Shown: piece by piece, positions 1 through 64,000 of the stretch
How positions within the stretch are numbered: the stretch's first letter is position 1
Layout: each line of letters opens with the position of its first letter
Assembly (NCBI GenBank): GCA_965208905.1
Contig: OZ242365.1
Coordinates: 640,001-704,000, forward strand
Origin: Nitrosopumilaceae archaeon
GTDB taxonomy: Archaea > Thermoproteota > Nitrososphaeria > Nitrososphaerales > Nitrosopumilaceae
Length of the DNA stretch: 64,000 nt
Direction: 5' to 3'
Notes under the pieces: generated by a model
What the model saw: only the letters and a program-made list of their open reading frames with translations
Told to the model about the DNA's origin: nothing
Databases searched by the model: none
Position numbers and translations under genes: made by a program

Positions 1-488
1 TGCATTGATGTAACGGCGGCCTCTAGAGCTTGTACATTCTGGTCCGAAGATGAATCTCTAGGTGGAAAGTCCAACAGTGCAGTAGATTCGACATCCTCAA
101 TGGGTACATCAACATTTACCGGTACATCATTTATTACACCTTCTAGTGTTACCGATATTGTACCGGTCTTTGTGGGGATAACATCTGAAAAGTAAAAGCC
201 TGGACGCTGATCCGAGTTTATCTCCAATACTTTCGTTATGCCGCCATAGTTAGCAGTGGCAGTTAGACTATGAAAGGCATTTATTATGCCGGTTTTAACG
301 CCAGCACTCTCGCCGGGTTCTGTTACATGAAATACAAATGTATTCCTAACACCGACGACGGGTGGTTCTAGACCCCAACCCACCTCTATATCATATGGTG
401 GTATGGTCACAGTGGTGTGTGCCCAGGATGATGGAATGGTAAAAGTTACAGCAAGGACACCTATAACCAAGACTCCTATGATATTCAT
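1..488 (-). CDS. Hypothetical secreted/membrane protein, partial (runs off the window)
   Basis: Manual translation from ATG 488: MNIIGVLVIGVLAVTFTIPSSWAHTTVTIPPYDIEVGWGLEPPVVG..., open to the window edge; signal-peptide-like N-terminus; directly downstream of tmk. Confidence 0.7.
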   Translation of the reverse strand, partial: MNIIGVLVIGVLAVTFTIPSSWAHTTVTIPPYDIEVGWGLEPPVVGVRNTFVFHVTEPGESAGVKTGIINAFHSLTATANYGGITKVLEINSDQRPGFYFSDVIPTKTGTISVTLEGVINDVPVNVDVPIEDVESTALLDFPPRDSSSDQNVQALEAAVTSM

Positions 489-496
489 ATGACAGT

Positions 497-1093
497 TCAG
501 CTTTCTCCCATATTAGTTAATTTCGAGATTGTTAGTTTTAGTGTATCCCATATACTATCATGTACCAACTTTGGCGTCTGTGTACCATCGATTATACGCC
601 AGCCTTCCTGTTCAGCGTAGATTCTGTATGTATCCACCACATTCTCCATAAATTGTACATCCGTCTCAAATATGTCTCGTGTATGCTTGCGTCTAAACGA
701 CTCCGAGGCCGATATATCCAACAGTATGACCATATCGGATTTGGGCATATCAAAGTCTAAATCTTTCAGCCATTGTACATCAAGACCATTTGCCATTCCA
801 TATATCATATTGGACTCATAGTATCTGTTCATTACTATTATTTTGTTTTGATATAGCGCCTGTTGTATATCTGGCAGTCTCTCTCTGCGGTTTTCGGCCA
901 ATAACGTATGTATCCGTTGAATATCTACGCTCTCTGCTGCAAGACTCTCTTTTATCTTTCTTCCTAGGACGGTTGTATAGTCAGGAAAACTGAACAGCGT
1001 GGCTTCAACTCCAATCTCTAGTAACCTGTCTGTTAGCATCTTTGATTGAACAGTTTTACCCGACTGATCCACACCCTCAATTGTTATAATCAA
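497..1093 (-). CDS. tmk: Thymidylate (dTMP) kinase
   Basis: IITIEGVDQSGKT P-loop, FSFP, MNRY and PKSD motifs. Confidence 0.93.
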   Translation of the reverse strand: MIITIEGVDQSGKTVQSKMLTDRLLEIGVEATLFSFPDYTTVLGRKIKESLAAESVDIQRIHTLLAENRRERLPDIQQALYQNKIIVMNRYYESNMIYGMANGLDVQWLKDLDFDMPKSDMVILLDISASESFRRKHTRDIFETDVQFMENVVDTYRIYAEQEGWRIIDGTQTPKLVHDSIWDTLKLTISKLTNMGES

Positions 1094-1119
1094 TTATCAT
1101 GATTTTTTTGGTTGTAATT

Positions 1120-3855
1120 TTAATCATTCAGAAGTAGTTGGTCTGCACGACGCTTATCCTGAACGCTCTTTACAAAAAACAGCGCCGAGGCCAGTATGCC
1201 TGCTGCCATCAAGGGGGATGCTATCTCCGTATATAATACAGTAGAAGTTGCGGTGGTTCGAGGAGGTATTTCGGTGGAGGGGGTTGTGGTCGTGGTTATC
1301 TTTGCAAGTTTGTTTGTCTGCGGTTCTACAAACCAGACATTTTGGTTGTTATCAGCAGTCATAAATTGTGTAAATGAGCCATCGGTTGGTATCTGTATAT
1401 GTCTATAGGCTTTTGCATCTGTATCATACATGACCACAACATCTGCAGTATGTTGGGCAACCCAGATGTTGCCATACATATCAAAAGATGTACCGTATGG
1501 CAAGCCACCGTCTACACCTAGTGGTACCCGGGTAAACGCCGATGTATCCATATCAAAACTAACCAAACCAGTACCTTCATGTTCAGATATCCATAGTATG
1601 CCATCCTGATCAAACAACAGATACTCAGGGTTGGCCAATGGTTCTTGCGCAGTAAACACTTCAATCTCGCCAGACTCTGTCTGTATATATCCTATATCCC
1701 CATTACCTCCGGCAGTAAACCAGATGTTGCCCTGCGGCCCCACACTTAAGGCTAATGGAAACGAGCCTGATTCCAGACTAAACGTTTGGAATACATCATT
1801 TTGTGTATCATAGTATAGTATGACATCTTTTGTGGTTACGGCAGTCCATACATTGCCGTTATGATCCACCTGTATGGTGGTTATTACACTCTCAATGTTT
1901 GCTGGTTCTAGTTCGGGTATAGGGATTAATGTAAACTCGCCAGTATTCGGTTGTAGGTAGCCTATCTGTTTGCCAGGCGCATCGGTGAACCATATGTTGT
2001 CATTGTCATCCACAGCCAAAAACAGTGACAGATTACCATCAAATGTAAATGACTCAAACTCATTAGTAGTCAAGTCAAAGCTCCAAAGTCTGGGTGCCGA
2101 GGGGTCGCTTATCCATATCTTATTATCATGATATAGTGGGTAGAGGGGGTTTGCGCTCTGGGGTAAGTCATACTCAGTTATAGTAGCAGTTATTCTGTCT
2201 ATACTAGGCTTGATGGGTAATCTCAGTATGACTGATTCGTTGCCCTCCTGTTCTCTCTGTGACTCTACCTCCACTATCCATGTCCCGGCAAATCCAAATA
2301 CCGCCTCACCAGCATACTCGTCTACGGAGGGCTCCAACTCCATCGAGAGTGGAAATATGTTTCTTGCAGGGTTTGATACTTTGATGTTTATTCCGCTTTG
2401 GCCCTCCACAGGACTGCCATCTAGGTTACTGGTCTTGACGTATATGCCGTTGAGCCCCATGGTATATGGCTCCAACTCTATCTCAAATTTTGTATTCTCT
2501 GTAAATTTAACCGTCCTAAAATAGTCAGAGTCCATCATGGTATCACTCTCAATCTCTCCACTGGGCAGAGTGCCATTTATTAGAACAGCAACCACGCCTA
2601 GCAATACAATACCCAATGCAAACTCAACCCTCAATGTTTGACGCATCTTTTTGAATACCTGTATCTGTCTTCTCTTTACGGCACCGGAGACAGTTAGTTG
2701 TAGGTAACCACCAAGTCCCACCATTATGGATGCCAATACTATCTTGGTTATGATCAATTTGCCGTACAGGGATTCGGTTATTACACCCACATCACTCTCC
2801 AAAAACCACATGAGTGTGGGTCCTGTTATTAGTACTATACCTACCCCCAGGATGAATATTGTAGAGAATCTAGGAACCAAAACGGCCATCATCTTTTCGC
2901 GTCCCTCCTCTTTGGCCCTTAATAGTGATGGGTATAGTATGAAGCAGATGTATCCTAGGCCTCCAATCCATGCAGCCGATACCAAACCATGTATAAAGTC
3001 GAGTATTATTGGAGCCATCTGGCCAGTGGCAGCCCCATGTCCTATCATACTTGATGTCCATAGCAAACCCATGGTTAGTGTCAGTATGACTACATACCAC
3101 CTATTGTTCATACGACGTTCCATGGCAAACCATGCTGCCAAAAGAACTCCAACTATTATCATGCGGGCTACCCAGGTCAAACCAAATGGCGTCAATAGTG
3201 TATCGCCAGAGAATGAGCCTAAACGTATGGTATACACCACCAACATCATTATGGTAGATGCAAATACGGCAATTAGTGATATGCCAATTACCAGCATGAA
3301 TTTGTTATGGTGTGTATTGTCTATCAGATTTAACTGGTTTGATATTGGTCTCTTATCTTGGGTTCTCCAGACTAGTGCAGTGCCAATTATTGCTCCAAGC
3401 AGTATGGTCTGACCCGCCAGACTGAAGAATCTAGTCAAAGCTTCGGGTATAAACACCAGCTCCCGCTCTTCTTGTGGTAGTAGACTGACATCTATGGTCG
3501 AGCTTCCCACGGCAAACAGAAATGTGTCTGGTACTAGATGTCCATCAACAGCAGAGAGTACCTTACTAGATACTGTGTATATGCCATCTGCAAGTGGGGG
3601 TGTGGTTACCACCAGTGTGTGATCATTTATGTAATGTGTAGTATCTCTGTTGTCTATCTGATTACCCTGACCATCATATACCTTTAGTGAGCTGAACTCC
3701 AAAACCACCTCCTCAGAGTATCGTACCCATACCTGAGTAGTGCCCACCTCGGCGTTCTCATCTGCATTGGGCCGTGACTCTTCAGTAAATGGGTGTGCAT
3801 ACGCCATGGGCGCAGCTATAATTAGCAATATAGATACGACATGTAGCATCCTCAT
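1120..3855 (-). CDS. CopC-CopD copper resistance/uptake fusion with C-terminal Vgb-like beta-propeller and TM anchor
   Basis: Signal peptide then AHP (N-terminal His), VLSAVDGH CopC motif, multi-TM CopD region (GHGAA, HGLVSAAWIGGL), repeated G.IWF/VW propeller blades. Confidence 0.88.
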   Translation of the reverse strand: MRMLHVVSILLIIAAPMAYAHPFTEESRPNADENAEVGTTQVWVRYSEEVVLEFSSLKVYDGQGNQIDNRDTTHYINDHTLVVTTPPLADGIYTVSSKVLSAVDGHLVPDTFLFAVGSSTIDVSLLPQEERELVFIPEALTRFFSLAGQTILLGAIIGTALVWRTQDKRPISNQLNLIDNTHHNKFMLVIGISLIAVFASTIMMLVVYTIRLGSFSGDTLLTPFGLTWVARMIIVGVLLAAWFAMERRMNNRWYVVILTLTMGLLWTSSMIGHGAATGQMAPIILDFIHGLVSAAWIGGLGYICFILYPSLLRAKEEGREKMMAVLVPRFSTIFILGVGIVLITGPTLMWFLESDVGVITESLYGKLIITKIVLASIMVGLGGYLQLTVSGAVKRRQIQVFKKMRQTLRVEFALGIVLLGVVAVLINGTLPSGEIESDTMMDSDYFRTVKFTENTKFEIELEPYTMGLNGIYVKTSNLDGSPVEGQSGINIKVSNPARNIFPLSMELEPSVDEYAGEAVFGFAGTWIVEVESQREQEGNESVILRLPIKPSIDRITATITEYDLPQSANPLYPLYHDNKIWISDPSAPRLWSFDLTTNEFESFTFDGNLSLFLAVDDNDNIWFTDAPGKQIGYLQPNTGEFTLIPIPELEPANIESVITTIQVDHNGNVWTAVTTKDVILYYDTQNDVFQTFSLESGSFPLALSVGPQGNIWFTAGGNGDIGYIQTESGEIEVFTAQEPLANPEYLLFDQDGILWISEHEGTGLVSFDMDTSAFTRVPLGVDGGLPYGTSFDMYGNIWVAQHTADVVVMYDTDAKAYRHIQIPTDGSFTQFMTADNNQNVWFVEPQTNKLAKITTTTTPSTEIPPRTTATSTVLYTEIASPLMAAGILASALFFVKSVQDKRRADQLLLND

Positions 3856-3956
3856 GTATTATAATTGGCAACATGCTCTGTTTAAATCAACAGAAGGTTA
3901 GCGGTTATTTTTGGGAATCACATACAAAAGTTCACAGAACTACCATACTGTTGGCA

Positions 3957-4838
3957 TCACTCCAAGGTATCAATCGACACTTTCTCAAACTTTGCCACGA
4001 GTTGTTTTGGCCTGATTTTTAGCGGGGTAAAGACGCGTTCCATAGAATAGTCGATGTAATCTTTTTCTGTGTCATAGTTTATACTCCGACGTCCCAAGGC
4101 AACGGCAACCTTTGCGGTCTGTCCCGAACCGCAGAACGGATCCAGGACCGTATCGTCCCGATATGAGTACATGTGTATCAGTCGGTGTGGTATCTCCTCA
4201 GGGAACGGACATGGGTGGTCCAACATACGAGGTGGGACAGGAGCTATATGCCAGACATTGTTGGCCACATCCATCTTGAATATTTCGTCTATCTCAAAAC
4301 GGGATGTCTCTATTGTGCCGTTGATCTGGTTATAGATGGGCTCGCCGGGCTTTCGAAACACCATGATATATTCGGTCATGATATTCGGGTAATAATATCC
4401 CGGATATGGTCTTTGTATGGTGACGCCTGCGCGTCTCACACCAGCCGTGGTCTTGTGCCATATTATATCTTGATGGAATAACCAGCCTGCCTGTACTAGC
4501 CGCGCTACTATATCGAATGGTACCGGTACATGGGTACCTTTCATCAATACAGTCCCTATTACAACTGCGCAGAATCCTCCCGGCTTTGTGACCCGTAGGA
4601 CTTCACCAAATATGCGTTGCATTAAAGCCAGATAGCCATCATAGTCATCGAACCCCTCTGCATACATTCGGGAGCGATACCACGATTCAGCGTTACGGGT
4701 ATGCGCATCATAGTCTATGGCATTCCAGTATGGGGGGGATGTTACAGTAAGAGATATTGTATCATCGGCGACTTGCCCCATCTGCTCGCTACTCTGACAG
4801 AAGAACTTTACATCATGTCTCTGAGTTTCGCCTGTCAC
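3957..4838 (-). CDS. Site-specific DNA methyltransferase (N4-C/N6-A, beta class), orphan
   Basis: TSPPYW catalytic motif precedes HPCPFP and VLDPFCGSG SAM-binding motif; no adjacent endonuclease seen. Confidence 0.9.
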   Translation of the reverse strand: MTGETQRHDVKFFCQSSEQMGQVADDTISLTVTSPPYWNAIDYDAHTRNAESWYRSRMYAEGFDDYDGYLALMQRIFGEVLRVTKPGGFCAVVIGTVLMKGTHVPVPFDIVARLVQAGWLFHQDIIWHKTTAGVRRAGVTIQRPYPGYYYPNIMTEYIMVFRKPGEPIYNQINGTIETSRFEIDEIFKMDVANNVWHIAPVPPRMLDHPCPFPEEIPHRLIHMYSYRDDTVLDPFCGSGQTAKVAVALGRRSINYDTEKDYIDYSMERVFTPLKIRPKQLVAKFEKVSIDTLE

Positions 4839-4881
4839 ATAGTTATTCTTTTTTCAATATATTTAATCTTGGTTATGAGGG

Positions 4882-5052
4882 GGTTCTGGGAAATCAACGG
4901 GACATGACATGGAAGCCGCAGGTATCACTATCGAGGGCAATAGCAAGTACCTAACCCTCATTCGAGCAGCCGCAGAATCAACATCTTAATCCCTCATTTT
5001 TTATGTCCCTAATTTCCCACTACATGTCATGTCCCGTTGATTTCCCAGAACC
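4882..5052. mobile_element. 171-bp MITE-like / internally deleted IS (probably IS6-related) with perfect 30-bp terminal inverted repeats
   Basis: GGTTCTGGGAAATCAACGGGACATGACATG at 4882-4911 and its exact reverse complement at 5023-5052; interior encodes EAAGITIEGNSKYLTLIRAAAES*, resembling a transposase C-terminal tail; no TSD seen. Confidence 0.7.
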
Positions 5053-6089
5053 GTTCGTTAATCATCGGTATCTCTCTCCATCCATTTTGGGTCCTTTTCT
5101 CTGATCGCTTTTGTGGCCTTTCTGACAGAAAATGCCTGTAGTGGTGTCTCGTAGTTGTCAATATCCAACGAAAAGTGAAGTCTGCGCTCATTATAGTACT
5201 CTATATAGGAAGATAGACTATCATAATGATGTATCTCTGTCTCTATACTACCGTGAAAGCGTTCCAGTTTGCCGTTTGTCTGCGGATGATACGGTCGTGA
5301 GTTTATCATCTCGATTCCACGGTCTAACAACTCGGCCTCAAACGCAGTAGGCTTCCATTTGCCCTTAGGTGAATCGTCATGCCTTCTTCCCCCGTTAAAA
5401 CACCTACCATTATCTGAGAGGATAGTGGCCGGTGTACCAAATCTCGCTATTGCTTGTCGCAGCACATCTACTACGTTTTCTGAGGTGGCTTCCTTGAATA
5501 GGGCAGCACCCGTTATACACCTTGATGAATCATCTAGAAATGTGACTAGGTTGAGCCCTGCAAAGCGTTGATCCTTCATTATATGCCAGTCAACATGCCA
5601 CATGGCATTGGAATATTTGCGCTCATACCTAACGTATTTTCTTTTTTTGGATTTTGCTACAGATGATGTGACTAGTCCATGTTCTTTCATTATGCGATAT
5701 ATGGTGGCATAGCTTATATTCGGATTGTCTTTTCTGACCCTCCTTGCTGTTCGTATGATGCCTACATCTTCCTCTGCATGTTTGTTCAACACGGTTCGGA
5801 CCTCCTCTGCCGACGGTGGTGGGTGGACTGGCCGGCCTGGCTTTTGTTGCACGTGTATCTGTCCTGTTCTTGTAAACTCTGCACATAGTCGTCCTACATG
5901 TTGTGGTGTTACACCTATATCGTCTGCTATGTCAACAAGCGTCTTACCCTTACCACGTTCCCTTATGGCGTATCGTATCTGTTTATCCGTCAACTTTGTC
6001 ATTTTCATCTTTTTTCGTGATCGATAAAGCGTGAAGTATTCCTTTGCTTGCAACCAGAACTTAGTCGAACCTAATTTTTGTACAACAGA
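5053..6089 (-). mobile_element. IS481-family element, one end truncated by the 4882-5052 element
   Basis: Right end CGAACCTAATTTTTGTACAACAGA resembles the end of the IS481 at 24743-25786; only GTTCG remains of the left end. Confidence 0.65.
5058..6053 (-). CDS. IS481-family DDE transposase
   Basis: N-terminal HTH, WHVDW..DDSSR, ILSDNG, HPQTNGKLERF; paralog of 24767-25751. Confidence 0.9.
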   Translation of the reverse strand: MQAKEYFTLYRSRKKMKMTKLTDKQIRYAIRERGKGKTLVDIADDIGVTPQHVGRLCAEFTRTGQIHVQQKPGRPVHPPPSAEEVRTVLNKHAEEDVGIIRTARRVRKDNPNISYATIYRIMKEHGLVTSSVAKSKKRKYVRYERKYSNAMWHVDWHIMKDQRFAGLNLVTFLDDSSRCITGAALFKEATSENVVDVLRQAIARFGTPATILSDNGRCFNGGRRHDDSPKGKWKPTAFEAELLDRGIEMINSRPYHPQTNGKLERFHGSIETEIHHYDSLSSYIEYYNERRLHFSLDIDNYETPLQAFSVRKATKAIREKDPKWMERDTDD

Positions 6090-6224
6090 TATTGAATAGT
6101 ATTCTATAGTCCTGAAATCAGTTCGCTATTTAAGATATAATCTCGGCGGTTCCTCCTGCAAGGCCGGGCGATGCCTGAAAAAGTGTCTCTACACGCTTGA
6201 ATAGTTTTTGGGATCATGGTAGAC

Positions 6225-6545
6225 ATGGTAGGCAAGAGGAAGCAGCGGAAAGGCAGGGCATCAGAACAGAGTATCAACAGGCGTGGACACCAGATCTATG
6301 AAAAGGGCGACCAGATCAAACCCTTGACCGGGTAGCACTGGGATGTGGCATCTCGAAGGGGAGGGCGTATTGTGTATGGTGTCACTCGGCTGCGGCAAGA
6401 CCACCTAAGAATGTCCCTATCATGTGCCCGGGAAAGGATGCAGGTGCAAGCACATAACCGCGGTTGAGTACATGCTGCTCAAAGATATCAAGCCCTCCCT
6501 CATGGGGAGGCTGATCATCGGAGAGGCGGGACTGAAGTGTCACGC
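6225..6545 (+). pseudogene. Degenerate N-terminal fragment of a SWIM zinc-finger-containing (IS6-like) transposase
   Basis: Interrupted reading MVGKRKQRKGRASEQ...G*HWDVAS ... *ECPYHVPGKGCRCKHITAVEYMLL (CxH..CKHI.AV); internal stops and frameshift. Confidence 0.55.
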
Positions 6546-6796
6546 CAAGTGGCCTGTATGTGTTGGTTCAGGTCGATTTTTGGGATACGATCTTGGATTT
6601 TAGATCAATTATCCGGCATTGCGGGAGGAATCTTTGAGTGAATGAGGTATAATGTACTGTATGATATGTGTCAAAAACATTCCGAGTTAACAATGGCTAC
6701 ATGGCCTGCCTGACCATTAAATTGAAATAACCTGCGCAACTATGTCTTGAGATCAGTCTGACTAGCACGTATGCTGCGAACAGATTACATCATGTG

Positions 6797-7951
6797 TCAT
6801 GCAGCTGATCTCTTTAGGTCTTCTACAGCCTCTAGTATTGTACATGTAGAGTCATCTACCTCTGTATTAGTTGTAAACCTGCCAAGACCTAGGCGTATAG
6901 ATTCATGAGCCTTATCCTCGGTGAGTCCTATGGCCAGCAGCACATGTGATGGCTCTACCATCTGCGTGGTACATGCAGAACCGGCCGATATGGCCACCTT
7001 GTCAGACACTGAATTTATTATTGCCTTACCTTCGATTCCGGGAAAACGTACATTCAGGTTGTGTGGTAGTCTATTTGTGGGATGACCGTTCAGTGTGGCG
7101 CCAAACTTTTGAAATCTTTCAAACATCATTCTAGTCCATGTGCGTTGCTGCTCCCCTTCAAGATTCATCTGGCTCTGTGCCAGGCGAGCGGCCTCACCAA
7201 AACCCACTATGCCAGCCACATTATGAGTTCCAGATCTTAACCCCAACTCCTGACCGCCCCCACGAATTATGCCATCTAGTTGTACTATTGGCCGTATACT
7301 GCGTATGTATAATGCTCCCACTCCCTTTGGCCCATACATTTTGTGCGCCGACATGGACATCAAGTCGATGTTCATCTTTTGCACATCCATAGGAATGTGG
7401 CCTACAGCCTGAGCTCCATCAGTATGAAACAGTATGTCGTGTTTGTGTGCCAGCTTACCCACCTCAGACACATTCTGTATGGTACCAATCTCGTTATTTG
7501 CAGTCATTATGGATATCAACACAGTGTCAGAAGTAATGGCCTCTCTGAGTTGTTCCATATCTACACTACCAAAACGGTCTACCGACACGTAGGTGACCGA
7601 GTATCCGAGTCTCTGGAGATGTCTTGCCGTATCCAGCACGGCCTTGTGTTCTATTGTACATGTCACAAGGTGTTTACCACGTTTATGATGTCTGGCCATC
7701 ACGCCCATCAATGCCATATTGTCAGCTTCAGTGGCTCCTGATGTGAATACTATCTCATCGTGGCGAGCCCCCACCAAATCAGCTACTCTCCCTCTAGCCT
7801 CATCTATGGCCACAAATGCCTCATGTCCCAGTGAGTGATCCAAACTGGATGGATTACCAAATTTCTCTGTCATATATGGCATCATATATTCAAGCACCCG
7901 AGGATCCATTCGGGTGGTGGCATGATTGTCCAGATATATGGTATGTTTCAT
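6797..7951 (-). CDS. dndA: Cysteine desulfurase DndA (IscS-type)
   Basis: YLDNHATT, FTSGATE, SAHKMYGPKG (PLP Lys), SAGSAC; 4-bp overlap with dndE. Confidence 0.9.
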   Translation of the reverse strand: MKHTIYLDNHATTRMDPRVLEYMMPYMTEKFGNPSSLDHSLGHEAFVAIDEARGRVADLVGARHDEIVFTSGATEADNMALMGVMARHHKRGKHLVTCTIEHKAVLDTARHLQRLGYSVTYVSVDRFGSVDMEQLREAITSDTVLISIMTANNEIGTIQNVSEVGKLAHKHDILFHTDGAQAVGHIPMDVQKMNIDLMSMSAHKMYGPKGVGALYIRSIRPIVQLDGIIRGGGQELGLRSGTHNVAGIVGFGEAARLAQSQMNLEGEQQRTWTRMMFERFQKFGATLNGHPTNRLPHNLNVRFPGIEGKAIINSVSDKVAISAGSACTTQMVEPSHVLLAIGLTEDKAHESIRLGLGRFTTNTEVDDSTCTILEAVEDLKRSAA

Positions 7952-8325
7952 GGGCCCCGTTCCATCTGGACAACCCTGTAAAAATCTCCTATGTCGTGTA
8001 TGCGCGCAAACAACATCACAACACCCCGGTTGAAATGAGCTCGAAGCATACGGTTTAGGTAAGTGTCCACATCTAGTCCATCATGTTTCAGCCGCAGTGT
8101 CATTAGAGCCAGAAAGATATCCTCATAGTCTCCAAAGAGAACTGCAGGAGCAATCTCTGAGCCCTTCTCGTCGTACTCGTCCGGATTTGGAGGAGATGGA
8201 TCCTTGAGGGATAGGCAGATGGCAAACCTACCTGCTATGTTGGGTGTTATGCCCGTACGCTTCTTTATTACTGCCAAGTTATTCTGACTCCTGCTACTCA
8301 TCCGAAGCCGACTAAATCTTCTCAT
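7948..8325 (-). CDS. dndE: DNA sulfur modification protein DndE
   Basis: 125 aa, GITPNIAGRFAICLSL and RAHFNRG motifs; lies between dndD and dndA. Confidence 0.9.
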   Translation of the reverse strand: MRRFSRLRMSSRSQNNLAVIKKRTGITPNIAGRFAICLSLKDPSPPNPDEYDEKGSEIAPAVLFGDYEDIFLALMTLRLKHDGLDVDTYLNRMLRAHFNRGVVMLFARIHDIGDFYRVVQMERGP

Positions 8326-10379
8326 CTCTCATCCCAAAAGTATCCTGTCCTCACCTGCGTCTGCCCCATTGTTTGATCATGCTGTATGGTGTATGACTTT
8401 GACAGATACGGTAAGAGCCGACTGTACTCATCCTGTCCTATCTCTGTATCTGTAGAGAAGAGTATGACCTGGTGTGATGCCAATGGAAAGAATCTATCTA
8501 CTAGATTCGAGCGATGCTCTGCATCTAATCTGGCCAATGGAGTATCTATCATGAACGGTAGAGGGCGCCCCGAAGTTCGGGCAAGGCCCCACAATATGGA
8601 CATGGATAACATCTGTCGTTCTCCCTGCGAGATTGTCTGCAAGGGTATCTCATTACTGTCCATATCGTATAATGCTATGTCAAATGTGTTGGGGTCTATC
8701 TTTACAGTTTTTATGAAATTCTGTTTATGCATAAGAGTGATCACAGTCTCAGTGATGTATGACTCTAAGAGAGCCATCTTTCTCTCTCGTAGTTTTTTAG
8801 CGTATATATCAAGAGCACGCTGAATGGTTTGGACGAGCTGGCCACTCCTTTGACTCTTTTCATTCTTGTACTGGCTTGCTCGTATATCTCGCATCTTTAT
8901 GGTTATGTGCTTTATCAGCGCCAAACCCGACGCTTTGCTACTCTCTATGGTGTCAATCTCTCCTTCAAGACGCCCCAACTCTTGACGCATTCTGCCTATA
9001 CGGGTGACGAGTGGGCCTATCTCATCATCAGATGGAGCTCTAATTATCGACTCTTCGAGTATGGTGATCTCTTCTTTGAGGCTATCATATTTAGATACGG
9101 CATCCTGAGCATGCTGTATACTATTTATGGAGTCCTGTATGATGTTTCGAATTCGCTCCTGCTGGCGGGTGGAGAAACCAAAGACTTCAGATGCGTTACC
9201 ATTCTTTGGTAATGACCTCTTTATCGCGTATAGTGTATTGTTTATGATATTGTCTTTATGCTGATTATCTATATGACATAATGATTCTGAGGCAGACAGT
9301 GTAGTCTGCACGTCTTGACATATGTCATTTATGATATCGGCCTTTATCCTATTTTGAGCTATCTGGTTATCGGTGTGAATCTGTTCTAACATCATACCTG
9401 TCTGTTCAGGTATAATCCCAAAGGGGAGAGTAGATGCGCAAAGACCACTGATAAAGTTTGTATGAGTCTCTATCTGGTTCCTCTTTATATCAAGTTGAGC
9501 TTGGATTTTATGACGTTTTTGCGCAAAACTACCTCCCATCTTGTTGAAGATGGCCTCTACCTCCTGAATCTGTACTAATATCCTATCTTTGTCGGCACTC
9601 TTTTCTACTTCCCTATCGTATAGTCTGTCTATCTTTGATTCGGCCTCACTCATTTGCTTGTTTAGTTCTTTGAACTCTGCTGCAAGATGCTTATCATCGC
9701 CTACAAGACTCCTCGTGAGGGTGGTATTTAGATCCGTCTGTAGCTGCTCTACTATATCTACTCCTAGTAGTGAATTCAAAGGGGACTTTATGTCGTATCT
9801 CTGTGCCATCATCATCACCTCCTCGCCATCAAAGAAGAACAAATCAAGTACCTCGGGAGGTATTAATCCATTTACAAAGGTCTGTAGCTGCTCTCTTCCT
9901 ATACTGTTTATATCCTTGAATATATCATCACCTTCACCACGTCTCTTGACTACCATCTCTTCGCTTATGCCATCCTTTGAGCGCCGCCAGAGGCGCTCCA
10001 CCATGAATTCCTCTATATGACCGCTCATATACATGAGAAACTCAACAGAGATGGAGGTCCGTCTCTCTGAGTCTCGGAGACGTTCGGTGCGGTCACGATG
10101 CATGAGTTTGTCTAATCTCTCTTTGTATTGTCTTCGTGGATATCTAAAGTCATAGCTGCCGTATAGGCACAGCCTGACCGACTCAAACAGAGTAGTCTTT
10201 CCGTCACCATTTCGTCCCCCTATCAGTATTATTGGTTTGGAGGGTGTGGTGGTAAAGTCGAATTGGTGCCTGTCTGCATAGGGACCATAGTTCTTGAGCG
10301 TTATACGTTTTAGAAGTATTTTATCATCACCTGACCTTACCGTATCTCTGCTTATCCAGCTGATTTTGTCGTAGATCAT
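8322..10379 (-). CDS. dndD: DNA sulfur modification protein DndD (SMC-like ATPase)
   Basis: GRNGDGKTT Walker A, FFFDGE, long coiled coil, ISQGE signature, MIDTPLARLD, QVILFSTD; exact start uncertain. Confidence 0.95.
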   Translation of the reverse strand: MIYDKISWISRDTVRSGDDKILLKRITLKNYGPYADRHQFDFTTTPSKPIILIGGRNGDGKTTLFESVRLCLYGSYDFRYPRRQYKERLDKLMHRDRTERLRDSERRTSISVEFLMYMSGHIEEFMVERLWRRSKDGISEEMVVKRRGEGDDIFKDINSIGREQLQTFVNGLIPPEVLDLFFFDGEEVMMMAQRYDIKSPLNSLLGVDIVEQLQTDLNTTLTRSLVGDDKHLAAEFKELNKQMSEAESKIDRLYDREVEKSADKDRILVQIQEVEAIFNKMGGSFAQKRHKIQAQLDIKRNQIETHTNFISGLCASTLPFGIIPEQTGMMLEQIHTDNQIAQNRIKADIINDICQDVQTTLSASESLCHIDNQHKDNIINNTLYAIKRSLPKNGNASEVFGFSTRQQERIRNIIQDSINSIQHAQDAVSKYDSLKEEITILEESIIRAPSDDEIGPLVTRIGRMRQELGRLEGEIDTIESSKASGLALIKHITIKMRDIRASQYKNEKSQRSGQLVQTIQRALDIYAKKLRERKMALLESYITETVITLMHKQNFIKTVKIDPNTFDIALYDMDSNEIPLQTISQGERQMLSMSILWGLARTSGRPLPFMIDTPLARLDAEHRSNLVDRFFPLASHQVILFSTDTEIGQDEYSRLLPYLSKSYTIQHDQTMGQTQVRTGYFWDER

Positions 10380-11835
10380 CTACTATTTGGTTTAGATCCT
10401 TACGCCACTCCTCATTTAGTATGGAGTTAATTTTGGCATATATGCGAGAGTGGCGCGTCATGTTATAATGTTCTAGCTCCGTATTCAGCAAGCGAGCCAC
10501 CAACTGTGCTGGAACATCTGCCTCTGCGCAAGTCTCCTCTAATATCTCCTGCTCCAGTCTGCCAAATGAACCAGCGTCGTTCTTGATTTGGTCCAAACCT
10601 CTACCCGTGACTTTCTTGTATGTCTCATATGCGGTGTTTCTCCAGTCACCTCGCTCCATTCTCCATATGCGCTGAATCTCATGTATTTCATCATCCTGTA
10701 TTAATGACATGTTTTCATCCGGACCATCCTGCCGCACCTTGTTCTGCGCAACTAACAGCTTCTCCAAAAACTGAATGCAAAACTCCATGGTGTATGGCCC
10801 TGGCACGAGTACTTCGTATGGGTCCGGCTCACCGGGCGCATTCTCACCGTGTTCGGCGCGAGACTGCGCAATCCTCTCTTGGAAGGCCTTCATGCGCATC
10901 TCTTCTACAAGCTTCATTTTACCATCCCTGCGCTTTAAGCTGCGTACACTCTTTCGTATTTTGGGGTCCTGAGTGTCCTTGAGCTCTTGGCGAAGCTCCA
11001 AGAGTGGATACATCCACTCCTCCCCGTTCTCTATCGTATTCTTTAATGATGTATCCTTGTCTACTACAGTGCAAGTCCAGCACCCGAATCTACTATTGCC
11101 ACAGGATGGTGTGTTGGTGTCGACCACCAATGGACACTCTGCAGCATTGGCGTTCTGATAGAGCGCCAACAGATCGCGGTTGTTACTCCCCCACGGATTC
11201 TTGTTTTGAAGTAGATAGTTCCAGATGTCTTTGGCGGTAAAGTCTCTTACTGGTGTGTAAACATACGTCTGTGGGAATTTGGAGTGGCGTGAGAGTAGAC
11301 TACCTTTTATCTCATACAAGTCCATCAGCTGCTGGCGCGAACCACTCTCGTCCCGGCGAGTCCCAAGTACTACTATGGCCTCACCGTACTCTGAGACCTT
11401 CTCCTTTATGAAACGATCGGCATTCTTTATCTTGAGACGCTCGGTGCACCAACGGAACATGTTGGTGGGGGCTGGAAAGCCTTTGCCCAACAGACAGACC
11501 CAGAAGCTGTCCTGTATCAATGGGCGGACCAAGTTTGTGGATATTGGCAGAGATATCTCCTTGGCCGCCGACTCCATCATGTCTAAGGCGCCTACTATCT
11601 GCTGTACAATCTTTGGTGACTCTACTAGTGTGTCTGATGATATTATGAAGACTGCTTTATGCAACTTTTCAGATGGCAGCATCTTTAATGCATTCCATAT
11701 CAATTGTACCATGCAGGTAGAGTCTTTACCGCCACTAAAGCCCAGTATCCATGGTCGTGTATCTGATAGGTATACGTCCTGTATCTCACGGTAGATATCT
11801 TGTATAGTTCGAGATTTAAAGACAGACTCTGCCAT
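10327..11835 (-). CDS. dndC: DNA phosphorothioation sulfurtransferase DndC (PAPS-reductase family)
   Basis: GFSGGKDS, SDTLVE, FRWCTERLKI, GTRRDES, ECPLV..SCGNSRFGCWTCTVV. Confidence 0.97.
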   Translation of the reverse strand: MAESVFKSRTIQDIYREIQDVYLSDTRPWILGFSGGKDSTCMVQLIWNALKMLPSEKLHKAVFIISSDTLVESPKIVQQIVGALDMMESAAKEISLPISTNLVRPLIQDSFWVCLLGKGFPAPTNMFRWCTERLKIKNADRFIKEKVSEYGEAIVVLGTRRDESGSRQQLMDLYEIKGSLLSRHSKFPQTYVYTPVRDFTAKDIWNYLLQNKNPWGSNNRDLLALYQNANAAECPLVVDTNTPSCGNSRFGCWTCTVVDKDTSLKNTIENGEEWMYPLLELRQELKDTQDPKIRKSVRSLKRRDGKMKLVEEMRMKAFQERIAQSRAEHGENAPGEPDPYEVLVPGPYTMEFCIQFLEKLLVAQNKVRQDGPDENMSLIQDDEIHEIQRIWRMERGDWRNTAYETYKKVTGRGLDQIKNDAGSFGRLEQEILEETCAEADVPAQLVARLLNTELEHYNMTRHSRIYAKINSILNEEWRKDLNQIVDDLRQNQLDKQRYGKVR

Positions 11836-11842
11836 TATGCTA

Positions 11843-12227
11843 CTACCACTTTACACCAAACGAGTCAATGGATCTTGAAACACCACACGCCCTTAGTATT
11901 TCACCAGCAGCAGCTTTTATTCCAGTCTTATTTTTTAGCATCTTGCCATGTAACATCAGCTTACCATCCCACATTTTACAGTCTCGTGACCAGTCAATTT
12001 TGCGCATATTTTTGATACGTTGCCTCCATGAACTATTATAATGATATACAAGAATATGTCCTACCATCCCTAACGCAACCAAAACATTGGTGTGCGCATG
12101 AACGTATCCCTGACGAAGCTCATACGGCATAATTTTGTTCTTTAATAATAAATCCCATTGAGGAATACTTTGAGCCACCTCGCGCCAATAATCGGCTGCT
12201 TGTTTCTGCTTCTCGGATGAGATTGAC
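11843..12227 (-). pseudogene. dndB: dndB C-terminal fragment (downstream of the IS3 insertion)
   Basis: Removing the IS and one TGAC copy joins ...INTKS|ISSEKQKQAADYWREVAQSIPQW...YVHAH...DWSR..W in frame. Confidence 0.88.
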
Positions 12228-12284
12228 TGGAGTGGACCCCATAGAATGTTACTGTTTTCGGCATGATTTTACATACATCTTCCA

Positions 12285-13142
12285 TCATTTATTTGTCATC
12301 TCCAACTGTTCGGCAAATTCTACTGGTGTCATGTATCCGATAGAGGAATGAATCCTCTCGGTGTTGTAATCTACAAAGGCCTTTGCAATGATCGTCTCTG
12401 CCTCCTGATAGTTCGCAAACTCGTGCGGCCAGATGTATTCCTTTTTCAGCGTCTTGTGAAATGATTCGACATGTCCGTTCTGCTCCGGCGTATTCTTGTA
12501 GATGAATTCATGTTTGCCGATGCCAAGGGCCTGGACCGCATGTCTAAAGTCGCGGCTCGTATACTGGTTGCCGTTGTCCGTACGCAATCGTAATTGTGAG
12601 CAGTCAGGTTTCTCTGCGGCAACCGCGTTGGTGATTGAGGTGATTGCAATGTCTCGTGTGGCATTGACATCAAACGCGTAGGCGATCCACTTGCGCGTAA
12701 AGCAGTCAATTACGTTGAAGCAGTAGCACCAGCCGTCTATACCGCACCAGATGTATGTGATGTCCGTCTCCCACAACTGGTGTGGGGCTTTGGGTTTGAA
12801 GAGCTTTTGACCCGCTCGAATGATGTCGTTTTTGGTATTTTGTGGCTGGATGTAGCCCATTTTGCGATATATCCGCTGTATCTGCTTGCGGTTCACCACA
12901 ATTCCCGTATCGCGCGTTATCTGGGCCGCCATGCGCCGTGTGCCGTACGTGGGCCTCTTTCTGCTCGTATCTAGCACAGTGCTCAATATATCCGGATTCA
13001 ATCCCATGTCTCTGGGCTTGGGTTTGTAGTACCATTGGCGCCTGGATACGCCCGCATACCCTAGCGACTTGCGCAGGCTCAAATGTTGTTCCTGCATGAT
13101 TTTTACCGCGTTCAATCGTTGCTTGCCTCCAAGGTTTTTTTT
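12285..13142 (-). CDS. IS3 transposase OrfB (DDE), expressed as an OrfAB fusion by -1 frameshift
   Basis: YGTRR, WETDITY, IDCFTR, RTDNG.QY, NGHVESFHKTLKKE; slippery TTTAAAAAAAAC (T8 at 13135-13142 on the + strand) in the orfA/orfB overlap. Confidence 0.9.
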   Translation of the reverse strand, partial: KKNLGGKQRLNAVKIMQEQHLSLRKSLGYAGVSRRQWYYKPKPRDMGLNPDILSTVLDTSRKRPTYGTRRMAAQITRDTGIVVNRKQIQRIYRKMGYIQPQNTKNDIIRAGQKLFKPKAPHQLWETDITYIWCGIDGWCYCFNVIDCFTRKWIAYAFDVNATRDIAITSITNAVAAEKPDCSQLRLRTDNGNQYTSRDFRHAVQALGIGKHEFIYKNTPEQNGHVESFHKTLKKEYIWPHEFANYQEAETIIAKAFVDYNTERIHSSIGYMTPVEFAEQLEMTNK

Positions 13143-13402
13143 AAAGCGTCGTTTGCGATTGTCAGATCCCCTATGATTCGCTTTAGGTCGCCGTTCTCCT
13201 TTTTGATGGCCTTTATCGGATCCTTCTTTCCGTGATGGGTCAGTCCGGACTTGCCTGCGTCCATGAACTTTTGCCGCCAGGCTTGAAACGTTTGGGGATG
13301 AACGTTGTGCTTGCGGCACAGCTCGGCCGTGCCAATATTGGTCTTGATTGATTCCAAAACGATCTGGATCTTTTGGTCTGGAGTAAACTTTGTTCTTACC
13401 AT
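13112..13402 (-). CDS. IS3 transposase OrfA (HTH plus leucine zipper)
   Basis: KFTPDQKIQIVLES..AELCRKHNVHPQTFQAWR..ENGDLKRIIGDL. Confidence 0.9.
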   Translation of the reverse strand: MVRTKFTPDQKIQIVLESIKTNIGTAELCRKHNVHPQTFQAWRQKFMDAGKSGLTHHGKKDPIKAIKKENGDLKRIIGDLTIANDALKKTLEASND

Positions 13403-13474
13403 GGCATCATCCCTCCCATTACGACTTTAAGCTGTATGAACGTGAGTGTTCTCATTCTAGCGGGGTCCCCACCA

Positions 13475-14244
13475 TGACTTTGTGTTAATTTTAAGCATAT
13501 GCTGTGTTGCTTCTGATATACCATTTAATGTAAAGAGGTTTTTTGAGCGATGCCCGATATTGGTCTTTTCCATTTCGGTTCTCCCACTAAATATTTCAAT
13601 ATCATTTGCCAAATTAACAACAAATCTGGCAAACTGATCCCTGTGGTCATATAGTATGCCCAGTGATTTTGTGGGTTTAATTGCGTGCTTGTTCAAGTCG
13701 GCAAACATCTGTTGACTCTGTTTGAGGCCTACATCCTCAAAGAATACGACTGGTATCTTTTCACCCCGCAGCTCTGGCTTGGTCTCATAAGCTTTTCTGA
13801 TGGCAGCACACCTATGTTGGCCATCGTTTATGAGTATGGGTGCATCAATGGGTATGCGCAAGGTCCCCATACGGGCAGACTCTCCTAGTCCAGGAGCTGG
13901 GAAAAAGATCAAATGACCGCCCACAGACACCGTAATGGCTGAGAATATGTAGCTGTCAAGATTGTTCAATATGTAATCGACCATATTGGGTATACGAGAC
14001 TGACGAAGTTTCCTCTGAGCCCTTAAAGTGGGCGGTATCTGTGGATCTTCATTAAATTTAAAGTGATTATACAGGGTGGCAAACGAACACGCGCCAGTAT
14101 AAAATTGGCGATGGCCCTGTCTTCCCCGTATGACATCAAATGATATTAAGCCGGTCTCATGGTCTATCTCTTTAAAAGGTATGGCTTTAGCGCGCCCTGC
14201 TACGCCATTAGCTGGGGGGGGGGGGTCATGGTAATTTGGGCCAT
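13475..14244 (-). pseudogene. dndB: dndB N-terminal part (DGQHR domain), out of frame at a G12 tract
   Basis: IRGRQG..FY, RAQRKL, YIFSAIT, INDGQHR, QQMFADLN; ATGs at 14244/14229 are one base out of frame with the body across the G12 run; reconstructed gene is 383 aa. Confidence 0.88.
14214..14225. repeat. G12 homopolymer just after the dndB start codon
   Basis: 12 consecutive G; G13 or G10 would restore the frame. Confidence 0.9.
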
Positions 14245-14650
14245 GTTTTAATCACTTGTACGCATATTTTTAACTGTTTTTATTTTTTAATTTGTTGAAC
14301 AACTGCAATATGTTTAAAACAGAACAAAAAAGCTGATCTGCGAATTAAAAATGATAAAGTTTTGTAAAAATAATTTGGAACTAAACCTGACATTATCTAG
14401 ACTCTTGGATGGTAATAGTAATACTCTGACAGAATGGTGTGATGCAATAGAATATTGCAGTTTTAATAATAAACAAAATGGCAGGGAGGCATATGGACAT
14501 CGAAATTGACTCACACGAGTTGACTATTGATAATCTTTGTAAACAAGATGCGGGGCTGTCTGATAGGTGTACTCTTGCTACTCGCGGCCCAATTACGGGC
14601 GGTCCGGTTCTCTGGCCAGATGCAGTGAAGTATGAGGTGCAATATCGATT

Positions 14651-16342
14651 ATGACATATTCTGTAGCAACACATACTATTCGTCATATGCTAGATCACGA
14701 TAAGTACGAGGTGCCACGATATCAGAGGGGATATGCATGGAGCGATAAACAAGTTGATCAATTCTGGGAAGATCTGGAATATGCAATGAGTATGAATAAA
14801 GATAAACATTTTTTTGGAACAATCTATACTGACGGTTTTGATAAGATACTTGATGGTCAACAGAGAATAACTACAGTATTTCTATTTTTACTAGCTGCCA
14901 AAAATTATCTAAAGACTAAAGATGCTAAAGATGATATGATCAATCGTTTGGAAAAACACCTGCTTAATGAAACAAAACCAAAGCTAATACTAAGCAAGTT
15001 CAATGACGAGTATTTTCAAGAATTAGTGAACGACAGCTCCAATATCAAGAGATCACCTAGTGACTTCGAAAATGATTCCAATTATAATATGTCTAAAGCA
15101 TATCGCAAGCTTCATGAAAAAATTACACAGTATGGAAATAAGAAAGGCTTGAACACTGTGAAAAAATTGATTGAAAAACTACTCCATGACTTTCAAGTAA
15201 TACAAGTTCTTGTTACGAACAGTTCTGATGCATACTCTATGTTCAACTTAGTAAATAATCGAGGCATACCTCTAAACCAATACGATCTAATTAGAAATCA
15301 CATCTTTGCCGAATTAGAGCAACTTAATGTAGATGAACGACAAATAGAAGATGTTGACAAAAAATGGAGCCAAATAGCTAAAAACACCCGTAAATCTACT
15401 AACTACACCATAGATGTATTTATCCAACATATTCTTAGTTTTAAACGTGATAATGTACCTGTCAAAGATATTTTTAAAGCATTAAAAAAGGAAGTTAAGC
15501 CAGGTGAGATGCTGAAATGGGTAGCTGACGCAAACGAATGGTCTACAATCGTCAAAACTCTACGCAAACCAAATGGTAATTTTTGTGATCATGCTGGAAG
15601 AAGCTATGATTCTGAAAGACACATCAAAAGGATAAACACTCTCGGCGCCGTCGCAGTGTATCCTCTTTTAATGGTGGGGTTTACCAAGTATTGGGATAAA
15701 AGAGATTATGCGTCATTTAACATATTGTCAGAGGTGTGTTTAAAGTACCATCTAGTAGCCAAAACCATAGGAAATGCAAGCGTTAGCGAATATCAGAATA
15801 GTTTATTCAAAATTGCTCGGAACTGCTACAAAAAAGATTGTGATGTAAATGAGATCATAGATGCACTCTGCGCTACACATTCGTATATCTCCGACAAAGA
15901 CTTGGAATCAATGCTTATGGCGTATAAACCTCGCCGCCAACCAGCGCTGATTCTTTTAGAACTTATCGAAGCAGAACATAGTGACACGATATCTCACAAT
16001 ACAGTAACAGTTGAACACATCATGCCAAAGACTATTGGCAAATGGCTAAAATACATCTGTAAAATTCATGATCAATGCTCTGATGAGTACGCTGAAGGCA
16101 TACATCAAAAATACTTTAATCGTCTGGGAAATTTAACCTTACTAAACAAAGTTCCAAACTCACGCTTGGGTGATAATTCTTTTGCAGTTAAATTGAAGAC
16201 ATATGGTAAGTCAAACTACCAAATAACAAAAGAAATTGCTAGTGAAGAACAATGGGGTCAAGCTCAAATTGAAAGAAGACAAAAGAAATTTGTTACAGAG
16301 CTTAAAAAAATATTAGATATAAAATCCTTACAAACAAAATAA
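14651..16342 (+). CDS. DUF262-DUF1524 protein (GmrSD/SspE-like NTPase plus HNH nuclease)
   Basis: VPRYQRGYAW, FFGTI, ILDGQQRITT, FNLVNNRG.PL; C-terminal VEHIMP and RLGNLTLL..N; AT-rich; divergent from dndB. Confidence 0.9.
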   Translation: MTYSVATHTIRHMLDHDKYEVPRYQRGYAWSDKQVDQFWEDLEYAMSMNKDKHFFGTIYTDGFDKILDGQQRITTVFLFLLAAKNYLKTKDAKDDMINRLEKHLLNETKPKLILSKFNDEYFQELVNDSSNIKRSPSDFENDSNYNMSKAYRKLHEKITQYGNKKGLNTVKKLIEKLLHDFQVIQVLVTNSSDAYSMFNLVNNRGIPLNQYDLIRNHIFAELEQLNVDERQIEDVDKKWSQIAKNTRKSTNYTIDVFIQHILSFKRDNVPVKDIFKALKKEVKPGEMLKWVADANEWSTIVKTLRKPNGNFCDHAGRSYDSERHIKRINTLGAVAVYPLLMVGFTKYWDKRDYASFNILSEVCLKYHLVAKTIGNASVSEYQNSLFKIARNCYKKDCDVNEIIDALCATHSYISDKDLESMLMAYKPRRQPALILLELIEAEHSDTISHNTVTVEHIMPKTIGKWLKYICKIHDQCSDEYAEGIHQKYFNRLGNLTLLNKVPNSRLGDNSFAVKLKTYGKSNYQITKEIASEEQWGQAQIERRQKKFVTELKKILDIKSLQTK

Positions 16343-16967
16343 GATTGAATGAAGCATTTTGATAATTTATAGCAAAGGTCTGATTTAATCAAGATCCAGT
16401 AATAAATGTACACTCTAACCTAAATTTGCGTGCCACTCATACTCTGAATTGTGGGGTATTATCAGTCCTAGATAATGCTGTTAATCCTGAATTGTCCAAC
16501 GTCGCCGAACCAAGCGACTAGATTGTGACTTGTAAAAAGGTCGGAACTGTCCTTGTCTTTAGGACCATTAATCTCAAACATAATATCATCCGTCAGTAAT
16601 GCCTTGGTGAATTTTAGAAATTTCTTGTTGCTCTGCCTGTTTTTTATAAATTTCTGGACATTTGTTATTGCAAGAATTTTTCTAAAATTTTATACATGGA
16701 TATACACTGTCTAATTACATTGGACAGTGCATATCAAACAAAATTCCCATAACCACACTGGAAGATTAGTTCGTATACAAAACAATAAAAATATGATACT
16801 ATACTGAGCGTAAACTTGTGTTTCAGCGCGTGAAATGCACACTTAAACAATAACAGTATAAAATAATTTTGCTAAAAACATACCAATTCCCATATTTTCT
16901 AATTTATTGACACATTTTTGAATATAATACAGGTTACGCACAGTCTCCAGTTTTACTTACCCAAATC

Positions 16968-17744
16968 TTATGCCCATGCTACAATTTTGTAATCTTGCTC
17001 GTAAAGTCCCAGAAATATGCCAAGAGTAATTCTTGGAGTGTCCCCTGTTACTCTTGTTACCTGATGATAGTATGCAGGATTAATAATAACCAAATCGCCC
17101 GTATTAATGCTAGACTCTCGCCAAGTGGAGATATCTTTAGGCAGTTCCAATGAATATCCAAAGTCAATGTTTCGAAGGCGCTCATCAGCCTTTTTCCATC
17201 GTCTGTTATGTATGATCAACTCTCCTCCACCCTCTGACTCTTGAAGATGGAGCACGCATGATATCTGATGGTCAATATTTGATAATGCATACTCCCTGCC
17301 CTCGTATGTCACATTGTCTTTATGAATTGGTATTGACATTCCTTTTTCGTGTATTCGAATTACAGCTTGTGAATAATAGTTTTGAAATTCATGCGCAAGA
17401 GAGACAGAATATTCTGGCAACATCTGGCCAACTGTATGATGTATGCGATATATTGGGTTGTTTATGCCACGAAAAATTTTTTTAAATATGTTTTGAGATT
17501 CTTTGGCACTTTTAAAATATTTTTTCTTGTTGGTTGTATGAGCCATTAGAAATGGACCTATATGTTTTAGTTTTCCATTTTGAAACGTACTATTATTACA
17601 TTTTTTTATATTATCAACTGCAATTTGACATTCTTTCTTGTTATAAAATCCACGGACTATTATCATCGGATTTTTCCCAGATATAAGACACCATAAGTCT
17701 GTATTATTTATCTGCGAATAATCAACTATTTTGGATGCCCACAT
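16968..17744 (-). CDS. 2-oxoglutarate/Fe(II)-dependent oxygenase
   Basis: IPIHKD (HxD), GGEL, GDLVIINP.YYHQV (distal His), RITLG (2OG-binding Arg). Confidence 0.8.
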   Translation of the reverse strand: MWASKIVDYSQINNTDLWCLISGKNPMIIVRGFYNKKECQIAVDNIKKCNNSTFQNGKLKHIGPFLMAHTTNKKKYFKSAKESQNIFKKIFRGINNPIYRIHHTVGQMLPEYSVSLAHEFQNYYSQAVIRIHEKGMSIPIHKDNVTYEGREYALSNIDHQISCVLHLQESEGGGELIIHNRRWKKADERLRNIDFGYSLELPKDISTWRESSINTGDLVIINPAYYHQVTRVTGDTPRITLGIFLGLYEQDYKIVAWA

Positions 17745-18031
17745 CAGTATCCGCCAGCGCCTGAATGCGACACTCTCCCCAAAAGTACCCCAGCCGCATC
17801 CCTCTTCTCAACTTCACATTTTAGAAAAGCATCAATCACGGACTCTTTTAGTGATTCTTTGGTCCAACTGCTCATATCGTACGGCATGCCCGGCAAGTTC
17901 GCAGAAGTTATGGTCACTCTTTCATTATCTGAATAATCACCCCTGTTTCCATCCTTTCTGTGCGTTACGTTTAGGACAAATGAGTTGTTAGATAGCACAT
18001 CAGAGCCATTTCCCCATATTATATCTGTCAT
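17744..18031 (-). CDS. Hypothetical 95-aa protein translationally coupled to the 2OG oxygenase
   Basis: TGATG stop/start overlap at 17744; AT-rich TATA-like sequence upstream. Confidence 0.65.
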   Translation of the reverse strand: MTDIIWGNGSDVLSNNSFVLNVTHRKDGNRGDYSDNERVTITSANLPGMPYDMSSWTKESLKESVIDAFLKCEVEKRDAAGVLLGRVSHSGAGGY

Positions 18032-18456
18032 GATACACTTTGTTGTTTTTTCATATATTAATAGTACTAAAGAGTGTTAGTTTTGGCACTAGAAGATTTT
18101 TACCTCTATACATTGATAAATTTCATCATTGTTCCGTATTTTTAAAATAATTATTTTGTAATAATTTTGTGATTTAGAGACTGACGAACTGCCATAATAT
18201 GCTTGCAATACCAGTGGCGCCCCTTCATTCCACGTATTGCAAAATCGGTACATGTGCATAGCTAGAATTTCTTAAATCTACACACCTCGTAGGATTTGTC
18301 ACCTGTTTCAGATTCAACAACAAACATTTCTAGATATGGCTTCTTGACAAGATTTGCTTCATATGTCTCACTTCCACGTTTTTAGCGTGCATCTTTCTCG
18401 TCTGGCTCTATAATGTGTACACTATATCATCACTGAAAACATTTTTAAAAAATTAA

Positions 18457-18571
18457 GGGAATTATATACAAAAGCGACAACTACTAATGTTATCTAACGT
18501 TCTGAGGTACAGTACATGCTTGACTGAGATCAGTAATTAATATTATAAGGTCACTTTTGTATGTAATTCCC
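18457..18571. mobile_element. 115-bp MITE related to the IS1595 family
   Basis: TIRs GGGAATTATATACAAAAGCGAC / GGGAATTACATACAAAAGTGAC (20/22); 8-bp TSD AAAATTAA (18449-18456, 18572-18579). Confidence 0.85.
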
Positions 18572-19012
18572 AAAATTAACACCTTGTATAATAACTAGCC
18601 GCCTAATCTATTACAACTATAGATCATCAACTATCTTTGATCCATTCATTACTTCGTCTACCTCTATACCTATTTCTGCTAGTTCACGTAAAATTTTTGA
18701 TGCAGGTGCATTTTGTATACTCTCGTTTGCAATATGATTAAATTTTACTACCTCCTCTCATATTTTGATATATTAATTAAAATTTTATACACGTGGTTCT
18801 TGTGAACATTTGAAGGTTATCTGGATTCTACAATTTCAGAGCTCGTGTCTTTGGTCAGGGTAGCCAGTTTTATCTATATTGTACGAGAATCAGACCGCAC
18901 TAATTTGAAGAGGTACGCGAAAGACTACTTTAGGCCTTATCAACAAGGTGGATTGAGGAGTAGGTTGTTTTCATGCAACAAGTTCTTAAACCATCTTTAC
19001 CACGCTCTTGAT

Positions 19013-20329
19013 GTGCCTGCTAATTATAAGATCCCCGATCCCATTCACGGACATCTTAACGTTCCAGACTGGCTGATAGAGATCGAAAACTCTCCACCAA
19101 TAAGACGTATGCTGAGCATCAGACAGCTGGGGCTAAAATCGATCATAGATTTTCCCGGTGCGATTCACACTAGATATGGCCATGCACTCGGCGCCATGCA
19201 CCTGTCTGGACTTTTGGTGGATAGATTGTCTGAAAAAATCCAGAATGATGGACGAAGTAAAATTGCTGAAAACCTGAAAAACAACAAAAACAACCTTATG
19301 GCTGCAGGACTGCTCCATGACATTGCGCACGGTCCTTTTTCTCATGCAGTAGATTTTGTTTTGAGACAAACCTCGCAGATAACTCATGAGGAACTTGCAG
19401 AACAAGTAATCTGCAACGATCTTGCCGAGCCGCTTACAAACCATGGGATCACCCCGGAATCTGTGGTCAAGATAATCAACAACACTCACGACTTCAAATT
19501 CGTCTCAGGGATAATCAATGGTCCAATAGATATTGACAAGCTTGATTACCTTTTGCGTGATGCACACCATGTTGGCCTGAAATACGGCTTTGATCTGGAA
19601 CATTTTGTGGACTCGTATACAGTCCTTGGAGACGACTCTGAGCTGAACAAATGCATGCTGGGACTGGAAAATACCCATGCGGCCTTGGTTACTTCTGAGA
19701 TCTTCGTGCTGATCTGGAAAAGCATGTACGATCTAGTCTACCATGTCCAAGATTCTAGGATTGCAGAGAAGATGCTTGAGAAGGCCACGCTGCTGGGTAT
19801 TGACGAAGATGATGAGCTAAAACAGTGTTTTGTAGACAAGAATACTCTTTTAACCTTGGACGACGATAAACTGCTCCACTTGCTTAGTCAGTCCAAACAT
19901 CATTACACAAAGGTATTAGAAGAAAAAATACGTAATAGGAAGTTGTTTGTACCAATGAATGAGATTATGCTTTATGAAACCACAGACATCAATGACAAGT
20001 TTATATCAAGGGTTACAACAGCCCCGTCTCATGAAATAGATCAGATGAGCGACCGACTGAGCTCCGCACTATCAAGCGAACTGGGCTTGGAGAAGTACCA
20101 TGCCATCTGCGACATTGTAAAGTCTCGAGCCCCATCCGATATATTCATACGGAACAGTGAATCCGATGCTGGTGAGCCTGAAAACTTAAGGGAAAAATCA
20201 GACATCATCAAGGCGATCAAGCAAAGGACTACGATGAGAATCTACATGGATCCCGCCCAAGTCGAGCCCACAAAAAATCTTTTAAAGGAAAAAATAATCA
20301 CCGTAATAGATGCGGAGGCAAATGTATAA
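19013..20329 (+). CDS. HD-domain phosphohydrolase (SAMHD1/YwfO/dNTPase-like)
   Basis: IPDPIHG, RQLG, PGAIHTRYGHALG, LLHDIAHGPFSHA, DIDKLDYLLRD, VYH; start reassigned to GTG 19013 (TTAAA box about 25 bp upstream). Confidence 0.88.
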   Translation: MPANYKIPDPIHGHLNVPDWLIEIENSPPIRRMLSIRQLGLKSIIDFPGAIHTRYGHALGAMHLSGLLVDRLSEKIQNDGRSKIAENLKNNKNNLMAAGLLHDIAHGPFSHAVDFVLRQTSQITHEELAEQVICNDLAEPLTNHGITPESVVKIINNTHDFKFVSGIINGPIDIDKLDYLLRDAHHVGLKYGFDLEHFVDSYTVLGDDSELNKCMLGLENTHAALVTSEIFVLIWKSMYDLVYHVQDSRIAEKMLEKATLLGIDEDDELKQCFVDKNTLLTLDDDKLLHLLSQSKHHYTKVLEEKIRNRKLFVPMNEIMLYETTDINDKFISRVTTAPSHEIDQMSDRLSSALSSELGLEKYHAICDIVKSRAPSDIFIRNSESDAGEPENLREKSDIIKAIKQRTTMRIYMDPAQVEPTKNLLKEKIITVIDAEANV

Positions 20330-20742
20330 TGATCACAATTAAAGATCTGCACTTTCTACTGAAAATAATTGAACAATCAGGTACTGTCGGGGGCCGCAAG
20401 AGATTCCAGAAAACCGTCTGTGTGTTGAAACACAGAGATGACATCCCACTGGGCTTTGATTTTGTTCCGTACTATTATGGCCCGTATTCAGAGACGCTTG
20501 CAGGAACGATCCAGTCTCTGGTAGGCGCCGGATATGTGTATGAAAAACCTGTGGAAATCGGAGTTGGGGTATTCAAGTACGAATATTCACTGACCGAACA
20601 AGGGAAGCAAGAGATACAGCACGTTGAAACAAAAGGCGATATCGGCGGTGTTTCAGTCAGCGATCTGCAAAACAAAATTGTTGAAATCAACAAAATGAAA
20701 CTAGATGACTTGGTGAGGCTTTCAAAAACCCTAGATTTATGA
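20329..20742 (+). CDS. YwgA-like winged-helix protein coupled to the HD gene
   Basis: GRKRFQKTV, F.PYYYGPYSE.L, Y.YSLTEQG; TAATG overlap with the HD stop. Confidence 0.75.
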   Translation: MITIKDLHFLLKIIEQSGTVGGRKRFQKTVCVLKHRDDIPLGFDFVPYYYGPYSETLAGTIQSLVGAGYVYEKPVEIGVGVFKYEYSLTEQGKQEIQHVETKGDIGGVSVSDLQNKIVEINKMKLDDLVRLSKTLDL

Positions 20743-20866
20743 ACAATACAATACCCAACGCCAAATGAGGCGTATGCCTAAACTCAACAATACAACCACG
20801 CATCTGTCCAAGAGTATACAATCCAAACACAAACAGCCATAAATCTCTAAAACCAGACATATAACT

Positions 20867-22039
20867 ATGCAAGTGGGACTGCTGGGCAAGGCTAATGTGG
20901 GCAAGTCAACCTTCTTTGCTGCAGCTACTGAGAGTGATGTCGCAACAGGAAACTTCCCATTTACAACCATATCCCCAAATGTGGGTGTGGCCCATGTTCG
21001 GGTTGAATGTCCATGTAAACACTTTGAGATGGAACACCCTAGTGACATATGCAATGATGGTACACGTCTGGTTCCAATAAAACTGATAGATGTGGCAGGC
21101 CTGGTACCAGGAGCCCACGCCGGCAAAGGACTAGGAAATCAATTTTTAGATGATGCTCGCCAAGCAGCCATACTGATACATGTGGTTGATGTTGCTGGCA
21201 GTACCGACATACAGGGGCAGCCCGTGCCACCCGGAACACATGACCCACTAAAGGATGTACAATTCATTCAAGAAGAGTTTGACATGTGGTTTCTAAATAT
21301 AATACAGCGAGAGTGGGACAAGCTATGCCGGGAAGTGAACCAAAAGAGGGTAAAGGTTGCAGAAGGCATAGCCAATCGCTTTACCGGACTTGGTGTGCGC
21401 CAGAGTGATGTGCAGTCCACACTACAGGAACTGAATCTAATCTCCAAGTCTCCAAAAGAGTGGTCTGATGATGATATACATGATATGGCGCGCCATCTAC
21501 GCCATTCTACAAAACCAATCCTGGTGGCCGCCAACAAGGCCGACTTGGCTGATAACCCAAATGTTATACCTGATGCAATTCCATGCAGTGCCGAGACCGA
21601 ACTGATACTTCGGCGCGCCGCAAAGGCCAAGATAATCTCGTATACCCCGGGAGATGCCTCCTTTGAATACATCTCACCCCAAATATCCGACCCACAAAGA
21701 AGGGCACTAAACATAGTAAAGTCCGTACTAGATAAACTCGGCTCCACAGGTATACAAAAGGCACTGAACTCGGCCATATTTGACAAGTTGAACCTAATCA
21801 CTGCATATCCTGTGGAGGATGAGACTCGTCTTACCAACAAGGATGGTGTCGTTCTTCCAGATGTGTTACTACTGCCACAAGGCTCTACGGCCAAGGATTT
21901 GGCATACATGGTACACACTGATATCGGAAAAGGATTTCTATACGGAATAGACTGCAAGACACATCAGCGAATAGGCGCCGATCACACAATACAAGATGGC
22001 GATGTCATAAAGATAGTATCTGCGGGGGCGAGAAATTAA
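20867..22039 (+). CDS. ychF: Redox-regulated ATPase/GTPase YchF (OBG family, TGS domain)
   Basis: GKANVGKST, FPFTT, DVAGLVPGA, ANKAD, C-terminal TGS. Confidence 0.95.
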   Translation: MQVGLLGKANVGKSTFFAAATESDVATGNFPFTTISPNVGVAHVRVECPCKHFEMEHPSDICNDGTRLVPIKLIDVAGLVPGAHAGKGLGNQFLDDARQAAILIHVVDVAGSTDIQGQPVPPGTHDPLKDVQFIQEEFDMWFLNIIQREWDKLCREVNQKRVKVAEGIANRFTGLGVRQSDVQSTLQELNLISKSPKEWSDDDIHDMARHLRHSTKPILVAANKADLADNPNVIPDAIPCSAETELILRRAAKAKIISYTPGDASFEYISPQISDPQRRALNIVKSVLDKLGSTGIQKALNSAIFDKLNLITAYPVEDETRLTNKDGVVLPDVLLLPQGSTAKDLAYMVHTDIGKGFLYGIDCKTHQRIGADHTIQDGDVIKIVSAGARN

Positions 22040-22040
22040 A

Positions 22041-23033
22041 CTGATCACGCTGGGAATTGAGAGCACTGCGCACACTATCTCCTGCGGAATACTACACAAC
22101 AATACCATACTATCTGATGTGCGCAGCATATATCGCCCACCTCAAGGAGAAGGAATACATCCCCGGGAAGCATCCCGGCACCATGTAGAGAAGGGACCCG
22201 GCGTCCTTGCAGAGTGCCTAAAAGAGGCTGGCATAAGCATGAATGATGTAGATGTCATATCCTATGCTGGCGGACCAGGTCTTGGTCCCTGCCTGCGGGT
22301 GGGTGCCGTGATGGCCCGTGCACTTTCTATACATTACAAGACACCCATCTATCCGGTACACCATGCCATAGGGCATATAGATTTAGGGAGGATACTGACA
22401 GGCGCCACAGACCCGCTTGTATTATTGGTCTCTGGAGGTCATACGATGATTCTAGCATTTTTGTCAGGACAGTGGCGAGTCTTTGGAGAGACGCTGGACA
22501 TAACACTGGGTCAACTGCTGGATCAATTTGGTCGCTCGCTGGGATTAGCCTCCCCATGTGGCCAAAAGATAGAAAGAATGGCGCAGCAGGATGAAGTATA
22601 CGCCGCGCTGCCCTATACTGTACGGGGCAATGATGTCTCATTCTCAGGGCTACTATCCGCAGCAAAGTCCCTTACCAAGTCAGTGGGGAATGATCGCACA
22701 TGCTACTCATTACAAGAGACCGCTTTTGCCATGATCGCCGAAGCCGTAGAAAGGGCCCTGTCTCTCACAGGAAAGACAGAGTTGATGATTGTGGGGGGAG
22801 TAGCCGCCAACCAGAGACTCTCAAGTATGCTGCATGAGGCCTGCAGCCGTCATGACTGTACGTTCTATGCAGTGCCGCCCAAGTATGCTGGTGACTGTGG
22901 CATACAGATAGCTGCCACTGGAATGCTGGAGTCCACAGTAAAGAACCCAGCCCGTATACAGGACACGTTCATCCAACAGTCATGGAGGCTGGACTCTGTC
23001 GTTATACACTATTCTGCATCCATGGCATCCTGA
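22041..23033 (+). CDS. kae1: KEOPS t6A synthase Kae1
   Basis: LGIESTAHT (in frame upstream of the GTG in the ORF track), GIHPREA, GPGLGPCL, VHHAIGH, LLVSGGHT, GGVAAN. Confidence 0.93.
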   Translation: MITLGIESTAHTISCGILHNNTILSDVRSIYRPPQGEGIHPREASRHHVEKGPGVLAECLKEAGISMNDVDVISYAGGPGLGPCLRVGAVMARALSIHYKTPIYPVHHAIGHIDLGRILTGATDPLVLLVSGGHTMILAFLSGQWRVFGETLDITLGQLLDQFGRSLGLASPCGQKIERMAQQDEVYAALPYTVRGNDVSFSGLLSAAKSLTKSVGNDRTCYSLQETAFAMIAEAVERALSLTGKTELMIVGGVAANQRLSSMLHEACSRHDCTFYAVPPKYAGDCGIQIAATGMLESTVKNPARIQDTFIQQSWRLDSVVIHYSASMAS

Positions 23034-23314
23034 ATTGCATCTGTCCATCCTCCTGGACTTAGAACGCCAAACTTGTAGGTGTCTTTCCCCACCAAAATAC
23101 ACGTCTTCTTCATCAGTAACCCCTCTTTCCAGACCTTTTTGACATCCGATAATGGTACGTCAATTATGGTATCGCCCATGTGCTTTGAAAAGTCCATAAT
23201 TCTGGCCCGGGTCTTGTCAAAAGCTATGCGTCTGTTTGTCAATGTCAGTATGCCAGCACCCAATTTGTCTTCATGGCAGTCTTCCTGACGGAGTTTCTTT
23301 TCACCCTCTTCCAT
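23009..23314 (-). CDS. Small PH/GRAM-like domain protein
   Basis: GILTLTNRRIAF..IIDVPLSDV pattern; ATG at 23314. Confidence 0.65.
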   Translation of the reverse strand: MEEGEKKLRQEDCHEDKLGAGILTLTNRRIAFDKTRARIMDFSKHMGDTIIDVPLSDVKKVWKEGLLMKKTCILVGKDTYKFGVLSPGGWTDAIQDAMDAE

Positions 23315-23494
23315 TCTGTGTTGTATATGTGTGGATACATTATAAAGCTCTTTGCGCAAGACCAGCAGAGTATAGCGTCTTAAAAAATAACACTGCCAAG
23401 ATGTTTAATATTATAAAGTCCAGACTATCGGCGTGGAGATTCTTCAATATGTACACCTACACTGATTAAATATGCCTCATACCAACTGGGCGAT

Positions 23495-24106
23495 GTGCAA
23501 CTGATAAAACGAGGAGCCGAAGCCGACATATATCGCGCACAGTGGTTTGGCAGAGATGCCATTCTAAAGACACGCAACCCCAAATCATACAGGAACATTG
23601 AGCTGGATACGCGACTTCGCCGCCAAAGAACCATTCGCGAAGCTAACATGCTACATTTGGTAAAGTCGCTAGGCATACACTCGCCTCTGGTATACTTTGT
23701 CAACACCAAACAACACACAATAGTCATGCAGTACATTGAGGGCAAGTCCATTCACTCTCTAAATAATAGTGAGATTCTATCCCACTGTGATCTGATGGGC
23801 CAATACACCGGACTACTGCATTCTGCTGGTATAATGCATGGCGACCTTACCACCTCCAACTTTCTGTACGGTGATAGATTATACCTGATAGATATGGGCC
23901 TCTCGTCCCGTACTACAAAGCCCGAAGACTGGGCTGTTGACATGCGGCTTATAAAAGAGATATTCAATAGTGCCCACGCTGATATAGTACACGAGGCGTG
24001 GGATAAATTAACAAGTGGATACGCCAAGACAATGCCCCAATGGAGACGTGTTCTAAAGATAACGTCGGATATAGAGCAACGTGGGAGGTATGCCCGAGTT
24101 GTCTGA
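23495..24106 (+). CDS. bud32: KEOPS kinase/ATPase Bud32
   Basis: KRGAEA, HGDLTTSN, IDMGLS. Confidence 0.93.
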   Translation: MQLIKRGAEADIYRAQWFGRDAILKTRNPKSYRNIELDTRLRRQRTIREANMLHLVKSLGIHSPLVYFVNTKQHTIVMQYIEGKSIHSLNNSEILSHCDLMGQYTGLLHSAGIMHGDLTTSNFLYGDRLYLIDMGLSSRTTKPEDWAVDMRLIKEIFNSAHADIVHEAWDKLTSGYAKTMPQWRRVLKITSDIEQRGRYARVV

Positions 24107-24647
24107 TGTATACTTTGTATCATCAAACCATCATAAGTTTCAAGAGGTGCATAGTATACTGGACAGACTACACATAACGGTCCGATATAACAAAGCAACG
24201 CTACCCGAGATACAGTCTGCATCATTATACGATATAGCCCGCCATAAGGCTGCGCATGCCTACACACTACTGAGTAGTCCGGTAATAGTCGAAGATGCAG
24301 GTCTGTTTATAGACGAACTGAATGGGTTTCCTGGACCCTACTCTTCTTTTGTGTTTGATACCATAGGAAATGAGGGCATACTGAATTTGGTAAAGTCAGA
24401 TAGAAGTGCAACGTTTTCATCTGTGGTCGCGTACAGTGATGGCCACACACAAAAGTGTTTTTCAGGCAATATACATGGTATGATATCAAAAGAGATTATG
24501 GGTACGGGGTGGGGCTATGATCCTATATTTGTCCCTGACGGCTCGGATAGTACATTGGCCCAGCTAGACAAAGACTCGCTCTCACATAGACATCTATCTT
24601 TGGAGTCGTTTGCTGCATGGTTTACATCCCATCAACGAACCATCTAG
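24090..24647 (+). CDS. rdgB: Non-canonical purine NTP pyrophosphatase (HAM1/RdgB)
   Basis: SSNHHKFQE, EDAGLFI, GFPGPYS, GWGYDPIF, SHR. Confidence 0.93.
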   Translation: MPELSDVYFVSSNHHKFQEVHSILDRLHITVRYNKATLPEIQSASLYDIARHKAAHAYTLLSSPVIVEDAGLFIDELNGFPGPYSSFVFDTIGNEGILNLVKSDRSATFSSVVAYSDGHTQKCFSGNIHGMISKEIMGTGWGYDPIFVPDGSDSTLAQLDKDSLSHRHLSLESFAAWFTSHQRTI

Positions 24648-24742
24648 TTTGGGTTCCTACCGCACAACAGTGGTGTATCAGACACTTGCATTTTAGTAAG
24701 TTGGGCTGTACTGTCTTTGTATATTAGCTCCAAAAATTCACC

Positions 24743-25786
24743 TGTATTATGTCGAAATTATTTCGCCTAGTCATCGGTGTCCCTCTCCATCCATTCTAAG
24801 TCACTCTTCCTGACATCATCTGGTACTTTTTTGTTGTGAAATGCCTGTAGCGGGGTCTCGCCATTGTTTATGTCTAAAGACCAGTGCAGTCGCACCTCGT
24901 TGTAGTACGCGACAAACTCCGCTAGGCTGCCAAAATGACATAGTTCTTCTTCCAAGGTGCGGTGGAACCGTTCAAGCTTGCCGTTTGTTTGTGGGTGGTA
25001 GGGGCGGGTGTTGATCAACTCAATACCCCGGTCAAGCAGCTCTGCCTCAAATATAGTGGGGGTCCATGATTTTGCAGGAATCTTTCTTCTCACACCCACA
25101 AAGCACGATCCGTTGTCGGAGAGTATGGTGGCCGGGGTTCCAAACTCAACAATGCTATTTTGCAGGACTGTTACCGCGTTCTCGGATGTGGCCCCCTTGA
25201 ATATCATGGCTCCAACCACACATCTTGACGCATCATCAAGATATGTGATTAATTGGTAGCCTTGAAAACGTGGATCTTTCATCGCATGCCAGTCCGTATG
25301 CCACATCGCATTGGAGTATCTGCGCTCATAGCGTATCCATTTACGCCTGCGCGATTTTGCTGCAGATGGAGTGACCATATTGTTTTCTTTCATGATTGTG
25401 TATACCGTTTTTTCACTTATTTGTATGCCCTTGTGATTTAAGTACTTGGTGATCCTTGTGACGCCTGCTGGCATTATACGATGTGCTGCTAGTACGACGT
25501 TGGTTTGCTCCTCGGTGGGAGGAATCTTGGGTCTGCCTGGCATTTGTAGTGTGGGAATCTTGCCCGTTGCACGATACATTGCCCAGAGTTGTTGTACGCG
25601 TCTCTGGCTAATCTTCATCTCTGTAGCAATGTGTGATGTACTACTACCTTTCCTGCATTGTCGAATGATATAATCTATCTGCTTCTGTGTCAGATTGACT
25701 CTCATGGGTTTGCGTGATCTATATAGACTAAAATATTCTTTGGTTGGCAGTCTAAAGTTAGGGCGAACTAATTTCCGCACAATAGA
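24743..25786 (-). mobile_element. IS481-family element (1044 bp) with a 16-bp target site duplication
   Basis: TIRs TGTATTATGTCGAAATTATTTCGCC / TCTATTGTGCGGAAATTAGTTCGCC; direct repeat GCTCCAAAAATTCACC at 24727-24742 and 25787-25802. Confidence 0.9.
24767..25751 (-). CDS. IS481-family DDE transposase
   Basis: WHTDW, DDASR, ILSDNG, HPQTNGKLERF; start uncertain (ATG 25705 or an upstream non-ATG codon, since KEYF.LYRSRK is conserved with the other copy). Confidence 0.9.
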
Positions 25787-25840
25787 GCTCCAAAAATTCA
25801 CCCAACAAGTTTAATAACAGGATTGGCAGTCTCTTAAATT

Positions 25841-28282
25841 ATGTTAGCGCGGCATAATTCGTTTGGGTTTTACATTGCTTTACTAGCAGTAGTCTTCTCT
25901 GTCCCACTTGGTGGTGCATACGCTGAATCCGATATAGATAAAGACGGTATAGATGATTCAATAGACAAGTGTCCAAACCTGCAAGAGGACTATCAAAAAG
26001 CACTAGATGGATGTCCATCCGACTATGTGCCTTGGTACGATGAGGATGGCGATGGTATTGAGGATGAGTTGGACCAGTGCCCGGACCAGATGGAGCGCTA
26101 CAACCAATTTCAGGATACGGACGGCTGTCCTGATACTGTTCCTGGCTCAGGAGAGTTTGGGCTCCCGGACAGTGATCAAGACCGTATAGTGGACCTGATA
26201 GACTTGTGTCCCACACAAGCCGAGAACTATAACGGCATTCAGGATACAGATGGCTGCCCGGACGATTACATAATAAGTAATGATATGGATCAAGACGGTA
26301 TACCAGATGCCCTTGATCACTGCCCTACACTAGATGAGGTATACAACAGATTCATGGATACGGACGGCTGTCCTGATGAGCTCCAAGACCCCCGCATGAT
26401 AGATACCGATGGGGATGGAATACCCGATATGTTTGACTTTTGTGTAACTGAAAGAGAGACCATGAACAACTACCGGGATGCAGATGGTTGCCCGGACACC
26501 ACAAACGGTGGAGTGTTCACCGATACTGATGCTGATGGTGTTGCAGACAGATATGATATCTGTCCCAACGAGCCTGAAACCATAAATCACTATGCTGATT
26601 ATGATGGGTGCCCAGACAGTCTGCCCAACATACTAGGTCCTCCAGATGATGCCGATGGAGATCAAGTACCTGATGGAGTAGATGAGTGCCCACTAGAGCC
26701 GGAACGCTACAACAGATATCAGGATGATGATGGATGTCCTGATATACCACCATACCAGTCCAGCTTGGATGTGGACCGAGACGGTATAATAGACTCACAA
26801 GACCAATGTAAGAATGCCCCCGAAACCTACAACTACTTTGAGGATGCCGATGGCTGCCCTGACTTTGTAGGCGAGGAGTTTGTAATACCCGACAGCGATA
26901 ATGATACAATCGATGATCTAAACGATCACTGCCCCTCCCAAGCCGAAGTATTCAATGGAGTATATGATCATGATGGCTGTCCAGACTCATTTAACACACC
27001 AGACAGGGATCACGACGGATTACCTGACTCAATAGATGCCTGCCCACTACTACGAGAGACATACAACCACATTCAGGATGATGATGGCTGTCCCGAAGAG
27101 GATCCAGGCCTTGGATTTTTGGACTTTGATGATGACCGCATAGGCGACCTAGATGACAAATGCCCCACACAACCTGAGACTCACAATGGCTATCTTGATG
27201 CTGATGGCTGTCCAGACTCATTATTGGCTGATGAGGACGCTGATGGCATACCAGATACAATAGACCAATGCCCCACCACCGCAGAGGTTTGGAACCAATT
27301 CTTTGACTCGGACGGGTGTCCTGATGCGCCCGGCGAGGCCGACACCGACTTTGATGGGATACCTGATAGTGTAGATGAGTGTCCCACCGAGCGTGAGCGA
27401 TTCAACTCGTATCAGGATGAGGATGGCTGTCCCGACTTTGAGCCCTTTATAATAGACTATGATACTGACTTTGATGGCATACCAAACTCAATTGACGACT
27501 GCCCACTAGTTCGTGAGAACTACAACGGATACCAGGATGAGGATGGCTGCCAGGATACTAGGCTTGATGGCAGTACAGTTCCAGACTCGGATGGTGATGG
27601 CATAGCAGACTATGTTGACTTGTGTCCCACCCAGGCTGAAACATTCAACGGCGTATTGGACTTTGATGGCTGTCCGGATCACTACAGTGTGATTCGCGAT
27701 CGTGACTTTGATGGTGTTATTGATGATATAGACCAATGTCCACTAGTTGCTGAGGTGTACAACCGGTATCAAGATGCTGATGGCTGCCCTGATGTCATAC
27801 ACGACTCGCTGATTGTGGATTCGGATAGTGATGGTATAGATGACCGGGATGACTCTTGTCCACTACAACCTGAAGTGTATAACGGCTTTGAAGATACAGA
27901 CGGTTGTCCAGATACAGATGAGAGACTACCGGATACTGATGGTGATGGTGTCCCGGACATATTGGACCTGTGCCCAGACAGCAATGAAATATGGAACAGA
28001 TATCAAGACCTAGATGGCTGCCCCGATGAAGTACCCGATGTACCGCAATCCAACGATACCGATGATGATGGCCTCCCAGACAATATCGATATGTGTCCCA
28101 CCGAGAAAGAGGTCTGGAACAAGTATGAAGATGCTGATGGCTGTCCGGATGTAGTTCCAGAGCAGTCCCGTTACAAGCACGATCTTGACCTGGATGGCAT
28201 ACTAAATTCCAATGACGCGTGTCCCTTGGAGTCTGAAGACTATGACGGAGTTGAGGATACAGATGGCTGCCCGGATCCATAG
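25841..28282 (+). CDS. Secreted thrombospondin type-3 repeat (Ca-binding) protein, copy 1
   Basis: Signal peptide; about 20 repeats of DxDxDGIxDxxDxCPxxxExxNxxxDxDGCPD. Confidence 0.9.
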   Translation: MLARHNSFGFYIALLAVVFSVPLGGAYAESDIDKDGIDDSIDKCPNLQEDYQKALDGCPSDYVPWYDEDGDGIEDELDQCPDQMERYNQFQDTDGCPDTVPGSGEFGLPDSDQDRIVDLIDLCPTQAENYNGIQDTDGCPDDYIISNDMDQDGIPDALDHCPTLDEVYNRFMDTDGCPDELQDPRMIDTDGDGIPDMFDFCVTERETMNNYRDADGCPDTTNGGVFTDTDADGVADRYDICPNEPETINHYADYDGCPDSLPNILGPPDDADGDQVPDGVDECPLEPERYNRYQDDDGCPDIPPYQSSLDVDRDGIIDSQDQCKNAPETYNYFEDADGCPDFVGEEFVIPDSDNDTIDDLNDHCPSQAEVFNGVYDHDGCPDSFNTPDRDHDGLPDSIDACPLLRETYNHIQDDDGCPEEDPGLGFLDFDDDRIGDLDDKCPTQPETHNGYLDADGCPDSLLADEDADGIPDTIDQCPTTAEVWNQFFDSDGCPDAPGEADTDFDGIPDSVDECPTERERFNSYQDEDGCPDFEPFIIDYDTDFDGIPNSIDDCPLVRENYNGYQDEDGCQDTRLDGSTVPDSDGDGIADYVDLCPTQAETFNGVLDFDGCPDHYSVIRDRDFDGVIDDIDQCPLVAEVYNRYQDADGCPDVIHDSLIVDSDSDGIDDRDDSCPLQPEVYNGFEDTDGCPDTDERLPDTDGDGVPDILDLCPDSNEIWNRYQDLDGCPDEVPDVPQSNDTDDDGLPDNIDMCPTEKEVWNKYEDADGCPDVVPEQSRYKHDLDLDGILNSNDACPLESEDYDGVEDTDGCPDP

Positions 28283-28286
28283 AACA

Positions 28287-30437
28287 ATGACGTATCATGT
28301 CTGGGCTCTAGGAATACTGATACTCACCATAGGTATGATACCCGCATATGCTGCCCCTGTAAGTGATATAGATGATGATGGCATACCAAACAGCGAAGAT
28401 CAGTGCCCGCATATACCCGAAGACTACGATGGGGACGTAACAGACGGCTGCCCTTCTAACTTTGTCCCCTGGTATGATGCTGACTATGATGCTATTCAAG
28501 ACCATCTGGACTTGTGTCCCACGGTCCGCGAGAACTATAATTTATTTAATGATGCTGACGGCTGCCCGGACTCGTCCCCCGCAGACCCGTTTACCATAGT
28601 TGATACTGATGTTGATGGCTTTGTGGATAATATTGACCTATGTCCCACGGCACCCGAGACATTCAACGGCATAGATGATGCTGACGGCTGCCCGGATGAT
28701 GTCAGCGTACTGCGGGATTCGGATGGTGATGGCCTGTCTGATAATGTGGACATGTGCCCCATGCTTCAGGAGACATACAATAGGTATATGGATGCTGACG
28801 GCTGCCCGGATGACGTTACAAACCCCACATCTGAATTCACTTTCCCAGATACTGATGGTGACAATATAGAAGACCGATGGGACTCGTGTGTTGATGAGCC
28901 TGAAAACTTTAACAACTATCTGGACTGGGATGGCTGCGCAGACGTACGGCCTCCGGATCACACACCCATTCCAGATACAGACTATGATGGATTTGCTGAT
29001 GATGTGGACATGTGCCCGGACCGGCGTGAAAACTTTAACAAATTTGAGGATACAGATGGCTGCCCAGACAAATTGGACTTGCCGTTTGTGGGAGACCAAG
29101 ACAATGATGGTATTCTAGACAATGTAGATGCGTGTGTGTACATGAGAGAGGTATACAACATGTTTGAGGATACAGACGGCTGCCCAGACATGATAACTCA
29201 GGAGGCCTCCACCTCGGATACTGACAATGATGGTTTGATAGACAGCATTGATCTCTGCCCCTCGCAGCCTGAAACTGAGAACGACTACCAAGACGGTGAC
29301 GGTTGCCCGGACACCAACGACAACTCACACGACTCAGATCGTGATGGCATAATTGATATGCATGACTCTTGTCCCACCCAGCCTGAGTCATACAACAGAT
29401 ATCAAGATACAGATGGCTGCCCGGACAGCGTGGATACATCCCGCGAAGTATTCCTATTCCCAGATACTGATGGCGATGGTATAGAAGACCGCTGGGACTC
29501 GTGCTTGGACGAGGCTGAAAACTACAATAACTATCTGGATTGGGATGGTTGTCCTGATGAGGAAGGAACCAGTACGGCCCAGCCACTAGATTCTGACTAT
29601 GACGGCATATATGATTCGGTTGATCAATGTCCAGACAGTGCTGAACGCTACAACGACTATCTAGATACAGATGGCTGTCCTGACCTGCCACCATTGAGGG
29701 GGCCGGTACTTGACAGTGACTCTGATGGCATACTAGATACAGCAGATGAGTGTCCAAATGCTCCTGAGACATACAACAGATACATGGACTCGGATGGCTG
29801 TCCAGATTGGCTTGCGAACTTTAGAAGTACCGCGGATAGCGACTCTGATGGCATAATTGATATCTTGGATTTATGTCCCAGTCAGTCTGAGAACTTTAAT
29901 GGAATACAGGATACAGATGGCTGCCCTGACGACTATCCCTCGACCTTTGATAGCGACTCTGATGGCGTATCAAACGAACACGACTTGTGTCCCCATATGC
30001 CTGAGACCTATAATAGGTATCAGGATACAGATGGCTGCCCGGACACTGTAGAATTTACATGGACATTATTTACATTTCCTGATGCAGATGGTGATGGAAT
30101 AGATGACCGCTGGGATGCATGTGTCGATGAGGCCGAAAATTATAACGGCTATCTGGACTGGGACGGCTGCCCGGATGTGCGAGCTGCCGGCTCTACATCG
30201 TTGACCATAGTAGACACAGACAATGATGGCTATGTTGATGTGGTGGATTTGTGTCCACTACACCCTGAAACCTGGAATAAATACAATGATCTTGATGGCT
30301 GCCCAGATGTCACCCCCGAACAAGCCCGATTTATACATGATGCGGACCTTGATGGTATCATAGACAACGATGATCAATGCCCTAATATACCAGAAGACTA
30401 TAACGGTATTGAGGATGATGACGGCTGCCCAGAGTAA
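28287..30437 (+). CDS. Secreted thrombospondin type-3 repeat protein, copy 2
   Basis: Start reassigned to ATG 28287 (MTYHVWALGILILTIGMIPAYA signal peptide); same repeat unit. Confidence 0.9.
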   Translation: MTYHVWALGILILTIGMIPAYAAPVSDIDDDGIPNSEDQCPHIPEDYDGDVTDGCPSNFVPWYDADYDAIQDHLDLCPTVRENYNLFNDADGCPDSSPADPFTIVDTDVDGFVDNIDLCPTAPETFNGIDDADGCPDDVSVLRDSDGDGLSDNVDMCPMLQETYNRYMDADGCPDDVTNPTSEFTFPDTDGDNIEDRWDSCVDEPENFNNYLDWDGCADVRPPDHTPIPDTDYDGFADDVDMCPDRRENFNKFEDTDGCPDKLDLPFVGDQDNDGILDNVDACVYMREVYNMFEDTDGCPDMITQEASTSDTDNDGLIDSIDLCPSQPETENDYQDGDGCPDTNDNSHDSDRDGIIDMHDSCPTQPESYNRYQDTDGCPDSVDTSREVFLFPDTDGDGIEDRWDSCLDEAENYNNYLDWDGCPDEEGTSTAQPLDSDYDGIYDSVDQCPDSAERYNDYLDTDGCPDLPPLRGPVLDSDSDGILDTADECPNAPETYNRYMDSDGCPDWLANFRSTADSDSDGIIDILDLCPSQSENFNGIQDTDGCPDDYPSTFDSDSDGVSNEHDLCPHMPETYNRYQDTDGCPDTVEFTWTLFTFPDADGDGIDDRWDACVDEAENYNGYLDWDGCPDVRAAGSTSLTIVDTDNDGYVDVVDLCPLHPETWNKYNDLDGCPDVTPEQARFIHDADLDGIIDNDDQCPNIPEDYNGIEDDDGCPE

Positions 30438-32610
30438 GTATGCAGTGTATGGCCTTGCAGCAGTCCTACTATTGGGGCTGGTAAATACTACACATGCAAT
30501 TCCTGACACTGATGGTGATGGAGTCCCGGATCATATAGACCTGTGTCCAAATCTACTGGAAGACTATGATGAAGAGTATGGACTTGTTATAGACGGTTGC
30601 CCTGCAGACTTTGTGCCTTGGTATGATGCTGACTATGATGGTATACAAGACCATGTGGATGACTGTCCCTCAGTACAAGAGACATACAACAAGTATATGG
30701 ACTCGGACGGATGCCCAGACACATCACCAGAAGCCGAGCAAGCAGGCCATGACAGTGATGGTGATGGCATAGTTGATACTATGGATTTGTGTCCAACACA
30801 GTACGAGTCGTTTAACGGTGTTGATGATCATGACGGATGCCCGGACGACTATATGACTCTACACGACACCGACTTGGATGGCATATCTGATTCATTGGAT
30901 TTGTGTCCAAACGAGTCTGAAGTGTACAACCTGTATATGGATACAGACGGATGCCCGGACACTGTAGAGTCTACCTCAACAACCAATGATGGTCTGCCAG
31001 ATACAGATGGTGATGGAATAGATGACCGCTGGGATACATGTGTTGATGAGGCCGAAAACTATAACGGCTATCTGGACTGGGACGGCTGCCCGGATGTGAC
31101 CGCCGTTACAATCAACACCTGGCTTGATGCCGACTATGACAATATACTAGATGTTGATGATGCATGTCCCAATCAAAGGGAGAACTATAACAATTTTCAG
31201 GATGATGATGGATGCCCAGATGTAATGATTCTGCCTGCTCTAGGCGACTATGATTCAGATGGTATAGCTGATGGTGAGGATATGTGTCCGTTTGAGCGCG
31301 AGGTGTATAACCAATATCTGGACTCGGATGGATGCCCGGACACTGTATCTGATGTTAGGGTTGATATGGATTCGGACTTTGATGGCATAATAGATAGTGT
31401 TGACTTGTGTCCCACTAGGGCCGAGATATACAACGGTGTCCAGGATGACGATGGGTGTCCTGACAGATACATCTCTAGTCTGGACGCTGACGCAGATGGT
31501 ATACCCGACATTAGTGATGCATGTCCACTAGAGCCTGAGGTGTACAACATGTATCAAGATACAGACGGCTGCCCAGATGATGCACCACAAGATGCCAGTA
31601 CATCATTTATCTTTGCAGATGTTGACAATGATGGCGTAGATGACCGCTGGGATACCTGTACTGATGAGGCCGAGACATACAACAACTATCTGGACTGGGA
31701 TGGATGTCCAGACACTGTGGTAACAACGGTGAATACTTGGTTTGATCGTGACTATGATAACATTCCTGACCATCTAGACCTGTGTCCTGATCACCGTGAA
31801 AACTATAACAAGCATATGGACTCAGACGGCTGTCCTGATGCCTTCCCCATAACCACTGTCCTGGACTCAGACTCGGACGGACTCTTGGATGATGCAGACT
31901 TGTGCCCTGCGGTGGCCGAGACATACAACATGTATCAGGACTCAGACGGCTGCCCGGATATAACCCCGGCAGGAACGATAAACCCTGACTCTGACTTTGA
32001 TGGCATCATAGATATATTGGATTTATGCCCCACTCGGCCCGAGACATACAACATGATGGCAGATGATGATGGCTGTCCTGACAGACCATCCCTGAGCCAA
32101 GATCCTGACTCGGATGGAGTTGTAAACGGTGAAGACCTATGTCCTCTGCAACCTGAGGTGTACAACCTGTATCAGGATACAGACGGCTGCCCGGACTCTA
32201 TAGATGAGACTGTGACACAATTTGTCTTTGCAGATGCTGACAATGATGGCATAGATGACCGCTGGGATACATGTGTCGATGAGGCTGAAAACCATAACGG
32301 CTATCTGGACTGGGATGGATGTCCTGATGTGCCAGCAGCCGGCAGTGGTGGCCCGGGCAAGTTGGATTCAGACTCGGACGGGTACACTGATGATGTAGAT
32401 ATGTGCCCCGTCAGTCCCGAAACCTGGAATAAATTTAACGATGCAGACGGCTGCCCAGATGTCCTACCCGAACAGTCTAGATTCGTTCACGATGGAGATT
32501 TGGATGGTGTTCTGGATGAAGCCGATATGTGTCCTACTGCCCCGAAGACTATGACGGGGATGCAGATAATGACGGCTGCCCAGAATGAGATGCCAGCTGC
32601 CCAACTTTGA
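30415..32610 (+). CDS. Secreted thrombospondin type-3 repeat protein, copy 3 (apparent 1-bp deletion in the last repeat)
   Basis: Signal peptide YAVYGLAAVLLLGLVNTTHA; same repeats; the shifted frame after C4 at 32540-32543 reads EDYDGDADNDGCPE*. Confidence 0.88.
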   Translation: MMTAAQSKYAVYGLAAVLLLGLVNTTHAIPDTDGDGVPDHIDLCPNLLEDYDEEYGLVIDGCPADFVPWYDADYDGIQDHVDDCPSVQETYNKYMDSDGCPDTSPEAEQAGHDSDGDGIVDTMDLCPTQYESFNGVDDHDGCPDDYMTLHDTDLDGISDSLDLCPNESEVYNLYMDTDGCPDTVESTSTTNDGLPDTDGDGIDDRWDTCVDEAENYNGYLDWDGCPDVTAVTINTWLDADYDNILDVDDACPNQRENYNNFQDDDGCPDVMILPALGDYDSDGIADGEDMCPFEREVYNQYLDSDGCPDTVSDVRVDMDSDFDGIIDSVDLCPTRAEIYNGVQDDDGCPDRYISSLDADADGIPDISDACPLEPEVYNMYQDTDGCPDDAPQDASTSFIFADVDNDGVDDRWDTCTDEAETYNNYLDWDGCPDTVVTTVNTWFDRDYDNIPDHLDLCPDHRENYNKHMDSDGCPDAFPITTVLDSDSDGLLDDADLCPAVAETYNMYQDSDGCPDITPAGTINPDSDFDGIIDILDLCPTRPETYNMMADDDGCPDRPSLSQDPDSDGVVNGEDLCPLQPEVYNLYQDTDGCPDSIDETVTQFVFADADNDGIDDRWDTCVDEAENHNGYLDWDGCPDVPAAGSGGPGKLDSDSDGYTDDVDMCPVSPETWNKFNDADGCPDVLPEQSRFVHDGDLDGVLDEADMCPTAPKTMTGMQIMTAAQNEMPAAQL

Positions 32611-33547
32611 TGGCCGGGCATTTTTGGCCCCCATGGCTGGAGTCAGTGATCCCGCCCTACGACTACTCTGTCGCAAGTGGGGCGCATCCTTGGTGGTCAC
32701 AGAGTTTACAAACATACACAGCATAGTAGCGCAGAACCAGATACTGCGCAAGTCTAATCAGAATATCTGTCAATTTATGCAGTACTCGGATTTGGAGCGA
32801 CCTCTGTCGGTGCAGCTCTTTGGCTCAGATATTGATGTATTGTCCCAAGCTGTACGCATAGTGGAGCCATACTTTGACATTATAGACTATAATATGGGTT
32901 GTCCGGCGCCACACATAACCCGACAGATGGCAGGCGCTGCACTTCTCCAACACGAATCTGTAACCCGACAGATATTCCGTACACTAGTAGAGTCGACAGA
33001 CAAACCTATAACACTCAAGATGCGCGCCGGCGTTACTGATGAAGACCGACATCTATTCCTAAATATCGCCGGTATTGCGCAGGATGAAGGCGTACAGATG
33101 ATCACACTCCACCCACGCACAGCATCTCAAGGGTACTCGGGTAGGTCAGATTGGTCACTAATAAGACTGCTCAAAGACAATGTGCGGATACCGGTCGTGG
33201 GGAATGGTGATATTACAACTCCGCAAGATGCGGCAAATATGATAGAGGAGACTGGTTGTGACTATATAATGATCGGGCGGGGCGCCATGGGAAATCCATT
33301 TCTGTTTCGGCAGATAAACGAGTATCTAAAGTCTGGCTCGTATGGAACATTTACAACCCATGACCGAATACAAGCATTCTTTGAGTACCTAAAGATGTCT
33401 GCGCAATACAAGATAAAACTCTCTTCTATAAAGTCACAGGCCATGAGATTCGTTAAGGGTGTTGATGGTGCGACACGCCTGCGTGAGATGATTACTGCCG
33501 CATCGTCTCTACGAGACCTTGCTGGAGTAATGAAATCAATATCATAG
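32585..33547 (+). CDS. dus: tRNA-dihydrouridine synthase
   Basis: LAPMAGVSD, VQLFGS, NMGCP, LHPRT, GNGDI, MIGRGAMGNP. Confidence 0.95.
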   Translation: MRCQLPNFDGRAFLAPMAGVSDPALRLLCRKWGASLVVTEFTNIHSIVAQNQILRKSNQNICQFMQYSDLERPLSVQLFGSDIDVLSQAVRIVEPYFDIIDYNMGCPAPHITRQMAGAALLQHESVTRQIFRTLVESTDKPITLKMRAGVTDEDRHLFLNIAGIAQDEGVQMITLHPRTASQGYSGRSDWSLIRLLKDNVRIPVVGNGDITTPQDAANMIEETGCDYIMIGRGAMGNPFLFRQINEYLKSGSYGTFTTHDRIQAFFEYLKMSAQYKIKLSSIKSQAMRFVKGVDGATRLREMITAASSLRDLAGVMKSIS

Positions 33548-33587
33548 TTCTAGTTATGTGATGGTTTTTACTGATCACAAACATATG

Positions 33588-34199
33588 TCAATTATCATAT
33601 GTAAAGTCCATAATATATTCGACAGCGCCATGCGCAACCTGTATCGTGTGTTCGCCAGCAATCCAGCCGTCTTGACCCACCAATATTATGGTGGAATAGG
33701 AACCATCCGACCTTAAAGTGACATCTTCGGACCATACATTGTTGCTGTTACTATCAAGTATATTTACACGAGCAGCCTCCCCTATGTTATAATCAGACAT
33801 TCCTGTGATCAACATAAAGTCCCCTGTTTGATATGTACTTTGATCAATCTCCACATAACCTGATGGCGAACTCACAAGTGTGCCTGGCATCATCAATACA
33901 ACAGATGCTATCACTGCTACAGCAGCGACACCCAAGACTGCAGCCATCAGTGTTGTGCGGGATTTTTTGGGCTGTGAGGCTGTATCCACCTGTTTCACTG
34001 CAGATCTTTGTATTATCGGTGTGTCCATTTTAGGGACAGTAACAGCATGTTTCTCCATGAGGGATGCCACATATTGACGCTCATGATTACTGATTATCTC
34101 CCCATTTACACTGGCCCTATACACCTGCTCTAAAATACGCTTATCGCCAAGACCAAGCCCCAACAACATACGGGCATTTGCTCCTATGTTATCCTCCAT
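33588..34199 (-). CDS. Hypothetical single-pass membrane protein with an extracellular beta-rich domain
   Basis: 203-aa ORF with a central hydrophobic helix. Confidence 0.7.
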   Translation of the reverse strand: MEDNIGANARMLLGLGLGDKRILEQVYRASVNGEIISNHERQYVASLMEKHAVTVPKMDTPIIQRSAVKQVDTASQPKKSRTTLMAAVLGVAAVAVIASVVLMMPGTLVSSPSGYVEIDQSTYQTGDFMLITGMSDYNIGEAARVNILDSNSNNVWSEDVTLRSDGSYSTIILVGQDGWIAGEHTIQVAHGAVEYIMDFTYDN

Positions 34200-34771
34200 A
34201 ATGCAGTATATGGCACAGAGTTATTTATGATTTCACGACTTGAAAACGCTGTGTAGTATACCGAAATCATGCCGCGCCACATCTTGGCCGTCAGCACTAA
34301 ATCATTATACATGTCAGACTCTGATTCTTTGTTTCAATAGTCACCTTTGTAGAATGCCATCTATAAGGACAACTATTCTGTGGCAGGACTGGAAAACGGC
34401 AAGTATGCAATACTTGGTTCGGGTCTGGCGCTCCATGAAGACATTGATAGAGTCACTACATTTGATGAGTTAAAGATGATCATTCAGGCCGCCTTGTCTG
34501 ATGGTACAGTTCGGGACGAACTACCGGGCCCTAGACTATACACTATACTGTCTTCAACCACTTATTCGTGCAATCTCAACAAGTCATGTTACTATACAAA
34601 AAGACGAGACATGTCACTAACAATTTTGCCAACTGGGCTGATGTAGAGTTTGGACGGTACCTCCAATAGACACTAGTAAGTCCCATTCCTATGATATCTA
34701 TGAAAGATGTCGCAGTCTTGATGAATCTCCAATAACCACAACTTTAAAAAGAACCTAGTCTAAATCATAAT

Positions 34772-35113
34772 ATGAAACGCATAGAAGCTATCGTTCAAGC
34801 GGACAAGCTGAAATCTGTTGTGGACGCACTCGAAGGAAAGGTAGGCGGATTTATAGCCTTTGATGGAAAAGGACGAGGATCCGGCGCTAGACCCACCGTT
34901 AGGATGGGAAGAGGTACAGGTACCATGAAGGCAGACTTCAATACGGTTGCCAGTATTGTATCGATAGTAGATGACTCTGATGTTAAAGCTGTCACAGATG
35001 CAATAACTGAGGCTGCTTATACTGGAACCGCTGGTGACGGAATAATTGTAATCTCTACCATAGACGATGTTGCGAATATCACTACTAAGAAAAAGGGATC
35101 AGAGGCCCTTTAA
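34772..35113 (+). CDS. glnB: Nitrogen regulatory protein P-II
   Basis: MKRIEAIV, GKGRG T-loop, TG.AGDGII; TTTAAA box upstream. Confidence 0.93.
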   Translation: MKRIEAIVQADKLKSVVDALEGKVGGFIAFDGKGRGSGARPTVRMGRGTGTMKADFNTVASIVSIVDDSDVKAVTDAITEAAYTGTAGDGIIVISTIDDVANITTKKKGSEAL

Positions 35114-35691
35114 CTCCTTTTTATTAAATAGAATCGCCCCACGTATGAGGGGGGCACTACTGATCTTGGTATCTGCGCATTAGTAGATAAGCCACTATTC
35201 CAGAAACAATTGCGCCCATGGCTATCATATCGTACATACATACAGTATGATGGCACCCATTAAAAATTATGGGAATTATAGTGATGGGTAGGATCATTTA
35301 ATAATCCCAAACGGTGTAGTATAGCAAATTCAGATCCAAGGAGGTGAACGGGTAAACAGGATGCAAAAAATGCGGTTTCATATGCAAGTGTGCGATTTAA
35401 TCATCAACCGAGGTGTCATGAATGTAAAAGGGAATGAAACCAATAGAATACACGATAGACACAGCCCGTGTATTTGAGGACATGCAGAATCAAACAGATG
35501 ACATCCACACAGCCCTACAAGTTTCATGACACCTCACCTTCCTTTATATTGTATATAGTGGTTTTGATCATTTAGATACCGTAGCATTATATGTCGCGTA
35601 TCGTATTGTACAATGCCATGCGGGTTTAGTAGAAACTTTCACTCGTAAATTCATTAACGATATCCGTATCATGGCCTCTGCGGGTATCATA

Positions 35692-35973
35692 TCATGTCTT
35701 ATAACGCATGTCCAAAACTCGCACTATACTATGTGTTATGTGCAGCATGGTTATCTTGCGTGGAGGCCGTGACTCAAATAAGGCCCTCTCAGACTCTAAA
35801 TCTTTGACTTTCTGCAACAATTCCTTCAAGTATGACATGGTTATATCGTCTGCCCGTAATTGATGTGTGTCTTTTGCCTTGTTGTATGTTGTCCCTCTGA
35901 ATGATGTTACTGTTTCTATGTTGTCCCTGGGATATTCTGGCAAATTCTCTAGTATGTCCCGTTCCAATGTCAT
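35692..35973 (-). CDS. Hypothetical 93-aa passenger protein within the IS1595 element
   Basis: ATG ORF with a TTTATA box about 25 bp upstream on the minus strand; no recognisable family. Confidence 0.45.
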   Translation of the reverse strand: MTLERDILENLPEYPRDNIETVTSFRGTTYNKAKDTHQLRADDITMSYLKELLQKVKDLESERALFESRPPRKITMLHITHSIVRVLDMRYKT

Positions 35974-36322
35974 AATGCGAGTTGTATGACAGTCTGTATA
36001 AACTCTATCAATGTTTATAATACAACCACAAGGGCAATGATATGTCGCACGGGTTCATTAATGCTCGTTAAATCGTTGCTGCCGTCCATATTGCGACCTC
36101 TGTGGACGGCAAAATCTAAGATATAGCATTACATTTTTGTGATAAAGTTGGTTTACTATGTATTAACTTTGTACAACTAAATGCAAGTAAACATAGAGTT
36201 ATAACCATAATCTAAGTATATACAAACAATGGTATAACAGTTCCATGTTACTGCTTCAGATACCATGAGCGGTAACTGTCGCTGCCCCTGTAGATTGTGA
36301 GCTAGGGGCAGCATCATCCTTT

Positions 36323-36405
36323 GTCGTGGTGGTCTAGTCTGGTAGGGCGGCGGTCTCAAAAATCGCTCATTCACAATGGCGCAGGTTCAAATCCTGTCCA
36401 CGGCG
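36323..36405 (+). tRNA. tRNA gene with CAA anticodon (Leu reading) on a Ser-type body
   Basis: Acceptor GTCGTGG/CCACGGC plus G73; D arm with GG; anticodon stem GCGGT/ATCGC with loop CTCAAAA; long variable arm CATT-CAC-AATG; T arm GCAGG-TTCAAAT-CCTGT; G15-C48 retained. Confidence 0.8.
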
Positions 36406-36415
36406 CACTAAACAT

Positions 36416-37366
36416 CTAACTTATCAGTTGCTCATATGTCAACCGCTTGCCAATCATGCCCCTTGCCAAACTTATCATCATGTCTTCAGTGTCTAGATTT
36501 CGTATGTTTAAACGGCCAGCAAACTCATTGACATACCTGTGCAGGTGCTTTGCCGACACATGATGGAATGTACCGTAATAGCCACGCTTTAACAAAGCCC
36601 AAAAGGATTCTATGCCGTTAGTGTGCGCCATGCCGTTGACATATTGACTTACCGAATGATTAACCACTTCGTGATTTGGTAAACTCTTGTATGCTCTATG
36701 CTCATCCGTATAATGGGTACTGCCCGACTTGACATTGTCTTTAATAAATTTGCCAAGTCGAGCAGATGTGGTCTCATTTACGGGTTCGGCTCTTATATCA
36801 CCTGTCTTTCTATCTTTGATACCTACAACTGCGGTTTTGTTTGCACCGCCTTGACTGTGGGGTTGTTTCTTTGTACTGTGTTTGTTCTTTTCCTTGCCAC
36901 CGATATAGGTCTCATCTATTTCGACTGGACCTTCCAGTTTGTCAATACCTGCCAATGTTTGCCATGATTCACGCAAACGCTGAACCATGAACCATGCTGA
37001 ACTTTGGGATATGCCTAAGTCTCTGTGTAGTTTCATTGATGATATACCCTTGACATTAGTCATAAACTGGTATGTTGCGATTGCCCAATGCTGGTATGAT
37101 ATTTTGGATTGTTGCATTACAGTGCCGACTTTGACTGAAAAATACGTTTTGCACTTACTACAATAGTATGGCATCTTTGGATGTTTACATTCTATGGTAT
37201 CATCATGTTTGCAGTTGGGACATTTACGGCCATCTCTCCATATGTGGCTTTCAAACCACTTCATGGATGTATGATTGTCTGGAAACATCTTTAGTAAATC
37301 TATTAGTGTGATTCCTTCCCTGTGTGATTTGCCTGGTGCTTGTTGCATGTAATACCTTAGATTCAT
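36416..37366 (-). CDS. IS1595-family transposase
   Basis: CPNC..YYCSKC zinc finger, GISSMKL HTH, VEIDETYIGG, YTDEHRAY, VNHS, HTNGIESFWALLKR, YVNEF..R.N.R. Confidence 0.95.
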   Translation of the reverse strand: MNLRYYMQQAPGKSHREGITLIDLLKMFPDNHTSMKWFESHIWRDGRKCPNCKHDDTIECKHPKMPYYCSKCKTYFSVKVGTVMQQSKISYQHWAIATYQFMTNVKGISSMKLHRDLGISQSSAWFMVQRLRESWQTLAGIDKLEGPVEIDETYIGGKEKNKHSTKKQPHSQGGANKTAVVGIKDRKTGDIRAEPVNETTSARLGKFIKDNVKSGSTHYTDEHRAYKSLPNHEVVNHSVSQYVNGMAHTNGIESFWALLKRGYYGTFHHVSAKHLHRYVNEFAGRLNIRNLDTEDMMISLARGMIGKRLTYEQLIS

Positions 37367-37457
37367 AGGGCATATAAATCCTATCCATCACTATAATTCC
37401 CAAAATTATCTATGTGTTGTATGCATGAAAAAAAGGTAGAACAGTGAGTTTGAGTAT

Positions 37458-37697
37458 CTATTCTTGTCCTTCTATGCCCATAAGGGTCAATGTAGAACGA
37501 ATTTTTGGTATCTTTCTTACTTTCCATGTTATGGTCTCTCGGAGCTTTTCAACCTGTTCTGACTCTACTTTGGCTAGTATGTCATAAGCACCAAATGTAC
37601 CGTGTACCTCAACTACGTCATTCATCTGTTTAAGTTCTGCAATTACGGACTCTTCTGACCCCAACTCACAATTTATCAATACATATGCAGTTGCCAT
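37458..37697 (-). CDS. Lrp/AsnC ligand-binding (RAM) domain protein
   Basis: AYVLIN, GTFGAYDILAKVE, IRSTLTL. Confidence 0.9.
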   Translation of the reverse strand: MATAYVLINCELGSEESVIAELKQMNDVVEVHGTFGAYDILAKVESEQVEKLRETITWKVRKIPKIRSTLTLMGIEGQE

Positions 37698-38177
37698 TAT
37701 ATCTTCATCTCCATATGGTTGATATCTACTTCAAATATAAAAGTCCTGTACAAGTGATTTTGGGAGTTATATACGAAAGTTGTATAACCGCTTCCAGTAC
37801 GATGCTTCATTATGCTCTTCTCATCGACGCGACGCATGAATTCACCGGTACAACTCTTGCGCATCATATAATTCATGTTCCGCTTGTGGTTTACACCATG
37901 TGTGGACATGCTCTTGATGCTAAGATGCTCAACGCCGTCAACATCCGCGCCCCGCATATTGTCAGTCTTTTTTCGGTTTCACCGGTGTGATGCGTACTGC
38001 TATGCGTAACTCAAACAGATGGCCTTTCAACTTTATACGGCGCGTCACATCGACCCACTGGAATGAGCGCATATCTGATGATTCATCTATTACGCGCTTG
38101 GTTTCAACCGTACTGTATCATCACCAAAACTTGTGTGGGTAAAACTTACAAGCGATCACATTACAAACATTTGTAAT

Positions 38178-38747
38178 CTACTCTTTTTGGTCGTATAACA
38201 TAAGGCCCTTCTCTTCTAGAATGGCATGTAGGTTGTGAACTGATCTATATACGTCACTCTCTTTTTTTGCACCCGTGCAGACTAGCTTGCCCGAGGCAAA
38301 GAGCAGTATTACCGTCTTTGGGTCTAACATCCTGTGTATCAACCCTGGAAATTGTTCTGGTTCGTACATACTTCGAGGTAACATTCGGGCGGACTTTTCC
38401 AAATGTATACGTCCACCCAAATTTATGGCGGCGACCATATTTTGTACAGTCACCACCGCATCTTTTTTTATATCTATGCCGCCTTTTCGGAGCCTCTGCA
38501 CTACTGTTCGTACAGCCTCTAAGGACATCTCTTCTGACTTTGCACCAGTACAGACCATCTTACCAGTACGAAATATCAGCGTAGCCGTCCGAGGATTATG
38601 CAGTCTAAAGACAAGTCCAGGAAACTGTTCTGGATTGTACTCTGTCTGAGGAAACTTGTCGTTTATCTCATTGAGATCTATACTTTGATCTACTGTAGCT
38701 GATGCAACTACGTTTTCTACGCTGACGTGAGGTTTTGTCTGTGCCAT
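38178..38747 (-). CDS. tbp: TATA-box binding protein
   Basis: ENVVAS, duplicated YxPEQFPGL and GKxVCTGAK; start at ATG 38747. Confidence 0.97.
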   Translation of the reverse strand: MAQTKPHVSVENVVASATVDQSIDLNEINDKFPQTEYNPEQFPGLVFRLHNPRTATLIFRTGKMVCTGAKSEEMSLEAVRTVVQRLRKGGIDIKKDAVVTVQNMVAAINLGGRIHLEKSARMLPRSMYEPEQFPGLIHRMLDPKTVILLFASGKLVCTGAKKESDVYRSVHNLHAILEEKGLMLYDQKE

Positions 38748-39206
38748 ACCTTGTTTGTATATTAACACCATTATATAGACAAATCTATTATTGCAGAGAT
38801 TTTCTCAAAGTTTATCGTAAAACTGGTTTTTTATATGACTTTATACGCAATTGGTCCCCCAAAGATCTAGACGTTGTGCATAGATGTAGGCTATGTACAT
38901 ATCTAGATTGGTCGTAAGGTCTACAAACCTACTGTGTATCATTTTGCACCATTCAAGAGGAACAACTGGACTGACAGACTATCTCTTGATGTGTAGATGG
39001 TTTATGGGCGGAACCTATAATCATACCGTTGTGGACGCACTCTTCTACACCGCCACTCTGACCATTATAGTAAACAAGGCGACCCCTTCACATATACAAT
39101 AAATGATATCACACACCACACTGCATCCATTAAATTCTGCATTGTATCATTTGAGGCAGCAACTAAGACTTCTATTACAAAACCACATAATCACAGATGT
39201 CTTTCA

Positions 39207-39653
39207 TCAATGTCTTCCTATGTGCTGATACCTGTAATGCTCATCAATAATATCTGATGTTATGACATCATCCGTGAATGATGGTGGATGTACCTCAAAG
39301 AGTCCTAGCTGTCCTCTTTTAGGAATGGGAACTGTAAACCGATGTGGTTCTTCCAGTAGAAAACCGTACTTTTTGCGCTCCAAACCATTCTGCGCCAGAT
39401 GTAGATGGAAGTCATCATTTATCTCGCTTATACTGTGATATCTTTTGACGCCCACCAATGAGACGCGACCCACTATGGCACCGGTGATGGGTTTGCTTAT
39501 TTGAAATCTTTGACACTCGCTTGTCATTATCTTTTGAGGCGCATGAATCAGTATCTCGCCACGATACTTGGTGTTCCATCCTCTCAAATCTATTCTCTTT
39601 AAACCGGATATGATTAATTCCGCAAACGGTTGCGAAACCGATAGGCACTTCAT
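39207..39653 (-). CDS. ASCH domain protein
   Basis: LSVSQPFAELIISGLKRIDLRGW..YRG.ILIHA, GQLGLF. Confidence 0.88.
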   Translation of the reverse strand: MKCLSVSQPFAELIISGLKRIDLRGWNTKYRGEILIHAPQKIMTSECQRFQISKPITGAIVGRVSLVGVKRYHSISEINDDFHLHLAQNGLERKKYGFLLEEPHRFTVPIPKRGQLGLFEVHPPSFTDDVITSDIIDEHYRYQHIGRH

Positions 39654-41203
39654 CTCTCCAATATGCTCAACACCTTGCGAGGTATATCTTGCAGGCGGCT
39701 AGTAGCCAAAGTACGCTCGTATCCTAAATGGCGCAGGTTGGATGCAATCACAGTGGCACGTGCAGTATTGGGCCCTAACCCTAATGCCACCATTCGTATA
39801 CCCTGAGCTCGTATCGTCTTTATTATATCTCGGACGGCCCCCGAATCTGACGGCTCCCCATCTGTCAGTGTTAGAAATATGTCTGGTAGCTGGGCCTGCA
39901 GATCTGGCAACATCTTTTGGTATACCTGGGCCAATGGTGTGGAACCGTTTGCCACCACCTGCGCAAGACGTTTTGCATGAGTGCGCCTCCATCTAGATTG
40001 GTCATTTTTGATTAGCCAACATACCACTTCTCTCCCCTGAGTACTAAACGCGTATACTGCAAAGCGCACATCCAGATAAGAGAGCACCTCACACAACCCC
40101 AGTGTGGCTTTTTTGTATTCTAGTGCGTCGCCAGATATGCTAGAGGAGTGGTCCAACAGTATCACTACTCTACTTTTAATGGTCCGACGCACATCTGTAA
40201 CAAACGGCTTGTTGCCGTCTATGTAACTCTCTATATCAAATTCATCACCTGCGCTATGAAGCGTTTCGGCATATCCACTCTTCCATAATCGAAATCTTGT
40301 CTTTAGCTTGTTTATCAGGTCTATATCGTATATGGGTGATTCATCTATATCACTTGTAGATGGTACTCTTATACTGCCAGCTAAAGATGACACATCACTT
40401 CTTCTGTTTTTATCTGCTTCCTCTATAACTGTGCGATACTCATCTGATGCTAACTCCCCACGTAATACGGCATCTTTGTCTATCTTTCCAAAGTCACCTT
40501 CTTTGTTGTTTATGACTGCCTTCAAGAATCGTGTTATGTCATCTTGATTTACTGGCGTGTCATGACGTACATAGGGCAGTGATATAGGGACTGTTTGTAG
40601 AGCATCTATATCTAAAATACGAATTATTTCACCGGCCTTCTTCTCCATCCAAATAGTTTGATGGTCTTCGTCCAGTGCTTTTTCAACTGCCCTCTTTGCT
40701 ACCCTTGTTGCTTTTAACGCCTTTTGGAAGTGATTGGCCTGAACCTCGCCCCGAAATGCCCCAAACATGAAATGCTGATAGAATACCTCTAGTATGCGAG
40801 TCCTTCCGTATGTGGTCCCCAATGGAGGCCTGCTTAGAAATCTATACGTGTACGAAAATATAATCTCCGAATCCATACCCTGCCACATCCTTCTGCCTAA
40901 AGCCTCTGTTCTACTCTCTTCTAGCATATCCATTATGAATCCAAATGCATGGTCTTTGCTAAAGATCTTTTGACAGAAACGTACCTTCATGGCCTCATGC
41001 CACAAATCCATTCGAAACTGTCTATATCTAGCAAAGTCATCGCCTACTCGTTTTTTCATGGGGTATAGTATTATGCGGTTCTCTGCAATGCGGGTCCGCG
41101 TGCCAACCTTTTCAGATATGTCCACTGTAATGTCTCGGTTTCCAGACCAGCTTCGGGCTAAGAATGTGGCTAACTCTATAAGGGATTGTTCGGTGTAGGC
41201 CAT
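39650..41203 (-). CDS. von Willebrand factor A domain protein (NorD-like)
   Basis: LLDHSSS MIDAS, GSTP, LTDGEP; partner of the adjacent AAA+ ATPase. Confidence 0.85.
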   Translation of the reverse strand: MAYTEQSLIELATFLARSWSGNRDITVDISEKVGTRTRIAENRIILYPMKKRVGDDFARYRQFRMDLWHEAMKVRFCQKIFSKDHAFGFIMDMLEESRTEALGRRMWQGMDSEIIFSYTYRFLSRPPLGTTYGRTRILEVFYQHFMFGAFRGEVQANHFQKALKATRVAKRAVEKALDEDHQTIWMEKKAGEIIRILDIDALQTVPISLPYVRHDTPVNQDDITRFLKAVINNKEGDFGKIDKDAVLRGELASDEYRTVIEEADKNRRSDVSSLAGSIRVPSTSDIDESPIYDIDLINKLKTRFRLWKSGYAETLHSAGDEFDIESYIDGNKPFVTDVRRTIKSRVVILLDHSSSISGDALEYKKATLGLCEVLSYLDVRFAVYAFSTQGREVVCWLIKNDQSRWRRTHAKRLAQVVANGSTPLAQVYQKMLPDLQAQLPDIFLTLTDGEPSDSGAVRDIIKTIRAQGIRMVALGLGPNTARATVIASNLRHLGYERTLATSRLQDIPRKVLSILER

Positions 41204-41989
41204 CTATCCAAACATCGATACTATGATATCGTTGACCTTTTGATACTCCATCTCGCCCCACTGCGCATATACATTACCAAATACCATCCGCGCAGCTTCT
41301 ATGGGAGGCGTATCCAAGTCCAATAAGCGACCAAACGCTATAGTCTCCCGAATACTTGGTGAGTAAAAGAGCTCTTCTACGGCGGCAGCTTCACGTAATG
41401 TATTGGCTAACCTTACTCCCTGAAGTATCTCAGATGTATTATCTTTTTTTGTGTACTCTTTTATTATATCACACTCTATCTCTTCAGGTGGATACTCTAA
41501 TCGTATTCTAACCGGAAATCTACTTAGTAATTGTGGGGGGAGCTCTTTTGTGCCAGAGTGGGAGAGTGGATTTATGGAACCTATTGCAAACCATCCCCTC
41601 TGCGCCTTTATGGTCTCACCTGATGACTCTTTTAGTACCAACTGTTGCCGGTCATCTAGTGATTCATCCAGTCTGATAAGTACATCTGCTTCGGCGGCGT
41701 TTATCTCATCTAAATATAACATACTGCCACTTTTCATAGAACGTACCAGCAGCCCATCGTTGAATGTAACTGTGCCATCATCTAGAGTATTTGTGCCTAT
41801 AAGATGACTCTCTCGAGTCCGTAGACTAAAATTTATAGAGTCAAGATGTACATTACGACTCTCAGCAAACCGACGAACAAGTGTTGTTTTACCCGTACCC
41901 TTTGGACCTATAACCAATACAAAGAGCCCTGCATTATACGCCTTGTTTAGTATGTCCAAAGAGTTATTCCAGTCTATATATTCAGCCAT
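41204..41989 (-). CDS. CbbQ/NirQ/NorQ (MoxR-family) AAA+ ATPase
   Basis: GPKGTGKT, YLDEIN, LLSRF, SPSIRE. Confidence 0.9.
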   Translation of the reverse strand: MAEYIDWNNSLDILNKAYNAGLFVLVIGPKGTGKTTLVRRFAESRNVHLDSINFSLRTRESHLIGTNTLDDGTVTFNDGLLVRSMKSGSMLYLDEINAAEADVLIRLDESLDDRQQLVLKESSGETIKAQRGWFAIGSINPLSHSGTKELPPQLLSRFPVRIRLEYPPEEIECDIIKEYTKKDNTSEILQGVRLANTLREAAAVEELFYSPSIRETIAFGRLLDLDTPPIEAARMVFGNVYAQWGEMEYQKVNDIIVSMFG

Positions 41990-42016
41990 ACATTGTATGC
42001 AAGATATCTACCATAT

Positions 42017-42895
42017 TTAGGAGTTAGAATTTTGCGTTGATGCCTTGTCGTACTTTCGTTGAATGATGGCAGATGCCACCTTGATGGCATCCAAACTTTG
42101 TTGCACATTATGAGTCCTAATGATGTCTGCCCCACTTGCCACTGACATGACCTCGGCGGCTATCGAACCGTACAATCGACCATCTGCACTGCGATCATCT
42201 AATATGCTACCTATGAATGACTTGTTTGATACTGAGACTAAAATTGGCATATCTTCTGTTATCTGTCGTAGGTGCTGTATTATGTCAATGTCTCGTTGAA
42301 CCCAGCTGTAGTCAATTTGGGTGCACCATGGACTGTCACTATCTCGGAAGAAGCCGATACATGGGTCTATGACCATACGTGTCTTGTCGGCTCCGTATCT
42401 CTGTACTTTTTGCATTGTGTGTTCGAGTATTTTTGCCGTATCTTGTGCAGTTCCAATGCTTTTTTGACTACTATGAGCACACAGTACTATATCGGGACTA
42501 TATCGTGATATTACATTTAGCATCTTTTTATCATAATTAAATCCCGTCACATCATTTAGTATGGTGGCTCCAGATTTAATGGCAGCCTGCGCAACACCAC
42601 TTCTGATGGTATCTACTGATATGGGCAAACTAGAAACCTCAGATATGGCTTTTATGGCATTCTGTATACGACTCTTTTCTGTCTCCTCTGATACAATACT
42701 GTCAATATATGGGGCTGTGGACATGCCACCCACATCTATGTATCTAGCACCACCCTCTTCCATTAATTTTACTTCTTTTTTTATATCATCAGCTCTACTT
42801 TTAATTGATTTTTTATAAAATGATTCAGGACTCACATTAATTATTCCCATAACTCTCACAGGATGTAAGTATCCCACATTAACGCCTCCTAACAT
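42017..42895 (-). CDS. folP: Dihydropteroate synthase
   Basis: MGIINVSPESF, IDVGGMST.P, ISVDT, IDPCIGF, SNKSF, IRTHNV. Confidence 0.93.
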   Translation of the reverse strand: MLGGVNVGYLHPVRVMGIINVSPESFYKKSIKSRADDIKKEVKLMEEGGARYIDVGGMSTAPYIDSIVSEETEKSRIQNAIKAISEVSSLPISVDTIRSGVAQAAIKSGATILNDVTGFNYDKKMLNVISRYSPDIVLCAHSSQKSIGTAQDTAKILEHTMQKVQRYGADKTRMVIDPCIGFFRDSDSPWCTQIDYSWVQRDIDIIQHLRQITEDMPILVSVSNKSFIGSILDDRSADGRLYGSIAAEVMSVASGADIIRTHNVQQSLDAIKVASAIIQRKYDKASTQNSNS

Positions 42896-44313
42896 ATAAT
42901 GTGATATTTTAATAGGACTATAATGAGTTTTGCAATTTAAAATTTCTATCTAATAATACATTTTGGTGTTGTTGGGCATTGTTGTAGTGTATAATAAAAT
43001 TGAAGAATTTTTATTGTGTACGAATTACAAAAATTATTGACAGATATTCTATGATACATAGTTATGTATGCAGCTGGCTATGTGCAATAGACTGATTTAT
43101 TGATGATGTGTAGTCCAGTGTTATTCTAATATGAAAAACAGTATTACATACTGGTATAATCTTGTCGTACCAAATGTTGCCCATACTCATCAGTGAACGC
43201 TGTCAAATATTAGATATTTTTTATTCTATTGCAGATAATTCCAAATATAGTAGCAGAACCAGAAAATAAAACAATCAGAGACAACTCAAGACCATGAGAG
43301 ATTATAAGCGAGTTACACCATAAAAAGCGGCTTTTGGAGTAGCAAATTGATATTCATAATCAACAAGTCTGTGAATTATACGTCTCAGAGGATAATTTTG
43401 GTACTACATATTTGGATTCCCGCCAAAGAGATGGAGACAATAAATTCGAAGATTGGATTATAATGATATAGTTAAACCAAATAACACTAATAATAATCTC
43501 GATGACTTGTTAAACCAGAGAACTTTGATATTTTAATTTTAGTTGAAACATTATTAAAAAATCATCAGAATACTAAAGGGTGAGCCCATAACTTTGGAGT
43601 TATGTAACATGATGGATTCGCCTGATTGTTACCTAATGAAAAAATATCCGAATATGTGATACGGAGTTTGTTCGAGTCTAAAAGGTTTTCCAAAATACAT
43701 GTATTCATACCGACACGAGGAATAAACAGAAAAAGCAAGAGAGTGAAAGAGCTCCCCCCACTAAAGATGAAAATGAAATATCTCAAGCTTTGGGTATAGC
43801 AGCACAACGGTGCTGTAAAAATAAAGAATAATCTTGTTTCACTTCCATATATGGTGCGTCATGCGCAACTTTGGGCAATCTGGTATCCTATCTGAATACT
43901 TTCATGGAACCTACAGCAAATTCAACAGATCAGTGACATGCATAATTTGGAGATAGTACAATGTCATAATGACAAGCCTATCTCAACACTGCCATGCATC
44001 AAAACTCATTAATTTTGGGCGGTTCAAGACATCAACTTTTTATGACAACACAATACAGTTACAACACTGAATCAGTCTGCGCACATTTACTAAATAATAG
44101 GTATATGTAAACACCATTATGAAATTATGGGCTTTTTCACATATCATGTGACACATTATACCATATGTTTAGAGTGATTTTGATTTAATCAAGAAATATC
44201 ATTACCACGGCATATTGTCTACAACTTCTATGACATCTCTGCAGTAATTTATTGTGTATGCAGTTGGTATTATTGCGATTAGATTAATTATATGTGAACG
44301 TTTGTAATGTAGT

Positions 44314-45045
44314 ATGATTTCAGGTTGGCCTGTATGGTATGAAAAAATATGTAGACAGTTTGACTATGATCCAAACAACGATCAGACTGCTGCTACCATA
44401 CTGAATGATATACTTGATGAACGCTTTGATACTACCATATTACATAATATAATTAACAACAAGACGGTTTTGTGTGTGGGTGCAGGTCCCTCTTTACCAT
44501 CTGTCATCCCAATCATTAAAAATACATCAATGCCCATAATAGTGGCAGACTCGGCGCTCCAAATGCTGATTCAATCCCAAATAACACCTAATATTGTAGT
44601 GACAGACTTGGATGGACAACCTGACTGTATGATGAGTTTGGCCGACTCAAATATTATATTTGTAGTACATGCGCACGGCGACAACATAGAAAAACTACAC
44701 ATGGCAAGATCGTTTCGTCGATGCTTGGGTACCACTCAGGGTGTACCATTTGGCAGACTGCATAATTTTGGAGGATTCACCGATGGGGATCGTACAGTAT
44801 TTTTGGCTGACCACTTTGGAGCTCACTCTATAATATTATGTGGCATGGATTTGGATGGCCCTGTATCTCCATGGTCTGTACCCGACAAGACTGAGACTGC
44901 AATTGCATCAAAACTCTCAAAACTACGTATGGCTTCCTCTCTATTGGAATGGCTGGCACAAAACTCCCACTCCAGACTGTATACGCTATTATGTGATGTA
45001 TCTGGTTTTGATAGAGTTGCACCGCCTGATACTAAGAATATATAG
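44314..45045 (+). CDS. mptE: 6-hydroxymethyl-7,8-dihydropterin pyrophosphokinase (DUF115)
   Basis: GAGPSL, VADSA, VTDLDG, VHAHGDN, NFGGFTDGDR. Confidence 0.9.
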   Translation: MISGWPVWYEKICRQFDYDPNNDQTAATILNDILDERFDTTILHNIINNKTVLCVGAGPSLPSVIPIIKNTSMPIIVADSALQMLIQSQITPNIVVTDLDGQPDCMMSLADSNIIFVVHAHGDNIEKLHMARSFRRCLGTTQGVPFGRLHNFGGFTDGDRTVFLADHFGAHSIILCGMDLDGPVSPWSVPDKTETAIASKLSKLRMASSLLEWLAQNSHSRLYTLLCDVSGFDRVAPPDTKNI

Positions 45046-45068
45046 AATCTGATATCATCAACTATACG

Positions 45069-45722
45069 ATGAGACTTAGCGCCGAGCAAGTACAGGGTAT
45101 TGCCGAACTGCGGGAAAAATTGCAGGAGAGATTAGAACAACTGCGCCAAGAGATTGACATGACAATATTGAATATAGATGCCCTTGATGCGGCCCTTACC
45201 CAGTCCAGCTTTACACGCGCCTCTGAGTATACTCCTCCACCCAAAGCCGAACCAGAACCACCCAAAGCCGAACCAGAACCACCCAAAGCCGAACCAGAAC
45301 CACCCAAAGCCGAACCAGAACCACCCAAAGCCGAACCAGAACCACCCAAAGCCGAACCAGAACCTACCGTATCATCGACTGATGATGTATCCACCATAAT
45401 GGTGAATGATTCTGCCATCGGCGGCATAAGCACATCTGCAGATAAAATAACCATAAAATTGTACGTGCCAGTATCAGCCAAGACCCCGCCATTTGAGACA
45501 TTCTTTATATCACGTATAATTGGCGGTATGATGACCAAGGATGCCGTTGAGGTTGAAGGTGGAAGACTCTCTAAAGATTTAGCTATACGATACGAGCTAA
45601 AGACTCAGGATGATACACTTGATCAAATAATAATATACAATTATAGGCTAGAAGCAAGGGCCCGTGAGATTAATAGTACTATACGATGGGCATTATCTAG
45701 GATGCTAGAACATGTCCAGTAA
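45069..45722 (+). CDS. Hypothetical protein with an N-terminal coiled coil and a (PPKAEPE)6 linker
   Basis: 217-aa ORF overlapping the guaA start; TPPF..FF..RI and IIIYNY motifs. Confidence 0.75.
   Translation: MRLSAEQVQGIAELREKLQERLEQLRQEIDMTILNIDALDAALTQSSFTRASEYTPPPKAEPEPPKAEPEPPKAEPEPPKAEPEPPKAEPEPPKAEPEPTVSSTDDVSTIMVNDSAIGGISTSADKITIKLYVPVSAKTPPFETFFISRIIGGMMTKDAVEVEGGRLSKDLAIRYELKTQDDTLDQIIIYNYRLEARAREINSTIRWALSRMLEHVQ
45237..45362 (+). repeat. Perfect 21-bp tandem repeat x6 (CCACCCAAAGCCGAACCAGAA)
   Basis: Six identical in-frame units encoding PPKAEPE. Confidence 0.95.
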
Positions 45723-47247
45723 AGAGTCAGATCGAATTGTAGTCTTGGACTTTGGCTCGCAGTATAGCCATCTGATATGTAGACGAATACGTGACTTCGC
45801 CGTTAGAGCTGAACTACTACCCTTCGATACAGATACAACTGAGGTGCTGTCTGCAGACACTAAAGGCGTCATACTCTCTGGCGGACCATCAAGTACCTAT
45901 GCAGAGAATGCTCCGATGCCACAACAGGGCATACTGGACTCTAACATACCCATATTGGGCATCTGTTATGGCCATCAGGTTATAGTGAGCAGATATGGCG
46001 GTGTGGTGAAGCGGGCATCCCGAGAGTATGGTCACTCTACTCTGATGATACATGACTCCGATGGACTATTTGGAGGCTTGGACTCTTCAATGACGGCCTG
46101 GATGAGTCATGGTGATGAGGCAGAGACTATTCCAGATGGCTTTCGTGTAATTGGACAAACCTCATCTGCGGCGGCTGCCGCAATATGTGATGACTCCAAT
46201 CGCATATTTGGACTTCAATTTCACCCTGAAGTAGCTCACACGCCCAAAGGGGTGGACATACTGTACAACTTTGCTGTCAAAATATGCGGCGCCAAACAAA
46301 ATTGGACAATGGAGGCATTTACCTCATCTACAATAAAGAGACTCTCACATACAACAGGGCGTGTACTCTGCGGCGTCAGTGGTGGTGTTGACTCTAGTGT
46401 AGTCGCCGTCTTACTGCACAAGGCTATTGGGGACAATCTCCGCTGTGTCTTTGTAGAGAACGGGCTATTGAGACATAATGAAGCATCTGAGGTTAAAGAG
46501 ATGTTCGCTGATCTTGGCATACCTGTAGATGTTATTGATGCCTCAGAGTCTTTTTTAAACTCACTGTCGGGTATCGATGATCCTGAAGACAAACGAAAGA
46601 TTATCGGTGAGGAGTTTGTACGAGCATTTACTGAGTACTCCAAGAAGAATGGACCATTTCAATGGCTGGCTCAGGGAACCTTATACCCTGATGTTATAGA
46701 GAGTGGAGTCTCTGGAGGCCCGGCAGCCGTGATAAAGTCCCACCATAACGTTGGCGGTCTTCCAAAATGGCTTGGTTTGGGTATAATAGAGCCTCTCCGC
46801 GACCTGTATAAAGATGAGGTTCGCGCTGTGGGAGGAATATTGGGTGTCCCATCTAAATTTTTACAACGACATCCCTTCCCAGGTCCGGGTCTGGCCGTGC
46901 GCATAATGGGCCGCATAACCCCAAACAAACTTCGCATATGCCGCCAAGCTAGCCGTATAGTCGAAGAGGAGATTATATCCGCCGGTCTGTACGAAGATAT
47001 ATGGCAAGCCTACGCTGCCGTTGGGGATGACTTGGCTGTAGGCGTGGTGGGAGACTCCCGTATGCACGGCCATGTAGTGATGATTCGTGTAGTAAAGTCG
47101 ATTGACGCCATGACGGCAGACTGGGCCAGACTGGATCACACACTTTTAGAGTCAATGAGTAATCGTATAACAAATGAGATAGATGAGGTCACATGGGTCA
47201 CCTATGCAATATCCAGCAAACCCCCCGCCACTATAGAGCCTCAGTAG
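45712..47247 (+). CDS. guaA: GMP synthase (glutamine-hydrolysing)
   Basis: LDFGSQY, GICYG, QFHPE, SGGVDS, QGTLYPDVIES, KSHHNVGG, KPPATIE. Confidence 0.97.
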   Translation: MSSKESDRIVVLDFGSQYSHLICRRIRDFAVRAELLPFDTDTTEVLSADTKGVILSGGPSSTYAENAPMPQQGILDSNIPILGICYGHQVIVSRYGGVVKRASREYGHSTLMIHDSDGLFGGLDSSMTAWMSHGDEAETIPDGFRVIGQTSSAAAAAICDDSNRIFGLQFHPEVAHTPKGVDILYNFAVKICGAKQNWTMEAFTSSTIKRLSHTTGRVLCGVSGGVDSSVVAVLLHKAIGDNLRCVFVENGLLRHNEASEVKEMFADLGIPVDVIDASESFLNSLSGIDDPEDKRKIIGEEFVRAFTEYSKKNGPFQWLAQGTLYPDVIESGVSGGPAAVIKSHHNVGGLPKWLGLGIIEPLRDLYKDEVRAVGGILGVPSKFLQRHPFPGPGLAVRIMGRITPNKLRICRQASRIVEEEIISAGLYEDIWQAYAAVGDDLAVGVVGDSRMHGHVVMIRVVKSIDAMTADWARLDHTLLESMSNRITNEIDEVTWVTYAISSKPPATIEPQ

Positions 47248-48091
47248 CACCTAGTAGGGCTGCCCCTATCACACCTGATGAATCTCCTAAACTGTTCTGC
47301 AGTATGGGTGTGTTACATTCGGGTGTCAACTTTTTTACAGCATCCCTCCCTTCATTGTATAGAAAGTCAATGTTTGAGAGGCCTCCACCTAACACTATGC
47401 AGTCGGGATTCAGTATTTGCATGACATTTGAGAGTGCCAACCCAAAGTTGTCGACAAATGTATCCTTCCACTCTGTATAACCCGACGGTTGTTGCTCTAT
47501 GATGTCTGGTATACTCATGTATGTGTGATTTTCCTTGTACCATATCTGTTGCAGTGCTGGACCGCTGATGTATGCCTCAACACATCCTCTTTTGCCGCAC
47601 CAGCATGGTGTACCGTTTGGGTATAATGTACTATGACCCCACTCGCCAGCCATCCCCACACTGCCATAAATTACATCACCATTTACTGATATGCCGCCAC
47701 CAACTCCCGTCCCCATTATACTGCCAAATACTACACTGTATGAGGTACCTGCACCTAGTGTTGCTTCAGCCGCCACAAAGCAGTCTGCATCATTACCCAT
47801 ACTGATACTTGCGTTTAAGTTATCTTCTATGTCGCGTTTCAGATGCCTTCCTCGAATGTATTTTAGATTACTACCAATTATACGTCCGTCTGGACCCACA
47901 GTTCCCGGCGTTCCAATGCCGATTGTATGTGTACCTAAGTCTAGCTGATGTATCATATGTTGTATCGTCTCTAGTATCTGTGTGTATGAATCAGGTGTGC
48001 TTACACGCTGGCGTTTTAGTATGCTATGATTATGATCAAGGATCGCCCCCTCAATCTTGGTTCCTCCCAGATCAACTCCGATATGATACAA
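47231..48091 (-). CDS. ROK-family sugar kinase
   Basis: GVDLGGTKI, NDADC, GTGVGGG, GEWGH, CWCGKRGCVE, GGGLS. Confidence 0.9.
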   Translation of the reverse strand: MYHIGVDLGGTKIEGAILDHNHSILKRQRVSTPDSYTQILETIQHMIHQLDLGTHTIGIGTPGTVGPDGRIIGSNLKYIRGRHLKRDIEDNLNASISMGNDADCFVAAEATLGAGTSYSVVFGSIMGTGVGGGISVNGDVIYGSVGMAGEWGHSTLYPNGTPCWCGKRGCVEAYISGPALQQIWYKENHTYMSIPDIIEQQPSGYTEWKDTFVDNFGLALSNVMQILNPDCIVLGGGLSNIDFLYNEGRDAVKKLTPECNTPILQNSLGDSSGVIGAALLGATEAL

Positions 48092-48109
48092 AAAAATTCA
48101 AAAAAATGA

Positions 48110-49726
48110 TTATCCCATTGGATTATCGCCACCGGGCGCACCCGATACGGCGATAACATCGTCTATTCTTAACACCATGCATACAGTCTCAGTGGCAGAC
48201 TTTATAATCTGCTCCTTTACTATTACAGGCTCAACTATACTCTGTTCTAACATGTTGGTGATTGTACTGTTCTTTGCGTCAATTCCAGTCCACTTTAGTC
48301 CCTGACTGTGTTGAGCTCGTAGATTGGCTATGGTATCGATGGGGTTCATACCTGCATTTTCAGCTATCGTTATAGGTATGACCTCTAAAGCCTCGGCGTA
48401 CTTTTTGACGGCTAGCTGTTCGCGTCCATCAAAGATGTCTGCCCAATCTTTTAGTCGTGAGGATACGTATGCTTCGGGTGAACCACCTCCAGCTACAATT
48501 GCCGGTTTTTCAATTACGTCTTTGACTACCATTAGGGCGTCATGTATTGATCTGTCCGCTTCATCCACAACTCTCTGTGTTCCGCCTCTTAGGAGTAGTG
48601 TGACTGACTGTGGATTACTACATCCTTCGATGAATACCCAGTTGTCCGCCTCTACCTTCTCTTGTTTTACTTGCTGGGCTGTTCCTAGATCGTCTGGTGC
48701 AAGATCATCAACGTTGGATATGACACGACCACCTGTTGCCTTTGCCAGCTTTGTCATGTCGCTCTCTTTTACCCGACGTACTGCTAGTATTCCATTCTTT
48801 GCTAGATAGTGTTGCGCAATATCGTCTATGCCTTTTTGACAGAGTAGTACGTTGGCTCCTGCCTGTTGTAGTTTGTCGACCATCTCCTTTAACATGCGAT
48901 TCTCTTCTTCAAGATACATCTGCATCTGAGCAGGGTCGGTTATGCGTATCTCTGAGCTCATCTCGGTCTTTTCTATCTCCATTGCTGCATTGAGCAGTAC
49001 TATCTTTGCGTTGGCTATCTTGGTGGGCATACCACTGTGTACTACCTCTTTGTCCAAGACTATGCCGCTTACGAGTCGGGAGTTTTGAATTGAACCGCCT
49101 GCCTTCTTTTCGACCTTGACGTTGTCCAAATCTACAACCTGCTGATCACCATCTTTGACTGCCACCCTTAATACGGCCTCTACGATCATGGATGACAAGA
49201 GATCACTGTCATCTGATATCAGTTTTGACTGCATGCTGGTGGCTGCCACCTTTAGGAGACTTTCGGTATCGTTAGAGTCTATCTGTTTAGCAATACTTGA
49301 GTATATGCTGAGAGCCTTATCGGCAGCGGATTGATAACCCTCTATTATAACAGAGGAGTGTACACCCTTCTTTAGTAACTCTTCGGCCTTTGTAAGCAGG
49401 GCTCCTGCAAATATCACCGAACTGGTGGTACCATCTCCGACTTCATTATCTAGAGCCTTTGATATCTCGACCATCATTTTGGCGGCAGGATGCTGTATGT
49501 CTATCTCTTTTAGTATGGTGGCTCCATCATTGGTGATTGTAACATCTCCCAACGAGTCCACCAACATCTTGTCTAGACCTCTAGGACCTAGGCTGGTGCG
49601 TATCAACTCTGCTACTAGTTTTGCTGCAGCAATGTTGTTCTGCTGTGCGTCCTTTCCTTTCTGCTGCAGGGCGCTCTCTTTTAGTACGAGAACTGGCCCC
49701 TGCGGTGTTTGTTGTATTGATGCCAT
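48110..49726 (-). CDS. ths: Thermosome (group II chaperonin) subunit
   Basis: LGPRGLDKML, TNDGATIL, GDGTTS, AGGG.PE, LRIDD. Confidence 0.97.
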   Translation of the reverse strand: MASIQQTPQGPVLVLKESALQQKGKDAQQNNIAAAKLVAELIRTSLGPRGLDKMLVDSLGDVTITNDGATILKEIDIQHPAAKMMVEISKALDNEVGDGTTSSVIFAGALLTKAEELLKKGVHSSVIIEGYQSAADKALSIYSSIAKQIDSNDTESLLKVAATSMQSKLISDDSDLLSSMIVEAVLRVAVKDGDQQVVDLDNVKVEKKAGGSIQNSRLVSGIVLDKEVVHSGMPTKIANAKIVLLNAAMEIEKTEMSSEIRITDPAQMQMYLEEENRMLKEMVDKLQQAGANVLLCQKGIDDIAQHYLAKNGILAVRRVKESDMTKLAKATGGRVISNVDDLAPDDLGTAQQVKQEKVEADNWVFIEGCSNPQSVTLLLRGGTQRVVDEADRSIHDALMVVKDVIEKPAIVAGGGSPEAYVSSRLKDWADIFDGREQLAVKKYAEALEVIPITIAENAGMNPIDTIANLRAQHSQGLKWTGIDAKNSTITNMLEQSIVEPVIVKEQIIKSATETVCMVLRIDDVIAVSGAPGGDNPMG

Positions 49727-49821
49727 TTGATGTTGTGATGCCTTTTCTCCCTCTTTTTAATATTCCGAGATGGATTTTTTTCATAGAATCTGCGTCAGTT
49801 TAGATCTTTTAGGTGATTTGA

Positions 49822-51579
49822 TTACTTTTCAGATGTAATGACAGGTATTGTTGTATTATTCTTGACATCAATTAATCCATTGCTCTGTATTCGTATATGG
49901 GGCAGTGCCAAAAACGGCAAGAATAACGGTATCAGATGAGGTTCCTCATATGTACATCCTAATTTTTTAAACGACTCTCGTACCTCTACAAACTGCTCAG
50001 CTACATCACCCATCTTCGTATCGGATATTATTCCTGCTATGGGCAATGGCATATGTGCATGGGCATCTCCCTGTATCACTGTGGCTGTACCCCCACCTGA
50101 TCTGATGAGTAAGTTTATAGCTGTAGCCATATCTGAATCACTATTCCCTATTGCAATGATATCATTGTCGTGAAATGTAGCAGTGGTGGCCATGCCGCCA
50201 TACCCTGTACCAAAATTTTCCAAGAACCCTAATGTCTTTTGTGTACCATCGCGCTTGATCGCAGCCACCTTCCACACTGTATCTGTGGTGCATACCCTTT
50301 CATTCTGTATGGGTAATGTGGCATTTCCCAGTTTTGTTATAATTTCGGTCCGCAGTTGTATGGTGTTGACTGCTACCTCATCACCCCGAGCATGAATGGC
50401 TAGGTCCGTCTCGTATAACGTGTCGACACCCACTGTCTCATAAAGCCATTGAGGCACTTTGATGGTCTGATTATGTTTAGCGGGCCTGTGGCCATCTATT
50501 ATGGTGGTGTGTATGTCGAATGACTCTATATTGTTTAGTAATATTATGTCTGCCAGTCGTCCGACCGATATGCCGCCCAACATGTGATCCATCCTGTAGT
50601 ATCGAAAGATATTGAGGCTTGCCATGGAGATGACCTGTACTGGATTTATACCTGCCCTTATGGCCTCTCGAACACAATGGTCCATGTGGCCTGCCTGCAT
50701 GTCTGTTGGATTTAATCCGTCCGTGCACAACATCAGTCTACTTGTGTCTATACCTTTTGATGAGATCTCTTTTAGTATGTCGTAGAGATCTCGTCTTATT
50801 GAACCCTCGCGTGCCATGACGTACATGCCCATCCTTAGTCGTTCTATGGTTTGGTCATAATTGATGGGTTCATGACATGATGCTATTCCAGACGCTGCAT
50901 ACATTGCTAACTTTGTACCTGACATGCCTGCTGTATGACCATTGATCATACCTCCTAACTCTTGCACCTCCGCCATATTTTGTATTGTAGCGTTATCTTG
51001 TTTGGTTACCTTGGTCCATGCAAACACCTCCCCCATACCAAATATGTCATCTCGTCCCATCAATTGGCCTATCTGCTCTGGCGTTATGCCTTTTGCATTA
51101 CTTAGTCTTGGGTCTACTGGCACACCACCTGGTATGCAATTAAAGACTCGAACCTGTGCCATCTTACATATATCCGCAAACCAGACCAAGCCATCATATC
51201 CACATATGCTGGTTATGTCTACCGGGTCTGAAAACAGGGTGGTGGTGCCATGTTGTATAGCGTATTTGGCTATATCATTGGGCAGTACAAACTGATCTAT
51301 GTGTATATGTGGGTCTGCAAGAGCAGGAGCGGCATATTTGCCTTTGGCATCTATTATGCGAGTCTCTCTTCCTGTAACGTGTGATGCATCCGGACCCACA
51401 TATGATATGCGCGATTTGTATATTGCAATATCAATATCAGGTATTATCTCTCCGGTGTACACTGATACCAAAGAGCAACCCTTTATTACAACTTGAGACT
51501 TTCTCTCCCCTGACACTGCTTGGACTAACTCTGAAATTTCAGTTTGCTGCACTATACACTGTTGAGTATCATTATACAA
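49822..51579 (-). CDS. ade: Adenine deaminase (amidohydrolase superfamily)
   Basis: DPHIHID, GHTAG, SCHE, REGS, LCTDG, G.LADI, C-terminal HD domain. Confidence 0.85.
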   Translation of the reverse strand: MYNDTQQCIVQQTEISELVQAVSGERKSQVVIKGCSLVSVYTGEIIPDIDIAIYKSRISYVGPDASHVTGRETRIIDAKGKYAAPALADPHIHIDQFVLPNDIAKYAIQHGTTTLFSDPVDITSICGYDGLVWFADICKMAQVRVFNCIPGGVPVDPRLSNAKGITPEQIGQLMGRDDIFGMGEVFAWTKVTKQDNATIQNMAEVQELGGMINGHTAGMSGTKLAMYAASGIASCHEPINYDQTIERLRMGMYVMAREGSIRRDLYDILKEISSKGIDTSRLMLCTDGLNPTDMQAGHMDHCVREAIRAGINPVQVISMASLNIFRYYRMDHMLGGISVGRLADIILLNNIESFDIHTTIIDGHRPAKHNQTIKVPQWLYETVGVDTLYETDLAIHARGDEVAVNTIQLRTEIITKLGNATLPIQNERVCTTDTVWKVAAIKRDGTQKTLGFLENFGTGYGGMATTATFHDNDIIAIGNSDSDMATAINLLIRSGGGTATVIQGDAHAHMPLPIAGIISDTKMGDVAEQFVEVRESFKKLGCTYEEPHLIPLFLPFLALPHIRIQSNGLIDVKNNTTIPVITSEK

Positions 51580-51586
51580 AAAGCTA

Positions 51587-52207
51587 TCATTGAAAGTCGT
51601 TGTGAGAGAATATGTATTGAAAACTGCCCTCTTCTTCTAGTGCCATCTTGTGCTCCTTATCTCCCCGAAACAAGACACACATTGTACCGATATAGTCTAT
51701 ATTTTGATCTTTAATTGCGCGTATGGCCTTAAGAGATGACCCCCCACTTGTAATTACATCATCTAGTATCATGACCGGAGGCGCTGGTCTTCCTTCTATT
51801 GTGTTGCCTGTTCCATGACCCTTGATATCTTTGCGCACATAAAACCACTCTAAGGGTGCAGTACTCTTCTGTGCAAGACTCATACATGATGTAGCTACTG
51901 ATAATGGAATTGCTCCTGACTCTAGTCCGCCAATTGATGCTGTGTCTGTTTTTTGTATCATCTTGTATAAGAGGGCGGCGGCTAACGCAAGCCCATCAGA
52001 CCCTAGATTTTTTATATTAAAGTATTCGGAGCTTGTTATGCCCGAGGCCAGCTTAAATGGTTTATCGGATTTTATCCAGACTCGTTCTTTTATTATATTG
52101 TAAAGGCCGTCTTTGAGATCTATAAATTTTGTTGATTTTAAGTCATCAATAAATGGATTCATCATACTCACCAATGTAATATCATTTAAAATAGCTTCCC
52201 ACCGCAA
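51587..52207 (-). CDS. pyrE: Orotate phosphoribosyltransferase
   Basis: FKLASG..S.Y, GGLESGAIP, RK..KGHG, ILDDVITSGGS PRPP motif. Confidence 0.85.
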   Translation of the reverse strand: MRWEAILNDITLVSMMNPFIDDLKSTKFIDLKDGLYNIIKERVWIKSDKPFKLASGITSSEYFNIKNLGSDGLALAAALLYKMIQKTDTASIGGLESGAIPLSVATSCMSLAQKSTAPLEWFYVRKDIKGHGTGNTIEGRPAPPVMILDDVITSGGSSLKAIRAIKDQNIDYIGTMCVLFRGDKEHKMALEEEGSFQYIFSHNDFQ

Positions 52208-52949
52208 ATATACATACCTCTTGATGATGTTCCAAAGGTCTAATCTGGCTGTAAATAAATTACAATCTTGTCAGAACCAATCTTATCTGTGTTGGCGATA
52301 TTAAAATTACATTTTTGCGTTTTAATTATTTTTTATTTTAACTCTAATAGTGCATGTGTATTACCGAGCCTCCTAAATGAGTACAACAACTGGTATTATA
52401 TGCGCTAAGTTTTTTATAATAATAAATTCTTAGCACGATTATGTGCAATTGATGATCTTAATATTATATATTTTTTTGACTACTGATTAAATTTTCTTGT
52501 ATATGCCGCAATGGATAAATTTGTGTACCAACAATGAACTATTTTTTGTGTATATTAAAATATGCCATTTTTATTGGCATTTAGTAGGATAAGATTATAC
52601 CACTAAATACTAATTTTGTTATAATGTCCAGTAAATAGTGAAAAACGAACTAAGACGTTATTGAACATACTCCTGATGCGATGCTGTGTTTGCTTTTGAT
52701 ACATCATGTATGTGATTACAAAATAAAGCCAAAATAAGCAACAAAAATGTTGTTCAAAAGCAAGTCAATATGCCATAATGTAGTGACAAAAATATTCTGT
52801 AAATGTAGTAGCATGACCTTACATACATAATTTGGACTGCTCTGGCCAGAACGGGATAGGGCCACCTATATTGTATAATTATACATAACCCCACTTTTTT
52901 TATGAGGGATGACTTGTCAACCCCATGAGTGGTTGGGGTATGATATGAT

Positions 52950-54455
52950 CTATTTGCCGTTTGTTATGCCAAAGATACGCCGGAAGTACTCCGAGTTCTC
53001 ATGCGGCTCTTCAGTATCATCAATGCCCGCCAGCTTCTTGGCTAGATTCTTCTTGTAGCCAAGCTGCATCTGACGTTGTATCTGAATACGTTGCGCCTGT
53101 GGGGAGCCAGCACCATGCATAGACTCGGTGAGGTATCCCACAGCGTTTCTGCCCATCGTCATATTCTCTATCAATCTAAGTATCCTGGCGCGACTCTCTA
53201 CATCCACACCCTTGCGCCCAACAAAGTACTTGCGCAAAAGCTTGCCTATCTCTGGATCCTTAAAGTCCTGCTCAGCAGGTAGTGTGACTAGAAGACCTCC
53301 AGCTACATCTTGCGCACGTCGCGCAATCTCGTACGGGAACCGTGTGACGTTATGTTTGCAGACCTGCGCCAACATATCATCATTGAGATATACACCAGAC
53401 TTCATGGGATGCGCCAGAAATGAGGATGACGTGCCACAACCAAATATCGTCTCGTTTAGATGGTTCATCTCTACCAATTTGTCCCGTATATGTGACACCT
53501 TGGGTACGCCATTATAGTCTGCAATGACGCCCGCAGCACCTATCAACACATCCCCCACTCCGGTCTTACAGACATAACTACGTCTATGATAACATGTGAA
53601 TCTCTCTACCAACATCGCGGCAAACTCCCACTCACCATGCATAAACACATACTCCCATGGAATAAAGACACGATCCATAATCAGTGTGGCTTCCTGTCCT
53701 CCATACTGCTCGTTGCCCACATCAATATCGCCACCCTCCATGGAGCGGGTATCACAGGACTGCCTACCGTATACGTATATTATGCCGGGTGCGTCGGCTC
53801 GAAATGCACCCACTATGGCGTAGTCGCGGTCATCCTCGGCGAGCCTTATGGTTGGCATTATTATTATCCAGTGTGAGTTAATGCAACCGGTCTGATGGGC
53901 CTTGGCACCTGTCACGTATATGCCCTTCTCGTCTGCATCTACTACGTGCGTATACATATCCGGGTCGGCCTGCTCGGATGGGGTCTTGCTGCGGTCACCC
54001 TTTGTATCTGTCATGGCGCCACCAATGACCTCATTTGTCTCCTGCACCATGCGCACAAAGTCCAAGAATCGTTTGTGATAGTTGGTGTTGTGCTTCTCAT
54101 CTATCTCATAGGTTACAGAGTGCAATGCATTGAGCGCGTCCATACCCACACACCTCTGAAAACACGTACCAGTATTCTGGCCTAATTTACGCTGCATTAA
54201 ATTCTGTCGTACCAAATCCTGAGCGCTCTCTGCAATGTGTAGAAAGCGGTTCACCCTCTTCCCAGCTATCTTGGACTCAGCAGTGGCTAACTCTTCCTCC
54301 CGAACTGCTAAATCATAAGTCTCAGCGACTGCATTTATGGAGGGGCGTACCATGGGGTGGTCCACAGGTTCATCCACCCACTCTCCCAAAATACGTACTT
54401 TCAGGTTGCGTCCACGCAGGCTCTCTATATAGTCAGCACCTGTGCGTATGCCCAT
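52950..54455 (-). CDS. abfD: 4-hydroxybutyryl-CoA dehydratase / vinylacetyl-CoA isomerase (3HP/4HB carbon fixation cycle)
   Basis: TGTCFQRCVGMD, GAMTD.KGDRS, GAKAHQTG, YHRRSYVCK, ESMHGAGSPQAQ. Confidence 0.95.
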   Translation of the reverse strand: MGIRTGADYIESLRGRNLKVRILGEWVDEPVDHPMVRPSINAVAETYDLAVREEELATAESKIAGKRVNRFLHIAESAQDLVRQNLMQRKLGQNTGTCFQRCVGMDALNALHSVTYEIDEKHNTNYHKRFLDFVRMVQETNEVIGGAMTDTKGDRSKTPSEQADPDMYTHVVDADEKGIYVTGAKAHQTGCINSHWIIIMPTIRLAEDDRDYAIVGAFRADAPGIIYVYGRQSCDTRSMEGGDIDVGNEQYGGQEATLIMDRVFIPWEYVFMHGEWEFAAMLVERFTCYHRRSYVCKTGVGDVLIGAAGVIADYNGVPKVSHIRDKLVEMNHLNETIFGCGTSSSFLAHPMKSGVYLNDDMLAQVCKHNVTRFPYEIARRAQDVAGGLLVTLPAEQDFKDPEIGKLLRKYFVGRKGVDVESRARILRLIENMTMGRNAVGYLTESMHGAGSPQAQRIQIQRQMQLGYKKNLAKKLAGIDDTEEPHENSEYFRRIFGITNGK

Positions 54456-54589
54456 ACTATATCTATATGGAAAGACCTATAAAAATTACAGTGTTGACTC
54501 GTTACAGTGACTTAAAAGTATGCAGAGTTGACTTTGGTATGTGATAGGTTTCATCTATGCTTAAATTACTCTTCTAAACAGAGTGTATT

Positions 54590-54871
54590 ATGAACATACC
54601 AAAGACCATCCGCCGCTACTGTCCTAAATGCGACACGCACACAGAACAAAAGATATCCATCTATAAGGCAGGTAAGAGGCGAGGGTCTGCGCGAGGAGAG
54701 CGACGCCACGCTGAGCGCAAGCATGGGTATGGCGGGCAAAAGTTTCCAAAACTAGCAAAGCCTGCCAAGGTAACAAAAAAAGTTACTCCCCTGTTAACCT
54801 GCTCTATATGTAAAAAGAAGTTCAACACGTATGGTATACGCATTAAAAAGTTTGAGTTGGTGGCCGCATGA
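54590..54871 (+). CDS. rpl44e: 50S ribosomal protein L44e
   Basis: YCPKC..HT, GYGGQKFP, KVTKK..C..C. Confidence 0.97.
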   Translation: MNIPKTIRRYCPKCDTHTEQKISIYKAGKRRGSARGERRHAERKHGYGGQKFPKLAKPAKVTKKVTPLLTCSICKKKFNTYGIRIKKFELVAA

Positions 54872-55065
54872 AGAAAGATCATCAACTTATTCCCAAACCT
54901 TCCAGTAAATTTCAGAAGGTGTCATGTCAGGAATGCCAAGAGGTACAAGTGGTATATTCACATGCCACTACGCCGGTGATATGTAACTCTTGTGGCAACG
55001 CACTAACAAAATCTACCGGTTCCAAGACTATTGTATTCGGCCAGATTGTGGGTAGCGTCGAGTAA
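54868..55065 (+). CDS. rps27e: 30S ribosomal protein S27e
   Basis: PSSKF.KV.CQEC..Q.VYSHA....CNSCG..L...TG. Confidence 0.95.
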   Translation: MKKDHQLIPKPSSKFQKVSCQECQEVQVVYSHATTPVICNSCGNALTKSTGSKTIVFGQIVGSVE

Positions 55066-55617
55066 CGCCCAGTCTTGTGGTGTATTTAGGTTGGCGGCTA
55101 CACGCATGTCATTTATTATTATGCGTCTTGTGGGAGTGGAGAATCTACGACTAGGCTTGACCATGGATACTCCTGTGTATCTACATAATGTATCATTATG
55201 TGTAATAGTTATACCCGGCGAGAGACGCAGCATGGCCGCATACTTTTCTGTAATCAGTATCTCTGTCCAGTGACACTCATCGTATAGTTTTGACATATGT
55301 GATATTATCTCCGCATCTATGCACGGCAAGTCTCCAGGAAGTATCATCACTGGATATAACAACTGATCAAGCGCATATGATAAATCTACAGAGTACCCTT
55401 TACCTCTGGTCTCTATGACATCTATGTCATATTTTTGTAGTATCTGATATGTTCTAGGCGAACACTTGCTGGCCGCTACATATATGGTACTTATCTGTGG
55501 AGACTGCATTAGGGCATCAACCACACGTAATATGATGGGCCTATCCTTGGGTACGGATAACTTTTCAAGGTTATTTGTTCGTGTACTACTGCCTCCAGCC
55601 ATTATTAGACCGATCAT
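55003..55617 (-). CDS. cobY: GTP:adenosylcobinamide-phosphate guanylyltransferase (NTP transferase)
   Basis: LIMAGG..TR..EK, GY..DL, PGDLP, NLNT..D; in the cob cluster. Confidence 0.8.
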   Translation of the reverse strand: MIGLIMAGGSSTRTNNLEKLSVPKDRPIILRVVDALMQSPQISTIYVAASKCSPRTYQILQKYDIDVIETRGKGYSVDLSYALDQLLYPVMILPGDLPCIDAEIISHMSKLYDECHWTEILITEKYAAMLRLSPGITITHNDTLCRYTGVSMVKPSRRFSTPTRRIIINDMRVAANLNTPQDWALLDATHNLAEYNSLGTGRFC

Positions 55618-56324
55618 ATTGAGACAACCACTGCTATCGAGACTGCCCTACTTGCCTCGTTTATGGCGCCAAATACATCGCCGGTCATACCATGTATGGT
55701 GCGTTTTGCTATGTATAGTATTGTAATAGATGTCAGTACGCCTGCGAGCATGGGCAATACCATATGTGGCGCAAATATGACCGGTACGACCCACCATGCC
55801 GTAGATATGATTAACTGCCGTCTGTTCATATTTGCGCAGAATGTGGCCCCTGAACCTCCAGCTGCAGGCCTTCCCAAATACGATGCTACTATCATGGAGT
55901 ATTTGGCGGCCACCTCAGCTACAATTATGGCTACAAATATCTCCATGCCGCCTACCTGTGATGCTGATGCCAAGAAACAAGCGATGCATAGTATCACTGC
56001 GGTTATGCCACCAGTACCCACCATCTTGTCCCGCATTATCTGTAGTCTCTTCTTGGAATCGCCCCGGCCCATCAAACCATCGACAAAGTCTGCCAAGCCA
56101 TCTGTATGGTGTAGCCCGGTTATTATGGAGAGTGTTGCTAGAGCTGCAACTGCCGCCAAGAGAGGCTCTGCGTACAATGATACTATCCATCCGACGCCCC
56201 CACTTATGACACCTAATAGTAGTCCGACCACCGGAAACCAGTGTTGCGATGTTGATACCTTCTCTAAACTACCATGCCTCACAGGTATTATACTCAGAAA
56301 TGAGATTGCATCTACAAGACCCAT
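55614..56324 (-). CDS. cobS: Adenosylcobinamide-GDP ribazoletransferase (cobalamin synthase)
   Basis: FLSIIP, TGLHHTDGLADFVDG, IMRD..VG..G, GMTGDVFGA..E. Confidence 0.92.
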   Translation of the reverse strand: MGLVDAISFLSIIPVRHGSLEKVSTSQHWFPVVGLLLGVISGGVGWIVSLYAEPLLAAVAALATLSIITGLHHTDGLADFVDGLMGRGDSKKRLQIMRDKMVGTGGITAVILCIACFLASASQVGGMEIFVAIIVAEVAAKYSMIVASYLGRPAAGGSGATFCANMNRRQLIISTAWWVVPVIFAPHMVLPMLAGVLTSITILYIAKRTIHGMTGDVFGAINEASRAVSIAVVVSI

Positions 56325-57280
56325 TGCCACACCTGAGCCATTACATATGTTATACCACAGGCTATGCCGCCAAAGATATAGGACGTACACTTCATTATAC
56401 GAATGGAGTCTCTGATATCTTTTACATTAGCCTCCCGGCCAGAACCAACTGAATACTTGCCTGGCTTTTCCAGTGTAATGTTCAGCGCCCCGGCCATGGC
56501 AGAGATTGTATATCCGGAGTTTAGACTATCTGGTTTATTGTGATGTGTACGTATTGTGCTGTACGCGCCCCTGTAGTCGTACCGTAGTATGAGGGCCGAC
56601 AAGACCATGACATATGCGGTTATGCGCGCTGGGGCCCATCCTAGTATTGTATCGCAGTGGGCGCCAAACCATCCTACCTTCTCAAAGATATATGAGCGGT
56701 ATCCCGCCATGGAGTCTATGGTGTTTATGGTTCTAGATATGAGGGCTCCTACCACACCAAAGAGTCCCATGTAGAATAGTGGGGCGGTTGTGCCATCTGT
56801 TGTATTCTCTGCGACACTCTCTATGGTCCCTGAGCATATCTGACTGGCGGATAGATTGGCAGTGTCTCGCTTTACTATGCATGCCAAAGCAGCTTTGGCC
56901 TGCGTATCATTGGTTGTAACACGATTATACACTAGTATGGCGTGCCTCTCCATACCTCGTATTGATATCGTACTCTTCAGTATAAGTATGGATATTATAA
57001 TGTACAAGAATGGTATCAACAACTCGACAATATATACAAGTATGATTGCCGCCGTTGCCACCATACAACACGATGCTACAACTACTATTACGCCCCAATA
57101 TCTCTGCCGTCTGTAGGGTACCATTACTGCTATTATTTTGCCCACCCAGGCAGTTGGATGGTACCTATTTGGCGGATCACCCAGTGTAATATCTAACAGT
57201 ATTGCTCCTAATATTATGCCACATGGTATGGGCCAATATACATCTGGTATTATTATCATGCTATATGGTCCAGAATACAC
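56312..57280 (-). CDS. cbiB: Adenosylcobinamide-phosphate synthase CbiB
   Basis: LGDPP..HP, ESVAEN..DG..APLFY, NTIDSMAGY, S.NSG. Confidence 0.92.
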   Translation of the reverse strand: MYSGPYSMIIIPDVYWPIPCGIILGAILLDITLGDPPNRYHPTAWVGKIIAVMVPYRRQRYWGVIVVVASCCMVATAAIILVYIVELLIPFLYIIISILILKSTISIRGMERHAILVYNRVTTNDTQAKAALACIVKRDTANLSASQICSGTIESVAENTTDGTTAPLFYMGLFGVVGALISRTINTIDSMAGYRSYIFEKVGWFGAHCDTILGWAPARITAYVMVLSALILRYDYRGAYSTIRTHHNKPDSLNSGYTISAMAGALNITLEKPGKYSVGSGREANVKDIRDSIRIMKCTSYIFGGIACGITYVMAQVWQWVL

Positions 57281-58080
57281 TGCATATTGATATTATCTTT
57301 TATAGTCTTTGATATGGACTTGATGGCCTGCTCTGTGGATACTGTGGTATCATGATAGTCCAGAGAGTCTTCGGAGGGTAGTTGTACGTCTGTGTATGGT
57401 ATTACTCCTATGGTATCAATACTGGTGACTCTTTTGACATGCTGTATCCCGGCATCTAGTATGCTGACATCCCCTCGAAATTTGTTTATTATAAAACCCG
57501 CCACCATTTTGGCGTGATGTTTGGGTAGTAGTGACACTGTACCTATCATCTGCGCAAAACATCCTCCCCTTTCAATATCTGCGGTTATTATCACAGAGGC
57601 GTTGGCTATGTCTGCCATGGTCATATTTGCCATGTCAAATGGTATGTTTATCTCGGCCGGCGAGCCGGCCCCCTCTAATATTATGACATCATGTCTCTGT
57701 TGTAGACTTTTAAAAGCAGCCGTAGCTACCCGTATACCTTCGGCCTCTGCATACTTGTAGTATGTATGCGTGTCCATAACGCCTCTACTCTCTCCCATCT
57801 GAAAGACTTCACTTGATGTCTCATTATATGGTACTAATAGTATGGGGTTTATCTCTGGTGTTACTGTGCAACGCGCCGCCTGTGCTTGTATGGCTTGGGC
57901 ACGAGACATCTTTAATGTATCATACGTGAATGAGGACATGTTCTGTGATTTGAATGGTGCTACATCATAATTCATGTCTGATAGTATGCGGCAGAGCGCC
58001 GTTACCAGTGTGCTCTTGCCGGCCCCAGACATGGTTCCCTGTATCATTATACACGGCATGATTCTATCAATTGCTCGCAT
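57256..58080 (-). CDS. cobQ: Cobyric acid synthase, synthetase domain only (short form)
   Basis: QGTMSGAGKS, PFKSQNMS, EGAGSPAEIN, DIERGG, NKFRGD, LPSEDS; no GATase domain. Confidence 0.9.
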   Translation of the reverse strand: MRAIDRIMPCIMIQGTMSGAGKSTLVTALCRILSDMNYDVAPFKSQNMSSFTYDTLKMSRAQAIQAQAARCTVTPEINPILLVPYNETSSEVFQMGESRGVMDTHTYYKYAEAEGIRVATAAFKSLQQRHDVIILEGAGSPAEINIPFDMANMTMADIANASVIITADIERGGCFAQMIGTVSLLPKHHAKMVAGFIINKFRGDVSILDAGIQHVKRVTSIDTIGVIPYTDVQLPSEDSLDYHDTTVSTEQAIKSISKTIKDNINMQCILDHIA

Positions 58081-59084
58081 AGTATTTTGTTTTTGTCATG
58101 GGTCTTTGTGGATATGCGTATATGATACGGCATGCCAAAACTAGTGCAGTCCCGAACCAGTATTTTGCGTTTGAGGAGTTTATTTTGTATTGTAGTGGCT
58201 AGCTGTTTGGTACGAATGACCATGTAGTTTGCATCTGAGCGTATGGGTTCCATGTATGGGGATTCAGATAATATATTATACATAAACGGCATCTGCGTGC
58301 GTATTATTTGATGTGCGTCTGTAATATGTTCTGGATGTTTTAGTGCCTCTTTGGCAGCTGTCTGCGCAACCGTACCTATACACCAGGGTATGCGATACTG
58401 TCGTATCCCTTTTGTTATCGTATCATTTGCAATACAGTATCCGACTCTTAGTCCTGCCAGACCAAATGATTTGGTCATTGTCCGTATTATGACTAGATTG
58501 GCATAACGTTTTACATACTTCAGTACGGATTCATCTCTGTCTGGAGTTAACTCTATGAAACATTCATCAACTACCACTGTACAGTTGGCATCCTTACCTG
58601 CCTTTATTATGTCATGTATGGTGCTGTGGCATGCCAGTCTGCCTGTGGGGGCTGATGGGTTACAGACAAAGACGCAGCCATCTTGCGGTATTGCCTGAAT
58701 AAATTTATCCTTGTCTCTTGTTATGTTGTCTGTCTGTTGTAATATTGTGTTACAGTTGTATAATTTGGCAGCAGTTACGTACTCTCCAAATATGGGGAAC
58801 TGTATCAGGACAGGTTTTTGTGTCATATGTCTACATATGTTGTATATTGTATCGGTGGCGCCATTTGTTGCCGTTACATACTCGGGTTTTATGCCCAAAT
58901 ATTTGGATATATCTTGCTCCAATGATGTATTGTAAATATCCGGATACTCGGTGGATTGATCTAATACATCTCTTAATGTATTGTATATTGTATGATGCAT
59001 ACCCAGCGGATTCACACTGGTGCTGTAGTCTGTGATATCTTCCAGCCCCATACTACGTGCTCCCCCATGTGTAGTCCCTGTCAT
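58047..59084 (-). CDS. cobD: L-threonine-O-3-phosphate decarboxylase (PLP class I/II aminotransferase)
   Basis: HGG, DYS.SVNP, NGATD, CNPSAPTG, VDECF, RTMTKSFGLAGLRVGY; start reassigned to 59084. Confidence 0.85.
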   Translation of the reverse strand: MTGTTHGGARSMGLEDITDYSTSVNPLGMHHTIYNTLRDVLDQSTEYPDIYNTSLEQDISKYLGIKPEYVTATNGATDTIYNICRHMTQKPVLIQFPIFGEYVTAAKLYNCNTILQQTDNITRDKDKFIQAIPQDGCVFVCNPSAPTGRLACHSTIHDIIKAGKDANCTVVVDECFIELTPDRDESVLKYVKRYANLVIIRTMTKSFGLAGLRVGYCIANDTITKGIRQYRIPWCIGTVAQTAAKEALKHPEHITDAHQIIRTQMPFMYNILSESPYMEPIRSDANYMVIRTKQLATTIQNKLLKRKILVRDCTSFGMPYHIRISTKTHDKNKILCEQLIESCRV

Positions 59085-59213
59085 GATATGTTGTGTACGT
59101 ATTGTATCGGCTTTAAGGTAATTGCGCATGGCACTGTACAGACACTGTACAGGCGCAGATACAATGCTATAGAAAAGAGTAGAATTATTAAACGATTTTT
59201 TAATTACCATATT

Positions 59214-60290
59214 ATGAAGAAACGCGTAGCCATCATAGGTGCCACTGGCGCTGTTGGCCAGGAATTTATCCAGTCTCTGGACGGACATGAATGGTTTGAA
59301 GTAACACAGATTGCGGCCTCTGAACGCTCTGCGGGCAAAACCTACGTGGAAGCCATACGGGATGGCAATACTGGCATAATATCTTGGGATATGGATGGCG
59401 AGATTCCAGAATATATAAAAAATATGAAGGTTAGAGCCGTTGATGAGGTAGATGTCTCGACACTGGACTTGATATTCTCTGCAGTGGAGGATGCATCTGC
59501 CAAAGATATAGAGACAAAGTTTGCTAAGGATTTGCCTGTGATATCTACAAGTTCTGCGTACAGATACGAGGATGATGTTCCCATACTGATACCTGGTATT
59601 AACGATGACCATGCAGAGCTGTTGGAAACACAGAAGAAGAACCGCTCCTGGAATGGCTGGGTTGCACCTCTGCCTAACTGCACAACTACGGGTTTAGTTA
59701 TAACGCTAAAACCACTTTTGGATGAGTATGGCGCCAAGAAGGTGATGATGACCTCCATGCAGGCCATATCTGGTGGTGGTATGACCGGAGTGGCCGCCAT
59801 GGGAATTACAGATAATATACTGCCTTACATACCAAAGGAGGAGCATAAGGTGCGCGTTGAGACCCGCAAGATACTGGGTCAATTAAACGGAGACAAGATA
59901 GATGAGGCTGACATACGCGTGAGCTGTACATGTACTAGGGTTCCTGTACTTGATGGTCACACCGAGTCTGTCTTTGTAGAGACCTCCAAGGATGTAGATC
60001 CTGAATCTGCTGAGCAGACATACGACAGATACAACTCTGATGTATCAACAATCGGACTGCCCTCGGCACCAGAGAAATACTTTGCCGTTCACAAAGACCC
60101 CACACGTCCACAACCGCGTCTGGAGAGAGCCGTGGGTGATGGCATGACAACTACAATTGGCCGCTTGGAGAGAGAGGAACTCTTCGATAAGGGGCTTAAA
60201 TACATGCTCTTCTCACACAACAAAAAGATGGGCTCTGCCAAAGGGGCCGTACTATTGGCTGAGATGCTCTACAAGAAGAACAAAATATAA
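59214..60290 (+). CDS. asd: Aspartate-semialdehyde dehydrogenase
   Basis: GATGAVGQ, PNCTT, QAISGGG, CTRVPVLDGH, HN...GSAKGA; start at ATG 59214. Confidence 0.96.
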   Translation: MKKRVAIIGATGAVGQEFIQSLDGHEWFEVTQIAASERSAGKTYVEAIRDGNTGIISWDMDGEIPEYIKNMKVRAVDEVDVSTLDLIFSAVEDASAKDIETKFAKDLPVISTSSAYRYEDDVPILIPGINDDHAELLETQKKNRSWNGWVAPLPNCTTTGLVITLKPLLDEYGAKKVMMTSMQAISGGGMTGVAAMGITDNILPYIPKEEHKVRVETRKILGQLNGDKIDEADIRVSCTCTRVPVLDGHTESVFVETSKDVDPESAEQTYDRYNSDVSTIGLPSAPEKYFAVHKDPTRPQPRLERAVGDGMTTTIGRLEREELFDKGLKYMLFSHNKKMGSAKGAVLLAEMLYKKNKI

Positions 60291-60418
60291 AATCCATATC
60301 ACGTTTGTAATAGAATTACATCAGCGTGTCTCCGCCACCGTACGTCATCTATGAGCAACATTCGCACAGGGTTTTCAATAATAATTTGGATAAGCGTGTC
60401 CAAACTATGCGCCACACC

Positions 60419-63400
60419 TCAACTGTCGGAGCCATCACCCGTGGAAATCTGCAGTATCTGAACTCCCCCGTCCGCATGCGAGGCCACGGCTGCGTAGGTA
60501 TGGCCGTCGGACTGAAATATTACAACATCCCGCGCATCAGAGAGGGGCCGGAACATTTGGTCTGCAATGGCATAAACCGGCACAATACTGTGTGGATCTG
60601 TCAGATCTAGTATCTGCACCCCGTCTGGTGACGTGACGGCTGCGTACGTATGGCCATCCGATTCAAAGACGGCAATACCAAATGCGCCAGACAAAAGCAG
60701 GCCTGAGTTATCAGATATACTGCCAGCTGGAACTATACCATACGGGTTGCTCAGATCCAGTATCTGCACTCCATTATGGCCCAGTGACGTGACGGCTGCG
60801 TACGTATGACCATCCGACTCAAAGACGGCAATACCAAATGCGCCACCATACCTAGAACCAGTATGATGTATTAAACTGCTGGCAAGGGTGATGTTGTATG
60901 GGTCGGTCAGGTCAATTATACATACACTATCGTTGAATGAGACGACCCCCGCATACGTACGGCCATCTATCTCAAAGATGGTAACATCACGAGCACCACC
61001 CAAGAGCGGGCTAGTATCGGCTCCGATACCACCAGCTGAGATTATGTTGTATGGGTCGGTCAGATCCAGGATCTGGATACCCTCAAATGATCCAGTAGCT
61101 GCATATGTCCTCTCGCCAGATACAAAGGTGGTGACCGCCACCACGCCAGATAAGAGCAGTTGTTCATCATCAGTAATGTGGCTTGCTACCACAATCCCGT
61201 ATGGATTTGTCGTATCAAGCACGATCACGGTGTCCGTGTTAGGGAAGGCAGTAGCTGCATATGTACGATCTTTTGATGCAAATGTATCCACACCATATGC
61301 CCCGCCGGGTCTCAACATATGGTTATACATGAGGCTATCTGCAGCGGCAATATTGTATATATCAGTAAGATCAAGCATCTGTATACCTTCATCCGAGGTA
61401 ACCGTAACGTATGTACTGCCATCTGACTCAAAGACGGCCAGGCCGCGCGCACCAGATATCACAGGATCCACATCATCGGTGATTACATCAACTGGAATGA
61501 TGTTGTGCGTATCGGCCAGGTCGAATGTCCAGACACTGTTGGCGCCCAGAGATGCAACCGCAGCATATATGCGGCCATCTGAGTCGAATATGTCAATACC
61601 GCTCCCCACATCCAAAAGGGGTACTGTGCCCCCATCGATACTACCTGCTGGTATGATATTGTACGGATCAGTCAGATCAAGTATCTGTATGCCATCCTCA
61701 TAATAGGATGTGACTACTGCAAAAGTGCGACCATTCGATCCGAAGATGGCCGCATCATGTGCCCCCGATAGGATAAGGGCCGCATTGTCGGTGATGCCGC
61801 TGGTAGGCACAATATTGTATGGATCAGTCAGATCAAGCACCTGTACGCCATCCTCGTAATCAGGAGGACGGAAGCTGCCCGTATCATAGGATGATGTAAC
61901 CAACGCATACGTTCGGCCACCTGTTTCAAAGACAGAGATATCCCATGCGCGATCAAGATTTAGCATTTCATTATCCTCAATAATGCCGGCGGTGGTTATG
62001 TTGTACGGATCCGACAGATCCAGTGTCTGGACATCACCGTTATATCCTGCAACGGCTGCATATGTACGATCGCCAGATTCAAACGTATCAATTGTCTTTG
62101 CAGAATAGATAATGTTACTTGCTCCATAGGCTATTTGGCCAGCCAGGGTTATGTTGTACGGATCTGACATATCAAGCACTTGGACACCCTGGTTTGATGA
62201 TGTAACGGCAGCATAGATATTCCCATCTACTCTAAATACTGCAATATCCTTGGCGTTGGAGACAAGTGCGTCCTCAGTATTGGCTACAATGCCTGCAGGG
62301 ATGATATTGTATGGGTTTGTAATGTCGAGTGCCTGCACCCCGCCGAATGACGTGACTGTGGCCGCATATGTGCGATTACCCGATTCAAAGACCACAAGTT
62401 CTGATACAAACAAACGAAGGCCCGAGTCATTAGATATTGTACCAGCAGCTGTAATGGCATATGGATCAGTCAGGTCGAGTATCTGGAGGCTGCCTTGTCG
62501 ATCCTCGGACAATACGGCTGCGTATGTCCGGTTAGCCATACTGTATACCGCCACATCTACGGGACGGTGTAGGCGGAGTGTTACATCATTAGCCCCACCG
62601 GCAGGCACTATGTTATCTGGATCAGTAAGATCAAGTATCTGGACACCGTCATCCCCATATGCTGCAACGACCGCATATGTGCGGCCAGCCGATTGGAATG
62701 CCATGATACCAAACGGCTCTGACAGAGAGAGGATATCATCGTCGGCTATATTGCCGGCAGGCGTTACATTGTACGGATCAGTAAGATCAAGTATCTGGAC
62801 ACCGTCATCCCCAGGCGCAGTAACGGCGGCATATGTGCGGCCAGCCGATTGGAATGTGGTAATTCCCCTTGCACCATTTAGCAGAGTATCACTCTCGTCT
62901 GCCAGGTCACCAACAGAGATCACATTGTACGGATCAGTAAGATCAAGTATCTGGACACCGTTATCATAGTATGCCGTAACTGCAGCATATGTGCGGCCAG
63001 CCGACTGGAATGCGGCAATTCTTACTGCACCATCTAACAGAGTATCGCCCTCGTCTACCAGGTCGCTAACAGGGATCACATTGTACGGATCAGTAAGATC
63101 AAGTATCTGGACACCGTCATCCCCAGGCGCAGTAACGGCGGCATATGTGCGGCCAGCCGATTGGAATGTCATGACGCCACGCGGCTTTAACAGAGAGAGG
63201 ATATCATCGTCGGCTATATTGCCGGCAGGCGTTACATTGTACGGATCAGTAAGATCAAGTATCTGGACACCGTCATCATTGTATGCTGTAACTGCAGCAT
63301 ATGTGCGGCCAGCCGATTGGAATGTGGCTATATCATATGCGCCAGACAAAAACAGCGCATCATCATCGGCCAGATTGCCGGCAGGCGTTACATTGTACGG

Positions 63401-63913
63401 ATCAGTAAGATCAAGTATCTGGATGCCACCGTCATATTCTGCAACGACGGCGTATGTGCGGCCATCTGCCACAAGTGTGGCAATGGACAGCGCACCGGAC
63501 AAGCGTAAGTCATCATTATCCGTTATACTTCCAAGAGAGGTGATACCATATGGGTGTGTTATATCGAGTATCTGGACACTATTGTCACGGTATGATGTCA
63601 CAGCCGCATATGTGCGACCATCTGACTCAAATAATGCTATGTCAAATGCGCCTTCGAGGGACAACGTATCACCCTTGGAGATGCTGCCCGCATACCCTAT
63701 ATGGATATCACCAGCGAAGATTCCGACATGCAGAGCCTGTGTGACAGATGCCATGTCTGCATAAGCGTATTGGGATGGCCATGTGAATGTAGATGCCTCG
63801 GACTCATGCCCCACGCCCAACAATCCAGTGGTGGGCTCCATTGAGAGTGCCGATACGGTCAATACTACAAGGGTTCCTACTGCAAGCACGTGGGTTCCCG
63901 CACCTACACACAT
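60419..63913 (-). CDS. Large LVIVD-repeat (beta-propeller) surface protein
   Basis: N-terminal hydrophobic segment; about 22 repeats of about 50 aa (F.S.GRTYAAVT...DGVQILDLTDPYNI..AG). Confidence 0.85.
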   Translation of the reverse strand: MCVGAGTHVLAVGTLVVLTVSALSMEPTTGLLGVGHESEASTFTWPSQYAYADMASVTQALHVGIFAGDIHIGYAGSISKGDTLSLEGAFDIALFESDGRTYAAVTSYRDNSVQILDITHPYGITSLGSITDNDDLRLSGALSIATLVADGRTYAVVAEYDGGIQILDLTDPYNVTPAGNLADDDALFLSGAYDIATFQSAGRTYAAVTAYNDDGVQILDLTDPYNVTPAGNIADDDILSLLKPRGVMTFQSAGRTYAAVTAPGDDGVQILDLTDPYNVIPVSDLVDEGDTLLDGAVRIAAFQSAGRTYAAVTAYYDNGVQILDLTDPYNVISVGDLADESDTLLNGARGITTFQSAGRTYAAVTAPGDDGVQILDLTDPYNVTPAGNIADDDILSLSEPFGIMAFQSAGRTYAVVAAYGDDGVQILDLTDPDNIVPAGGANDVTLRLHRPVDVAVYSMANRTYAAVLSEDRQGSLQILDLTDPYAITAAGTISNDSGLRLFVSELVVFESGNRTYAATVTSFGGVQALDITNPYNIIPAGIVANTEDALVSNAKDIAVFRVDGNIYAAVTSSNQGVQVLDMSDPYNITLAGQIAYGASNIIYSAKTIDTFESGDRTYAAVAGYNGDVQTLDLSDPYNITTAGIIEDNEMLNLDRAWDISVFETGGRTYALVTSSYDTGSFRPPDYEDGVQVLDLTDPYNIVPTSGITDNAALILSGAHDAAIFGSNGRTFAVVTSYYEDGIQILDLTDPYNIIPAGSIDGGTVPLLDVGSGIDIFDSDGRIYAAVASLGANSVWTFDLADTHNIIPVDVITDDVDPVISGARGLAVFESDGSTYVTVTSDEGIQMLDLTDIYNIAAADSLMYNHMLRPGGAYGVDTFASKDRTYAATAFPNTDTVIVLDTTNPYGIVVASHITDDEQLLLSGVVAVTTFVSGERTYAATGSFEGIQILDLTDPYNIISAGGIGADTSPLLGGARDVTIFEIDGRTYAGVVSFNDSVCIIDLTDPYNITLASSLIHHTGSRYGGAFGIAVFESDGHTYAAVTSLGHNGVQILDLSNPYGIVPAGSISDNSGLLLSGAFGIAVFESDGHTYAAVTSPDGVQILDLTDPHSIVPVYAIADQMFRPLSDARDVVIFQSDGHTYAAVASHADGGVQILQISTGDGSDS

Positions 63914-64000
63914 TACACATCACTCCAGAGGACGACGATACATGATGTATATCGTTCCCCAGTCTGTGCTTGACGCTTCTCAGGGGAGCTGATGCAAGAA

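Follow-up and report, generated by a model that had tools for sequence, protein, structure and literature searches.

Gene content of the locus

We analysed a window of 64,000 nucleotides from the genome of a Nitrosopumilaceae archaeon (label G000), which is assembled as a single contig of 2.21 Mb and is 99.6% complete. The description of the host as ammonia-oxidising in an earlier note on this DNA agrees with the archaeal AmoA encoded in the genome. The window contains a cluster of dnd genes for DNA phosphorothioate (PT) modification and a divergent nuclease gene, with the following features:

6797–7951, minus strand: cysteine desulfurase of the IscS/NifS family at the dndA position (Aminotran_5, 284 bits; PADLOC DndA, 523 bits)
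7948–8325, minus strand: dndE (Pfam DndE, 84 bits; TIGR03184, 75.3 bits, cut-off 71.85)
8322–10379, minus strand: dndD, an SMC/ABC-type ATPase (TIGR03185, 445 bits, cut-off 246; PADLOC DndD, 530 bits, full length)
10327–11835, minus strand: dndC, a PAPS-reductase-type sulfurtransferase (TIGR03183, 504 bits, cut-off 290; PADLOC DndC, 604 bits)
11843–12227, minus strand: 3' fragment of dndB, a pseudogene piece (DndB profile positions 238–336 of 338)
12228–13474, minus strand: IS3-like insertion sequence of 1247 bp (rve, rve_3 and HTH_21 domains)
13475–14255, minus strand: 5' fragment of dndB (DndB profile positions 52–218 and a DGQHR domain)
14256–14650, no strand: intergenic stretch separating dndB from the divergent nuclease gene, presumed from its position to be a shared promoter region
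14651–16342, plus strand: dndI-like gene encoding 563 aa (Pfam GmrSD_N, DUF262, and GmrSD_C, DUF1524)

Because dndB is in two fragments, we read the cluster on the minus strand as dndB(pseudogene)-CDEA, with dndA closing the operon. The distance from dndC to the nuclease gene is 2.8 kb, and the GC content of the nuclease gene is 0.37 compared with 0.44–0.47 for the dnd genes. An additional ORF (14393–14686, minus strand) had no family match in profile searches. The surroundings form a small island of defence genes and mobile elements, with a DNA methyltransferase at 3957–4838 and transposases.

The genes dndC, dndD, dndE and dndA, reported as intact in the earlier note, are indeed uninterrupted ORFs with profile matches over their full length, and DndC, DndD and DndE all exceeded the NCBIfam equivalog cut-offs. 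The desulfurase scored above the cut-off of NF002806 (IscS subfamily) and reached 426 bits with the DndA model TIGR03235, which is below the cut-off of 480. Compared with a 96–97%-identical relative, the dN/dS values of dndC, dndD, dndE, dndA and the nuclease gene ranged from 0.03 to 0.21, mostly reflecting the history before the insertion; the value for dndC was 0.03 against the relative L005, and that for the nuclease gene was 0.16–0.19, indicating purifying selection.

Sequence, fold and genomic linkage of the nuclease

The head-to-head position of the 563-aa gene relative to dndB and its DUF262 and DUF1524/HNH domains had been recognized from the sequence alone, and the profile searches confirmed both domains (GmrSD_N and GmrSD_C). 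All of the motifs named at that time were found: DGQQR (residues 68–72), EHIMP (455–459) and GNL (493–495). The N-terminal DUF262 NTPase domain contains P22, Y24 and Q25 as well as D68GQQR72, and the C-terminal DUF1524 HNH domain contains E455, H456, N494 and N503. The protein therefore has the DndI-type layout, that is, a DUF262 domain with DGQQR and a DUF1524 HNH domain in one protein of about 560–600 aa. In an alignment of 29 sequences, D68–R72 and Y24 were invariant and N503 was at least 90% conserved.

DndI is the current name of orf5 (2014), described as a DUF262-DUF1524 effector coupled to dndBCDE (PMC4198939), and the IscS-DndBCDE-DndI system of Salmonella enterica Cerro 87 has been reported with a structure (NAR 2024, PDB 9JFL; PMC11662687). 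The mutations described there as critical affect Y25 (PT sensing), R87 (ATPase) and N541 (nuclease), which align with Y24, R72 and N503 of the present protein in a HMMER alignment to 9JFL. P-x-YQR and DGQQR are general to DUF262, as is the N503 motif to DUF1524, and this correspondence is therefore no proof of PT sensing. In a sequence search of the PDB, 9JFL was the sole chain at E ≤ 1 (E = 5.4e-16), with an identity of 17–18%. The PADLOC profile Orf5 (= DndI) matched over its full length with 215 bits (residues 9–539 on profile positions 7–542 of 543). We also compared an AF2 model of the protein (pLDDT 86) with solved structures using Foldseek; the best match of the predicted model was again 9JFL, over the whole length (TM 0.67/0.64).

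In two trees, one from a fast alignment and one of a 44-row subset computed with IQ-TREE, the protein belongs to a clade of eight rows, and all of them (8/8) adjoin dnd genes; this and the following linkage counts are not independent, as related genomes are kin. The linkage described in the earlier note is thus recurrent, and it occurs in four arrangements: head-to-head with dndB, upstream and co-directional, downstream of dndA and co-directional, and downstream and convergent. As every row of the clade is dnd-adjacent, the protein falls apart from the stand-alone GmrSD enzymes. The wider clade has 22 rows, of which 17 were dnd-adjacent and 5 were not, and a hand cross-check of the tables located dndC in 20 of the 21 genomes of this clade, compared with 64 of 401 genomes of the family. 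One non-adjacent row (G182) has an intact ORF in a 95%-complete MAG that gave no DndC match. All top-scoring copies in the family adjoin dnd except one (G044), whose reading frame is interrupted by a TGA codon. Outside the clade, dnd neighbours accompanied generic GmrSD-like genes at 1 of 76 genome loci and GmrSD-like genes in metagenomes at 0 of 80 loci, the latter with a median length of 5.8 kb. Such genes are thus rare neighbours of dnd, and the linkage within the clade exceeds chance. The scan of metagenome contigs returned distant relatives only and no new clade members; identity reached at most 45% (over a 68-residue piece) and at most 30% for full-length matches. A canonical DndI (L027), which is encoded in a dndGH-I operon and scores 660 bits with Orf5, was placed outside the 22-row archaeal clade, on a separate long branch in an unresolved basal fork. 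The archaeal clade may accordingly be orthologous to canonical DndI or a lineage separate from it.

We further searched for other effectors. The absence of dndFGH and pbe genes from the window, stated previously, was reproduced, and full-length matches to DndF, DndG, DndH, PbeA or PbeC were also absent from the entire genome. The PADLOC profiles of DndG and DndH had no match in the genome and strong matches in a control genome (G001). The DndFGH models TIGR03236, TIGR03237 and TIGR03238, the only ones that covered DndF, also had no match in the genome, but they matched none of the control genomes and prove nothing alone. The PbeC profile PDLC02723 matched only DndD itself and a 34-bit fragment, and the best match of the PbeA profile PDLC02707 was partial (224 aa, 79 bits), with full-length PbeA/PbeC matches in the controls G120 and G090. 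Because the PbeA profiles are generic helicase profiles, with matches in 11/14 and 14/14 control genomes, full-length matches alone were counted. In many Nitrosopumilaceae, Dnd is accompanied by one DndI-like nuclease, by PbeA/PbeC or by the two together, and these pairings vary even among members of a single genus. Of 75 dnd loci surveyed in the family, 25 have PbeA/PbeC-like genes at their flanks, and in a 98%-identical relative (G090), pbeA and pbeC are located approximately 490 kb from its own dnd cluster.

A probable DndI-type module and alternative readings

These comparisons of sequence, predicted fold and gene neighbourhood suggest that the locus, in an ammonia-oxidising member of the Nitrosopumilaceae, is probably a DndI-type restriction-modification module based on PT. 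If its parts act as their bacterial homologues do, DndA would draw sulfur out of cysteine; PT would be put into host DNA at short motifs by DndC, DndD and DndE. The effector would be the divergently transcribed 563-aa protein. On the model of Salmonella DndI, its N-terminal DUF262 NTPase domain would sense PT via the Tyr24 patch, its C-terminal HNH domain would nick PT-free DNA, and NTP hydrolysis would close the effector and free it from marked self DNA. PT production, PT sensing by the effector and nicking activity are thus predicted functions.

Similar to IscS-DndBCDE-DndI, the locus combines Dnd PT writers with one DUF262(DGQQR)-DUF1524(HNH) protein in which the counterparts of Y25, R87 and N541 are conserved. 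It differs from the Salmonella system in its archaeal host, in the position of dndA inside the operon (B-C-D-E-A) and in its dndB pseudogene, and the nuclease gene, whose product has about 17–18% identity to Salmonella DndI, is divergent from dndB and outside any dndFGHI operon. The PT-writing module, used as a self mark, is the same as in the DndCDEA-PbeABCD systems of haloarchaea and the DndBCDE-DndFGH systems of bacteria; however, the effector set differs, and no full-length match to PbeA, PbeC or DndFGH was found here.

The hybrid Dnd-SspE-like module proposed in the earlier note is therefore retained in part: Dnd genes are indeed paired with a single DUF262-HNH protein, but the combination is not unprecedented and the effector is much nearer to DndI than to SspE. 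A DUF262-HNH effector coupled to Dnd is already known from bacteria, and the locus is probably an archaeal example of a described system that reveals no new principle. To our knowledge, antiviral defence of ammonia-oxidising archaea is poorly known, and among archaea a PT-based system has been demonstrated only for Pbe, in haloarchaea. The present locus would extend the DndI-type system across domains, and its two compact parts, the dndCDEA genes and a single effector gene, are amenable to heterologous testing. The report on DndI counts 61 genomes with dndBCD and dndI without dndFGH (PMC11662687); a word search of its supplement returned no 'Nitroso', 'archae' or 'Methano', and the two of eight 'Halo' matches that were inspected were both Halomonas.

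A more speculative possibility, which we regard as tentative, is that Nitrosopumilaceae possess a GmrSD-like lineage of their own that was recruited to Dnd independently of DndI. Such an effector would be interchangeable with or additional to PbeABCD and mobile with the dndBCDEA cassette, possibly into bacteria (L007, whose non-dnd flank had no match in the genome studied here), and the double knockout of dndB would mean that modification is derepressed and excessive, a state co-selected with the effector. If this is the case, the protein would belong to a separate PT-reading effector family rather than being a DndI orthologue.

It is unlikely that the nuclease is an independent type IV (modification-dependent) enzyme of the GmrSD/HEC-06 kind that is embedded beside Dnd as a complementary defence, like BrxU in BREX, and attacks modified viral DNA, with no reading of PT. 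GmrSD and BrxU share the DUF262-DUF1524 superfamily with this protein; their targets carry modified bases, and they act without a modification module of their own. The locus does lie within a small defence and mobile-element island, and not all rows of the wider clade are dnd-adjacent (5/22 are not); however, the immediate clade is entirely dnd-adjacent across its four gene orders, and the sole non-adjacent top-scoring copy is broken. The best PADLOC profile was HEC-06 (PDLC04157; 287.6 bits, residues 4–548 on positions 8–548 of 558), a family with the same two-domain architecture, but HEC-06 profiles also gave 236 bits for the canonical DndI L027 and therefore cannot separate HEC-06 from DndI. 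HEC-06 and BrxU have been described as embedded single-gene defences, HEC-06 being GmrSD-like and defined by its embedding in Hma (bioRxiv 10.1101/2024.01.29.577857); the context here is dnd instead, with no Hma match among the 14 proteins of 3957–20329. Among solved structures, the best match was DndI and not BrxU, which formed the third group in Foldseek (TM 0.39), and the mREase_IV profile reached only 37.5 bits in a partial match.

We consider it quite improbable that the protein follows the logic of SspE, in which the effector is idle without PT and PT on self DNA switches on a nickase against invaders. SspE is activated by PT and partners the single-strand PT writers sspABCD, but no sspBCD genes were found among the same 14 neighbouring proteins, the neighbours being dnd genes, which are double-strand PT writers. 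Both proteins combine a DUF262 NTPase with a DUF1524 nickase, and the Tyr residue matches not only DndI Y25 but also SspE Y30, part of the hydrophobic patch through which SspE is described as reading PT; SspE chains are, however, approximately 770 aa in length compared with 563 aa here. Although SspE chains were the second-best fold matches, their TM values were 0.46/0.35 compared with 0.67/0.64 for DndI, the PADLOC SspE profile matched partially with at most 45 bits compared with 215 bits for Orf5, and no SspE chain appeared at E ≤ 1 in the PDB sequence search. The kinship with SspE suggested earlier was thus not borne out. If the insertion sequence had silenced dndCDEA, an effector of this type would do no harm, in keeping with the strain having survived.

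Disruption of dndB

The earlier note had listed dndB as a gene of the operon and missed its breakage; dndB is a pseudogene with two lesions. The first is the IS3-like element, which has TG...CA ends and a transposase ORF at 12285–13319 and is present in 13 copies in the genome (identity at least 99.8%). Comparing the flanking sequence of every copy defined these ends and, at this site, 4-bp target duplications (TGAC at 12224–12227 and 13475–13478). In the relative L005, dndB is contiguous and lacks the element at that site, and X5 and X9, two sequencing runs, likewise gave contigs without it there.

The second lesion, placed by translations and by alignment with L005 and L006, lies in the 5' fragment, whose GTG start is at 14255. 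An inserted A at 14226 (1 nt) abuts a tract of 12 C at 14214–14225 and creates a premature TGA (14228–14226) nine codons past the GTG start that is usable by the 98%-identical relative. Runs X1 and X3 have contigs that carry the extra A; the X5 contig and L005 lack it. We rejected a homopolymer assembly error at this position, as the additional base is an A next to the C tract and the X1 and X3 contigs share it; these runs may be the source sample, and their agreement is not independent proof.

The insertion sequence now separates the presumed native promoter region from dndCDEA and may be polar on these genes. It is nevertheless very unlikely that the module is decaying, its intact ORFs being recent relics of a system no longer expressed. 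In favour of decay, the two dndB lesions are independent, the element is highly active (13 near-identical copies) and both the element and the 1-nt insertion are absent in L005 and the X5 contig, with the joint skipping the element also found in the X9 contig. Against it, none of dndC, dndD, dndE, dndA and the nuclease gene is truncated, their dN/dS values are low (mostly reflecting pre-insertion history), haloarchaea are described as making PT without DndB and bacterial DndB as acting as a repressor, and the transposase ORF is co-directional with dndCDEA, so that read-through would be possible. Because DndB is described as a negative regulator and haloarchaeal dndCDEA functions without it, the loss of dndB alone should not stop modification under the preferred DndI-type reading. 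A naturally dndB-null strain would provide a natural test of the role of this regulator.

A DndI-like nuclease in an archaeal dnd locus

The genome studied (G000) is a single 2.21-Mb contig of 99.57% completeness that encodes an archaeal AmoA (387 bits), and its closest public relatives are titled Nitrosopumilaceae MAGs. Its dnd locus contains the following features, in window positions:

6797–7951, minus strand: dndA, uninterrupted ORF, last of the operon, IscS/NifS-type cysteine desulfurase
7948–8325, minus strand: dndE, uninterrupted ORF, NCBIfam 75.3 bits (equivalog cut-off 71.85)
8322–10379, minus strand: dndD, uninterrupted ORF, NCBIfam 445 bits (equivalog cut-off 246)
10327–11835, minus strand: dndC, uninterrupted ORF, NCBIfam 504 bits (equivalog cut-off 290)
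12228–13474: IS3-like element, 1247 bp, TG...CA ends, TGAC target duplication; ends defined by the flanks of all copies
14651–16342, plus strand: nuclease gene, 563 aa, GmrSD_N (DUF262; E 3.7e-37) and GmrSD_C (DUF1524; E 7.9e-21)

DndA reached 523 bits on the PADLOC DndA profile, yet its 426 bits on TIGR03235 fell below the cut-off of 480. The earlier note's description of intact dndC, dndD, dndE and dndA and of a 563-aa DUF262 plus DUF1524 protein proved correct by ORFs, domains and motif positions (DGQQR, residues 68–72; EHIMP, 455–459; GNL, 493–495).

We compared the 563-aa protein with defence profiles and known structures. PADLOC placed HEC-06 first (288 bits) and Orf5 second (215 bits), both at full length, followed by SspE (45 bits) and mREase_IV (37.5 bits) with partial coverage. 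DndI was formerly called Orf5 ('orf5 was designated as dndI', in a passage of PMC4198939), and HEC-06 is described in a section of bioRxiv 10.1101/2024.01.29.577857 as a GmrSD-like single-gene defence embedded in Hma systems. The two profiles overlap: the canonical DndI of locus L027, encoded in a dndG-dndH-dndI operon beside dndBCD, scored 660 bits on Orf5 and also 236 bits on HEC-06. The sole match in a PDB sequence search (E ≤ 1) was 9JFL, Salmonella DndI (E 5.4e-16). With an AlphaFold2 model based on 29 homologues (pLDDT 86.2, pTM 0.76), Foldseek returned 9JFL at the top over the whole length (TM 0.67/0.64), then SspE (7DRS, 0.46/0.35) and BrxU (0.39). Because the training date of AlphaFold2 precedes the release of 9JFL (December 2024), the model should not have been memorised from that structure. 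These results retain the DUF262-HNH architecture proposed earlier and replace its SspE-like assignment with a DndI-like one, DndI being the better match by both PDB search and TM score.

A passage of PMC11662687 reports that DndI with Y25A no longer responds to PT, that R87A removes ATPase activity, and that the N541A protein neither nicks DNA nor confers defence. In a HMMER alignment to 9JFL, these residues face Y24, R72 and N503; among the 29 aligned homologues, Y24 and R72 were invariant and N503 was at least 90% conserved. Such motifs, found throughout the DUF262/DUF1524 superfamily, show an intact enzyme rather than PT specificity.

Linkage to dnd genes

Among the best 80 loci on genome contigs (tblastn, E ≤ 1e-5), five had dnd neighbours: the four closest relatives, L005 (98% identity), L006 (73%), L007 (29%) and L008 (31%), and the canonical DndI of L027. 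On metagenome contigs, dnd neighbours were found at 0 of 80 loci, all of them distant relatives. Within the window's family, 40 of 401 genomes (counting the unpublished G212) matched the 563-aa protein at E ≤ 1e-10, 64 had DndC at E ≤ 1e-20, and eight had nuclease matches of at least 216 bits. In six of these eight (G000, G090, G107, G072, G019 and G390) the gene lay at most 5 kb from dndC; in G085, on a different and short contig (L270), it came after dndA, and in G044 it was located 563 kb from dndC and split by TGA.

Trees of 97 rows (FastTree) and 44 rows (IQ-TREE, LG+C20 PMSF, SH-aLRT) were mutually consistent. The 563-aa protein and seven other rows formed a clade (support 99), all eight of them dnd-adjacent, and this clade was nested in one of 22 rows (support 93), of which 17 were adjacent and five were not; the rows are kin, so these counts overstate independence. 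The linkage that the earlier note had proposed to survey is thus recurrent, and the protein does not cluster with stand-alone GmrSD. The non-adjacent five were the fragmented G298; G120, G059 and G026, whose dnd genes lie at another place in the genome; and G182, where DndC was not found. A hand cross-check of the tables placed dndC in 20 of the 21 genomes of the wider clade. Within the 8-row clade the gene occupied four positions (divergent from dndB, upstream co-directional, downstream of dndA co-directional, and downstream of dndA convergent), which argues for selection on proximity rather than one inherited arrangement. L027 formed a separate long branch in an unresolved basal fork, so that the tree does not establish orthology with canonical DndI.

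The same nuclease-dndBCDEA cassette was present at L007 (1–12142), a contig titled as a Deltaproteobacteria MAG, with a DndC 65% identical and a nuclease sister to a Nitrosopumilaceae nuclease; this reflects transfer between domains or else mis-binning of the contig. A 696-aa ORF follows dndA there (9668–11758).

The earlier note took the locus for a hybrid Dnd-SspE-like module. The pairing of Dnd with a DUF262-HNH protein stands, whereas its novelty as a type does not, because the Dnd plus DndI system is already published (sections of PMC4198939 and PMC11662687). No description of an archaeal DndI-type effector turned up in our literature search. A word search of the PMC11662687 supplementary file returned no 'Nitroso', 'archae' or 'Methano' and eight matches to 'Halo', the two listed both being Halomonas. 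In two sponge-Thaumarchaeota papers, DUF262/DUF1524 'dndB-like' genes are mentioned in dnd-bearing genomes, not as a coupled effector. The G000 locus is probably an archaeal case of a published bacterial defence system type.

PT partners and effector logic

According to PMC6459918, 39 archaeal dndCD clusters all lack dndFGH in their vicinity, and in most of them the pbe cassette comes next. The PADLOC DndH and DndG profiles had no match in G000, and matched the control genome G001, which holds L027, at E 2e-181 and 1.5e-176. The TIGR models for DndF, DndG and DndH, which for DndF were the one search made, matched neither G000 nor any control genome. Of PbeABCD, the search covered PbeA and PbeC. 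In G000 the PbeC profile (PDLC02723) matched DndD at 106 bits and otherwise a single fragment at 34 bits, against 331 bits in G120 and 243 in G090, and DndD as query found no second DndD/PbeC-like gene in G000. For PbeA (PDLC02707), the best match was partial (224 aa, 79 bits), against 752 and 622 bits in the same controls. The earlier note's view that dndFGH and pbe are missing therefore extends genome-wide for DndG, DndH and full-length PbeA and PbeC, and for DndF by the uncontrolled search only.

We further surveyed 75 dndC-centred stretches of up to ~19.5 kb, many ended by contig ends, representing 61 of the other 63 genomes with DndC, after dropping four fragmentary matches. A GmrSD-like ORF occurred in 18 stretches (two weak, two cut by the stretch end), PbeA- and/or PbeC-like ORFs in 25 (PADLOC confirmed 5 of 14 scanned loci), both kinds in 7 and neither in 39, many of these being short contigs. 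Partners vary even inside the window's genus: G120 has pbeA-pbeC beside dndBCDEA, and the 98%-identical relative G090 has a DndI-like gene beside dnd plus pbeA/pbeC ~490 kb from the cluster. The latter (G090:C1:1833297–1837921) encode PbeA at 622 bits and PbeC at 243 bits, both complete, which have no full-length counterpart in G000.

By analogy, the module probably follows DndI-type logic: DndACDE would write PT, the effector would nick PT-free DNA, and PT on self DNA would stimulate the effector's NTPase, causing its release. The data show the architecture, the conserved residues, the nearest relatives and the linkage, while PT synthesis, sensing and nicking are what we infer from the likeness to that system. 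An enzyme of the type IV/HEC-06 kind that stands alone, placed beside dnd to complement its defence, would suit the first-ranked profile; given the overlap of HEC-06 with canonical DndI and the recurrent dnd linkage, this appears unlikely. SspE-like, PT-activated logic would share the DUF262-HNH architecture, and with partial SspE coverage and lower TM scores we regard it as rather improbable.

A second GmrSD_N gene (G000:C1:1545062–1545670) lies in a distant part of the genome, inside an open frame of 902 aa, and a partial PbeA-profile match is near it, at 1537870; this region may be another defence island.

Two lesions in dndB

The nuclease gene is divergent from the dndB position, as the earlier note stated; dndB itself is a pseudogene carrying two lesions, an insertion and a frameshift, that were overlooked. 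The DndB profile matched two ORFs, 13457–13984 (profile positions 52–218) and 11843–12178 (238–336), separated by a 344-aa rve/HTH_21 transposase ORF. Relative to L005, whose nuclease is 98% identical, the IS is a clean 1247-bp insertion. G000 carries 13 copies (identity at least 99.8%), most with 4-bp target duplications, and these near-identical copies point to recent activity in an AOA genome. The second lesion is an extra A at 14226 beside a 12-C tract; the resulting frameshift reduces the L005 ORF starting at GTG 14255 to GTG, eight codons and TGA. The homopolymer (14214–14226 region, at the dndB 5' end) abuts this 1-nt insertion; L005 shares the 12 C but not the added A. The tract could be slippage-prone, or a place where assembly errors arise easily.

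Flank contigs from the public runs X1 and X3, which contained 99% of sampled words and are possibly the source sample, reach ~28 nt into the IS from both sides and have the extra A. A 16.5-kb contig from run X5 and a contig from X9 join 12223/12224 to 13475/13476 without the IS, and the extra base is missing from the X5 contig too. Because both lesions are missing from the X5 relative and L005, a recent origin in this strain is suggested.

Modification should continue when DndB is lost: the protein is described as a negative regulator limiting PT (a passage of PMC10853773), and haloarchaeal dndCDEA functions without it (likewise PMC6459918). The IS may be polar on dndCDEA; the transposase ORF is co-directional with the operon, so read-through is conceivable. 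A decaying, silent module would agree with the broken dndB; the dndC, dndD, dndE and dndA ORFs are uninterrupted and nuclease dN/dS was 0.16 against L005 and 0.19 against L006, although such values mostly reflect the time before the insertion, and we hold decay to be the least probable reading beside the favoured DndI-type logic.

Against L006, nuclease dS (14651–16339; 0.76) was far below that of dndC (10330–11835; 4.5, saturated), with similar protein identities (73% and 76%); the cause may be composition, or the nuclease gene may have been exchanged more recently. The nuclease gene lies in a low-GC stretch (14001–20000; 0.35–0.38 versus 0.44–0.49 around) that also holds a WelO5/2OG-Fe(II) oxygenase-like gene (16968–17744) and a gene for an HD-domain protein with HD_assoc_2 (18845–20329). 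In the divergent promoter region, a 97-aa ORF (14393–14686, minus strand) overlaps the nuclease gene start; it had no Pfam, PADLOC or NCBIfam match and is probably no gene. Synteny with L005 begins only at 6508. Left of the dnd cluster are an N6/N4 DNA methyltransferase gene (3957–4838; 217 bits on PADLOC type II MTase), for which the scanned genes offered no obvious restriction partner, and a second, different rve transposase (5058–6053). Another rve transposase gene (24767–25801) precedes three consecutive large genes (741–813 aa; 25841–32610) with thrombospondin type 3 repeats.

What the first reader, a model, noticed from the sequence alone, without database searches (positions are those of the whole stretch)
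35271..37401. IS1595 element carrying a tRNA with a serine-type body and a leucine (CAA) anticodon
Seen: 23/24-bp TIRs and a perfect 8-bp TSD delimit a 2131-bp element. The 83-nt cloverleaf at 36323-36405 therefore lies inside the transposon, converging on the transposase stop 10 bp away. The cloverleaf is complete (G18G19, U33, TTCAAAT, G15-C48, long variable arm). Established: IS1595-family members often carry passenger genes; SerRS ignores the anticodon and archaeal tRNA-Ser have GCCG...CGGCG ends with G73; LeuRS needs A73. This gene reads GTCG...CGGCG with G73 but anticodon CAA, one change away from Ser CGA. Inference: it is either a mobile missense tRNA that inserts Ser at UUG, a decoy/anti-nuclease RNA, or a captured tRNA-Ser that is drifting (it has several G-U pairs). 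I am not aware of a described IS that mobilises an identity-switched tRNA in archaea.
Basis: partly seen in the sequence, partly recalled or inferred. Interest (0 to 1): 0.88.

Follow-up and report, generated by a model that had tools for sequence, protein, structure and literature searches.

The report
Transposon-borne serine tRNA reading leucine codons
A recently active jumping gene in an archaeon carries an intact transfer RNA built like a serine tRNA but with a leucine anticodon; related archaea hold a whole family of such mismatched tRNAs, which could put serine where the genetic code says leucine, isoleucine or phenylalanine.

Summary
Window 35271-37401 is a 2131-bp IS1595-family transposon with 23/24-bp inverted ends and an 8-bp target duplication. 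A second copy (2130/2131 identical) has its own duplication. Both sites are empty in a sister genome, so the element moved recently with the tRNA inside.

The 83-nt tRNA (36323-36405) is a complete class II cloverleaf with G73 and anticodon CAA. It scores 67.2 bits on a serine model and 40.8 on a leucine model, like held-out true tRNA-Ser. The host keeps its own tRNA-Leu(CAA) with A73.

It is not a one-off. In the 10 genomes of its genus, 26 of 75 model matches are class II tRNAs with non-serine anticodons, 24 of them with G73. Stems stay paired through compensatory changes, and many copies share an upstream hairpin. Two decayed IS1595 copies in another species carry a G73 class II tRNA with anticodon GAA.

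By established identity rules the RNA should be charged with serine and read UUG. Expression and charging are untested, and no host-type promoter lies at the usual distance.

It is an archaeal analogue of bacterial allo-tRNAs and nematode nev-tRNAs, with a normal 7/5 cloverleaf and riding a transposon. My paper searches found no description of it.

The parts
35263..35270 (.). Left copy of the 8-bp target-site duplication AAAATTAT
   Evidence: The target is present once at the empty site in G083.
35271..35294 (+). Left terminal inverted repeat GGGAATTATAGTGATGGGTAGGAT
   Evidence: pair I1. 23 of 24 against the right end; 24 of 24 in copy 2.
35410..35535 (.). Perfect 13-bp inverted repeat (35410-35422 and 35523-35535) inside the cargo region; role unknown
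   Evidence: pair I7.
35692..35973 (-). 93-aa cargo ORF of unknown function
   Evidence: No Pfam or PADLOC match. Weak match to phrog_25288, E 8e-4. A 66%-identical paralogue lies at G000:2111552-2111845. Not found beside other odd tRNAs.
36281..36312 (+). GC-rich hairpin (GCTGCCCCT / AGGGGCAGC, 14-nt loop) ending 10 nt before the tRNA. It is homologous to hairpins upstream of related odd tRNAs.
   Evidence: fold -29.6 kcal/mol over 75 nt, z -3.7. One search aligns it with G135 and G113 relatives.
36323..36405 (+). 83-nt class II tRNA gene: serine-type body, discriminator G73
   Evidence: Ser model 67.2 bits against Leu model 40.8 bits.
36357..36359 (+). Anticodon CAA in the loop CUCAAAA. The host tRNA-Ser(CGA) loop is CUCGAAA.
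   Evidence: Unchanged in the contigs of 4 runs.
36416..37366 (-). 316-aa IS1595-family DDE transposase, identical in both copies
   Evidence: Pfam DDE_Tnp_IS1595 2.2e-40, profile positions 1-153 of 153. Zn_ribbon_IS1595 20.1 bits, below its 25.4-bit cut-off. tblastn 100% in both copies.
37378..37401 (-). Right terminal inverted repeat
37402..37409 (.). Right copy of the 8-bp target-site duplication AAAATTAT

Best explanation
Window 35271-37401 is an IS1595-family DNA transposon that has moved recently. Besides its transposase it carries a 93-aa ORF and a structurally intact class II tRNA gene.

The tRNA belongs to a lineage of serine-type tRNAs found in this archaeal family. Record titles of two same-genus genomes call them Nitrosopumilaceae. 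Members have G73, a Ser-like D loop and Ser-like variable-arm geometry, but their anticodons have been switched to codons for Leu, Ile, Phe and, rarely, Gly, Arg or Pro.

Shown: the transposon and its mobility; the cloverleaf; the serine-type body; the existence and conservation of the lineage; a second link between IS1595 elements and such tRNAs.

Inferred from established identity rules: SerRS ignores the anticodon and reads the long variable arm plus G73, and G73 blocks archaeal LeuRS. So the RNA would be charged with serine by the genome's single SerRS and would read UUG. That makes it a mobile missense tRNA.

Also inferred: UUG is a common codon here and no host-type promoter sits at the usual distance, so I expect weak or conditional expression rather than constitutive mistranslation.
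For: Mobility: two copies, 2130/2131 identical, each with its own 8-bp duplication. Both sites are empty in G083.

Serine type:
- Ser model R2 67.2 bits against Leu model R3 40.8 bits.
- Held-out true tRNA-Ser(CGA): 71.7/45.2 and 73.1/45.7.
- True tRNA-Leu: 57.8-60.9 against 104.8-109.8.
- The anticodon arm differs from the host tRNA-Ser(CGA) at 2 positions, G35A and C40U.
- All 15 canonical genus tRNA-Leu have A73, and all 14 family tRNA-Ser I aligned have G73.

Redundancy: the host has its own tRNA-Leu(CAA) and a Leu(UAA)-type gene, both with A73 and introns. There is one SerRS gene with the N-terminal arm domain.

Lineage:
- 26 of 75 model matches in the 10 genus genomes are class II tRNAs with non-Ser anticodons; 24 of those 26 have G73.
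- 20 of the 20 odd tRNAs I tested score Ser above Leu.
- In 18 distinct sequences, 95.8% of 450 stem cells pair. 19 of 25 pairs show changes on both sides, and 0 of 500 shuffles reach this.
- G030 against G107 copies: tRNA 84/86 identical, flanks 230/311 and 236/302.
- 34 of the 38 odd tRNAs I saw have A35 and none has a stop anticodon (my tally). This suggests the anticodon is under selection.

IS link recurs: two decayed IS1595 copies in G135 carry a G73 class II tRNA(GAA) between the end repeat and the transposase start.

Identity rules, from passages of PMC9976931: serine identity is independent of the anticodon; G73 is a strong SerRS element; G73 is an antideterminant for H. volcanii LeuRS.

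Against: - No expression or charging data.
- The PWM of the host's tRNA promoters finds no positive site at -45 to -22. The best upstream site is 271 nt away.
- The tRNA has G30-U40 where tRNA-Ser has G30-C40, a weaker SerRS element. Five of its 25 pairs are G-U.
- UUG makes up 20% of Leu codons, 16 per 1000 codons. Strong activity should be toxic; allo-tRNAs with Leu anticodons arrested E. coli growth.
- Sister genome G083 lacks the element, so it is dispensable.
- The anticodon differs among the three nearest relatives: CAA, UAA, GAU.
- The element's own 5 TTG codons align with Leu (4 of 5 in both paralogues; at the fifth, one has Leu and one Met), never with Ser. The element does not depend on Ser at UUG.
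- Identity rules were worked out in other archaea and bacteria, not in this lineage.
Confidence: 0.45

Rival explanations
1. The tRNA-shaped RNA and its relatives are functional but do not work in decoding. They could be decoys or sensors for anticodon-specific proteins such as tRNA-cutting defence or toxin nucleases, or regulators of the neighbouring genes. Here the convergent tRNA transcript would run antisense into the transposase 3' end.
For: - Family-level conservation shows selection on the RNA but does not say for what.
- A conserved hairpin lies 10-35 nt upstream, and in this subgroup there is no room for a promoter between hairpin and tRNA. That hints at a longer or unusual transcript.
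- Several copies lie beside defence genes: a CBASS-type cyclase (4.6e-142), a type II restriction enzyme, an N6 methylase.
- Up to 8 copies above the search threshold in one genome, G135, with varied anticodons, would be hard to tolerate if all mistranslated.
- The allo-tRNA authors considered the same for inactive allo-tRNA(UAU).
Against: - Every feature needed for translation is kept: 7/5 acceptor/T stack, U33, purine 37, G18G19, T loop, G73.
- No candidate partner protein is conserved next to the subfamily to which this tRNA belongs.
Confidence: 0.25
2. In this genome the tRNA is a silent hitch-hiker. It is a member of the odd lineage picked up by the transposon, not transcribed or not processed, and carried along neutrally.
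For: - No host-type promoter at the usual distance.
- The insertions are recent (one difference between copies), so intactness here is not evidence of selection.
- G083 lacks it.
- Sister IS1595 elements in the same genome carry unrelated cargo, a methylase-HNH fusion.
- One relative (G369) looks decayed: Ser model 44.6 bits, extra bases, weak anticodon stem.
Against: - All 25 pairs and all tertiary positions are intact.
- Its two nearest relatives in other species keep the same body and the same hairpin-abutting layout, so lack of a proximal TATA is a subgroup trait and not decay.
- A second, independent IS1595-tRNA association exists in G135.
Confidence: 0.22
3. It is a real leucine tRNA, charged by LeuRS, that supplements UUG decoding for the mobile element.
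For: - ARAGORN names it Leu from the anticodon.
- It has a long variable arm, as tRNA-Leu does.
Against: - G73 instead of the A73 present in 15 of 15 canonical genus tRNA-Leu.
- Ser-type D loop, and 2 unpaired bases after the variable stem where tRNA-Leu has 3.
- Leu model 40.8 bits against 104.8-109.8 for true tRNA-Leu.
- G73 is an antideterminant for an archaeal LeuRS.
- The host already has tRNA-Leu(CAA).
Confidence: 0.05

Closest known systems
Bacterial allo-tRNAs (Mukai et al. 2017, PMC5389517; I read passages only)
   Same: - Serine identity elements with mostly non-serine anticodons.
- Highly diverse anticodons, with UAU (Ile) prominent.
- Found near transposon-related and toxin-antitoxin genes.
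- Those with Leu anticodons inserted Ser at Leu codons and were toxic in E. coli.
   Different: - Allo-tRNAs are defined by an 8/4 or 9/3 acceptor/T-stem layout and are bacterial. These are archaeal with the normal 7/5 layout.
- This copy lies inside a transposon bounded by inverted ends and a target duplication.
- Many copies share an upstream hairpin.
Nematode nev-tRNAs (Hamashima et al. 2012, PMC3333845; PMC4300185; search listing and start of abstracts only)
   Same: Class II tRNAs whose anticodons (Gly CCC, Ile UAU) match neither Leu nor Ser. They are misacylated in vitro, against the genetic code.
   Different: They are eukaryotic and carry leucine identity. They are not reported on transposons, as far as the abstracts I saw go.
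tRNA-Ser(CAG) of CUG-Ser yeasts and Ascoidea (PMC6041473; listing and start of abstract)
   Same: A serine-type tRNA reads a leucine codon and competes with a Leu tRNA.
   Different: That tRNA is fixed in the chromosome, reads CUG rather than UUG, and is part of a lineage-wide code change. This one is mobile, accessory and absent from the sister genome.
IS1595-family insertion sequences with passenger genes
   Same: DDE_Tnp_IS1595 transposase, terminal inverted repeats, 8-bp duplication and extra cargo. Sister elements in this genome carry a methylase-HNH gene.
   Different: The cargo here is a tRNA gene. My search for IS1595 + passenger + tRNA listed 6 papers, none about this by title or abstract start. 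That passenger genes are typical of some IS1595 subgroups is recalled, not from a call.

Membership tests
IS1595 family of insertion sequences | DDE transposase with the IS1595/ISXO2-like catalytic domain | tested here: met
   PF12762, 2.2e-40, 138.6 bits, profile positions 1-153 of 153.
IS1595 family of insertion sequences | N-terminal zinc ribbon of the transposase | tested here: inconclusive
   PF12760 scores 20.1 bits, below the curated 25.4. Cys-rich motifs are visible in the translation.
IS1595 family of insertion sequences | Terminal inverted repeats and an 8-bp target duplication (8 bp as the family's usual length is recalled) | tested here: met
   23/24 and 24/24 ends, two separate 8-bp duplications, two empty sites.
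Canonical elongator tRNA | Cloverleaf with 7/5 acceptor/T stems, U33, 7-nt anticodon loop, G18G19, T loop | tested here: met
   Rfam RF00005 47.9 bits against a gathering score of 29. All 25 pairs form (read against the structure used).
tRNA-Ser (identity class) | Long variable arm with Ser-type geometry, and G73 | tested here: met
   G73. Variable region is T + 4 bp + 3-nt loop + 4 bp + GC, as in host Ser(CGA). Ser model 67.2 bits against Leu model 40.8.
tRNA-Ser (identity class) | G30-C40 pair (weaker SerRS element, PMC9976931) | tested here: not met
   The IS tRNA has G30-U40. Host Ser(CGA) has G30-C40.
tRNA-Ser (identity class) | A serine anticodon (NGA or GCU) | tested here: not met
   The anticodon is CAA.
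tRNA-Ser (identity class) | Charged with serine by SerRS | not testable with these tools
   Needs in vitro aminoacylation. One SerRS gene is present.
tRNA-Leu (identity class) | A73 and the Leu-type D loop and variable arm | tested here: not met
   G73. 15 of 15 canonical genus tRNA-Leu have A73 and a GGYCAAAGGCG-type D loop. Leu model 40.8 bits against 104.8-109.8 for true Leu.
allo-tRNA | 12-bp acceptor branch in an 8/4 or 9/3 layout | tested here: not met
   The 7/5 layout holds in all 18 distinct relatives aligned; acceptor stem 100% paired, T stem 98.9%.
allo-tRNA | Serine identity elements combined with non-serine anticodons | tested here: met

The most novel reading that the evidence does not exclude
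Archaea of this family keep a mobile arsenal of expressed serine-charged tRNAs that read Leu, Ile and Phe codons. It spreads on transposons and sits in defence islands. Their regulated expression, perhaps through the conserved upstream hairpin, would deliberately mistranslate the proteome or an invader's proteins. That would be a translational weapon or stress switch, and natural genetic-code ambiguity in archaea.
Probability: 0.3. Interest if true: 0.9.

Novelty: new variant of a known kind. Interest (0 to 1): 0.8.

Why it matters
Natural tRNAs whose body and anticodon disagree are known from bacteria (allo-tRNAs), nematodes and some yeasts.

Here the same idea appears in archaea, on a normal cloverleaf, in dozens of copies across one genus. 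In this window it sits inside a transposon whose recent jumps can be reconstructed base by base.

If these RNAs are charged and used, they show that sense-codon ambiguity can be horizontally mobile. They would also give a tractable test system: one SerRS, one competing tRNA-Leu, and two insertions that a sister genome lacks.

If they are not used in translation, they are a conserved tRNA-shaped RNA family of unknown role. They also warn annotators: anticodon-based callers label them Leu, Ile or Phe.

Tried and rejected
- RNA evidence: the look-up of sequencing runs listed 4 runs of one sample and one study, with no RNA holder. Only contigs could be laid, so expression is untested.
- Viral contigs: the anticodon-specific pattern found 0.
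- Metagenome contigs: the first pattern found 0. The looser pattern found 19 loci; 17 are intron-bearing class I tRNAs with A73, and 2 (L270, L275) are class II G73 tRNAs with GAU.
The 80 loci I could read were mostly ordinary tRNA-Ser of Methanobacteriaceae, so it says little about distribution.
- Recoding of the element's own genes: rejected. The 5 TTG codons of the transposase align with Leu (one with Leu and Met) in two paralogues.
- 'The IS copy lost its promoter by deletion': I held this after and dropped it. The two nearest relatives have the same hairpin-abutting layout.
- 'Anticodons target codons that are rare in GC-rich hosts': considered, because G125, G135 and G065 are about 59-66% GC. 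Not general: AT-rich hosts carry UAU, UAA, GAU and CAA copies, and ATA is 61% of Ile codons in G000.
- Inverted-repeat-bounded units around odd tRNAs in four other loci: none found.
- A protein partner shared by the subfamily: none. ORF93 is not near other copies, and neighbours differ.
- ORF93 function: no Pfam or PADLOC match, one weak PHROG match.
- Not examined: 9 of the 75 genus matches (98-100 nt, presumed intron-bearing Ser GGA as in G000) and 8 class-I-length matches.
- The 14 odd tRNAs first seen were not scored with the Ser and Leu models.
- Supplements of papers were not read. The allo-tRNA supplements may list archaeal cases that I could not see.
- Unpublished genomes G077, G092 and G093 were among those searched. 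No odd tRNA was listed from them, and they enter only the denominators (151 and 401).
Full report
**1. The element**

The window is G000:C1:640001-704000 of a single-contig archaeal genome of 2.21 Mb and 45.6% G+C.

- Ends: 35271-35294 and 37378-37401 are inverted repeats matching at 23 of 24 positions.
- Target duplication: AAAATTAT flanks both ends.
- Transposase: the only long ORF (36416-37366, minus strand, 316 aa) matches Pfam DDE_Tnp_IS1595 over the whole profile at 2.2e-40. The IS1595 zinc ribbon scores below its cut-off.
- Second copy: G000:1211856-1213986 differs at one base, inside the right end, which makes its ends 24 of 24. It is flanked by its own duplication AAAAAAAT.
- Empty sites: in G083, a same-genus genome whose flanks are 95-98% identical, both sites are uninterrupted and hold the 8-bp target once.
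- Assembly support: contigs of four runs of one sample reproduce 35269-37256 without a difference, at about twice the flank depth, with a loose end leading into the flank of copy 2.

So the 2131-bp unit, tRNA included, transposed at least twice after the split from G083. It landed here between a P-II gene and a small AsnC-type gene, near a TBP gene.

**2. The tRNA**

ARAGORN and Rfam both find one tRNA in the window, at 36323-36405, on the plus strand. It converges on the transposase stop 10 bp away. All 25 stem pairs form (five are G-U), and the usual tertiary positions are present.

- Rfam score: 47.9 bits, inside the 44.8-58.8 range of the host's six intron-less class II tRNAs.
- Discriminator: G.
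- D arm and variable region follow the host's tRNA-Ser pattern.
- Anticodon arm: GGCGGCGGTCTCAAAAATCGC differs from the host's tRNA-Ser(CGA) only by G35A and C40U.

I built a serine model from 12 family tRNA-Ser and a leucine model from 15 genus tRNA-Leu. The scores:

| tRNA | Ser model (bits) | Leu model (bits) |
|---|---|---|
| IS tRNA | 67.2 | 40.8 |
| Held-out tRNA-Ser(CGA), two genes | 71.7 / 73.1 | 45.2 / 45.7 |
| True tRNA-Leu, three genes | 57.8-60.9 | 104.8-109.8 |

The three true tRNA-Leu genes are close to the training set.

The host keeps a canonical tRNA-Leu(CAA) with A73, G37, a Leu-type variable arm and an intron. It also has a Leu(UAA)-type gene with introns. One SerRS gene with the N-terminal arm domain is present.

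**3. It is one of many**

A BLAST of the tRNA against 201 family genomes gave class II tRNAs with CAA, UAA and UAU anticodons as the best foreign matches.

A model of six such sequences (R1) ranks them above the plateau of ordinary tRNA-Ser.

A pattern for their GTCTAG-type D arm matched 14 places in 9 of 401 family genomes, and 0 in the reversed control. None of the 14 has a serine anticodon: CAA 3, UAA 3, UAU 4, ACC 2, GAU 2.

A census of the 10 genus genomes with R1 at E <= 1e-10 gave 75 matches. After fetching them and running ARAGORN:

- 26 are class II tRNAs with non-serine anticodons, in 7 of the 10 genomes. Counts per genome: G000 2, G018 2, G043 2, G065 4, G113 1, G125 7, G135 8.
- None was found in G083, G100 or G145.
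- 24 of the 26 have G73 and 2 have A73.
- The anticodons cover Leu (CAA, UAA, GAG, AAG), Ile (UAU, GAU), Gly (ACC), Arg (CCU) and Pro (CGG).
- 9 long and 8 short matches were not examined.

A second body type, in G030 and G107, carries GAU and GAA. Two metagenome contigs hold a GAU member.

Over everything I saw, 34 of 38 have A35 and none reads a stop codon. This is my tally, and the copies are related, so it is not a statistical test.

**4. Are they kept by selection?**

- In 18 distinct sequences, 95.8% of 450 stem cells pair and the acceptor stem is 100% paired. 19 of 25 pairs change on both sides. No shuffle of 500 and no slid register comes close. That alignment was fitted to the model, which favours the structure; the MAFFT alignment of six gave 92.7%.
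- Between G030 and G107 the tRNA is 84/86 identical while the flanks are 74-78% identical.
- Two paralogues in G065 differ by a compensatory C5-G68 to G5-C68 change.
- 20 of 20 tested score higher on the serine model than on the leucine model. The margins run from +4.7 to +29.7 bits.
- One copy (G369) looks decayed.

**5. Context**

Most members of the GTCTAG group have a GC-rich hairpin upstream. Its stem sequences differ by compensatory changes.

In many copies a TATA-like TTATAT lies between hairpin and tRNA. In the IS tRNA and its two nearest relatives the hairpin ends only 10-18 nt before the tRNA. Those relatives are G135:C13:1714010 with UAA and G113:C3:581796 with GAU, on the same body. 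Homology runs from about 70 nt upstream to the 3' end.

A weight matrix of the host's own tRNA promoters starts at -39 to -29 in 28 of 43 genes. It finds nothing positive at -45 to -22 of the IS tRNA, and only weak sites in most relatives.

Similar GC-rich hairpins occur elsewhere in G000, so the hairpin may be a generic element.

Neighbours of other copies include DDE_Tnp_4, DDE_Tnp_1, IS240-type and IS66 transposases, an Eco29kI-type restriction enzyme, an N6 methylase and a CBASS-type cyclase. I found no inverted-repeat-bounded unit around four of them.

In G135, however, two decayed IS1595 copies have an end repeat GGGAATTATATAC..., then about 54 nt, then a G73 class II tRNA with anticodon GAA, then the transposase N-terminus. 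The link between IS1595 elements and switched serine-type tRNAs has therefore arisen at least twice, in different layouts. The other 16 IS1595 loci from relatives and from G000 showed none. Sister elements in G000 carry a methylase-HNH gene instead.

**6. How it most likely works**

Passages of the tRNA identity review (PMC9976931) state three things:

- G73, followed by G30-C40, is a strong element for bacterial-type and archaeal SerRS.
- G73 of H. volcanii tRNA-Ser is an antideterminant for LeuRS.

On these rules the IS tRNA would be serylated and would read UUG. [quoted passage not shown]

UUG is 20% of Leu codons in G000, so I expect low or conditional expression. That fits the missing proximal promoter.

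None of this was measured. The G30-U40 pair, the dispensability shown by G083, and the labile anticodon all count against a simple beneficial role. The element's own transposase does not need Ser at UUG.

**7. Comparison and novelty**

It works like an allo-tRNA or a nev-tRNA, but fails the defining 8/4 or 9/3 layout of allo-tRNAs and has serine rather than leucine identity.

Seven paper searches listed no description of such tRNAs in archaea or of a tRNA as IS1595 cargo. I read only listings, abstract starts and passages, and no supplements.

I rate it a new variant of a known kind.

Noticed in passing
L005 (G135:C13:1521466-1525164) 2415-2504 minus; L019 (G135:C13:1618831-1622119) 1147-1236 plus: Two decayed IS1595 copies in another species. 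Each has a class II G73 tRNA with anticodon GAA placed between the end repeat GGGAATTATATAC... and the transposase start, in the same direction as the transposase.
   Followed up: partly
L089 (G107), L082 and L091 (G030), about 1.9 kb upstream to 0.9 kb downstream of the tRNA: A second body type of odd tRNA (GAU, GAU, GAA). It sits in a conserved three-part cassette with a 255-259-aa ORF upstream and a 601-605-aa membrane-like ORF downstream. Neither ORF has a Pfam, PADLOC or PHROG match. G030 holds two such cassettes.
   Followed up: partly
L092 and L083 (G065), L081 (G135): -193 to +147 around the UAA tRNA: A unit of about 341 nt (hairpin, tRNA and flanks) is repeated at two places in G065 at about 95% identity. 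No inverted ends were found. It may move by itself.
   Followed up: partly
L295 (G135:C1:45206-45843): Two G73 class II tRNAs with anticodon GAU lie about 290 nt apart in opposite orientation.
   Followed up: no
G000:1043578 to about 1046415 (L288) and about G000:1770000-1772700: Sister IS1595 elements (75-79% identical transposase genes) of about 2.7-2.8 kb with protein cargo. One carries an N6_N4 methylase fused to HNH (454 aa). It has the same 8-bp target AAAATTAT as the window copy.
   Followed up: partly
G000, e.g. 137708, 572186, 1376141, 1696712, 1780084, 1907505: Many GC-rich hairpins of the form GCCGCCCC-loop-GGGGCGGC in a 45.6% G+C genome, some identical at several sites. Possibly a repeat or terminator-like element.
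   Followed up: no
G000:1664528-1664679 (outside the window): A tandem pair of weak tRNA-like genes. ARAGORN calls a 73-nt class I tRNA with anticodon ACU, and a second one next to it. Rfam scores the first at 38.7 bits and does not report the second.
   Followed up: partly
Genus g1 loci: The genus splits into genomes of about 41-47% G+C (G000, G018, G083, G145) and about 58-67% (G043, G065, G100, G113, G125, G135). The GC-rich ones hold most of the odd tRNAs.
   Followed up: no
window 35692-35973 and G000:2111552-2111845: The 93-aa cargo ORF has a 66%-identical chromosomal paralogue. Its function is unknown.
   Followed up: partly
L302 (G125:C1:1908149-1908233) and L305 (G125:C1:1537145-1537231): Two members of the odd group have A73 instead of G73 (anticodons AAG and UAU). 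The first could have switched to leucine identity.
   Followed up: no
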